A DNA stretch of 64,000 bases, taken from assembly GCA_036867785.1 (NCBI GenBank), contig CP145411.1, forward strand, positions 930,001 through 994,000, read 5' to 3'. Of the stretch, positions 1-64,000 are shown one piece after another. How positions within the stretch are numbered: position 1 is the stretch's first letter; every line of letters begins with the position of its first letter. The DNA comes from Plasmodiophora brassicae. Its lineage: Eukaryota. The position numbers and the translations under genes were made by a program. The notes below the pieces were generated by a model, which made no database searches, was not told the origin of the DNA, and saw nothing but the letters and a program-made list of their open reading frames with translations.

Positions 1-11808: not shown

Positions 11809-14800
11809 TTATAAAGCTGGAACAGTTATTGTATTATGGTCGACCGGGGTTGCGTATGGCAAAGCAGGCGAGTCAGGCGTTCTCAGCTCGATGGAGCTGC
11901 GATTCTGTATGGCCTCGACAAGCTCGACGAAAGGCACCGCGTCCGGATCGTCTATGGTAGGAGGTTGACGGATGAGCCAGTCGCTGAGTTGGTGAATCCT
12001 GGGTGAATCGCCATCAATGGCCCAGAGAACGCTTCGAAGAGCAACAATGTATGCCGGGTTGGCAGACCGTTGGACAGCGTTCATTAAGACGTCGACGTCG
12101 GTGTCATAAAGAAACACAATGGCGGTATCCGGGTCACACGCAACGAGAGCTTGCAAGAGGTGGATCAGCCGAAGCGTCCGCTCGGGAAGATCAGCCAGCA
12201 GCCCAGGCATGTACGCGATGATGCTTGCGACGCTAGCAGTGAGCCACTGCATCGGACAACAAGACAGAAACTGGAGAACGAACGAAACAGCTGCGTCATC
12301 GCCAGCAGCCACCGCAACCATTGCAAGGGATACCCACGATACCCCTTCTTCGAAGTCGGTAAGTATGGCAGGGCACCGCGATAAAAGAGACGAAGCGAGC
12401 TCGAATCCGCCGCTTCGTACCGTGGTGCTCATGTGGCCAAGCGCAAGGTTGATCAGTGCCTTCAAACAAGTAAACGTAGCTGCGTTCACCGGGAGGCATG
12501 CCAGATGGGTTCGTAGAAGACTCAACGCAGACGAACATGTGGAGGCGCCTAAGAGCGACCACCTTGATAGGAGCTGACCAGGAATGTCCCACAGAACGGC
12601 AACGTGCCCTGGTTGGACGAGGGCATGATGTGGAAGGACCATGCGAAGCAGTTCCAGGTCCCTGATGTCATCCAGAGGGTTGCCCATACACACGAACCTC
12701 GACGCGTGACGCTCGAATTGCGATTTCGGGAACAAATGAGGGTGCGCAAGTGCGATCGTTGCTAACGTCCGGCAAAGCTGTTGGCGAAACGTCGCATGGG
12801 ATTCGGTTGTCAGGAGTTCGATGGCTGTCTCGAAAAACGATGAACAGGTTTCCGCAGAAACCGCAACGGATGGACGATCAAGGAGCCCCAGACTTAAACT
12901 GGCGAGTGATGCTCGTTCGTGCATATCCGCACTGACAACGATGGCTTTCTGGAGTGAGCGCAACACCTGCGATGTGCACGGCAAACTGATTGCATTGTCT
13001 AGCGTACAGAGAATTGCGATCTGAAGCCTGCCAAGTGAACCCCTGGGATCATCCTGCCATGTCCATCGCCAAAGGAGTTCACAGGATTGCATCCACTGCA
13101 ATACCTTCGTGCACATCATTGCGCAGACGTGCCCTGCAGCAATGTCTATCACAAGGACAGAGCGGACACTGTGTTCAGTCTCGACCAGGGCAATGACACG
13201 CAGAAGACAAAGCCAGAATACAGGTGAGCGTATGGGATTATTCTGCCGGCAAAGCTCATCAAGCGACAGGAGGATTGTCGTTGCGTCATGCTGCAATATG
13301 CACGTTTAGTGGACACCGAACGCAAGGGTCCTCTACGTACTCGTTCGAATCGAGTCATTTGGATGCGCCAAATGACGACTTGAATTGCCTCTAGGCACTG
13401 CGACACGTCCCGTGCTTGCAGAAGCCGCATGCATAACCCAGATACGTCAACTGAACGGACGGTCAGAGACGAAACGAATCGCATTGAAAGAGCGTCTCTT
13501 ACGCGTCCAGTCGCCGGATGACAGCATAACCGCATCGTGGTTCTCATCGTTGGTGACAAATGGGGGACACACTGCTAGTACTGAAACCGACACAAAGCGG
13601 CGTACATGTACGAGTTCACAGGCTGCAGACCTCGTGGACAGCACATCGCATGCCATATCGAACAATCCGTACATCCGGCAGGCAGCAGTGAGGTCAGATT
13701 GCGCAGGGGCTCTCTTGGCAATTACCAGAGCCAGAGCAAACGCTGAATCGATAGTCACGTTTTGGATGTCAGGTCTACGAAGGACATGGCCGATCGATTC
13801 TAAAGTGGTATCGTCGCCAAGGATGGTGCCGGCGTCAAACCCAGCGGTTATGATGTCAGCGAGGGCTGAGAAACAATTTTGGCAGATGTCCTACAAGACA
13901 GTTAGAAGCGGATTCGATAAAACAGGTTGAAGGTGACTGACTACATTGTTAAGCAACATTCGGCTGCACTGTCGCGAGCACTTCATGGCAAGGAGAAGAA
14001 GATTGTGGACGAGCGGAAGATATGCCACAGGCATAGCTGCACCAAAGTAAGACTGCCGTCGTGGACCTTCGTTCGCGTTCATTTCGACAAAAGCTTACCA
14101 CTAACCAGGCCATGGATGACGCGAGGCAGATGGAGGTATGTATGCGCAGAATCTTCTGTACCGTTACCTTGAAGTGAAACCTCGAGGAGGTCCAGAGTGC
14201 GCCCCCACAGCCGAGGGCACGTATTCAGTGCGATAACAAGGTCAGGCTTATGGTTAGCCGCCAGAATATTCAGCAGGTTTACGACCCGTGGGACAGCTGA
14301 CAGTGCACGACCATTCAGCATGCAAGCCGCATCAAGAACTGTCTCTAGCACTACGGCATAGTCAGTCAGGGTAGCGGATTGGTTGTATCGGGTACCATAA
14401 TCCAGATGATCTGGGAACCGACGATGAGGAGCAAGCGCGACGATTGCATCAATGACATGGGGAAACGCGTGCGACTGCGAGGTCTCAGTACGAAGGGAAT
14501 CCACCAAGCATTCCAGTGCACAGGCATCAGTCATATCCATAATGTCCGTCTCGTAATTCAGCACGAGTTGAGCGAGGCCATATACACATGTCTGCAATAA
14601 CGGTCATTTGGGAGCATGCGCTCAGTACAACACGATCCCAGGTACCTCGCAAAAGCCGCGACAGCGTATTGTATCGCATACCAGTCGACAGCATTTAGGA
14701 ATAACAGACCTTGTCCAGCGTGTCTGTTCGCGGCTTCTTTCTACGACAGAAAACATGAAGTGCACGAAAGATTCACGAAACCGGTCGTCAGCAACATCAG

Positions 14801-15625
14801 CCACAATGTCGAAAAGCTTTCCAGTGTCGAGCAAATAGTCAAACCGGTTTGAATGCAACGAGATACTGCAGAGGAGAAGCTCGGCCATGGCGACAGAGCA
14901 ACCAGCTTTGCTGCTGGCCAGTTCATCATATAGACCATCAAGAAACGCGAGCACCACCTCTGGGACGTCACATCCAGAATCAGCACCGACTTGCAGAGTA
15001 TAGACCAGCAGCGTGACGATTGCATCATTCTTGCTGGATAGTTCGTTAAAACGAGGTAGACTCATCGTCGATTGCATTATTTGATGCCAGATGGCCTGCA
15101 GGGCGTTCGATATACGGGCCGTGGGACAACGATCGACGAATAAGCGTAGCGCAGACAGAAAGAAATCAGTGGTTGTCGGGTCTACGTGACATAGTCCTAG
15201 GGATAACTTCATCACGTCGACAGGGTTTACAGCTCACATCAGTATCCCACCTTCCGTCAGCGCTACTAGAATGGCCTCGCAAGTATCCGAATGTTCCCAG
15301 AACGTTTCGAACAGATCCCCGTCGGCGAATATCTAAGCCGCGTGTGAGAAACTGATGTCACCTACCTAGGCTTGCCCATTTCCCGTTTTACATTGACGAT
15401 ATCCACCAGAAGTTTCGATTTGGCATCGCAGTCGACGGCGCTGTCCCGCGACCCCAGCTGCTGGATCGCGCAGTGAAGACAGACAGACCTTCGACCGCAC
15501 GACGACGCGAACACAAGCGGGACGACAGGACCGGACCCTGCTTCAGGGTGACCCAGCGCACTACGACCGCATGGCACCCCGTTCAAAGGCACGCTGCATT
15601 GCCTCGCACCCGTCGCCATCATCAT
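11809..15625 (-). CDS. Large multi-exon Leu/Cys-rich helical (ARM-like) protein, possibly MEI1/PRD1-like
   Basis: Chain of minus-strand ORFs (15362-15625, 14622-15215, 14079-14597, 13447-13758, 11809-13296) with short gaps consistent with introns. N-terminal VCLHCAIQQL..(D)..KSKLL motif. Total size ~1,150 aa. Confidence 0.6.
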
Positions 15626-15751
15626 CGCGACCCGACTATTCTTTGAAAAATGGACCCCACATGTGCAGCTCGACTGCACATGAGCGAAAGCACGGGTCGT
15701 CAGAATGGATTTAAGTAGATTATGAGGGGCAAGCCGGGATTCACCAGCTCG

Positions 15752-17755
15752 TTATATGGCGTCATTCAGAGCGGTCCTGATCTCATACGTAAGCACGGGG
15801 TGAAGCGTCTCGAAGGAGCCCGGGTTAGGCAGGTGGCGCATCTGCAACGATTTCGCCAGGTCCTGTACGTGCTTGAATTCCTCGGCAGCAGCCCGGGCCA
15901 AACGGAGCGTACAGCCGGGACCTTTCATGACCATGTTGACGTGACACTCGATCTTGATCCACAACGCCGCGTCCATGGCTTCGTCATCGCTGTCCATGTC
16001 ACAGCGGCACACATCGAACTGGCACATGTCGAGCAACTGGGCCGCATCTCGCTGTTTCGTCAAGCGCATAACCCGTTCCAGAGGCGTCTCAAGCACACTC
16101 AGCTGTTCATGGGCACCGGAATCGATGATGTCGTCCTTCGGCGGAGCCGTCGTCGGGAACTCGGCTGGCTTCATGAACATGCTTAGGAAAGACGCAAGAA
16201 GACCTTTCTCGGGTGACGTCCTAGTTGGATTCGACGTCGCGCTGGAAACCGGTTGGGAAGTGCCGCGCCTCACTTTGAAGACGAGCAGAACATGGTACGC
16301 TTCTCGAACGAGGCGGTGCCAGTGCAGGAACAGTTTGAAGAAATGTGTGTCGATCAAGAGGCCTTGAACCAGGTCGAATCTAGGTCGACCGTAGTACCTC
16401 GACATATGGGCCGAGATAAAACAAAGAGTCCTGATCAGAACCTGGGACAAGCGTGAGCGGCTTTGCAAGTGAGGCAGCATCTCAATAACTCCCACCTGGT
16501 AATCCTCGTCGGCAAGCAGAATAGACAGCGCTCGGCGAAGTTCATCAAAGCAAAATCCAGTTTGTGGAAACGGTAGGCAAGTACGCGGGTTGCCCAGCAG
16601 GGGGTCCTGCTTAGCCCAGCCTTCAATCAGCACGTCTAACGTGTCAAGGCACATGCCAATTTGCGCCCGGTCGTGAACTCGAGTCCCGTAGAGTGTCGCC
16701 CTGATACACAAGGCCAGCAGCTGGATCGGCTTCGCGAACGCAGAAACATGTGCACGATCATCGTTTCCGAGATGGATGAAGGCTAGAAACGCGCGGCGCA
16801 CCACGACGCCATATCTACAGACACGATCAATTAGAATCGACAATTCGTGCTGTAAACGAACAAAGACGGACGAGTCGATGAGATCATATCGAACTGGGTG
16901 CAGGCCAGTGAATATAAGCTGGAGTTGACGGAACAGGCCCGCAACGAACGACAGCGTGAACGAGTGGGGTCCCTTCTCAGCCAACTGTTTCAGGGATTGC
17001 ACAGCGGCACAGTCTGGGACGATGGGATCGGCATGTTGGACCTGACCTTGTCCTTCGGCAGTCAACGAACCCCATTCGTCAGGATGTTGAAGAAGATTAT
17101 ACCACTGCATAAAGCTGTCGCGAACGGCTGGCCGCGTTCGCAGTAGATCGTCCTCCAGTTCGGCCAGAAGCGCAGCGTTTGGTTCAGAGAGCGACGCCGG
17201 ATCCACATCGGCATACAGATCCAGCGCCTCCAATATTCCACATCGGGCGGCAGGCAGTCGCAAGTACAGGATTCCAGATATCCTCAGGCAGAAGGACGTT
17301 CTCGCCTTCGAATCGACAGGCTTCGTCACCTGCTGTTTAACGTAACCCCAAACGCGATGTAGCAGGTTGATATAGAGAGGGCGTAAGGGTTCAGCAAGCT
17401 TCACAGCAGACGGGTGAATGAACAGACGGAGCTCGCTGCGCTCCAGCGAACGTATCAGCAACGCGCCCAGAACGTCGCGTTTAACCCCAAACGACTTCTG
17501 GAGGATCTCCAGAACCAAGCTGGCCAGACGCAGGATCGCGTTGACGCCCGACACGAACTCGGCGTCGTTCCGGTACGAGAACGAATGCTTGTCGAACATC
17601 ACCTTCAGGTCCTCCAGCATCCGCAGCTGCATCGGCAGGGCCTGGCACGACTCGATGCCGGCGACGTGCCGCGCGAACGACCCGCTCCATGGCTCGACCA
17701 GCGTGCCCGGGTACAACGGGTCCTCAGCCGGACCCGCATACAGCCGCCCCGACAT
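15752..17755 (-). CDS. DUF1765-like conserved protein (probable in-frame intron near 16450-16495)
   Basis: Long ORF; motif FFKLFLHWHRLVREAYHVLLVFK resembles the DUF1765 F.HWspmVRayf..LL signature; also LYLRLP..R..IL. Confidence 0.55.
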   Translation of the reverse strand: MSGRLYAGPAEDPLYPGTLVEPWSGSFARHVAGIESCQALPMQLRMLEDLKVMFDKHSFSYRNDAEFVSGVNAILRLASLVLEILQKSFGVKRDVLGALLIRSLERSELRLFIHPSAVKLAEPLRPLYINLLHRVWGYVKQQVTKPVDSKARTSFCLRISGILYLRLPAARCGILEALDLYADVDPASLSEPNAALLAELEDDLLRTRPAVRDSFMQWYNLLQHPDEWGSLTAEGQGQVQHADPIVPDCAAVQSLKQLAEKGPHSFTLSFVAGLFRQLQLIFTGLHPVRYDLIDSSVFVRLQHELSILIDRVCRYGVVVRRAFLAFIHLGNDDRAHVSAFAKPIQLLALCIRATLYGTRVHDRAQIGMCLDTLDVLIEGWAKQDPLLGNPRTCLPFPQTGFCFDELRRALSILLADEDYQVGVIEMLPHLQSRSRLSQVLIRTLCFISAHMSRYYGRPRFDLVQGLLIDTHFFKLFLHWHRLVREAYHVLLVFKVRRGTSQPVSSATSNPTRTSPEKGLLASFLSMFMKPAEFPTTAPPKDDIIDSGAHEQLSVLETPLERVMRLTKQRDAAQLLDMCQFDVCRCDMDSDDEAMDAALWIKIECHVNMVMKGPGCTLRLARAAAEEFKHVQDLAKSLQMRHLPNPGSFETLHPVLTYEIRTALNDAI

Positions 17756-18097
17756 TCCGATTCGTCCGACCCGGGCCGCCCTCACCGCTCCATGGCCGCC
17801 GTCTCGAAAAATGCCATCGCCATCCACCCCCACACGTAACGAAAACGTACAGCTGGACGTTATCGCCAGGTCCACTCCGACCCATTGACTGCCTTCCAGA
17901 TTGCTGCGGGGCGTGTGCAGTCATGGAAGCGCCGAGCGCGGGGTACGCCCAGTACTGGGCCAGAGACCACAGTGCGAACTCGAAGGGGAGGCAGATATTT
18001 TGGCGGATGTAGGCATGACGTTTCGATCGCGATTCCCAAACGCTGGTATCTTGTGGGGCATTAGGTTCGGAGGTCATTGGCGAGCGGCGGCGACCGG

Positions 18098-21081
18098 ATG
18101 TCGGCGCCGGTGCCGCTGGCTGTCGACCAGCAGCAGGAGCGGGTTGCCACGAAGGTCTCGCCCTCGCATCGGAAGTGTGCGTGGGGCGAACCCTCCGGCA
18201 ACCGTAGGCGTCGGCTGACGCTGTTGCCAGATGATACGCTCGGTGAGGTCGAAGGTGCTGCGCTGGCGGCGACGCTGCCGCCCATGCGCCCCGTTGCAGA
18301 CGCGTTGAACGTGCTGAGCCCGTTCAGCGCGTCCCGAATGAAGCGCTTGCAGTCCCCGAATTCAGCCCAATTCACGGTCACCCCACCCATGGAGGCACGT
18401 CTTCATTACTTGCTCATCTGGTCGAGATCTAATACCACGCTGCAGGAGTCTCTATCGAAAGAGACCGCTTCGACAGCGTCGTTGTCGTCCTTGGTGGCGT
18501 TGTCACCGTCGGATGCGACTTTGCACCCAGAGGCCAATCGTCGCGAGAGCCTCGAGAAGCTGTCAGCGAACGAGCTCATGGATCGCGGCATGTTCCAGTT
18601 AGCGGCTGCTAAGTGTCGTGTCCTGCTCGAGGAAGATCCTGACAACGTCCGGGTCCGACGGCTGGCGAATTTATCAGCGTCAGAGCGCCCCTCTGTTGCC
18701 ATGGTAGCGATGTTCGCGCTCCTAACCCGTACACAGGTATATGTCCAACGACTACTGGGGACCCATCATACCGAAGATATGGTCGAGGTTCATGCGCACA
18801 GGTCGGATGCCTAGAAAAACTGTCTGGGTTCTGCATCTGAGCAGGATTGTCCACATTAGGCTCTACCGAAGTCACAGACGTTATCGATGCGGTTGCCGCT
18901 GACTTCATTGAACTGGTCGGCGGCGACGCCGCCGACTTGCTCAAGTCCGGTCTACCGCATGCCGCCCTTCACTGTCTGGACATTTGTGCCAGCCTGTCTG
19001 GCCGTCCACCGCTCGACTCCATTGGTGATAATTTGCTGAGCGGTCTCCTTGGTTGAACTGTTAGATGACCGGTGCCTGTTAACCTACAGGTGCCCCACTT
19101 GCCACGCTGTGCCTCTGCCGGTCCATCGATTTCGACGCTCGATTCTCGGAACTTGTTCAGTCGGTCACCCAAGCTATTGCCACCAGTCGCGAAACACACC
19201 TGGCTCCTCGCCGTTCCGCTGTGGTCGAGCGTATCGAAGCACTTCGCAAGACAATGGAACCGTCGGATTGTACCACGTTCGCGACAGACGACCCGTTGCA
19301 TCCTTCGTTACTGCGTCCGTCTGTCCGCAACTTGGTCGACCTGGCACGCTTGTTCAACCGGCCCAGCCCCGACAGCAGCGAGTTCGCCGACCTGTGCATG
19401 CAATTTGCCAGCGACGCCTCCAGAGACAGCGATCGCGATCAGCAGTACCTGGAACTGTGCACGACAGTGCAGCGTAATGCGAACACTCTCAACAAGTCGA
19501 CAACGATGGAGGAGCAGCGGCAGGCCATGAGCAAGTTCATCGCTGGGTGTGCCAACCTTCGCAAAGGGTCCATTACGGACGCGCACGCTCAGCTTGCCTA
19601 CGCATCCCAACGTTCGCCGAGCAACATCGCGTTCTACGCCAAGGCCATCGAGGCTCGCGCCGCCTGCGACGCGTTCGCAATCGCGTCGACGCTGCAGGCA
19701 ATGGCACAGACGCTTCCACCTCCGGAAGCCGTCTGGCTCCACGACCTCGCCGTCCGCGTCATCGACTGCAACGTCGCCGGCCTACCACCCGCCGCCATCT
19801 CTAAGGTTCGCCCGTATTGCGGAAGACACCACCCCGTACGTTGACACACGCTCGTAGGTCGGGGTTGACATCCATAACGCGCGGGACGCCTTCCTGGCAT
19901 CGTCGTCGTCGCAGCTATCGGCGGCCATGTTACGTCGGCAGGCGGAGGATGCCGTCGTGAAGTCGGAATGGGATTCCGCGGCGTCCGCGTACGCGCAGCT
20001 GGGCGCGGACGCTGACGCGCTGCGCCGCGCCGTCGTCGCGGTGCAGTCCGCGCTGGCCGAGCCGGACACCGAACCGAGCCGACTGCGCGCCATTGCGGCA
20101 CTCCGTGACCTGCACGACCTGCACCCGTCCGCGGCGTCGCTGGCGCAGCTGATCGGCCCGCTGACCAAACGGTACCTGTCGGGCCGGGTCTGGAGCGCGT
20201 TCCGCCGCCACGCGGTGGAGGAGCTGCGGGCGGGCGGGCAGACGGTCGTCGCGCTCACGCTCCTGCAGCAAGCGCAACGGCATGCGCAGAACAGCGACCT
20301 GGCGACGATCCTCGCCGAGTCGTCCGCATTGATCGAAGGGTGCCAATGCCGCCTGCAATGCGAGGCGATCGCAGCGCAGGCGACGGTCACCGCGTCGGCG
20401 GCGGCGACCGCTAGGGAACTCTGGGCGCGAGCCACCAAGCTGATCGGGGAGACACCAGGGGTCCCGAACCCGATCGACGTCCAGCGGTCGACCGACAGTC
20501 AACCGGCATCGACGGCGCCGGAAGACGACCCCATCGCGTCCGTGAAGACGCTGCTGGACTCGGCGAAGGCGGCCATAGGACGCGACCGGCTCGTCACTGC
20601 CAAGCGCATCGTGGAACGCGCCGCCCGCCTAGCTGGGAACTATCCCGAGGTTCGCCGTCTATCGCAGGAGGTCGACGCCCTCCTGCGGATCCGGGATCGT
20701 GCCCGACGTGAGTTCAGCTGTGCGATGGACGCCATGGCAGACTGCAGTTGGAGACAGGCGGTCAAGCGATTAACACGGGCGATGCAGCAGCGACCGTCGA
20801 ACCGCTACGGCATCCTTCTGGACAAGGCACAGGCCATGGCCAACGCGGAAGACACAGGCGATGCCGTCCGAGCCAAGATCGACGAGCTGATTCGCGATCG
20901 GCAATGGGCCGACGCCAGCGCCACGATTCGATCGCTGCACGCCATGCGGCCGACGGACGCCATCCTGGAGCGATTGCAGGCGCTGGCGGATGCAGGCCTG
21001 GAAGAAGCGGCCCACTCGTCACCGTTGCATACGCCGACCAGTACGGCTCCGAGCATCACCCAATTCCAGACAATGTCATAA
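18098..21081 (+). CDS. Multi-exon TPR-like helical repeat protein of unknown function
   Basis: Successive ORFs 18077-18814, 18847-19056, 19221-19844, 19927-21081 with GT...AG gaps. TPR-like units e.g. ELMDRGMFQLAAAKCRVLLEEDPDN, AMADCSWRQAVKRLTRAMQQRPSN. Confidence 0.6.
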
Positions 21082-21135
21082 GTAAACCATCTAGCGGTAC
21101 TTGCCAGATCGACAGACGTACCCATCGGCGTCGTC

Positions 21136-22194
21136 ATGGGCAAAGACCTGAAGGTCTGGGCGGACAACGGTGGGGGTTTCGGGCGTATTACGTGCAATGA
21201 GTCGCATGCTGACACGACGATAAGGTCTCACCGAGTTCAAGTTCGAAGACCTGAACCTGGCGGCATTCGTCGACGAGAAACAGTCGACCTGGTGGCGCCT
21301 GGCGAAGACGGTATTCCTGGTCCAGGTGCCAGTGCTCGCTGCGCTCGATGCCTGGGCGGTCAACTCCATGTTGAAAGACCAGTATCCACCGGCGATCATT
21401 GCCGTCTACACCGTGCTCTGCGTCCTAGACCTGCTCTTTATCATCCAGGCGCGCCGTCGCGGCTATGCCTTAGTCCAGACCCGTATGGACGCCGTCAAAC
21501 ACTTCGCGCCGCGTCTAACTATGGGACTACCTAGGGGTCGTCAGCGATTGCTTCACAGATTACCATGCGCGGGATCTGGCCAGCCAGGAGAACCTCGGCA
21601 CGTTCTGCCTGTTCGTCGCCGTCCACAAGCGCCTGCCGCGCGGCATCCGGGCGATGATCTACCTGCGCGAGGAGGTCCTCGCCTGGAAATCGCTGTTGAT
21701 CTGCCAGCTGCCCCAGCCGATCCTCGTGGCCGCCAAGCAGGTCCCAGGGCCCGCCCTGATCACCAAGATCGTCTACATCTGCGCCCGACTCTGCCTTGTG
21801 TTCATTCTGGTACATCCACCGTTTCATGCGACCCTCCCCTCCTCGATGGGTCACACCGCGTGCGTTCAGATCGTAGCGTACCCGTTCGTTCGGTGTGCGA
21901 TCGCAGGAATGACGCAGAGCCTGAACAGTAACGTAGCGCCCCGCTGCTCGTTGTTGCTATGCTGACGTGCTGGCCCCAGTGAACGTGTTCCAGTATTGCT
22001 CGTTCGAGTCGGATAAGGCGCTGAACAAGATCATCAAGGAGAAACTGCAAGCATGCGGGTTTGCCGGGCCTGCACCCGGCCCGACGCCTGTCGTCACCGT
22101 CCAGTACGCCATGCCGTTCCCGCAAGCGTCGTCGTACGCTGTCGTGGAGATGGTCCGCCCTAGTCAACAACCACCTCCGTACCCTGCTACATAG
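21136..22194 (+). CDS. Kch1/Prm6-like (fungal KCH family) potassium transporter-like membrane protein, multi-exon
   Basis: Spliced (intron 21170-21224) MGKDLKVWADNGLTEFKFEDLNLAAF; TM helices; ARRRGYALVQT..SDCFTDYHA..LAS......FCLF; WKSLLICQLPQPIL; YCSFESDKALNKII. Motif order follows the KCH family. Confidence 0.6.
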
Positions 22195-22244
22195 GCCGCG
22201 CTCGGTCTCTTTCCAATGAACCACTGCTCATTCGAGGACGTCTA

Positions 22245-24579
22245 TTACGCCACCTGATTGTATAGGTGGCGTAGGCCAGCGCGTTCCAGTCGGTTAAGGG
22301 CGTCGACCTGCACAGGTTGATCGCGAACGTACGTGGCCAGCACCGAACCGACCAGACCCGCCTCGAGAGCGGGCGCTGTCAGTAGCGACGCCATCTGACG
22401 AACGCATTGCGGGTCGTCGGCTTCCAGGACGTGCTTAACGACGCCGAGCATGGTGCCACCTGGGGATAACGTCGCCCGGACCACCGCGTTCGTCGCTGGG
22501 TCGCCCGCCGCCTTCCTGACGATCGCAACTGCTTTGTCGGCGTGTTCAGGGTCACATAGCTCCACAAGGACGTAGTCGAGGAGGTCGTGCATGATGACTG
22601 CCCATTGCTCGGCTTCCTCCAGTGGGAGCGCCGCGCGTTCGTCGCCGGCGGCCGCCACCAGCAGGTCCAGCTGGGCGCTGGTCACATTGTCGGCATGCCC
22701 GTTGACCAGGTCGTCGGCGATCTGTTTAACGATGGACAGCGGGTGCCACTCGAGGCTGGCAATGCGTTCCGACCCGTAGTAATGGCGAGGTCGTTGGGCG
22801 CCGTGCGCCACATCAACCAGGAACTGCCGAAGATCAGGGTCGTCATCGACGACGTTGAGCAGGTGTCGGCGTAGATCGGCATTGTCGCGTACGCCCCGTG
22901 CGATTGCACAGACGCCCAGCTGGAGCACCAACGGCGGCGTCATACCACCGGGCTCCAGAACGCACGACACGATCTGGACGCAGCGCTCACGAGCTGATAA
23001 CGCCGTCGCTGGCAGCTGCAGCAGCACCGCTGTGACGACGCGCACGACCTCAACCTGCGCATGTGTGTGTGGGGTCAACGACGCACGGTGAATGCCCGAC
23101 ACGCGAAGGTACCTGGACGCGCCACCAGGTGTCGCCGATGCAATCCGTGAACTGGTCGAGGAGAGCCGTCAGCGGTTCGCACCCGTGCTGGGCGAGCACG
23201 GTGCCGATCCTCAGTGCGTCAGCGCGCGTGTCCGGCGACGTGGACCGCAGGCCCATGACCAGGTAGTACAGGTACAAGTCCGTGCTGCGCGCAGTGAACC
23301 GTCGCTCCAGTGCGGCCAGTCGCGCCAGGCACGCGACGAACAGGTTCGTGGCGTCAGGCACGCCGCGCAACGCGTCGTGAACGAGCCGGGCGGCGTCCAC
23401 GTGCGCATCCGGCGTGTCCTGCGAGAACGCGAACACAAGCGGGACTAGGTCGAGGAACGTCGCCGGCGAGCGTTGAGCCGTCAGCGCCAGTGCCGGCAGG
23501 TAGTGATCTGTAAACAGGGCCCGGGTTCGGAACGGGTCAGCGACGACCATTCGTTGAGCGATCGCGGACAGAGCTCCCATGGACGCTGCGAAGCATGGGC
23601 GGCGACGATCGCGAGGTGTCAGTAACGGCGTCAGGTACGACAAAAGCACGTGCAACTGGGCCGGGCCACCAGCGTGCACAAGCGTCGCGATCGTGTCCGC
23701 GTCGTCGTGAATAGCATCGAGTAACGCGAACAATTCTTCGCCTTGGTGGTGGACGTCGCGCTCCACTATCGACGCCAGGCGCGGAAGGCCACGCGCGTCG
23801 GCCAGCTCGGCGATGTGCGCCGCGACGGTGACGGGTGCAGACGTGGACACTTTCGCCTGAGGGGCGCTTGGTCGTCGAGCTGGCGACCCGGGCGAATTCA
23901 CGACGTCGACGACCTGCTTGACGACGACTTGCTTGACGAATTGCGTCGCGGATGGCTTGGCCGATGAAGACGGGGAAGGAGACGCGTTCATCTCGAGTTG
24001 GCGCTGGGGAACACGTGCGATACGAGCTGGGGCGGTCGGGCTAGGGTGCCGCTCGAACCTGCCCGGGTTCGTGATTCGCTCCTGTCGTAGGGCGGTCTCG
24101 TGCGCGGCGATTGCCGCCATGGCTCGCGATTGCACTCCATCGATCGTGATCGGGTTCGTCGTAGAGATGACTTCCTTAACGGCGACGGATGCGGTCGTCC
24201 TGGCGAAGGCCGGCTTCAGGGCCTGCTCGTCAAGCGGCTCCGGCGTGGGCACCCGTTTCTGTGTCAGGAACGTGTAGACGATCTTCATGAGCTGGATGGA
24301 GGCGCCGGGTTCCGCAACGATGACGCGGTCGATCAGGGCACGGGTAATGGGGACCGAGGCGCGCCCGAAGAATCGTTCCAGGTGGTGCCAGTTGTCGGCC
24401 TTGCGCTTCTGAGAGAAGCTGTTGTCGAACGAGTGCATGGAGATGTCGGCCCGGTAGTACCGGGAGAAGATCTCGGCGACCAGGAACCCGTTGGACAGGT
24501 CGCGCCTCGGGTTCTTCACCGAATATGACAGGTCCAGGCTCTGCAGCCAGCGCAGGATGTCGCGAGGGAATCCCGACAT
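22245..24579 (-). CDS. SPATA4: SPATA4/SPEF1-like CH_2-domain protein with helical C-terminal extension, 2 exons
   Basis: MSGFPRDILRWLQSLDLSYSVKNPRRDLSNGFLVAEIFSRYY...HSFDN..S...K.DNW..LERFF; intron near 23055-23110. Confidence 0.85.
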
Positions 24580-25026
24580 GATGATGACCGACAATCGTCC
24601 TGGATCGTCACCGGGTACCTCGCACCGGATTTACGTATGTAGTACCGTAAATATACATCACCCTTCACAGTCACTCGCAGTCAGAGCTGCACCAGTTGTC
24701 TGATCCGCGCGCGCATCGGAGCTGCGCCCAATTGCTGGACTGCGCGTGTACCAGAGCCACTGGTGTCAGAGCTACACCTGTCATCTGACTGTGCGTGTCT
24801 CGAGCTGCACTTGCTGTCCGCCCGGTTTGGTTATCGGTAGAGCGAGCTGCACCGGTTGGGGCTCCAAATATAGCTGCGGTGGCCCGTGGCCCGTGGCCCG
24901 TGGGGGGCATGTGCCAGCCTGTGAACCACATTCGTGTTCGGTTGTGCGGATCCGGTCGGTGCGATGACGATGGGTGGTGGTGAGTCGGCGACGGCTGGCA
25001 AGGTACGGAGTGAGCGGGGTGTGTGA

Positions 25027-26577
<1,551 letters not shown>

Positions 26578-26653
26578 GCCTACGTCTGCATTCATGCACC
26601 CTCCTATTCTCGAATCGATACAAATCGTTGCCCCTCGCTTGTGCTTCTCCGGT

Positions 26654-27566
26654 TTACTGATCTTCATTGCGTAACCTAATAACCATTGATTTCCGCCAAT
26701 CTGGGTCGTCATTACTCCCGCCCAACTCGTGGGGCAGCAGCGCGTCGGGGATCTCCATTCGAAGGCCTTCCAGGCCATGCTGATGTACAAGAATTCGATC
26801 CCGTATCTTCTTCGTCGTCATGCGCAAGATGATACTGGACAGGATCGGCATGTACCAGGGCGGAAATACGATATGGACACCTGACTATAGCTCAGGCTGT
26901 GATGTTCGGAAAAGGAACAGACGAATGGGGATACGATGTAGGCGAAGCGGAAGACAGCCTTGGACCAGCTCCATGGTCTTCAGTACCTCCGCCATCGGAG
27001 GCATCCGGAACCCGTGCAGGTTCTCGATAAGGACGACCCCGGCAACCTGGGTCTGCACACTGGAGATAAGCGACAAGGCGAGCTGGACCACGGCCCTCAT
27101 CTCGTCCTCGTACGTGAAGCGGTCGCGGTTGAAGAGAGCCCAGTCGCAAACGGCGATGGCACAACCTGTCGCTGCGCTATCAGTAGCCGTGCACGCTTCG
27201 GAAGTCGGGAGGCACACCTTGGGGAGTCCTCTTGGGTAAGATGCGAATCATTCCATGATCCATGAACAGCGCCAAGTTGTGGACATTGCCTGTAAAGAAG
27301 GCCGGGTGGGCGGTCCTGAACCTGCTGAACCGGACTAGGGAGCGCAGAGCGCGCCTGCAATCAAATTTCCTCCAACGCAGGAACGCCAGAAGGAACAGAT
27401 CGCGTCGGGCCTCATGGTAGGCGAACAGGCCGTCGTACTTAGGTTCGGCAATCGCATCGCGCAGGAACGCCAGCCCCTGTCTGCGACAGTCTTCCGTTTC
27501 GTTTAGTTCCGTCAAGGCTTTCGCCTGCAGATCGAGAGGCGACAGCGTGTTGGCTGGGTAATCCAT
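26654..27566 (-). CDS. CRAL-TRIO (alpha-tocopherol transfer/clavesin-like) lipid-binding protein, multi-exon
   Basis: KALTELNETE; DLFLLAFLRWRKFD; QTQVAGVVLIENLHGF; QGCLPLRLHRI; KKIRDRILVH; LPHELGG. Confidence 0.92.
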
Positions 27567-27766
27567 CAGACAGTGACCGAGCCCACCCACCAGCGACGGC
27601 TGGGCATGTCGGTTAATGTCATTCGAGATAAGCACCTTGCGACATTCCAGACAATTCACTACGATGGCACATCAGGAATCGTTACTTACTGCAATGGAAA
27701 TACTTGTCACTCATATATTAACAGGGACGCATAGGGATATGAATAGTTAGGACACCACGCATGGAC

Positions 27767-29802
27767 CTATGCCCTGGCGATGGGTGAGTACGAGAGCCTG
27801 ACGAGAAGTTCGCCTGCGGGTTCGACTTTGCCATCCACTTGCAGTTTGATCCACTTCTTGATTTCCATGGTGGACCCCGTTGTTCTTCCTCGCCCGAAAC
27901 CATTGGCTATCCACTGCAAGCGCGAGAATCAGTCGTCCCAATACAGCCAAATTCAAGACGCCGAGCCTTACAGATATGTCGATCTCGATGCTGCCTAGCA
28001 GTTTGTCTGGCGATAGGAAGAATGATCGTCGGTCGTACAGTGAGATTGTCAGGAATTTGCCCAACTGAGTGCTGTTGACAGTGAACGAGAACGTGGCATT
28101 GCGAAACGAAGGGGACAGAGTGTTGGGGACGACAGGCGTCTTCACGGGTGACTGCGAGGGATACTTGACGACAACGTATGTCGACCGCAGCTTCCGGTTG
28201 AGGTTCTTGGACGGCTTTAGGTTCCGTGCAAGCAATATGGACACGGACAGCTGCCCAATGACTCTCTCCTTGTGCACACTGTGGTCGTGAGGAAGGTGAT
28301 ACGTCGTCGATATCCGCATCAGGTCCGTCAGCGACATTAGGCCCACGGCGCGCCCTTCTTTGTCAGTCAGCCACAGATGATGGATGGGACGAATGCGATG
28401 TGGCGATGCGAATGAGTTCAGTGCATGCAGTAAGGTGCATTTTCGCGTTATAGTTGCGAGCGGGGGCTTCACGTCGGCGGCCGCAGCGAGGAACTATGCA
28501 GGCGCGTTACGTCGGTATACGAGGCGGTCAACGGGACCCGGTTGCTCCAACCTCGCTGATCGGCCGGGTCAGGGAGTTGGCCGTGGCACTCGTCAGGTGC
28601 CGCAGATCCGATCCGGACAGTGAATTCAGCAACTTGCCCGCTTTGTCGACGACAGCGAGAACGCTGACATTGGCCGCTATAACGAAATTGAGTGCCTGGA
28701 ACGGGCCAGGTTAGCTCGTGGACAGCCGCTATGCCCCAGGGTGAGACTCACGTCAAGAACGGGGACACCGTCTTCGACGGATATGATCGACTTTTCGAAG
28801 TGCGACGTCCCTGGTGCCCAAGCACATGTCAGCACCGATATCCATAAGTTCAGCAAGGTTAGTTACCGACCCAGTCCAAGGTCCCTAACTCGAGAATTCG
28901 CAACGCGTACAAGATCGTTCCGCAGGGTATCGGATTCGGCGAGAGGGGCGAAGACGTCCCTGTACGGTTCCGATTCCGCAGAGTTAGGGTCGATGGCCCA
29001 GTGCATGAGCTTATGCAGGAACACGGCAATGTCGTGTTGACTGGCAGAATGCAGGTCAGCACGTCGCTTCAACGCAGTACGCCGCTGGAATCATCCAACG
29101 CGCGAACCTGATGATATCCTTGATGTGTTCCATCGACGGCGATGCATTGATCTCACTATCCTCGAATTCGTCAAGGATCAGCGCCCGGTGGTTGGAACCC
29201 GTCGTCAGCGTCTTCACGAAATCGGATAGCACCATCGATTCCTTCACGAAGACGGTCGGGTTGCGACCCGAGAAATTCACCAGATCGCGGACGGGTCTCA
29301 ACATGCAATCGGAGCTGTGTACCCTGCAGTCAGCACACACTGCCTGACACGGTCGGGCAAGCGGTCATTACTCCAGAACAGGGCTGAGGGGCCTTCCGCG
29401 AAACAGCTGAACGGTCTGACGATCGCCGAGCCGATCGCTATCATCCGCGTCGACGTGCGCCAGATACTTCTGGGATATGGGCGGCGTCAGCAGCACTTTC
29501 ACCTTTGCGAATATGTGTGAATCTAGGCCCACGAACGCCCGTGTCGGTCAGCACAGAGGCGGGGGTATCACACGCGCGCTGACATTACAGAACGACATCA
29601 GGTCGAGGCAGTCGACCACGCCGAGCACGCAGCCCTGATCGGTAATCGGCAGCGAGAGGAACGCCCGTTCGGTAAGTACGGCGAGGAGCTCCTCGATGGT
29701 GGCATCGGCTGTCACGGTGGCCAGCGACGATTCCCGCGCGATGATATCCTGTATGGTGAACCTGGACAGCGCGATCAGGATCGGGTTGTCGAGCTCGACC
29801 AT
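27767..29802 (-). CDS. Multi-CBS-domain (AMPK-gamma/SDS23-like) protein with a C-terminal C2 domain, multi-exon
   Basis: CBS units (ATIEELLAVLTERAFLSLPI..LGVVDCLDL; HRALI; VSVLAVVDKAGKL...SGSDLR; IHHLWLTDKEGRAVGLMSLTDL) followed in frame by C2 (GQLSVSILLARNL...YVVV...KTPVVPNTLSPSF...LTISLYDR...DKLLG). Confidence 0.85.
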
Positions 29803-30043
29803 GGGCGCGTCGGCCGCGGCCAAATGGTCGTCCACGGCGCCGCCCAGAACCCGGATTCGGTGCAGGTTGTCCCCGTCACCCGCTCCCGTGGACACGGGCC
29901 TCCCTCCAGCCAGTCCCAAGCAGGCGTCCTTATGTTACGGGGTCCTGTTGACCATTGTCAAAACACGACGTCTTACTGCGTGCCTCGGGTTTCGCGGAAG
30001 CACTGCGCGACGCTGCCCCCGCCTGTCCCCGTGGCGGCGCAGA

Positions 30044-30179
30044 CTCTGCCCAGTCGGCGCTGCAGCGGGGGCGTTGACTGTGCCCAGTCGGTGCTGCAGC
30101 GGGGGCGTTGACTGTGCCCAGTCGGCGCTGCAGCGGGGGCGTTGACTGTGCCCAGTCGGCGCTGCAGCCGGGGGCGCTG
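30044..30179. repeat. Minisatellite, 4 x 34-bp head-to-tail units (CTGTGCCCAGTCGGCGCTGCAGCGGGGGCGTTGA)
   Basis: Units begin at 30044, 30078, 30112 and 30146 with few mismatches and no spacers. Confidence 0.95.
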
Positions 30180-30465
30180 CCTTATCGTCCGTGTCGTGTG
30201 CTCGCAACGTACGCTGGTGACGTGTGGGGTCGGGGTCGCTGGTTAGGACGCGATCCTCATGGAGGGACGGCGTACCTCGCACGTGCCGGCATGCCTGTGC
30301 AGATGGTCGGGTCCCCGTCTGGTGCGGTGCCGTCGCGGGCAGCGGATCCTGCGGGTGACGATTCGGTGGGGTCCGTCGTAGAGTCGGGCCGATGAAGAGA
30401 TATGGGGTCGGGGGGTACAGTGTGATCGAAGTTTGGGATCTCGACAAGGGTGGCGGCCAGCGGCA

Positions 30466-33400
30466 ATGGCCGCCGTCAGCAACGGGAGCGGCCGCTTTGG
30501 AAACTCCCGCATGGCCATGTCCATGGCGGGACATCATCTCGCCTATGGCGACGAGCTCCTGCGGCTGGGCGCTTACCGTGCCGCCCAGGCGCATTTCGTC
30601 GAGGCCAGCAGCCTGATCGATGCCGCCTCCGATGCCAAGGTCGTGTCCCCCGTGGCCGACGTGATCGCCGACCAGGCGGTCGTCGACGAAGTCGGCAGCA
30701 GCGCCGCCAGTGACGACGACGATGACGATATCGAAGACGACGTCGGCGCAGTGACCCAGGAGCGATGCCTGGCGTCGATCGCGGAATCCAGGAAACGGTT
30801 TACGTTCGAACGTCGCAACCTGGCCGCCCTGATCGCCCTGGATCGCGGGCGCGGCCGTGCCGCCTCGCAGATCATCGACGACATCCTGCAGCAGCCGATC
30901 CTGGACGACGACACGCGGCAGTACTACCAGAGCAAACGCGTTCGCGCCAATCGGATCGCGGCCGACCAGGACCAGGTCCAGGACGCCATCGCCATCGCGG
31001 ACGCGGTCGCCGCCCGGGCCACGACGTACGCCGCCGCCGGCCTCGACACGTTGTCGATCACAGCGTGGCGCCTGGCCGCCCAGGTCTGCTCGGACGCCCT
31101 GGCGTCCACCAAGACGCCGACGCCACGTATCAGCATCGGCCAGGCGCCCGTCACCGACGCGGGCAGGAGCCGCCTGATGGCCATCCAGCAGGACGCCATG
31201 GCGCAGGCGCGCCGTGCCTCGGCGGCGGTGGCGTCGACGTTGCCGGCGGCGATGCTGGGCGACCTCGTCGACGCGTTCGTGGAGCGGCAACGACACCAGT
31301 GCGAGGATATCGGGGCGCTGCTCGCCGACCAGGACACGCCCGAGGCCGACCGCGACGCGCTGATACGCCCGTCGCAGGTCGGCGACATCACGATCGACGG
31401 GAAGCTGTGGGCGGCGCGCCAGGCGGCCGTCATCGTCGACATGCTGGCGCCGGGGCGCGCGTCCGCCATCCTGGACGACGTCGCGCTCCACGAGCAGCAT
31501 CGCGCGCTGATCCTGGATCGGCGTCGAGGCGCGGCGCGGCACCAGATCGAGGGCAAGTTCGACCAGGTCGTCAAGGACCTGGACCAGGCGAACGGGGCCC
31601 CGTCGCGACGCGCCCACGTTGTCCATGACCTCCTGTCGACGGTGGCCAGCGCGTACCGCGACCCTCGCGACCTGCACCTGCTGTCCACGGCGAACCTGTC
31701 GGCCAGCGTCGCCCGTTTCAACGATGCGATCGCCGCCGAACGCGCCGCCGACGAACGCCAAGCGGCTGCCATGGCGGCGTTCGTCGAGGGCGCCGATCGG
31801 CACCTGCGACGCGCGCTCGCAGCGGCGTCGACGTGGCCGTCGGACAAGGTCGTCGCCAGGGCGCGCCAGGCGTCGTCGTTGTACGAGCGCGCGCGACAGT
31901 CGCCGGCCTGGCGGGCGCGCGCCGAACGCGGCCTGCTGCGATCGTCGCAGCTGCAGGAGGCGATCCGGTGCCGGGACGAAGCCGCCCGGTGCGGCGCCGG
32001 CGACCGGGAACGCGCGCTGCGCTGGGCGATGCGAGCGGCCGTGACGATCGGCGACGCCCTGGGCGCCATGCAGGGCGTCGACCAGGCGGCCGACGCCCTG
32101 GTCGTGCAATCGCGCGCCCGGGCCAACCTGGCCGCCGCGGTCACCGCCCTGGATGCCCTGATCCCGACCGGCGCGTCCGACGACGAGCGCCGCGTCGGCG
32201 CGCTGATCGGCAGGGCGCGCGACCTCGACCCGTCCGACGCCGTCATCGGCGCCTGGAGCAGGGCGTTCCGCCTGTGCCAGGAAGGGATGTCGGCGCGCGC
32301 CTCCAGGGACTACAAGCGCGCCAAAGCGATCTTTGACGAGTGCAACGAGCTGGCGCCGTCGGAGGCGTTCCGGCGCGCCGGCCAGGAGGCCGACAACCTG
32401 GCGTACAAGGCGGAGCTGCGAGCGGCCACTGAACGATTGGCGGCGCACGCGACGGCGCCGGGCACGCTGGGCCCGATGCCGGTCAACCTGTCGAGCCGGA
32501 TCTCGGCGACGCGGATCGAGTCGCTCGTCGACGGCGTCGTCGGCGACATCCTGGACGGGGACGACCCCGATCGGGCCGACTACAGGGAGGCGATCGTGTC
32601 GGTCCTGCAGGCGCACCCGCTGTTCGACGATGGCGAGATCTGGAACGACGACGAGCTGGCCGACCTGCGACGGGCGCTCGTCGACGCCGTCGCGAAGGTC
32701 CTCGGGCACACGATGGCCGACGTCGAGGTCGTCGTCCACCAGGCCGCCGACGAGCGCCAGCTCATGCGCCAGGCGACGTTATCGCCCAGGTCGCGAGCGA
32801 TGGCCCAGGACGACCTGGTTCGTCGGGCGTCGATGCGCCTGACGGCCAGGGCGATGCGGGTCGCCGCCGACATCGGCGCCACTGAGCTGCACCTCGAGCA
32901 CAACATGTTCCGATGCCTTCGACGACGCATCCTGGCCTGCCAGGCACTCGTCGACCGGTTCGCCGACGTCGACGCCATGGTCGACGCCGGCACCTGGATC
33001 GGCCGGCAACTGGACGCTCGATGGTTCCCCGAGGTCGAGGCGTCCAGCGGCACCGACGACGTCGGCGTTGTCGTCGCGTCCGGGTCCGTTGATCTCGAGC
33101 AGGACCTGAACGACAACGACAGCACGAACGACGACCTGATTGCCGACGAGGTCATCGCCGCCTGGCAGGCGCACGACGACGCGGTACGCGGCAGCGACGA
33201 GAACGCTTGGCGCAGCGCATTCGCCGACCTCGTGCACCGGTCGGGGGTCATTGCCCAGCGGCTCGTCGACGAGCCGATGACGAGCCTCCTGCACGCCCGC
33301 ATCAAACACCATCGCGCCGAGACGACACAGCGACTGGCGAGCGCCGCCGACAAGACCTCGCAGGTTGACCTGATCGCGATGGAGACCGTTGCAGGTGCGC

Positions 33401-34458
33401 TCCTCGACCTGATCTCGCTTCGGGTGCGTGCTCGCCTGCAGGAGCTGAACGTGGCGGCGCGCTCGGCACGCGCAGCGTTCCCCATGGCGCTTCGCGACCG
33501 CCTGACGAACCTGACGCGTACGCTGCCGGCGGAGCGGGACCCCGCCCCCGTCCTGTCCCTAAAGAACGTCGTCCGCGACATAGTGAGCGTCGTCGAGCAC
33601 AACCCGATCGACACGGTTGACGTCTGGCGGGTCTCGATCGCATTGGCGTTCGACGCCGTTGCCCTGCCGACGCCGTCGTCGTGCAGCGACGAAGTGATTG
33701 TCGAAGCGGCCACGACGATAACGTCGCAGATGTACACGGCGCGGGTCGTGTCGTCGTCGGCGCCGCCGCTGGAGAACCAGGACCAGTTCGAGCGACGGGC
33801 GAACCGTGTCCTGCTTCGTCATTTCAGCAGCGAGCACAGCGACGTCGTCGAGCGGGTGCGGGAACGACCCCGCCACGTGTTCGCAATCTGCAAGGACATG
33901 GTCGGCAAGATCGCAACGAACGATGCCCGTCATCGGGAGCCGAGTCCGACGTCCGCATCCATGACGTCGATTTCGTCAAACGACCCGGCGACGACAGCGA
34001 AGAGCGCGTCGTCCGGGACGTCGAAGTCAGTGTCGGGTGGCAAGCAACAGCAACGTCACCAGCAGCAGCAGCAGCTGCAGCAAGAACAGCTACCATCGCA
34101 GCAGCAGCAAGCGTTCACAAAGGACCTGCTGATTGTGATCAGGAAGCTGGTTGCCATGCGGGTCGTTCCTCTGGACGCGAACTCCAAGACGAAGCAGGCC
34201 ATGTCGGCCTGGATTGACGATATCCTGACGAGATCGCTGTCGGCCGGGTCGCATGCGCGTTTCCTGAACAGCCTGGCGCTGCAGACGCAGAGAGCCAGCG
34301 ACCATGCCAAAACCGAGCTGGCCGACCGGATCGCCGGCGCCCTGCGCGCGTTCCCCATCGACGACGTCGTCAACGGCAAGGACGCGCCCCTGCAGGCCGA
34401 CGCCATGGCTGCGGTCAGAAAGGCGATCACCGACTGTAAGAACAATCTCAGACACTAA
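30466..34458 (+). CDS. Large single-exon Ala/Asp-rich helical (TPR-like) protein, ~1,330 aa, with polyQ tract
   Basis: Uninterrupted 4-kb ORF with strong GC3 codon bias; TPR-like segments (GDELLRLGAYRAAQAHFVEAS; GMSARASRDYKRAKAIFDECNELAPS). Start codon uncertain. Confidence 0.8.
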   Translation: MAAVSNGSGRFGNSRMAMSMAGHHLAYGDELLRLGAYRAAQAHFVEASSLIDAASDAKVVSPVADVIADQAVVDEVGSSAASDDDDDDIEDDVGAVTQERCLASIAESRKRFTFERRNLAALIALDRGRGRAASQIIDDILQQPILDDDTRQYYQSKRVRANRIAADQDQVQDAIAIADAVAARATTYAAAGLDTLSITAWRLAAQVCSDALASTKTPTPRISIGQAPVTDAGRSRLMAIQQDAMAQARRASAAVASTLPAAMLGDLVDAFVERQRHQCEDIGALLADQDTPEADRDALIRPSQVGDITIDGKLWAARQAAVIVDMLAPGRASAILDDVALHEQHRALILDRRRGAARHQIEGKFDQVVKDLDQANGAPSRRAHVVHDLLSTVASAYRDPRDLHLLSTANLSASVARFNDAIAAERAADERQAAAMAAFVEGADRHLRRALAAASTWPSDKVVARARQASSLYERARQSPAWRARAERGLLRSSQLQEAIRCRDEAARCGAGDRERALRWAMRAAVTIGDALGAMQGVDQAADALVVQSRARANLAAAVTALDALIPTGASDDERRVGALIGRARDLDPSDAVIGAWSRAFRLCQEGMSARASRDYKRAKAIFDECNELAPSEAFRRAGQEADNLAYKAELRAATERLAAHATAPGTLGPMPVNLSSRISATRIESLVDGVVGDILDGDDPDRADYREAIVSVLQAHPLFDDGEIWNDDELADLRRALVDAVAKVLGHTMADVEVVVHQAADERQLMRQATLSPRSRAMAQDDLVRRASMRLTARAMRVAADIGATELHLEHNMFRCLRRRILACQALVDRFADVDAMVDAGTWIGRQLDARWFPEVEASSGTDDVGVVVASGSVDLEQDLNDNDSTNDDLIADEVIAAWQAHDDAVRGSDENAWRSAFADLVHRSGVIAQRLVDEPMTSLLHARIKHHRAETTQRLASAADKTSQVDLIAMETVAGALLDLISLRVRARLQELNVAARSARAAFPMALRDRLTNLTRTLPAERDPAPVLSLKNVVRDIVSVVEHNPIDTVDVWRVSIALAFDAVALPTPSSCSDEVIVEAATTITSQMYTARVVSSSAPPLENQDQFERRANRVLLRHFSSEHSDVVERVRERPRHVFAICKDMVGKIATNDARHREPSPTSASMTSISSNDPATTAKSASSGTSKSVSGGKQQQRHQQQQQLQQEQLPSQQQQAFTKDLLIVIRKLVAMRVVPLDANSKTKQAMSAWIDDILTRSLSAGSHARFLNSLALQTQRASDHAKTELADRIAGALRAFPIDDVVNGKDAPLQADAMAAVRKAITDCKNNLRH

Positions 34459-34589
34459 ACCATGTCGCGTGCTACGGTGCCTGTGGTTCTGCATGGAACC
34501 GCTACGTCAGGGGCGCGGCAACGTTTGGGCTCCAGCGTTCTCCGCAGCCACTGATCCCGAGCACGTTCACGCCGTCAATGAGCAAATGT

Positions 34590-34750
34590 CGTTGCGGCCA
34601 GGGTCGGCGTTCTCGCTGTAGCCGACAAGCGGGCCACTGTATGGGGCGGATCTGCAGCACCTGACGAGTGCCATTGCTAACTACCTGACCCGGCCGACCA
34701 GCGAGGTTTGACCAACAACCCGTGGATCGCATCGTATACTGAATAAACGT
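34590..34750 (+). pseudogene. Degenerate inverted copy of a CBS exon (source ~28500-28680)
   Basis: GCGTTCTCGCTGT..CGACAAGCGGG...GGATCTGCAGCACCTGACGAGTGCCA...CCTGACCCGGCCGA.CAGCGAGGTT aligns to the reverse complement of 28500-28680 with indels. Confidence 0.85.
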
Positions 34751-35715
34751 GTCGTCATTCGCTCAACTATAATGTAAAAATCTACAAAACTGCATGCACA
34801 TCGCCACATCGCATTCGTCCCATCGATCGCCGGTGGAACACTGGTAACTGAGAGGGCGCGCCGTGGGCCTAATGTCGCTGACGGAGACGAATCCCAGCTA
34901 GTTTGGCTGTTCAGTCCCCGAGTGCAGGTCGTGGAATGCAGAAGGCCTTGGATGAGGGCCACAGCTTCGCACAGGCAGTGGTGTTTCTTTGAACCATGAT
35001 AAAGGGACGGCAGCGGCATGTCGTCCCTCGGGGGGCCAAGGCCTCGCATTGCGACACATATTGCGATGCGTGAGAGAACGATCGACACAGAAGGCTCTTG
35101 GCAGTAGGTACGCCGCCAACACGATAGCGTAGGGGGAACGTTCGCTGAACGTTCAAACGCTTAAAGCCGCTGTCCTATAATGCGCTTATCTATTCGTGTT
35201 GATAGGATGCCGGGTGCTGCCGCTGTTCCAGACGACACTATCGTCTAAGGTCGGCACCGGTTGCATGTTCATCTGCGCTGGGACTGTTTGGGGACGCCGG
35301 CACGACGCGATAATGCTTCCTCGCCCTCCAGGCCAACGATTGCGATCAACGACAGCACCATGGGCTCGCCAGCGCCGGTTTGCAGACAGACACCGAGCAC
35401 GATTGGTTCGATACTGGGCATTTGCCGGCTTCCTCAGATCAGCGAGCCCCCACCCCTAGCGGTCGGTGTCCCCGTCATGGGCCTTGACACGGTCGACAGC
35501 GGGAACAAGCAACGACTGCAACGGCTACCGGTTGGTAAAGCCGGTCGCGTCGTCTTGTTCGCCGCCGAGGTAGACCACGACGCAGCGGCACGGGCTGGAA
35601 AGCGGAAGCATGGCGGTCCATTCGGCATCGGGCGGCATGGCATGCCACTGCCAGTGGCACAGTGCAGTGGCAGGCTGGGGTCCCCAACGCCGCTATTCTT
35701 GACGGCGCCGGTTGC

Positions 35716-38475
35716 ATGCGACGCCTGTGGCCACGGTTAGGCGGCAGCGGGCGCGTCGTCTGTGTCGGCAGGACCCCGCCGCCGCCCTGCCGATTCGCCC
35801 AGCGTCGTCGCTATGAGAGCGTGGTCGCGTCGGACGAGTCGGCGCCGGCGAGCGCTCCCGGTGGCCGATACCCGCAGTACAACGAGGACACGGACGTCGC
35901 CGCCGTCCTCAGGAGATACGATATGAACGCGGATCAGCTGGCGTACATCGTCCTTCACTCGCTGAGCAGGCAGACAAGCCGTCCGAATCATCGCGAGGAG
36001 CTCGACGCCGTCGTTGCCCGTCTTCAATGCTGCGACCTGTCGGCGATATCGTTGCGGACGGCGTCCACGCTGCTGTCCTGCATTGCCAAGTACGACCCAT
36101 GGCATCGGCCGGCGTTCACCGAAGTCCTGCATGCCTTGTCGTCCGCCCTGCCCGGCATTATCGAACGCGGGCCAGTCGACGCGAGGTATCTGGCTAATTC
36201 GGCGCATTCCATCGCGAAGCTGGCCTTCTCCGGCATTGACGTCGACGGTCTCCTGGACGTCATCAGCCAGGTCGCACGGCAGACCATCGGCGAGTTCGAT
36301 CCGCACAGCCTGTCGAGCCTGGCCTGGGCGTTCGCCACGGTCGGCATCGAAGACGTCCCGCTGTTCAACGCGATCGCCGAGGCCGCGGTGCACCGCCTGG
36401 AAGAGTTCACGCCGCAGTCCATCTCGAACATGGTCTGGGCGTTCGCCACGGCTCGCGTCAAGGCCGACGGCCTGTTCGACGCCCTCGGCAACGCTGCGCT
36501 GAACAAGTTGCCCGAGTTCGAACCCCAGGCCGTATCGAATACGCTGTGGGCGTTTGCGTCCGCGGGCGTCCGCTCTCAACCGCTGTTTGACGCCGCTGCC
36601 CGCGTCGCCGCCCGGCAGATTAACAAGTACAAGCCACAGAACATATCCATCACGATGTGGACATTTGCCAAATCGAAGATCACGTCGCCGGCGCTGTTCG
36701 CGGCCGTCTCTAAGGCTGCCATCCGACGCCTGGACGATTTCCAGCCGAACGAACTGTCCAACCTCGTCTGGGCGTTCACCAAAGTCGGCGAGATCGGCGA
36801 CCGCACCCTGTTCGATGCTGTCGTAACGTCACCATCGGTCACCGCCAGCTTGGCGAAGTTCCCGCCGCAAGCGCTGTCGAACACGGTCTGGGCTCTGGCC
36901 AGTGCTGGCGTCTCAAGTGACGCGTTCTTCAGCGCTGTGGCCGAGGCGGCTCTCCCGCAGATGACCGCGTTCGGCCAGCAGGAATTATCGAACCTCGTCT
37001 GGGCGTTTGCAAAGGCGGGCGTGTCGTCCCCATCGCTGTTCGATGCGGTTGCCAGGAGCGTCAGCGTCCAGTCGGATACGTTCGGCGCCCAAGCCTTGTC
37101 GACGATCGCTTGGGCGTTCGCCAAAGTGGGTGTTGTCCCCGAGACAATGTTTCAGGCGATTGCTGGGTCGGCCGTCGCTCGAATCGACGAATTCAACGCA
37201 CGCGATATTTCGAACATCACCTGGGCGTTCGCCAAAGGCGATTTCCTATCCGAACCGCTGTTCGACGCCGTTGCCGTCCGCTGCCGGTCCTGTCTGCACG
37301 AATTCACGCCCCAGGGCGTATCCAACGTCGTCTGGGCATACGCCACCTCCGGGATCGCCCATCGCGACCTATTTGACCTGTTCGCCGAGGCGGTCGCCCA
37401 CCGCGTCGGCGAATTCGACCCGCGAGCGCTGTCGAATACGGCATGGGCGTACGCTGCCGCCGGCGTTCCTCCTGATGGCGTTTTCGATGCCATCGCCATT
37501 GCAGCGGCTGAGAAGATCAAGGGGTTCGCTCCGCTGGAGGTCGCCAACCTGGTCTGGGCGTTTGCGACGGCGGAGGTCCTCGCGCCATCCCTGTTTGAGC
37601 GTGCCGCTGCGTTCGTGAGCGCCCGTGTTCCCGAGTTCGACAGCAGGGAACTGGCCATGATCCTCTGGTCCTTCTCCATGTTCAACATTGTGCCGGACCG
37701 GTTATTCGGGCGAGTGACACGTCAGCTCGTCACCCATGCAAGTGATTTCGCGCCCGGTGACCGGTGCATGATCCTGTACTCGATGGCCGCCGTCAAGCAC
37801 CCTCAGAAGGAGATCGTCGAGAACGCCGCCCAGGTTCTCGCCGGTTTGGACGAACTGTCGGACGAGACCAGCCTGTCCCAAATCCACGTTTGGCGATTGT
37901 CGTTAAGCGACAGCGAGAAAGCGATCGGGTTATCATCGTATCCTGACGCGGGACCGCTGTTCGCGAAATGTCTCGATGCGTTCCGCTGTCAACGCGCTCG
38001 AAAATCGAACCTCATCTCCAGCGTTAAGTCGGCGATGAAGAAGGTCGGCCTGTTGCCACTTTTCATGGCCGACACGAGGTGCCAGGCCAGTGCCTACCGG
38101 CTGCATTTCGCGTACGACGGCAAGGCCTGGGGGAAGATGGCCATCGAGGTGATGGGCCCAGGCAGGTTCATCGGGCGCTCCTCGCTGATGAACTCGCGAT
38201 CCCGTTTGCGACGACGAATCCTGCGGGCGTACGGCTGGAACATTATCGAGATCAACTACTTCGACTGGGACCGCCTGGCCACCGATGAGGAACGCGTCGC
38301 CTTCGTCCAGAGCAAGATCGACAAGATCCTGTCGTTCATCACGTCCGTCCCGGAGGGTTATCAACCATCGATCCTGACGCCCGAGGACCACATGCAATTC
38401 CGAAGGCGGACGAGTTACGTCCTGCCAAGGAAGAACAGCAAGCTGCCTCGGAATGAAGCGATCCACGAAGACTAA
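35716..38475 (+). CDS. Heptatricopeptide-repeat (37-aa HPR/FASTK-like) protein with C-terminal RAP domain, probably mitochondrial
   Basis: About 13 clear 37-aa repeats F.PQ.LSN.vWAFA..G....LF.A.A; RAP motif AIEVMGP.RF...RLRRRILRAYGWNIIEINYFDW; Arg-rich, acid-free N-terminus. Confidence 0.9.
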   Translation: MRRLWPRLGGSGRVVCVGRTPPPPCRFAQRRRYESVVASDESAPASAPGGRYPQYNEDTDVAAVLRRYDMNADQLAYIVLHSLSRQTSRPNHREELDAVVARLQCCDLSAISLRTASTLLSCIAKYDPWHRPAFTEVLHALSSALPGIIERGPVDARYLANSAHSIAKLAFSGIDVDGLLDVISQVARQTIGEFDPHSLSSLAWAFATVGIEDVPLFNAIAEAAVHRLEEFTPQSISNMVWAFATARVKADGLFDALGNAALNKLPEFEPQAVSNTLWAFASAGVRSQPLFDAAARVAARQINKYKPQNISITMWTFAKSKITSPALFAAVSKAAIRRLDDFQPNELSNLVWAFTKVGEIGDRTLFDAVVTSPSVTASLAKFPPQALSNTVWALASAGVSSDAFFSAVAEAALPQMTAFGQQELSNLVWAFAKAGVSSPSLFDAVARSVSVQSDTFGAQALSTIAWAFAKVGVVPETMFQAIAGSAVARIDEFNARDISNITWAFAKGDFLSEPLFDAVAVRCRSCLHEFTPQGVSNVVWAYATSGIAHRDLFDLFAEAVAHRVGEFDPRALSNTAWAYAAAGVPPDGVFDAIAIAAAEKIKGFAPLEVANLVWAFATAEVLAPSLFERAAAFVSARVPEFDSRELAMILWSFSMFNIVPDRLFGRVTRQLVTHASDFAPGDRCMILYSMAAVKHPQKEIVENAAQVLAGLDELSDETSLSQIHVWRLSLSDSEKAIGLSSYPDAGPLFAKCLDAFRCQRARKSNLISSVKSAMKKVGLLPLFMADTRCQASAYRLHFAYDGKAWGKMAIEVMGPGRFIGRSSLMNSRSRLRRRILRAYGWNIIEINYFDWDRLATDEERVAFVQSKIDKILSFITSVPEGYQPSILTPEDHMQFRRRTSYVLPRKNSKLPRNEAIHED

Positions 38476-38506
38476 CGGTGCAGGGTGCTCAACGAAACGT
38501 TTACTG

Positions 38507-39376
38507 TCACAGGGATACCTCGATACGGTTGCTGATCAGGTCGTCGGATTCACTGCCGGATGACATTGTCGCGAGACTCATCGGGGACCTCGACCGCGAC
38601 CGGCGCTCGGGGGACTCGTCGAGGCTCTTTAGGATGGATTCTATAGCGATCTCGGCGGCCGCCATCGTCGTGTTCTGGTGCCCGGGGGTGGGCGCCGGGA
38701 ACAGCTCGAACGTGGGCGAGTCGCCCGCCCATTCCCGGTCGTACATCAGCGAACGGTGACGCTGGGCACGAGTCGGCAACATCGATCTCGACCGCTGCTT
38801 CATCGAGAACGACCTCTGCTTGATCAGCTGCATGTTGTGGACGCTTCCTGATCGTGACAGCTTCGGCAGGGCGGCGTCGTCCGCCGGCACGAGTCTCGGT
38901 CGCTCCAGGACGACCGAGGCGTGCCGTTTCACGAGCAGGGCGTTCGACGGGCGACGATGCACGACCGAATCGAAGCCGATGTTGCCATGCACCGTGATGC
39001 CAGACATCTCCGCCGCACACGACGTGAACGAAGCTGACCGGCCATAGGTGCAGGGCAACAGTAGGCCTGGTGGCGCCGTTTGACGACGAAACGGGGAGGC
39101 AGGCGCGCCAGCGGCGTAGAGCTCAGCAGGAGATGGGCAATACGTGCGTTCGGGTAGGGACATGAGCGTGTCGTAGAGCTGTGAACCCCGGACAGGGAGC
39201 CCGTCCGGGTACATGTCGGCCAGGGACTCGTCGAGGGCGTTGACGGTGGGGGCCTGCTTGAAGCGGTGCCGCAGCATGAGAATGGTGGTGACTCCTACCG
39301 GTTGACCGGGCATAGAGAACGATGCAGAAGCGCGGCAGATAGGGACGGGCTTGTTCAAGTTCACGATGCAGGGCAC
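38507..39376 (-). CDS. Hypothetical Ser/Pro/Arg-rich protein (start uncertain)
   Basis: 289-codon ORF convergent with the RAP gene, coding-like codon use, no recognised domain. Confidence 0.5.
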   Translation of the reverse strand: MPCIVNLNKPVPICRASASFSMPGQPVGVTTILMLRHRFKQAPTVNALDESLADMYPDGLPVRGSQLYDTLMSLPERTYCPSPAELYAAGAPASPFRRQTAPPGLLLPCTYGRSASFTSCAAEMSGITVHGNIGFDSVVHRRPSNALLVKRHASVVLERPRLVPADDAALPKLSRSGSVHNMQLIKQRSFSMKQRSRSMLPTRAQRHRSLMYDREWAGDSPTFELFPAPTPGHQNTTMAAAEIAIESILKSLDESPERRSRSRSPMSLATMSSGSESDDLISNRIEVSL

Positions 39377-39554
39377 GCTGCAGGCGCTTCGACGTCGTCG
39401 TTAGCGCGACACGATTTTAGAGTGGGCCGCTGGCCGAGAGCGGTCATGACCGCAAATTTCGCCGCGGTGACCCGGTTGCTATTTCTGGCATCACAGTCAG
39501 CCGAGCCCCTGACGCGTCGGTTCCATGCTGGTGTACCGCCTACAGACATCATCG

Positions 39555-39960
39555 GGACCACAGGCACCGTATCGCGCGACATAGTTTGGTGTCTGACATT
39601 GTTCTTAACAATCGGTGGTCGCCTTCCTGGCCTCAGCCATGGCGTCGGCCTACAGGGGCGCGTCTTTGCCGTTGACGACGTCGTCGATGGGGCGCCAGCG
39701 AACCGGTCGGCCAGCTCGGGTTTGGCAGGGTCGCGGGCTCTCTGCGTCTGCAGCGCCAGGCTGTTCAGGAAGCGCGCATGCGACCCGGCCGACAGCGACC
39801 TCGCCAGGATGTCATCAATCCAAGCAGACATGGCCTGCTTCGTCTTGGAGTTCGCGTCCAGAGGAACGACCCGCATGGCAACCAGCTTCTTAAACACAAT
39901 CAACAGGTCCTTTGTGAACGCTTGCTGCTCCTGCTGCTGCTGCTGCTGACGACGATGATG

Positions 39961-40011
<51 letters not shown>

Positions 40012-40051
40012 ATGATGCTTCTGCTGGAGAAGTTGCTGTTGCTTGCCACCC
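39555..40051 (-). pseudogene. Inverted duplicate of the 3' end of the 30466-34458 gene, including an altered CAG/CAT microsatellite
   Basis: Encodes KLVAMRVVPLDANSKTKQAMSAWIDDIL.RSLSAGSHARFLNSLALQTQRA as at 34144-34297; carries a frameshifting deletion, a mutated stop and copied 3' flank. Confidence 0.95.
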
Positions 40052-40790
40052 GAGGCTCAAGCAGGTCTATATGCAACCGGTGCAGTCGTTAGACGACTGT
40101 GGCGCCGGGAACAGCAAATACGCATCGCCACCATATCGCGTTCTGCACATGGAGTTGCTTAGGGTTGGTGCCCCCGACGGCGCAATCGTGTTCAAACACG
40201 ACCTGGGTCGTGCAGGTTGCCACAACCCAGATCGGTCATCAACGCCCAAGCCCCATCGCAACAATGCCAGCGCACGACCTGCCCAACGTGAAATATAGTC
40301 GCTTTCTGCGACAATGGCCTACAAATCATCGAGTAGGGCACCGCAGACGTACAGGACGACGCTGATCCGGTCGACCACCTCGTTAAAGCGAATTGATGAG
40401 GATACTTGTGTGGATCGCAAACGTACCACTTCCACGTGCGCCATAGGAGGGGGCGCCACGCCGTCTGTACCGCTCCTAACGCCAGTCTCAGTGTCGTTCA
40501 ACCGCATGGCGTCGAGCCTGAAGCTTTGTTCGTTCCCTCTCACGAAGCGTTACCAGCGACACAACGGGATGGGGCTAGAACGAAGGCCATCGTCCGGGAC
40601 GTTACCTCGATCGGTGAGGGGTTTCGAGCGGCACACCGCGCGCTGGACGTCGCAATGAGAGAACTGTGTGGGTCAGTGCAGCCCAGCATTGCACATGACG
40701 GCTGCTGCAAACTGTATTCATTCAAATCATCCAGAACATAGACTGGAGAACGAAAGCGACACCGCAAGCGACTGCGGCGGTCGGTACCAC

Positions 40791-42159
40791 TTATGTCAGG
40801 TGCTGAGCGGGTGCCGATGAACGACGTGCAGGTGGAGTAGGCACCGCGGAACTGCCTGTACGAGTCTGGCCGCGACCCTTGACGGAAACAGCGACGGCAG
40901 TCCCAGCGACTGCTGCAATGGCCAGCGCCTTAATCCATGGTATCTTGGGGACGCCGCCCTGCTTCTTCTTGAGGATAGCAGACCATTTCCTGTCAACAGC
41001 CGTCTTCGCTATCATGCCGAGGCCTCCTAAGAAGACAACTGGAAGAGCGGTTTGCAGCGCCGTGCCCAGGGAAACAGCAGGTCGTGGACGACGAGAAGCA
41101 GAACGACTCTCAGAGGACTCTGATGGATCTGCAGTCTGCGTCGTAATGATCGACGAGACTGGATGGCGACTGTGGCCAGCGGGATTGTTCTCGAGACTCT
41201 GTCTTGCGATAGGACGACGCCCGCGGGTTGCTTCAGCGCGCTCTGCGGAACCCGGCGATGTCAGATGCGGAAGATGAGCGTTGCCGTTGTACACGAAGAC
41301 CCTCGTTGTAGATCCGGGTCGTCTGGCGATCGGGACGGGACTCGCCTGGACCGCAGTCGATTCGGACGTGACGCCGACCCCAGCAGTGGGGAACCATTGC
41401 TTGAGCCATACATCAGGCCGGCGCGAATCAAAGAGAACCGTGCTCGTGTCCAGCACTTCCCGGAAGTAGAACCAGAAGGCATCCACAGCACCACTCAGGG
41501 CCTCGTTACGGGCGAGGTCCCACACACTGCCGTCCATGACGGACAACGACCCATGGTACAGGTTGATGTCGGCCAGAAGGCGCTTGAGGTGCGCCCGTAA
41601 TGACGAGTCCAGCGGGATATCTGGCAGGCTGTCCACATTGCTGGGCGTCGTCACGAAGACCAGCGTGGATTCGGTGTTCAACAGTCCTCTCGACAACGCC
41701 AGCTCCTCGTGCACCAGGTTGAGCTCCTCGATGGACGCCAGGATGACAGACACGCCCGGCCTGCCGTTCCCGCCACCCTGTTGAGCGCGAACAATGACCT
41801 GGAATGGCGTCTTCCGGTACAAACTGACCGCATCCGCCTCCTGATGCGAGCTATACGACCGAGTCTGACGGAAGCGATCCGTCACGAAGATGTCGGGGTG
41901 GATCATTCTGTCCACACCCTGCGGAACCGGAACCTTCATGTTCCGGGCGCGTCCACGAACGGCGTCGCGGACGATGTCGTTCAGGCGCCGCAACTTGCGA
42001 CAAAACAAGTCACTTCGAACCTGATCCAGGAATTCATCGCGGTACAAAGACAGATCGGTCCGCTGCGGCGATGGATCAGAAACGTCAGCATCCTACACGT
42101 CAGGTCAGTTAATTGTGATCCTCAAGTGGAACACGCAGCCCGACACAACCTGTTCCTGT

Positions 42160-42199
<40 letters not shown>

Positions 42200-45100
42200 C
42201 CTCTTGTTGCTGCTCCTGGACCTGTTCGCGCCCTTCGTCGAACGGCGCGCTATCAGGGCACTGCTCGTCGGCCAACGGGAACCCGGCAATGATGGTATCG
42301 ATCGCGTCCCGAAGCCCGCTGCGTTCGTCCCGCGAGAATATCGTCGACACGCGGTCGCTGTTGAGCAGCGCGTCTCGGCGCCCGTCCAGCAGCGACCGCA
42401 TCGGCACCACCGCATCGTCGTGCGTGACCTGATCCAGGAACGTCTCGACCTGCGATCGGCTGAATAACGACCACGCCACGGCGTCGCTATCGTCAGCGAC
42501 GGCGTTGGCCAGCGTTTCGAATTCTCGGGACGGCACCGACACCGTGTACATCTTGGTGAGCATCGCGTCCCGGACGACGTCGTCGATCTTCTGGAAGACG
42601 CTCTGCCGGCTCTGCTTGCGCTCCTGCTGGAACTGGACCAGCTGTGCATTACGAAGCATGGCGGTGACGTCGAGCATCGCGTCCAACGTCACGAACTCGA
42701 CGGTCTGTGTGGTGAGGAACTTTCGCATCCGCATGACGCCCTGGAGGACGTCGCGCAACGGCGTGTCGGCGCTGATGGTGACGAGGCCATTGGCATCGGG
42801 TCGCTGTGGGATGTCGGCCCCGGTGATGTGCCGATGGTCATAGTAGGTGAAGACGGCAGCAGGACCGCTGACGGGCGAATGCCCCGTTATCGATTCGATC
42901 GTGGCGGCGTCCGTCCCAGGCAGTGCCCGGTCGTCAACGGCACCGCTGCGCCTCCTGATCAGTGCACGAGGCTGGTTCGTGGCTTCGTCGTAGAAGACGA
43001 CGACCTGGATACCAGCGTGGTGATGCAGCAGGTCGCCCGCGACCACCACATTACGAACACCTTTGAAATGCGCGCCAACATCAATCAGGGCACTTGTCGA
43101 CGACGTCATTGTCGACGCTTGCAGTGCACGAACAGCAAGCGGATCGGAACCGTCTGGAACACGATGCACGTCCAGGCCCAGGCCCAGGATGCGACTGATG
43201 ACCTGGCCGTTGGCGCCCTCGTCCAGGACGATACCGTGTGGGGCGCTGTAGACCCGGTCCGGGAAGATGAACCGGTTCTCGAGCGTGCCGGAATACCCTT
43301 GCAGCGACTGGAACATGGACCCGAGGTTCTGCACGTTGCCCGTCGTCTGACGCGAGTCCACCTTGGCGTTGTTCAGGATCTGCTCCCGGACAAAGTCCAT
43401 CAGCATGGCCTGCACTTCGGGACTGCGGGAACGAAGGGCGCCTTGCACCAGGTCAGCGTGTCGGTCAGGGTCGGCATGTGATAATCGGAGACTGCCAGAC
43501 GTCAGCGTGTTGAAACGTCGGCCAATGTCGCTGCTGTCTGGGTCCACACACTGTTTCGCCCCGTCCTTGCACCAGCTGATGTAGGCCTTGGCCTGCTCCC
43601 GGTCCACGCCGCTGTGCAAGTACAGGATCGCTCCACGGTTGATGATTTCCCATTGGCTGGCGATGTGGCTGGTGTCGCTGGGCGTGTTCGCCGCCACGTA
43701 CGGGCGTGGAAGCGGGTCGGTGCCGTCGTTGGCCCGGCCGTAGTGCTGGTTGACGTTACCTTGCAGGGCAAACGGCACCTTGCGATGCAACTGGACATGC
43801 GCGTACGCCAGGTGCTCCTTGCAGGCGGGCGTCAGGTCATCGTTCGACAACACGTCCGACGCCTGAGCGCCTGTCGATTTCAGGAACAGCGGGAGCGAGT
43901 TGAGGACACGCCCGGGGCAGGCCCGAGTCCATTCGGTCGACCCGGCGATGTAGTCGGCGGCCCACTCGATGAGGCGCGGCCGTATCCTGCTGGCGTACGT
44001 TTCCGGGTCCACAGCGTGCGCGTGGGCCCGAAAGTCGACCAACCCCGAGGTCGACAGGTGCAGAAAGAGGTCGACAGCGAAACGAACGTGCATGCGATCG
44101 GGTCCGATGGCATCTCCAGACGGCAGGTTGTGTTCCAGTTTCGGGTCGAACGTCATGTCGACCTCGTCGAACGTCGCGGCACCGCGATCCTTCAGCAGGA
44201 GCAGGATCCGTCCCAGCCACCAGATCGACGCGTCATGCTGGTCGGTGCCGGGGAAACGGGACGCGAGATCGATGAACGTATTCTGCAGCATGTGCAAGGT
44301 ACGCGGCGCCATCAGCACGTACTGGTGGTTCCGGATGCAAACCAGCAGCGTCTCGTACAGAGCTTTCAATCGCCTGCACGTGCAGGTTAACAGTGCATCG
44401 GCACGACGTATACAGTGTCAATCACTTACTCCTCGGCGACATCCTCAGAGCGACGCCCGAACGTGATCACGCGTGCCCACTGGCCAAAGAATGCAGCGGA
44501 TCGGGCGGTCATATCGCCCGAGTTCTGCTCGAAGAGGGACGCGGGCGGCACCATGAGCGACAGATGGTACCCGTCGGCCTTCGCCAGCGCCAGCATTGTC
44601 CCGAGGACGAACGTCTTGCCGGCGGCCATCAGGCGCTGCAGAATCATCGAACGGAACGACGACGACCCTGCCGGTCTGGTCAGCAGGTGGAGAATGTCGT
44701 GGAACTGATCCGATCGCAGGCGCATGCCGGCCTCGAGCTCGAACACGACGATCATCGGGTGCGATACGATCTGGTCGAAGGCTTCCCGATCCACACGGGT
44801 CTTGGCCAGCTCGGCGGCAGCGCCCTGCACGTCGTCCACCTGGGCATACCGCTTGATGCGGAGGCAGTGCTGCCTGATGGTTACCAGGAGGACATGACGG
44901 AGCAAGGCGCCATGCAGGTGCCTGATGACCGCTTCGTTGTTCCGCATCGTCGGGAACCGTGCCGCGTACAACTTTGGCGACGCCGTTGCCAGCAGATGCA
45001 GCAGCGACTGATATTCGAACTGGTCGCCATCGCCCAGCCCTTCCGCGAACCATTCGTGACGACGACCAGGAGCACCATTGCGAATGATGTCTCTTATCGA

Positions 45101-48100
45101 GTCCTCGCTTGCTGCAATGGAGGCGTCGAGTTCACCCACGATGCTGTTCAGGACGGCAACGAGGCCTTCCATTGGTGCACGAAGATGGTATGCCGTCCGG
45201 AGGTCCTGGAGGCGAACGGCGCCGCGCCGCGTCTCATCAGCGACTTCTTCCGACCGCCTCCGTTCGAACTCGGGAACATCCGTCAGCTGGAGTGACGAAA
45301 CGTCTTCCGTGGGCGCATGGAGCGACGGCACGTTCCGCTGAAGCGCGGCGTTCATCGCCTGGCGAAGTCGGGTCTCGAGCAGGCTGACCACGTGGAACAG
45401 GGCGGCGACGGCGTCTTCGGTGGGGTGAACAATATCCGGGATGGCCGATGGAAGACCCTCGTCGATGCGATCGACGAACCTGTGCGGGATCGCAGGCATC
45501 CTAAACGCGTTGCGCAAGTTCGAGACGACGATCCCGCCTGCATGATGCACACGGCCCAGAGCCTTTTCGACGGGGCGCCATACCTGCCTGTCGGAGTCCA
45601 TGCCATGTAGGCGCTGGTCCGGGGCGAGCACGAAGGTCGGGTCGGCCTCCCAAACGAGGTCGTCATGGTCCGACCCAGCGCAGCTGGAGAACGCCACAGG
45701 CACGCCAGCCAAGATGTGCTCGTAGAAGACGACGCGGTGGCATCGGGGCGAACCAGATTGAGATTCGAACACGTCGAACGAGGTGAAGCCGTCCGGGGCC
45801 GTTAGAGTCGTACGGTCAACGAGGGCGAAGGCGCGACCATGTTTCGCATGGAACGATGTCGTTGCCGATGAGTCGGCGAACTCGTACACTACGGGGGTAG
45901 GCAATGACGTGCGGGTATAGTCATCAAGGTTTCGGGAGCATCTCGCGACAGGGCGGAGGAGGTCATCGGTGACGAGAGCGACGCTTGGAGAGGACGACAA
46001 TGTTGGGATTTGGTGCCAGAAAAACTTGGCTTTGACGGCACGGTCGACATCAATATCGCCCAGTACAACTCTCACGAATGCTTTGTCCAGGTCAGATGTT
46101 TCTGGATTCATCAGTGAGGTCCTGTCCAATCTGTACCGACCGACGACCGTGTGCAGGACGACCGCCGTCGGGCTGGTCTCGCGCAGGCGACGATAATTGT
46201 CGCTGGGCATCTGGATGATCAACTTGGTCCAGAACGCACGCGACGACGGGGACGGCATGACAGAATAGGTAGGCGGGTTGTCGTACTCCTTTCCGATGGT
46301 GATGGACGGATCCAGGCCGATCCGCAATCGGGACACGAGGAACGGATGCTGGTGCATGTCGGCGGTCCTGACCGCGAACTCACCCAGCACCGCTCCGTCC
46401 GCCGTTTGACAACGAACCTCAGCCGACATCAGATCAAACGAGCAGGTGCCCTGCGGGCCCGACGCGAAGCATGACGGCTGGAGGCCGTCCACACAGGTCC
46501 AACGCAAGGACGAGGCCAGCTCGATCAGCCTGCGTTCGGCGTCATCGCTGCGGCCGACGGCAGCCACCTCGACTCGACGTCGTTCGCGAAGGTCGTGCAG
46601 GACGTCCCAGAGATCAGTGCTGGTTGCCATCGGGTGCAGGTAGGCGACGATCTGGCCGGACTTCTGCGCCATGAACAGGTCGGCCTGATGGCGAATATGA
46701 CGGTAGGCGGGGGCGATGCCCGAATCCACGTCGTCGTCGCGGAGGACGTCCAGACGCCGGGCCTGACGTGCGACCAGGTCCTTGAGCCAGTCGCGGTCAC
46801 GCCCATCCTGGCAATCGTCGTCGACTGCGCTGGCGATGATGATGACGGCATGCGCCAGGGATCGTATCACTGGTGAGGCCCAGACGTCGCGCCCGCTCTG
46901 CGAGTCGATGCGGTCCTCGAGCTCTCGACGGAGGTCGCGACGGGCGCGGCACTCCGCGTCGGACGCAGGCCGGAACGATCGGACGCGAAACGTCAATGCG
47001 TACAGCCAGAGAATGGTACGTTGGTCACGAGCCGTTGCCGGTGCGATCCGACGCATGGCAGTCTGGGCCTCCTGCAACACCGCATCGATAAGCGGGGACC
47101 GTTGCAGGCACAGCTCCTGGAGCCCGCCGTTGACGTTGACTGGTCCTTGGAACAGGGCGAAGTCGATGACGTCCTGATGCGTGTAGTTGGTGACGTCCAG
47201 GTGGCCGGATTGCCAGGCGAACAGCAACGACGGGATCCGCGTCCGCTCGCGAAACATTGTCGATAGGGTCACCCGGTGGCCAATCGTCTGCCGGCTGACC
47301 AAGAAGTCGTTCTCCTCATAGTGTCTTGAAGAACGCGCCAAGCCGATCGCGGCGTGTATGACGGGCCATCGAGAAGTAGGAGACTGACTCTTGCTGCTGC
47401 TGCCCCGCCTTCCAACCATACTTCGTGGTTTCAGAAACGAGTTTCCGGACGGCCGTGTCACAGATTCATAGGCAGTACTATACGGAAGGGATTTCAGATC
47501 ATCAATCCCCGAACTAGTACGGTTCAGATCAGGCGTGTCGTTCTCAGGTTGCTTGCTGACTTCGATCGGGCATTGAAAGTCTTCCCGAAGATCGCGAATC
47601 GTAAGGCGGCCCCAGTTGTACGATGTCGTTGTACCGTCCCACAGATACACCAGATCCATGAGCCTTTTCACGACGAACTGAGAAAGGCTCCCCGAAAAGG
47701 GCGGCACAGGCGTCGTTGCCTCGCCTAGAGCATTGCGCAAGCGATCCATGACAAGTAGGCCATAGACCACGCAGGGAATGTCCAGGCTTCGGAATTTCGT
47801 CTGCACATTTCGGGGCATAAACGCGATCATGGCATCTCGAGTCAATTTGTGTTGTGTCGTGATCCGAGTGGCGATCTGCAAAAGCCACTGCCGAAACGAC
47901 GTCGGGTTCGTCGTCAGGCTTCGCATGGCAAAGTCCAGCGGCAATGCCTTCGGGTCGCACGAATCGGAATGGAACTTTAACGCCTCGAACATATCGTCGA
48001 GCTGGTCAATGAGGGACCGATCGTAGGACAGGAGGTACTTGGAGTGGCGCAGACGGCACAGCATGTGGTTCGACATCCGGAAAGAGCTGAGCAAAGGGAC

Positions 48101-50014
48101 TGATCCGCGATCTGTCACCAGTGAGTCCAGTCGACAGGTCACGCGCCACATCATGATGAGGAGCTTGTTCCGGGCCAATACACTGTCCCAGTGCTGCTCG
48201 TTGCCGGTCATGAAGTCCAAGGAATGGACAAGACTCTTGATGCTGTCGGCCAGTGTGCCCGCATCCTCGCCCGACATCGTCGAATAATGTTCGGCATGCA
48301 GAGCATGCCCGGGGATAGAGAGGATCGTCGCGATTAATGCATCCTTACAAGCCGGCGAGGCAGTCTTCTTCTTGATCAACGTCAACAATGTCTGCAACGA
48401 TTGCACAGTCCCCGTCGGCTTAGAGAAATCGATGCGGATCGAAACTTCGGGAGGCTTGGCGACAACGCTTGTAGCTGGCTGAAGGCCAATATCACCGTAA
48501 TCGACGAGGAACGGCGATTCAGGATAGTTGACCATCTCATTCGACAATCGCAACTTTTTGATGGCGAATGGCATCGGGATGCCCTCCACCAATGCCTTCA
48601 CTTTGTCGAAAGCACGCTTGAACGCGACGTCGTTGAAGAGTAGGCCGCCGTCACCAAGGTCATGGTTGGGCGCATCGGTGCTCAGTTTCATTTGGCGACG
48701 AGCCACGTTTCGCGCCACCGTCCGCAGAATAAACAGCCACGTATGCGGGTCGCCGATCGCGTCGTCGTCGTGACCAAGTAGGCGCGATGTCATCACGTCC
48801 ACGGCGGCTCGCTGAAGGTCCTCCTTGACGAGGCGAAACTTCTCATCCCCCAGCGTCACATGCAGGTAGGCCAGCTGCGATTTCATAGTGCACGTTCCCG
48901 ACTGTTGGAACCTCATTGAGGGTTTCTTGATCGACCCGTCGTGATACCTGTGAAGCGGCTGCAAGATTCGCTGATAGATGTCGTCGGGGCCGTATTGTTG
49001 AGACCCAGTTGGAACCAGCTCCCTGGGGCCAGTCATCATGGAGAATAGGTGGAACAGGACGTCCAGGGTGTGCAGCAGTGCACCAGAGGGAACATTGACG
49101 AATTTCACAATGGGGACAACGTTAACGCGATCCAAGTATTTGACGAAGGCGTGCGCACCAGACGATCCGGCGCCCGCGTTGAAAATGGAGACCTCTAGCT
49201 TGTTTGTTGCACCATCATAGAGTATCTCCATAAGCATCGCGTGGCCACTGTTGGTCGACCTCCACCCCACTGGCACGACCACTTTCTTGGATACAGCCAG
49301 GAACGTTTTGGCGAGCTCGGCAAGGAACAGCGCGTTCCCGTCGACGCTGTCGCCATGATTCATCGAACCAGCGAACAAGGCGGCGATGCCAAGTTGGCGG
49401 TGCTGGTCCTCGACGTCCCACTTGTGAAGAACCTTAGACAGCAATGTGTGCATGAAGTAAAGTGCGTCTGGATACACGAAGCCGTCGATTCCTAATGAAG
49501 ACGCCCATGCATCACCGAAGAAATTGGCAACTGGGGCCATCAGCGCGTTCGGCGGGAGGCGTTCGACAGCGGGATCGCCACGAGTTGCGTCCAAGATCTC
49601 TGAAAACAAACGAAACCTTGGATCATTGGGCGCGTTGATAGGGCCAGAACAGGGAATGCCATGAAACCGGTACACGACGAACGCGGCACAGGCGGTGTGC
49701 ATGGCCGATACTTCTCGGTCGTCACTTGTGATTGTTACCAGTCGTAGCATATCATTGGCATGGGCACAAAACTCTCCGTCCGGAAGTCGTGCCGCGATTC
49801 TGCTGAGCGTCAGGAGCAGGCATCGGCGCTTACGAATATCTTTGACGCCAGCCAGGGCCGGCGGGAGTGCGTCCAGGGACGATGCAAGCGGTACGCCGAT
49901 CTCGGTCCGGATCGGGTCGTCAACGTCGAATGAGGTGGAACAGGCTTGACTCAAATCCCAAGGTGCGGACAGGGACAACGGTAAGAGCGCGCCCACAAGG
50001 ACGGCGACGAGCAT
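40791..50014 (-). CDS. Giant (~3,036 aa) signal-peptide protein: CE-clan-like cysteine protease motifs, DUF3638/DUF3645-type SF2-like ATPase, poly(QE), C-terminal hydrophobic helices
   Basis: Three exons joined in frame by GT-AG introns 44374-44429 and 42093-42149. MLVAVLVGALLPLSLSA; GW....GHAML / IFNAGAG / QQSGTC; QRLMAAGKT, DEVD, PYVAANTPS, GYSGT, ALIDVGA, YYDHRHITGADI, LQGVMRMRK. Confidence 0.88.
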
Positions 50015-50318
50015 GCTAATGGACTTCACTACTGAAAGCTCTATAGATCTGGCACAGAATGTGGCTTCGATCTGAAGGTCAACAGCTGTGTCTGGGCGTT
50101 CAGATTAATTCCTGAGTGATCGATTTCCGGAAGTCCGTGCGGACATTCAGCGACTGTTCAACGCTTTCTGGCCCGACACGCTGACTGAAAAGTGCGTGTT
50201 TTGTGCCAGCGAGTTCGCCTCGTGACGACAGCAGGCGAACGGCAGTGCCGCGGACCGCGCGTCAACTACAAAGAATACCGTCCCCCTTTGAACGAGGAAT
50301 ACAGTATGTACATAGGTA

Positions 50319-50490
50319 TTACGCTTCTTCACGAAACGCGAAGCGAAGGTTCCTCGTGGCACCGACTGCGCGTCGATTACGCTGCACGGAACGCTCGCGA
50401 AGCGATTCTCTCCTCGTGGCGCCGACTGCGCATCAATTACGCTTCATCACGAAAGGCTCGCGGCGCGATTCGCTCATCGTGACACCGACT
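50319..50490. repeat. Three degenerate ~60-bp tandem units (TTACGCT...CG(A)AGCGA...CCTCGTGGCACCGACTGCGC)
   Basis: TTACGCT recurs near 50319, 50377 and 50437; CGTG(G/A)C(A/G)CCGACTG recurs three times. Confidence 0.7.
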
Positions 50491-50849
50491 GTCACGGAAT
50501 TTACGGTCCAGCGGTGACGTCTTTTCGCGCTGCGACGTCCTGTCGGCTCCTGTCGTACCCCGTAACGAAACGCGATGCAAGCCACAATCGCGTCTCGACC
50601 GCAGACCCGACCTGACATAGAATTTCCTGTAACACGACGGCGTCACAAGGGGTCTCGTCGGCGCCCGCAAACGAAACGGAAACGGCAAACAGCGACGGTA
50701 CTTTTCGTTCGGTAGTGGTGTCGTGTCATTCAACACAGCGGTCGCCTAGCAGCGATCGGAGCTGGCATACAGTCAGACCTTCGCAGTTGACACGCGCCGA
50801 CATTCGACGAACTGTGGACGTCCGATCACATTCACCAGTCGCTAGCTCG

Positions 50850-52570
50850 CTAGCGCGCGTGTCCGCGTTGGACGTTCTCGATCATCGCAAAGGGCTGGCG
50901 ACCGGGAAGTCGCCGCAGGCCTGCGCATCTCTCATCCTTTGTTGCCATGAAGCGGCACAAACGCCTTGCACGTTCACGATTATTCGAACTGCGGGTAACT
51001 GGAGAAGGCGCCCCGCTGCGATGCTTCAGCTTAGCAGATGACGTATCGTCTGCGCAAACTCAGGTAGTTCATCGTGATGTTCCGGCGCTTCGTCCTCGAA
51101 TGGCCAGGCACTGGGGTTTGGTGCCGGATTATTGACGTGCCGGGTCCAGTCAGTCACGCTTTTGAAGCGTCGGACAGAGTCGGCGTTAATGTCTGATGCG
51201 GCACCGTGCCGACCGGCGCAAACGGCTGCGTTAACAGCAGGTCCCGCCAGAAACGGGCATCCCGCATCCGCGACATGTCGGCCACGGGTCTCCTCGCAGC
51301 CGGTCAGGCCGGCCTGTCCAGATCGTTCACGAAGGCGTAAGCTGCCGCTTTCCAGGACGGCCACGACGGGTGCAAGACCCCCATGGGTGCGATTGTCGCG
51401 GCCGTTACGGGTGCCTGTCGACGACGCCGTGGCTGATGCTGCTGCGTCGATGACGTCGAGCAACTCGTGACAGGATCGGCGGTGATCAGATCGGGCGTAT
51501 GAACGGCAGCGAGCGGGCCAAGTTAGTCGCCCTTACCGGCCACCAGCAGGACGGGCGCCGACGCGATGGTGCCCATCTCGTTCGGGGCAGCGATCTCGGC
51601 ATGTGATTCTACGAACGCGGTGACCGCCGGCGACACCACCCGAGCAGGTATAATGTGGGAGGGGCGGCCTCGCTTGCAGGTCGGATGACGTGCTGGTTCT
51701 CCGAGCGGTTCCTGGCACGACCTCGGCTGACCAGAGGTCGATCGCGTCAACGGAGACACCCAGGCCGCCCGCAGGCATCGCGAACACGCGCCACCACCAG
51801 ATGCTCAGCCCCGGTCGTCTGGGTGTGTAGGGCTCTTCAAGAACGCCCAGCGGTTCAAAAGCGCCGTTATCAGGACGCGGGCGATGGGCTTGGAAAGCGT
51901 CGGCGCCCTTGCAAAGAGCAGGTCGCAGAACCGGACCAGCTGGGACGTATCGTGATGGGCGGCGCCGCTGCTGATGCGGAGCGATGGGGCCACATCGCCC
52001 GCCTTGGGTGCGTTGCGCCCCGCCGTCGTGCACGCGCCAATGTAGTTGGCGAACACGTCGTTGGCCGGCAGGTGGTGCTCATCGGCGGTACGCGCGCGCG
52101 CCCAGCCGTCCCGGTACGCACGAGCAGTGGGCGACGCGCCGTACTTCTCGGTGCCGACAGCTGCTGAATGATGACCTGGCCGTTGGCGCCCTCGTCCAGG
52201 ACGATACCGTGTGGGGCCCTGTAGACCCGGTCCGGGAAGATAAATCGGTTCTCGAGCGTCCCGGAATACCCTTGAAGCGGGTGGAACATGGGCCCGAGGT
52301 TCCGCACGTTCCCCGGCATCTGACGCAAGTCCACTTTGGCATTGTTCAGGATGTGCTCCCGGACAATGTCCATCAGGGAAAGAAGGGCAAGTTGCACCAG
52401 ATCAGCTTGTCATTCAGGGTCGGCATGTGGTAATTGGAGTTCGTCCACCATCAGCGTGCTGAAACGCCGGCCAACGTCGCTGCTGTCTGGGTCCACCCAC
52501 TGTTTCGCCCCGTCCTTGCACCAGCGGATGTAGGCGTTGGCCTGCTCCAGGTCCACGCCGCTGTGCAAAA
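50850..52570 (-). pseudogene. Fragmented paralogue of the giant 40791-50014 gene
   Basis: 52165-52570 closely matches 43195-43620 (QGYSGTLENRFIFPDRVY.APHGIVLDEGANGQV; LHSGVD.EQA.AYI.WCKDGAKQ.VDPDSSD) with frameshifts. 50850-52050 shows only weak, broken similarity to ~44800-45700. Confidence 0.8.
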
Positions 52571-52714
52571 CAGGAAAGCACAAGGAGAGGCGATCCGACA
52601 AAAGCTGGATAGCCATATCGAAGGCAGTCAAGGATGAACACATCTGCATCGTCAACGACAGGACGCGACACTGCAGTCGATTGAACGATCTGTCAGTCTG
52701 TAGCATATGTGAGT

Positions 52715-53128
52715 TTATACTTCATCTTCTCTCAACAGCATGTTCGGGATGCCATTCGTGATCTTGTACGTTCTTCCGCATCCATCGCAGCACAGTTGCC
52801 CTTCCTGGATGTGGGTCTGCAAAGTGTGTCACGTAAGACTCAGTGCGATACACAGGACAATCGATTGTCATACGTCGATTAGGAGATTGTGCAACTGCTG
52901 AAGAGCCTCATCTTCACATCCTTCGGGCGAATCAGGGATTGGCAGGCCAAGCTGTTGACCGCACTGCCGGAGGACCTCGTAGTCCACAGTTCCCAGGATG
53001 TGCTTAATGAAGTCGCCACTGAACTCCGACTCCTCACTTTCTACACGCACCGCATCAATGCGAAGCGGGAACTGCTTCGTGCACGTCTTCACGACGCAGA
53101 TCAGGTGGTTGTGGGTCAGAATCCTCAT
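52715..53128 (-). CDS. TRM112: Methyltransferase activator subunit Trm112, 2 exons
   Basis: MRILTHNHLIC.VK.C...FPLRI...LHNLLID | THIQEGQLCCDGCGRTYKITNGIPNMLLREDEV*. Confidence 0.97.
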
Positions 53129-53266
53129 AACCGCGATGGCGCCGGTCAGTCCGTCGTCACTGCTGCTTTGGTTTTTGACGCCCGGGACCTGCTACGGATG
53201 CCGCCACGGACTTGTCGCACCTGCGACATCCGGAACGCATGCTGAAGCGTTTTAACTTGTGACCCG

Positions 53267-54256
53267 ATGGTTAGTATTGTTCATATTGCATGCCTGCTCC
53301 GTTGTTTAGTGTTATCGCCGCTAACAAGAAGGCAGACTGGCGGCGATGTCGGCAGGACCGCAGAATCGGCGCCGCTTGTCTCGGGTGTTGAAGTTTACGT
53401 TCCGATACTCCAATACAGACCTGTAGCTCATATCAATGGCACCGTATAGGTAGCGCTTTCGGCTGTCGCGCGACCTGGTGTTCCTTGCCGGGTGCCACGC
53501 CGATTTCGCGTATAACGACTACCCTGTGCGGTGAGAGGTAGCAGACGCGGAAGTGATTCGACGTGTTCGGCAAGCGCGCACGTCTCGTCGTGGTCTACAC
53601 TCGGCTCTGGACGAACCTCTGGACGCACAGTCGGGCCTCGAACTTGTCGACGTTGCCAGCCTTGGTTGACTTTCACCATGAAAGCCCATGTCGCACAGGC
53701 CGGCTCTCGTCCCGGCAACAGATATTGCAGGTCAAATGCATCAGTTTGCGATAGGTACTCGTTATGCACGACGTCGGTGAAGTACCCACCATACGACCTC
53801 AAGATAGACGTCGTTGGTATTTTCCTTAAGGTATACGTGTTCGGGGTGTTTCTCAAGATAGGCAAGTTGGTGTAGGCCATGCAGCATGAGTACTGGATGA
53901 GGGATACCACTGGAACCCGCTTCAAGAAACCCCTGGTCGCCCGGCTGCTGTCAAGCAACGATCGGGTGCATCAGGAGCAAGGCCTAGTATCTCAGCGGAT
54001 TAGGCTTCATCAGAGTGTCACCAGACTACTGCACTGCGAGTTCCGGTACGAGACTCACTGCGACAAGTGCAACTTCTTCCACAATCCCAATGGCAAACTG
54101 GATATCGCTGTTGCCCAGACAGGCCAAGCTCCGCGATGGAATTCTGGCAGTCTGCCGTATACCTGGCCGTGCTTGTCGCCCCTGCTTGACCGCTCTGTTT
54201 CAGCAGCAATACCGCGGATCGATGACCTATACTCGCATTGCTCTCTGATGACATAG
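53267..54256 (+). CDS. Hypothetical multi-exon protein (boundaries uncertain)
   Basis: Successive plus-strand ORFs 53267-53449, 53531-53875 and 53879-54256 with plausible GT...AG gaps; no recognised domain. Confidence 0.4.
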
Positions 54257-54297
54257 GTCGAGATCAACTTTGTTGTAAAGAGCGATTCCGCAATAAT

Positions 54298-56009
54298 TCA
54301 TGGGCCTGCACGCGAACCCATAAAGACGAGAGGAACACGGCGTGGTTGTAGGACATTCACTGGTTGGGACTCCGGTTGGGATGGTGTGGATACAGGTCGC
54401 GATTCCGATACAGGCGGCGATGAAACAGGGCGCACTTCAGGCTCCGATGAAGTCGTGATAAGTTCAGGAGTTATTCGTCGTGGTCCCTTTGTTGGGGTGA
54501 TAACTGTCGATGTATCAGACCCTCGAGCGAGCCCTTTGGTGTCCGATTTCGAAGGTGATTGTGGACTCGGGTCGACCTCCAATACAGCGGCATCGCGAAC
54601 TGCGGATGCTCGGTCAACATTGGAGCAAGCCAGAACAAACAATACGATGCCGACCTTCACCGCATACGACCTCGCCTATATCCGACGGGTCGAACGTAAT
54701 CGCGGAGACGAACCCTTCTGCAGACGATACAAATAGCGTGCAACCGTCAGGTGCCCTAGACGCGCGGGCAATCAACTTCGTGCAGATGTTTCGGTGCTTT
54801 CCACGAAAAGCAGTGTTACCATGCCAGATCAGTGATTGGCATATAATGCAAGCCAGCTATGCTGGCCAGTGGCAGGTCCCGTTCCGTATCGTAGATCACG
54901 ACACCGTCACGGTATGCAACGGCAAACACCATCCGGTACGACGGCAGCCCGTCATGGACTTTCAGAATCTCAGACCAGTCAACAGAAACAACCATCGAAC
55001 GTTGCACACCTTTTGCTGTCGACTGGAGCTTGTACAAGACTGGGCTAAACGCAGTGGCGACGGTATGCCGATGCGGCGACGAGTAGATATACAGTGGCCT
55101 ATAGGCAGAGTTAAACCGATGAGCATACGGTCGGCAACGGAATGATGCTCACTTGTCGAGGTAACGACGGTGCCACAAAAAGGTGCACGACGTGCTGTCG
55201 TGGACCCCAGTCGGAGTCACAAGGAACGTGCCATCTGGCGACCAGGTCGGGCGTCGGAAGAGTGCCATAATGCTGTCTCCGGCAAACGATGGCAGCACCT
55301 TGGGTTTAGCGGACACGACCCTGCCGCTTTCAATCTGGTACACATTACAAGTCTTGTCACAGCTGGTAGATACGATAAACTGATCGAGGGGATCCCAGGC
55401 AACGCCCTTGACGAGTTTGCTATGCATAGGAGATGAACCAGAACGTCGTAACAATGGAATAAAGGTGCCGTTACCTGTGTTGCTTGAATACGTAAATTTG
55501 CTCACCAGACGCGGCATCCCATACGATGACTTTGTGTTGAACTTCACCAGAGACGATGCGAGCGCTGGTCGGTGACCACGCCACCGACGTCACGTCCGAC
55601 GAATGCCCCGACAGCACCTGCGAAACAACCCAAGCCTCTTCGGACCCTTCGCTTGGCGCTGCCCCGCCCTCCGACCGTTTCCACACGAATACGTATTTGT
55701 CTGGATGTCAACCATCAGACCTGGGTGACACGGTCGTCATATGCAAAGATTACCATCCGATCCTGAAGCAATACGGCCATCCTTGGCAAATCTGACACAA
55801 TTGACCGCGCCCGTATGTCTGTCCATACTGGCGAGATGCCGCACATGGGCGGCGCCGTCCGCCGGCCACTCCACGCGCCAGACGCGCACGTGGTTGTCGG
55901 CGCCACCCGTCGCCAGGCGCCCGTCCGGCCCAGCATCCAGCGAAAACACGGGCATGCACGGCTGCGCCTCGGTCGCATGCCAGTGGATCTGGATCGTCTC
56001 GACCCGCAT
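54298..56009 (-). CDS. CHAF1B: Chromatin assembly factor 1 subunit B (p60/Cac2/FAS2), WD40, multi-exon
   Basis: MRVETIQIHWH...PVFSLD...RLATGGAD..VRVW; RHTGAVNCVRF; VKGVAWDPLDQF; FRRPTWSPDG.FLVTP.G; YRMVFAVA...V.IYDT...P......LHY..ITDLAW. Confidence 0.92.
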
Positions 56010-56378
56010 CGTGGCGGGCGCACCTGAACCTGTAACAGTGGGGCGGGGAACCCCGACGGCGTTTCCTTTTCCTTCCGCCCGGGCTCTGGCCACGTCCGCG
56101 CACGCCACCACACGCCACAGCGGCCTTCCCGCCGTGCAGCTCCACTGTCTCCGGGCGCCATGCTGCAGCAGCTCACGACTGCATGCGCCCGCCTCGCTGG
56201 ACGATGCGCAGCTGCAGTGTCTGTGTCTGCTGCTGCCACTGCTTGTGAAAGTTCGGCGTGTGTGTACCCCTCCCGTACGAGGGCGGCTAGATATTTTGTC
56301 GGGTCCGAAGGTACCTGCTGGGATCGTTAGTTAGTAGTGCGGTACTGTGTGGCGGGACGACACCGGGCGAGCGGCTTG

Positions 56379-57095
56379 ATGGAGGCATTCACGGGCGATG
56401 ACATGCCGTTCTCCCGGAGGTCCCCGTACGACGACGCCGAAGACGATAACTCGTCGTATGAGCCGGGCACGAAGGGGCGCGGGTCGAAGCGCCCGATGAC
56501 GGACGGCATGAAGAGCAGGGTGTCGACTAGGAAGGTCCGCAAGAACGACCGCGAGAAGCAACGACGATCGCAACTGAACAACCAGTTCGAGGTATGGCTA
56601 CCCTGCGTTGCTTGTAGAGTGCCTGCTGACGTGCGACGCGTTCCCGGCAGCTCATGAGCAAGATCCTGAACCTAGGTCAGGCGAACAAGACGGAGAAGTT
56701 TACGATCCTGAGCGAAGCCATCAACGTGATCAACGCGTTGCGCATCCAGAACACGCATCTGCGAGAGGAGAAGGCTGACTTATGCCAGGAGCTCACCAAG
56801 CTCTCCGCCTACATGCAACAGCGTGAATTCCCGGGCAGTGTGCCACCCTCTTCGGGGTCGTGCCAATCGACGATTCCACCAGGCACCTTGGCAGATCCGC
56901 TTTGTTTATTGGTCTGCCTCTGACCGACAGCTGCCAGGAATACTGCCATCGTACGAAGTGCCGTTCACGCCATCGGCGTCGCAACCGGATTCAGGGTCGG
57001 CCGGGTACCCGGGCGGACGAATGTCATACGTGGCGACAACACCTTCGTCGGCCATGGTAGACGACGAGGAGGACTTCAACATTTTCGCGCCCTGA
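56379..57095 (+). CDS. bHLH-leucine zipper transcription factor, multi-exon
   Basis: RKVRKNDREKQRRSQLNNQFE | LMSKIL...KTEKFTILSEAINVINALRIQNTHLREEKADL. Confidence 0.9.
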
Positions 57096-57182
57096 AGCTG
57101 CCAACGTTTGAGCACGGAATGGTTATCTGTTGGGACAATCTGGTTTTATTCATAAACAGTCAAGACAACTGTACGAAACCGT

Positions 57183-57549
57183 TCAGGCAGCGACCTGCTC
57201 TGGTGTCGCTTCGTTCTCGCATTCGCTCTTGGCGGCCGCGTCTTGTGCGGCGCTCTCCTCCTCATCCGCCACTTTGACTTTCTTGACCGCGTCATTCTCG
57301 TCGGCGTCACAGACAGACTTCCGCTTCGTCAGCACACCTTCATCGTTGGCCGCGTCACCAGACTCCTCTGCAGCATCCTCCGTCGGCGCCTGCTCGGCCT
57401 CCTCTTTCTGCTCCTCTGCCCGATCTTCGTCTTTGACCTGCTGCTGCTGTTGCTGCTGCTCTTCCTGAGCCTGCTCCTGTTCCTGAGCCTGCTCCTGTTC
57501 CTGATCCTTCTGCTGCATGTCCTGCTCCTGCTGCTGCTGCGTCTCCTCT

Positions 57550-57580
<31 letters not shown>

Positions 57581-57605
57581 CTTGTTGTTCGGCGACGTTC
57601 ACCAT
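57183..57605 (-). CDS. Small acidic Gln/Glu-rich disordered protein with a bipartite-NLS-like motif
   Basis: 140-aa ORF with polyQ/QE tracts and KRKS...KKVK. Confidence 0.7.
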
Positions 57606-57729
57606 CGCGGAGGGAGTGATTGCTGAAGCAGAGATACGAAACCGAGGTCAATGCAGTTCGTGCGCGCTTCGAGAATGATGGCAGCCTGGCCAGTGGCCGC
57701 GCTGGATAAACTGCGGGCATTCTGACTGC

Positions 57730-59709
57730 AGTCGACCGAAGTGCGCGACTGCACGCACAATTTCGTAACCCGCTGCGAAAGCCGAAGATATGACTGGACT
57801 GCCCAGTACGGCAACCAACATAATTATCTCGTTTGTGGTGAATGGACGAATGGGCGACGGTGAGAGACGTATGGCAGCAGTTAGAGCAGGTAAGGAAGGC
57901 GTGCGAGGCGCGCGGAAAACTCTTCGACGACTGGCCGCCTGAACCACCGTGGCCAGCTCGTGTCCCGCACCGCAAAGGCGGAGAAGACGATGACTGGCGT
58001 CATGCATGCAGGCGTCTTCGCCACGTCGCACCTGTCGATCGTGCGCAAGACCCGAATCCAAACCGAGTACGGCCTGCTTTCAGCAAGGGCCGCGTCGGCG
58101 TGCTGAATGTGCTGGACCAGCTCCAGGTAGCCGCCGCCGCCTTCTTCATCGGTGGACACCATTGACGTGTCGGATCCGTCCTGTTGCTTCGATATGCGGG
58201 ACTCGTCCCCGCTGCCGCTCGCCAGGCAAAGCTCCGCTCAAGGTTCGGCTTCAAAGAGATCATCTGGTCCGAACCGGTCATGGCGATCGCGTCCCGTTCC
58301 TCTGGCGATGCGCTGGTCGCTGGGCAACCCGCGCAGCAGAATCAACATGATGACCAAGGCTGCAGGATCTACGCGGACGCGAGGGCCATCTACAAGAACG
58401 GTCAACTAGCCCGCGGGCAACCGCGAAGAACGCGGCGACGTCGAGGCCGGTCGTCCGGTCCGGAAGCGCCCGCGCCTACCCGACCGGAAAGATGCTCTGC
58501 TGCAAGCGCTGGAGCTGCACACAATGGCTGCTGCCGACGTGTCCTGCAAACTGACGCGCCCTGCAGATGCAGCCGATATAATCTGCTGTTCCCGGCTGCG
58601 TACCATTCGGGCGACGACGCGTACGCGGTGGCGTCCTGGATCACCACCCGCATCCGGGCACGAATGCGCAGTATCGCGGCTGCAATGACCGACAACCTCT
58701 CCCGGTACCACATGTCGGCGCGATGAACTGACTCGACCCGGTTGCTCAGGCCCATCATCGCCTGGCGCATCCGGGCGCTACACTTCAGTCGGGGCGACAC
58801 CAGGATCGCCATTGACTACGTGGCCATTCAGATCAACGACTCCCGGCCAGCGAAGCCGACCGCCACGACGGATGCCGGACCCGCGCGATCCGACGTTCCG
58901 GCTCGCCGATCGCCAACGGCGCTGGATGGCCGCCCTTGGCACGTTCGTCCGTGCCGTCGCTGCTCAATGCGTCCGCAGCGAGCCGCGCTGCCGATCTCTG
59001 CCCAGGGCGTGGCAGCGCTGGCCGTCCTGGATGCGACGCTCGAGTCGCTGTGGAAACTGTTGAACGCGTCCTTGAAGACCTGTACTGGCCGGATTCCTGG
59101 GCGTCGCGAACGCAAGACCACTGGACGACGAGGACGACATCGACCCGTTTGCCGCGGTGAACGGCATCGACGCCGCTGAGCACGCTCGACTGAAAGCCGC
59201 GAGGGGTCGCCCCGAAGACGGATGATCAGCCGCGAACCCGCCCGAGCGCTGCGCCGTGAATGGCAACGCTGACGACACCGCCATCATTTCGAAGACGATA
59301 TCGCCGAGACAGGCGACGACGCGGACGCCCGCAGCGCCGCGAGGATCCTGCCGCATCACCAAGTGGACGCAGCCAGCCGCGCCCGTCACCGTCGTCGCGT
59401 TCAACACCTGGCGCTGACAACGATGATATCATGCGCTGTATTGCCAACGCCCTCAACGTGTCGATCGAAGCATATGCCGCCGCAGAGCGGGGAGCACCTT
59501 TGCAGCCCCACAACGACGTATCGATTCGTGCAGGGTCGCCCGGCCGTACATCGTCGCGAGAGACTGTGCCCAGTGCCGCCGTCGTCGCGCGCCGCGTGCG
59601 GTCATGGCGCCCACCGCGATCGCCACCGAGTCCGCCGGCGTCGCCATTCGTCTGTCCCGTATCCTGTATTGCTACCAACGTTCGTCCGCCGACCGATCTT
59701 GACGCTTAA
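57730..59709 (+). pseudogene. Degenerate paralogue of the TTLL-like gene, including a copied promoter and start
   Basis: 57730-57932 nearly matches 61917-62134 (MDEWATVRDV..QLEQVRKACEARGKLFDD). Later remnants (VLDQ, CGACCCGG.TGCTCAGG.CCA, LDGRPWHVR) lie in shifting frames. Confidence 0.65.
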
Positions 59710-59739
59710 GCTGTATTTCACAATACAATTTAGAAGTCC

Positions 59740-60200
59740 TTAAAACCGCTCACGTCCCCCGTACAGCGGTAGCACAACGTCGGATTCGAACGAGAAATCT
59801 GGCATATAAACGTGGGAATATATCTTGCTTGTATCTAATACCAGGACCTTGTCACTTTCGTCGCGAACGCGGCCCGGACGTTGCGATTGATGTCTCGCCA
59901 TGTACTTCGGTGCGCCCATTATCATCGCTGCTGCCACTGCTGGAGCTGATTGTTGACTTTGACGGCGGCGACGCTGGCACTGTGCAGGAACTGGCTTCAT
60001 AGCCTTGGTCGAACCGCTCAGACAGGGCCTGCAGCCGTTCGTCGACTGTCTCGGCTTCAATGTTGTCGAACTGCGCCTTGACTTCTGCGTTGACAGCCGA
60101 CATCGCCTCGTCATGGTCCATACCTTGGTGGCGGCACATGCGGTACAGCGCGTACGCGTTCGATGTTGTAAACGCTGTCCACCTTGCCACAGGCACATCG
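59740..60200 (-). CDS. Hypothetical small protein or gene remnant next to the TIR element
   Basis: Protein-like ORF stretch DHDEAMSAVNAEVKAQFDNIEAETVDERLQALSERF; gene structure unclear. Confidence 0.3.
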
Positions 60201-60353
60201 TGCTCGTTGACACGGCGTTCGTTGACACGGCGTTCGTTGACACGGCACAGCACCGACGACAATATAAACATACGCTGCGGCCCGCCCCCTCTCTCCGCAA
60301 CACGGTATAGGTACATATAGTTGACGGACAGACACACAGACGCACTCATTGTC

Positions 60354-61838
60354 GCGTCCCATTATTTCTCGCGATGCGCCGTACCCTCCCCAAAAAAGTC
60401 CAAAGCCATTTTTGCTGAGACTTTTGACTTTGCCCATCGGGCCATCGCGATCCGCCGCCATCGCCGTCGCCGACCACAGCCCACAGGCCACCGGGGGTAG
60501 CTCCGTGACTCGGCTACCCGACCAATTTGGCATCGAACCTGGTTGGCCGCACAACGATTGACGATTGTCCTGCTCCTATGGATTGGTTAGCGTGTATTGA
60601 CCTGAACTGTCTGCTTGAAAGCTTCTCGGGGAAGAAGTTGTCACCTCGTCTGACGGCACAGCGACTGCGGCCCGGTGCTGTGCCAGCACAGTCCCAGCGT
60701 GCTCGAAGACATGAATAGCCTGTGCCAAAGTCTTGATCGTACTCATCACAAGTTAAGAGAAGTGAGTTCAGCTGTTCGAGATCCCGATCAAACCAATGAA
60801 TCATCAAAGCCCAATTTGGCTGGCCATCTGGTGATATTGACATGTTCGGTGCTCCGCGACTGGAATATCACTTCGAAACTGTATGGCGACATCACATTAG
60901 ACTGCCTATGTTGTATTGACAGTATTGTACATCAGGTTCATCAACATTGTCTGCCGCAACAAGGCCTGCGATTCATCTCGTATGATGATACAGAAGGTTA
61001 GTTCGAACGGACCTTTGTAGAAGTTCAGTTCAACTGCCTGAGCTTCTGTACAGATCGATCATTCTCCCAGATCTGTCGAAGGTCCGGAGAGTATCCGAAT
61101 ACAAAGCGTTCTTACTGATGGCGAAAAATTCACCGCCCGCCCGACCCAGAAGCCGACCTGAAAGCTGAAGTCATCGTGCGTTTCTCGTACGTTCTTGAAG
61201 AGCGGTTGGTCGTAATTAGTCCATTTCCACCTGCCTTTTGTTAACACTTAGAGTTGCTTCCGTAGGTTGTCAAGACCAGGTCAACCAAGTCGATTGCACA
61301 ACATGCTGTATGCCTGTCAATGATGCGTTCCTGCATCACCATGTCGAACGGTTCAGCGGCCCGGGCGTCGGCTAACACACCCGTTGATGCAAGCACGTCG
61401 GCCAGTACGATACGATCCTTTAGCAAGGTCCCTCTTGCTGTTCCGCAGTACACTCCAAGTCTCCGTTTGAGGAAGACGGTTCTGTTCAATCATACAACCC
61501 ATAAATTAACATTGGCACTGTTTGTTCTCCTATATCGCGTCGCTTACCACGAGGACACTCCCCACCCGAATTGGTGATCGCGCCCCGGACAGTTCGAATT
61601 CCTCCACTCTCTGCCCCACCGTACATGACCGGTCCCAAGTCCCCTCTTTCAACGAGGAATGTGCTGTGGGAACATGGCCTATGGGAAATGGGACGCCTTG
61701 AGGGCACAACTCGTACACGTCGTCTAGCGGAAAACACAAGTCTCAGGCGCAAAACGACAGGAGTGAGCGGTGCCGGCCAAAAATGTCTTAGGACTTTTTT
61801 GGGGAGGGTACGGCGCATCGCGAGAAATAATGGGACGC
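60354..61838. mobile_element. Non-autonomous Mutator-like (MULE) DNA transposon, 1,485 bp
   Basis: ~60-bp terminal inverted repeats GCGTCCCATTATTTCTCGCGATGCGCCGTACCCTCCCCAAAAAAGTCC... (60354-60414 / 61778-61838), flanked by a perfect 9-bp direct repeat CTCATTGTC (60345-60353, 61839-61847); no intact transposase. Confidence 0.9.
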
Positions 61839-62043
61839 CTCATTGTCAGTCTGTGACTGGGTCTCACAGGGCGCGGGCAACCGAGGAGCAAGCCGCGGAG
61901 TGCTCGGAGTGCGGCCGACCGAAGTGCGCGACTGTACGCGCAATATCAATATGCTATCTTAAGTCGTAACCCGTCGCGAAAAGCCGAAGATATGACTGGA
62001 CTGCCCAGTACGGCAACCAACATAATTATCTCGTTTGTGGTGA

Positions 62044-64000
62044 ATGGACGAATGGGCGACGGTGAGGGACGTACGGCTGCAGTTAGAGCAGGTACGAAAG
62101 GCGTGCGAGGCGCGCGGCAAACTCTTCGACGACTACTTCGAGTGCGTTCGCACCAGTTCGATACGACCGGATGGAACGCGACGGATGTCGAACGAAATCG
62201 ACCCGAGCCTCACTGTCCCCCTGTTCGACGGGTTTAGCACGACGCCGACCGAGGCCGAACGCGCTCCGCTTCACGTTGCGCCACTCGTTGACACATCTGC
62301 CACGCCTCATTATGAACGCCCGCCTTCGAATGACGATCTGGCCGCCAACAAAGACGATGACGCTGTCAAGGCTTGGCTTCGTGAGTACCTCGCCGAAAAG
62401 GTTTACAAACGGCCTGTTGTCGTCTACGCTGGCGCTGTCGTCCGGGCACTAGACCAGGTATGTCTCACGCGTCCGTGCTAAGACGTCTGCGGCTAAACAC
62501 GATCAGGTGTACAGCAATGGCGAGCAATTCGACTTTGCCCGGTTCCGAACAGCGAATCTTACGATCGGTCAGACACCGACCTCGTGGAAGCAGCGAGAGC
62601 AGGACATCGCCCACTGGACGAGCAATGCCCACATGACGTACCGAATCGAACGTAGTTCATCGTCGGGCGCTCAACCGCCGGATCTACGTATCGTTCACGC
62701 CCTGTTTCAGCAGCAGGGATTTGCACAGACAAGCGACCCGTCGTCCTGGCATTGCCTATGGCTGGCGCCGTCCGTCCGCCTTCGACTGAAACAGTACCGT
62801 CAGCTAGTACCCGGGCAACGGGTGAACCGATTCCCGGGAGGCCATCTCCTGGCATCACGATGGCAATGGGTGCCGACGTCAACCCGGCTGGCTCAGGTCC
62901 ACGGTGACAAGTACGCGCTCCTTCCAGCGATGTTTCGTCACCCGGAACAGGCCGACGCCATCCACCTCTACCGACAGCAGCACCTCGACCAGTACATGAC
63001 CGTCGAACTAGTCGACGATAACGGCGATGTTGTCGAAGGGACCGCATCGACCATCGTCCAGCCTGGACAACCGCTGCCGCGCCTCAAACGCACACAGCGC
63101 GCCGTCATCACACGCTACATCGATAAGCATAAGCTCGTGCTCGGAAGACGAATGGTTCGCTGGCAGCCAAGTGGATGCTGCCTTTGGTTGATGATATGTC
63201 CGATCAGGTGGAGATCGTGGCCATGGCGTCGGTGACGAGTTTCGACCCGTTGCGGGTCTGGTTGTACAACGAAGCGGTCGTCTATCTTCGGGCGCCGGTC
63301 CACATCCCCGCTTCCGGCGTCGACTATGGGTTCGCGTCCGCTGATCAGAAACCTCGAGTCTGGGGCCTTGATGACGATACGGACGTGGATCCGGTCCCTG
63401 ATGCTTCTGGACGCGTACACCGATCATGGACCTGGCTGCAAGGGTATACACTGTCTTCATCGTCGCAACGCTTTGCCTACTGATATTCGCGGTAAACAGT
63501 GTGCTACGGGAGGCAGGTCATGACCATGGTGCTGTTTGGCGTCGTATTCGGGAATCCGTTCTGCAGGCTGTCACTGGCATCCAGCCTGACGTCAAGCGTC
63601 TCATGCGGCTCTGCGTGCACGACCGTCAGACATGCTACGAAATGTTCCAGGTACAGACGCTATATTACTTCGTTTAGGGCGTTCTGACAAATCCCAACAG
63701 TTTAACTTCGTGCTCGACGACCGCGCCCGTCCATGGCTGGTGCGGGTCAGCGCGCCCGACCTGCGATGCATCTCGCCGATCCAGCTCGCGGTGTACTCAG
63801 GCGCCGTTGCCGACAGCCTCAACATGATCCGGATGCGTCCAGGGCAGCCGGTCGTACCTCGGACCAAATGGGTCACTCCGCCATCACGACCCAAACGCAT
63901 CAGCGCGGTGACAAGTGACCCATTGACACAACCAACAGTTGCTGATCAGAGTATGCCTTTCGCAGGCACTACGACGGCGTCGACGATCGCCATCTCCAAT
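62044..64000 (+). CDS. Tubulin-tyrosine-ligase-like (TTLL4/5-like) protein with degenerate catalytic motifs, multi-exon, runs off the window
   Basis: GF..T....WHCLW; QRVNRFPG; ITRYID; VTSFDPLRVWLYNEAVV; WRRIRESV; CYEMFQ|FNFVLDDRARPWLVRVSAP. Confidence 0.85.

What the first reader, a model, noticed from the sequence alone, without database searches (positions are those of the whole stretch)
40791..50014. Giant secreted or membrane-anchored protein joining a CE-clan-like protease to an SF2-like ATPase: candidate new effector architecture
Seen: two short in-frame introns join three ORFs into one ~3,036-aa protein. It has an N-terminal signal-like peptide, a full ordered set of helicase-like motifs (AAGKT ~44612, DEVD ~44157, SGT ~43284, QGVMRMR ~42725), a poly(QE) tract and two hydrophobic helices flanked by basic residues at the C-terminus. 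Established: these motifs match DUF3638/DUF3645 proteins, known mainly as large uncharacterised proteins of fungi, protists and intracellular bacteria. Inference: a signal peptide on an ATP-dependent enzyme suggests delivery to an ATP-containing compartment such as a host cytosol. The gene is intron-poor relative to most neighbours and has a decayed paralogue beside it, as expected of a fast-evolving effector family.
Basis: partly seen in the sequence, partly recalled or inferred. Interest (0 to 1): 0.85.

Follow-up and report, generated by a model that had tools for sequence, protein, structure and literature searches.

The report
Giant membrane-anchored protease-ATPase of clubroot pathogen
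This is a real, expressed 3,036-residue gene of the clubroot pathogen that joins a cysteine-protease-like domain to a helicase-type ATPase and carries secretion and membrane-anchor signals, but the design is shared by a whole family of giant proteins in protists and chlamydiae and is not unique to this gene.

Summary
A three-exon gene on the minus strand (50014..40791) encodes 3,036 aa. Assembled transcripts from four studies skip intron 1 exactly, and three of them run across intron 2. Named hits place it in Plasmodiophora brassicae.

The signal-like peptide and C-terminal anchor mark a 30-member clade that also holds Chromera velia proteins; neighbouring clades are chlamydial. The "decayed paralogue" is a 0.44-kb fragment. 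Effector status and host delivery remain untested.

Verdict: a new variant of a known, uncharacterised kind, of moderate interest.

The parts
44430..50014 (-). Exon 1 (residues 1-1861 plus two bases of codon 1862), starting at the first ATG after an in-frame TAA
   Evidence: RNA contigs cover it up to 50117
44374..44429 (-). Intron 1, 56 nt, GTAAGT..CAG
   Evidence: skipped in contigs of 4 of 4 runs (table 5)
42150..44373 (-). Exon 2 (rest of the ATPase core, ending in the Q/E tract)
42093..42149 (-). Intron 2, 57 nt, GTTGTG..TAG, holds an in-frame TGA
   Evidence: loose ends at 42094 in X1, X4 and X10 read into the end of exon 2 (table 7); the paralogue P0005 aligns across it
40791..42092 (-). 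Exon 3 (C-terminal domain shared with the family, low-complexity Ser/Arg stretch, two hydrophobic segments, stop codon)
49967..50014 (-). Signal-like peptide, residues 1-16 (MLVAVLVGALLPLSLS|AP); small residues at -3 and -1
   Evidence: hydropathy heuristic only; SignalP not run
48575..49567 (-). Cysteine-protease-like domain plus helical cap, residues 150-480. Invariant H258 (49241-49243), N279 (49178-49180), Q370 (48905-48907), C375 (48890-48892)
42639..44767 (-). SF2-type tandem RecA ATPase core, residues ~1750-2440, interrupted by intron 1. Walker A AAGKT 44612-44626, DEVD 44157-44168, YSGT 43284-43295, ITGADI 42807-42824, QGVMRMR 42723-42743. About 290 residues are inserted between DEVD and YSGT
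42150..42218 (-). Q/E tract (residues 2581-2603). An acidic Q/E-rich linker is also seen at this position in the family consensus
41007..41063 (-). First C-terminal hydrophobic segment, residues 2947-2965; weak (KD 1.61)
40881..40943 (-). Second C-terminal hydrophobic segment, residues 2987-3007 (KD 1.84), followed by basic residues
52128..52575 (-). Pseudogene fragment of a paralogue. It matches residues 2114-2268 (70% aa, 84% nt) and has an in-frame stop and a deletion

Best explanation
What it is (shown). An intact, transcribed and spliced gene of Plasmodiophora brassicae. It encodes a 3,036-aa member of the giant DUF3638 ATPase family and belongs to a eukaryotic clade that carries secretory-pathway signals.

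Parts, from N to C:
1. A signal-like peptide.
2. A CE-type cysteine-protease-like domain of the Legionella AnkD/AnkH kind, with all four conserved active-site-type residues (H258, N279, Q370, C375).
3. About 1,250 residues of family-specific, mostly unassigned sequence.
4. An SF2-type tandem-RecA ATPase with all nucleotide motifs intact and a ~290-residue insert between motifs II and III. SecA is its closest solved fold.
5. A Q/E linker.
6. A C-terminal domain shared with the family.
7. One or two membrane-anchoring segments.

How it likely works (inferred). The signal peptide takes the protein into the secretory pathway and the C-terminal segment holds it in a membrane. The ~3,000-residue catalytic body then lies on the exoplasmic side. 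For a plasmodium living naked in a plant cell, that side would be the interface with the host cytoplasm if the protein reaches the parasite's surface. There the ATPase would grip or remodel a protein substrate, and the thiol hydrolase would cut or de-conjugate it.

My odds: family membership and domain identities about 0.9; membrane-anchored with an exoplasmic body about 0.55; the coupled motor-plus-hydrolase mechanism on protein substrates about 0.3.
For: Gene model and expression.

Organism: source names of P0004 and P0005.

Family:
- 1,554 representatives at E<=1e-3, mostly 3,000-4,700 aa, with the core at ~2,000-3,000.
- 7 of the 14 relatives scanned pass Pfam's DUF3638 threshold.

N-domain:
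- Found in 56 of the 150 best hits.
- H, N, Q, G and C are invariant in 48- and 24-row alignments.
- AF2 model: pLDDT 83.7, pTM 0.85.
- Foldseek: the top 7 are all AnkD/LegA15/AnkH (E 1e-4 to 1e-3); the next hit is E 0.06.
- The published AnkH motifs rGHa, D/NRg and GNCS resemble GHAM, NAG/NTG and GTCS here (PMC6712400, passages).

Core:
- The motifs align with the relatives.
- Model of the relative P0047: pLDDT 89.1.
- Foldseek: SecA E 2.3e-7, with ranks 1-5 all SecA.

Topology:
- 20 of the 23 rows with signal-like and/or C-terminal TM features fall in one 30-row clade (support 97-98) that holds this protein.
- Most of those rows have a single strong TM followed by K/R.
Against: - No signal-peptide or topology predictor was run; my flags are hydropathy heuristics.
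- In this protein the two C-terminal segments are weak (1.61 and 1.84) and basic residues flank both sides, so the anchor and its orientation are less clear than in relatives.
- The ATPase fold was modelled on a relative (P0047, 26-42% identical to the window's pieces), because intron 1 splits the window's core.
- A profile of 15 family members finds no solved relative by sequence.
- AnkH showed no protease activity in vitro (PMC6712400). One study reads LegA15 as an atypical GTPase in which the His of the putative triad matters little (PMC9757750, passages). The N-domain's chemistry is therefore open.
- Members in Chromera velia show that the design does not need a host cell.
Confidence: 0.65

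Rival explanations
1. A soluble secreted effector that is released and acts inside the host cytosol.
For: - A signal-like peptide.
- Strong divergence between copies or alleles: P0004 is 80% identical overall, in a mosaic of 48-100% per 50 residues.
- Strain differences, and a break with 911 extra letters at 45587-45596 in one run's contig.
- A preprint lists a DUF3638 protein, PBTT_09600, among the most polymorphic predicted effectors of this species (10.64898/2026.10.14.759018, passages). I could not tie that locus tag to this window.
Against: - C-terminal hydrophobic segments are present here and are a clade trait.
- The size is about 330 kDa.
- The same layout occurs in Chromera velia.
- The Pfam-annotated neighbours are ordinary cellular genes, and no ankyrin cluster was found.
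- No translocation motif was tested.
Confidence: 0.12
2. An enzyme of the parasite's own endomembrane lumen (ER, Golgi or vacuole) that works on the parasite's own proteins and is not aimed at the host.
For: - The clade includes the free-living alveolate Chromera velia.
- Relatives have type-I features: a signal-like start, one TM, then K/R.
- From my own knowledge, lumenal ATPases exist and the ER lumen imports ATP.
Against: - Copies or alleles are highly divergent and in part truncated, which is unusual for a housekeeping enzyme.
- There is a parallel in microsporidia: a large gene family with a DUF3638 domain, in a survey that defined such families by enrichment in signal peptides or TM domains (PMC5423893, figure legend and passages).
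- The nearest outgroups are from intracellular chlamydiae.
Confidence: 0.2
3. Not secretory at all. The N-terminal hydrophobic stretch is not a cleaved signal, and the protein is tail-anchored or peripheral with its body in the parasite cytosol, like the majority of the family.
For: - 90 of 113 full-length rows show neither feature, so a cytosolic location is the family default.
- My signal call is heuristic.
- The TM segments here are weak.
Against: - N-terminal and C-terminal features co-occur in 10 rows and cluster in one clade.
- Tails after the TM in relatives run up to about 80 residues, with K/R just after the TM. That fits type I better than a tail anchor.
- The ATG at 50014 is the first in the transcript contig.
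Confidence: 0.13

Closest known systems
Giant DUF3638 / DUF3645 proteins (Pfam PF12340, PF12359), uncharacterised
   Same: - Size is about 3,000 aa, with the ATPase core at about residue 2,000.
- The GKT and DEVD motifs are present.
- Relatives pass the DUF3638 threshold.
- The N-terminal His/Asn/Gln/Cys domain is shared by 56 of the 150 best hits.
   Different: - The window's protein scores below Pfam's DUF3638 cut-off on exon 1 (25.3 against 31 bits) and gives no DUF3645 hit.
- It belongs to a clade with a signal-like peptide and a C-terminal TM, which most of the family lacks.
Cysteine-protease-like domain of Legionella pneumophila effectors (PDB 7ew8 'AnkD', 7kj6 and 7xql 'LegA15', 6mca 'AnkH')
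   Same: - Same residue order: His, Asn/Asp, then Cys at the start of a helix.
- Similar local motifs.
- Some family members (P0008, P0013) also carry ankyrin repeats upstream of the domain.
   Different: - No sequence-level match.
- Pfam detects no ankyrin repeats in the window's protein.
- The Legionella proteins are about 450 aa and have no ATPase.
- Their chemistry is disputed: no protease activity in vitro (PMC6712400) and a claimed GTPase activity (PMC9757750).
SecA, the bacterial preprotein translocase motor
   Same: - A DEVD Walker B.
- G-x-[ST]-G-T as motif III.
- A large insert between motifs II and III (E. coli SecA read from locus L001).
   Different: - No sequence-profile support.
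- The inserted domain here is mainly helical in the model; whether it is equivalent to SecA's insert was not tested.
- The margin over DinG and other SF2 helicases is small for the motor alone.
- The fold was modelled on a relative, not on the window's own sequence.
Clan CE cysteine proteases (Ulp1/SENP, XopD, adenain; YopJ-type acetyltransferases)
   Same: - The order His, Asp/Asn, Gln, Cys, with Gln five residues before Cys.
- The AnkH authors superposed their domain on XopD (PMC6712400).
   Different: - Only remote fold similarity.
- No Pfam peptidase family is matched.
- No activity is known.
Microsporidian large gene family with a DUF3638 domain
   Same: Another eukaryotic intracellular parasite has a DUF3638-bearing family. 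The survey that found it defined families by enrichment in signal peptides or TM domains (PMC5423893, figure 4 legend and passages).
   Different: I saw only the legend and text, not the sequences; the supplements are closed. I do not know whether that family falls in the same clade.

Membership tests
DUF3638 (PF12340) | Score at or above Pfam's gathering cut-off (31 bits) | tested here: inconclusive
   Exon 1 alone scores 25.3 bits and matches profile positions 7-109 of 225; intron 1 cuts the rest of the domain off. The spliced protein could not be handed to the tool.
DUF3638 (PF12340) | Clear homology to proteins that pass the cut-off | tested here: met
   Exon 2 hits P0007, P0008, P0010, P0012 and P0013 at E 1e-64 to 1e-70. 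These pass with 36-54 bits.
DUF3645 (PF12359) | Match to the 33-residue Pfam model | tested here: not met
   No hit on exon 2 even at E<=10. The paralogue P0005 scores 20.2 bits against a cut-off of 25.
SF2 tandem-RecA ATPases | Ordered motifs I, II, III, V and VI | tested here: met
   AAGKT 1797, DEVD 1931, GYSGT 2221, ITGADI 2379, QGVMRMR 2406. They align with the relatives.
SF2 tandem-RecA ATPases | Two RecA-like domains in the fold | tested here: met
   [not shown]
SecA family | Sequence-level relation to SecA | tested here: not met
   hhalign of the core profile against E. coli SecA gives probability 0.4%, no better than RhlE, DinG, RapA or RecQ. There are no Pfam SecA hits.
SecA family | Preprotein cross-linking domain, helical scaffold with two-helix finger, SecY binding | not tested
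   The only evidence is the overall superposition to model residue 880.
AnkH/AnkD-type cysteine-protease-like domain (CE-like) | His, Asn/Asp and Cys in that order, conserved across the family | tested here: met
   H258, N279, Q370, G373 and C375 are invariant in 48 and 24 rows.
AnkH/AnkD-type cysteine-protease-like domain (CE-like) | Fold match covering most of the domain and standing clear of unrelated hits | tested here: met
   [not shown]
AnkH/AnkD-type cysteine-protease-like domain (CE-like) | Thiol-dependent hydrolase activity | not testable with these tools
   Activity is unsettled even for the solved proteins.
Secreted or host-delivered effector | Cleavable signal peptide | tested here: inconclusive
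   Hydropathy and the -3/-1 rule fit, and the trait is conserved in the clade. No dedicated predictor was run.
Secreted or host-delivered effector | Presence in, or action on, the host cell | not testable with these tools
   Transcripts are seen in four runs. Their kind and stage are coded, and I did not look into them.
Type I membrane protein | Signal peptide plus one C-terminal TM with basic residues on the cytosolic side | tested here: inconclusive
   Clear in relatives such as P0005, P0010, P0033 and P0042. The window's protein has two weaker segments.

The most novel reading that the evidence does not exclude
A clade of giant type-I-anchored enzymes puts a SecA-like, polypeptide-handling ATPase and a CE-type thiol hydrolase on the outer face of the cell membrane. 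In parasites that live naked in host cytoplasm (plasmodiophorids, perhaps microsporidia), the host's ATP would drive it to strip or cut host protein conjugates at the parasite surface. Environmental chlamydiae carry the same machine without the signal and anchor. The Legionella AnkD/AnkH effectors share the fold of its N-terminal module.
Probability: 0.12. Interest if true: 0.85.

Novelty: new variant of a known kind. Interest (0 to 1): 0.55.

Why it matters
DUF3638 giants are widespread but have no assigned function.

This work gives testable handles on three of their parts:
- The N-terminal module has the fold of a Legionella effector domain with a conserved Cys/His set.
- The ATPase is an SF2 motor whose nearest solved shape is SecA, a motor that acts on polypeptides and not on nucleic acids.
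- One eukaryotic clade appears to have been moved into the secretory pathway.

For clubroot, it marks a large, expressed and strongly polymorphic surface or secreted candidate whose two catalytic centres can be assayed in vitro. It also links protist, chlamydial and Legionella proteins, which bears on gene exchange among intracellular organisms and their hosts.

My searches of the held library found no paper describing these links. Subscription journals and supplements were not covered.

Tried and rejected
- **Whole genome.** None is held for this window.
- **RNA runs.** No RNA holder is listed as such. I laid four runs whose kind is guessed; their spliced contigs are the evidence I used.
- **Pfam on the three exons.** Only a sub-threshold DUF3638 hit and a chance-level DUF4235 hit (E 0.024) on the C-terminal hydrophobic region.
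- **PDB by sequence.** The single N-domain gave only chance matches to antibody constant domains. A 15-row family profile gave two chance hits at E 0.1-0.2.
- **hhalign.** The core profile against E. coli SecA, RhlE, DinG, RapA and RecQ gave probabilities of 1.8% or less for all, so sequence does not tell SecA from other SF2 proteins.
- **My recollection about VTD deubiquitinases.** I recalled that they are fused to DUF3638. The VTD paper does not contain 'DUF', 'P-loop' or 'ATPase' (PMC9741609, term search), so I dropped the idea.
- **A larger decayed paralogue upstream (50.1-60 kb).** Apart from 52128-52575, tblastn hits (E 0.2-5) are matched by a reversed-sequence control with 24 hits down to E 0.064. 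Rejected.
- **Link to the ankyrin-rich hypervariable chromosome of the preprint.** Pfam on 32 neighbouring ORFs found no ankyrin or SKP1. Not shown.
- **The search for homologous proteins.**
  - With exon 2 and 'longer' lengths it found 3 proteins and added little.
  - With exon 1 it found 2.
  - The first fold input was too large, so I cut the alignment to 24 rows.
That scan used one peptide pattern, so 11 loci is a lower bound.
Full report
**The thing itself**

On the minus strand three long ORFs lie head to tail: 44426..50104, 42105..44417 and 40791..42092. Two short GT..AG introns join them in frame. Intron 1 is 44429..44374 (56 nt, GTAAGT..CAG). Intron 2 is 42149..42093 (57 nt, with an in-frame TGA). 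The result is a 9,111-nt CDS and a 3,036-aa protein. The start ATG at 50014 follows an in-frame TAA at 50105-50107, and I read no other ATG between 50117 and 50014.

**Transcripts**

No run is on record as RNA. I laid the contigs of four coded runs from four studies.
- All four skip 56 bases at exactly the predicted intron 1.
- In three of them (X1, X4, X10) a contig that covers exon 3 stops at 42094 and goes on with letters that are the reverse complement of the end of exon 2 (compare). That is the predicted splice over intron 2. The tool had masked the repeat there.
- One contig reaches 50117 with no joint, so I see no upstream exon.

**Organism and copies**

The only close database proteins carry Plasmodiophora brassicae names.

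P0005 (3,253 aa, PBTT_03154) is a full-length paralogue. It is 25-41% identical, and its alignment runs across both introns.

P0004 (1,466 aa) is 80% identical to residues 1-1470, but in a mosaic. Identity is 48-84% over most of the first 900 residues and 96-100% over 901-1100 and 1201-1250. It ends where the contigs of X10 and X14 break (45587-45596), and X14 has 911 other letters there. Either a divergent allele or a paralogue with exchanged segments would fit. I could not decide between them.

A preprint on this species names a DUF3638 protein, PBTT_09600, among the most polymorphic predicted effectors, on a hypervariable chromosome (10.64898/2026.10.14.759018, passages). Nothing I ran ties that tag to this window. 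Pfam on 32 neighbouring ORFs shows ordinary genes (UBR4-like ligase, DnaJ, CH, C2/CBS, FAST/RAP) and no ankyrin cluster.

**Family**

Exon 2 alone finds 1,554 cluster representatives at E<=1e-3. Most are 3,000-4,700 aa, and the match lies at about residues 2,000-3,000.

Pfam gives the window's protein only a sub-threshold DUF3638 hit (25.3 against 31 bits), which intron 1 cuts short, and no DUF3645 hit. Seven of the 14 relatives scanned pass the DUF3638 cut-off.

**N-terminal domain**

Residues ~240-400 recur in 56 of the 150 best representatives. Five positions are invariant in alignments of 48 and 24 rows: H258, N279, Q370, G373 and C375.

An AlphaFold2 model of residues 150-480 is confident (pLDDT 83.7, pTM 0.85). 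It puts the His in a strand and the Cys at the start of a helix.
- Foldseek's seven significant PDB hits are all Legionella pneumophila AnkD, LegA15 or AnkH.

Its chemistry is open. AnkH showed no protease activity in vitro. LegA15 has been reported as an atypical GTPase that needs the Cys but hardly the His (PMC9757750, passages). By sequence alone no solved relative is found.

**ATPase core**

Because intron 1 splits the core, I could not hand the window's own core to the folding tool. I modelled P0047 instead, a 934-aa relative that holds the whole core, with 34 other rows that include the window's two pieces. The model is confident (pLDDT 89.1, pTM 0.87).
- Foldseek ranks SecA first (E 2.3e-7; ranks 1-5), followed by DinG, RIG-I, Dicer, RapA and DdmD.

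'Tandem RecA, SF2-like' is therefore met. The closest shape is SecA, and three details agree with E. coli SecA read from its locus: a DEVD Walker B, G-x-[ST]-G-T as motif III, and a large insert between motifs II and III.

I hold the SecA link as a lead only. The margin for the motor alone is small. hhalign gives no support, and gives none for four SF2 controls either. DinG/XPD-type helicases, as I recall, also carry an insert between those motifs.

**Signals and topology**

These flags are hydropathy heuristics; no dedicated predictor was run.

The N-terminus, MLVAVLVGALLPLSLS|AP, has a 10-residue hydrophobic core and small residues at -3 and -1. Near the C-terminus lie two moderate hydrophobic segments.

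Among 113 full-length rows, 23 show a signal-like start and/or a C-terminal TM. On a FastTree of the core:
- 20 of these 23 lie in one 30-row clade (support 97-98). That clade holds the window's protein, its paralogue P0005, two Chromera velia proteins and a transcriptome protein.
- Outside that clade, 3 of 83 rows are flagged.

Most flagged relatives have one strong TM followed by Lys/Arg and a short acidic tail. This is the look of type I membrane proteins, with the large body on the exoplasmic side.

The signal and anchor are therefore an inherited clade trait and not an invention of this gene. The protein is more likely anchored than freely secreted.

**Bacterial relatives**

One pattern scan of 185,579 prokaryotic species' genomes found 11 loci. 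Ten are from chlamydial MAGs and one is from an unclassified bacterium. They hold uninterrupted ORFs of up to 3,764 aa, and five of the 11 show both the GHA and the Q-x-x-G-T/I-C motifs.

In the tree, none of the 11 falls inside the 30-row clade. Several are identical or close to unnamed representatives in the neighbouring clades.

The root and the direction of any transfer are not known.

**How it likely works**

- Shown: the parts, their order and their conserved residues.
- Inferred: entry into the secretory pathway, anchoring by the C-terminus, and a catalytic body on the outer or lumenal side. A motor that grips a macromolecule, perhaps a polypeptide given the SecA likeness, would work with a thiol hydrolase.

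If the protein reaches the surface of the plasmodium, which lies in host cytoplasm, host ATP would be at hand. If it stays in the ER or another lumen, it would serve the parasite itself. Both are listed as rivals with odds.

A microsporidian large gene family with a DUF3638 domain is a suggestive parallel. It comes from a survey that defined such families by enrichment in signal peptides or TM domains (PMC5423893, legend and passages).

**Smaller points**

- The 'decayed paralogue' is a 0.44-kb fragment with a stop and a deletion. Nothing more is detectable above a reversed-sequence control.
- 'Intron-poor relative to neighbours' was not tested systematically. The UBR4-like gene at 3300-8657 is split into at least five ORF pieces, while the FAST/RAP ORF (35539-38472) is unbroken.
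- The Q/E tract sits where the family consensus also has an acidic Q/E-rich linker.

**Verdict**

What is new here, as far as my four literature searches reach:
- the assignment of the N-domain to the AnkD/AnkH fold;
- the SecA-like shape of the core;
- the recognition of a eukaryotic clade with secretory signals, set among chlamydial relatives.

Noticed in passing
window 45587-45596: Contigs of runs X10 and X14 break here. One X14 contig carries 911 other letters between the two sides. The 1,466-aa database protein P0004 ends at the same place (45605). This suggests an insertion-bearing or truncated copy or allele in other isolates.
   Followed up: partly
window 47000-50014 against 45600-47300 (residues 1-900 against 901-1250): Identity to P0004 is a mosaic: 48-84% in most of the first 900 residues and 96-100% in 901-1100 and 1201-1250. 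That is the pattern expected of recombination or gene conversion between diverged copies.
   Followed up: partly
window 3300-8657 (+): A UBR4-like E3 ubiquitin ligase gene, split into several ORF pieces by short gaps that look like introns.
   Followed up: no
window 236-1504 (-): A copia-type LTR retrotransposon gag-like ORF, just below Pfam's cut-off (25.8 against 27 bits), at the left end of the window.
   Followed up: no
window 29938-34455, both strands: A stretch of about 70% G+C with very long overlapping ORFs on both strands (1,358 aa on +, 947 aa on -) and no Pfam hit. I did not work out which strand, if either, is coding.
   Followed up: no
window 57470-57586: A GAG/CAG-type repeat similar to the DNA that encodes the Q/E tract (73-81% identity to 42149-42227).
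   Followed up: no
proteins P0028, P0036, P0051 (metagenome clusters): Members of the signal/TM clade recur on contigs of nearly the same length (about 16.2 or 17.1 kb) in many samples. This hints at full-length transcripts or a small complete element. Their origin is unknown.
   Followed up: no
loci L005-L015: Environmental chlamydial MAGs encode uninterrupted giant ORFs of this family, up to 3,764 aa. Four are identical over the core to unnamed representatives (P0023, P0052, P0061, P0070).
   Followed up: partly
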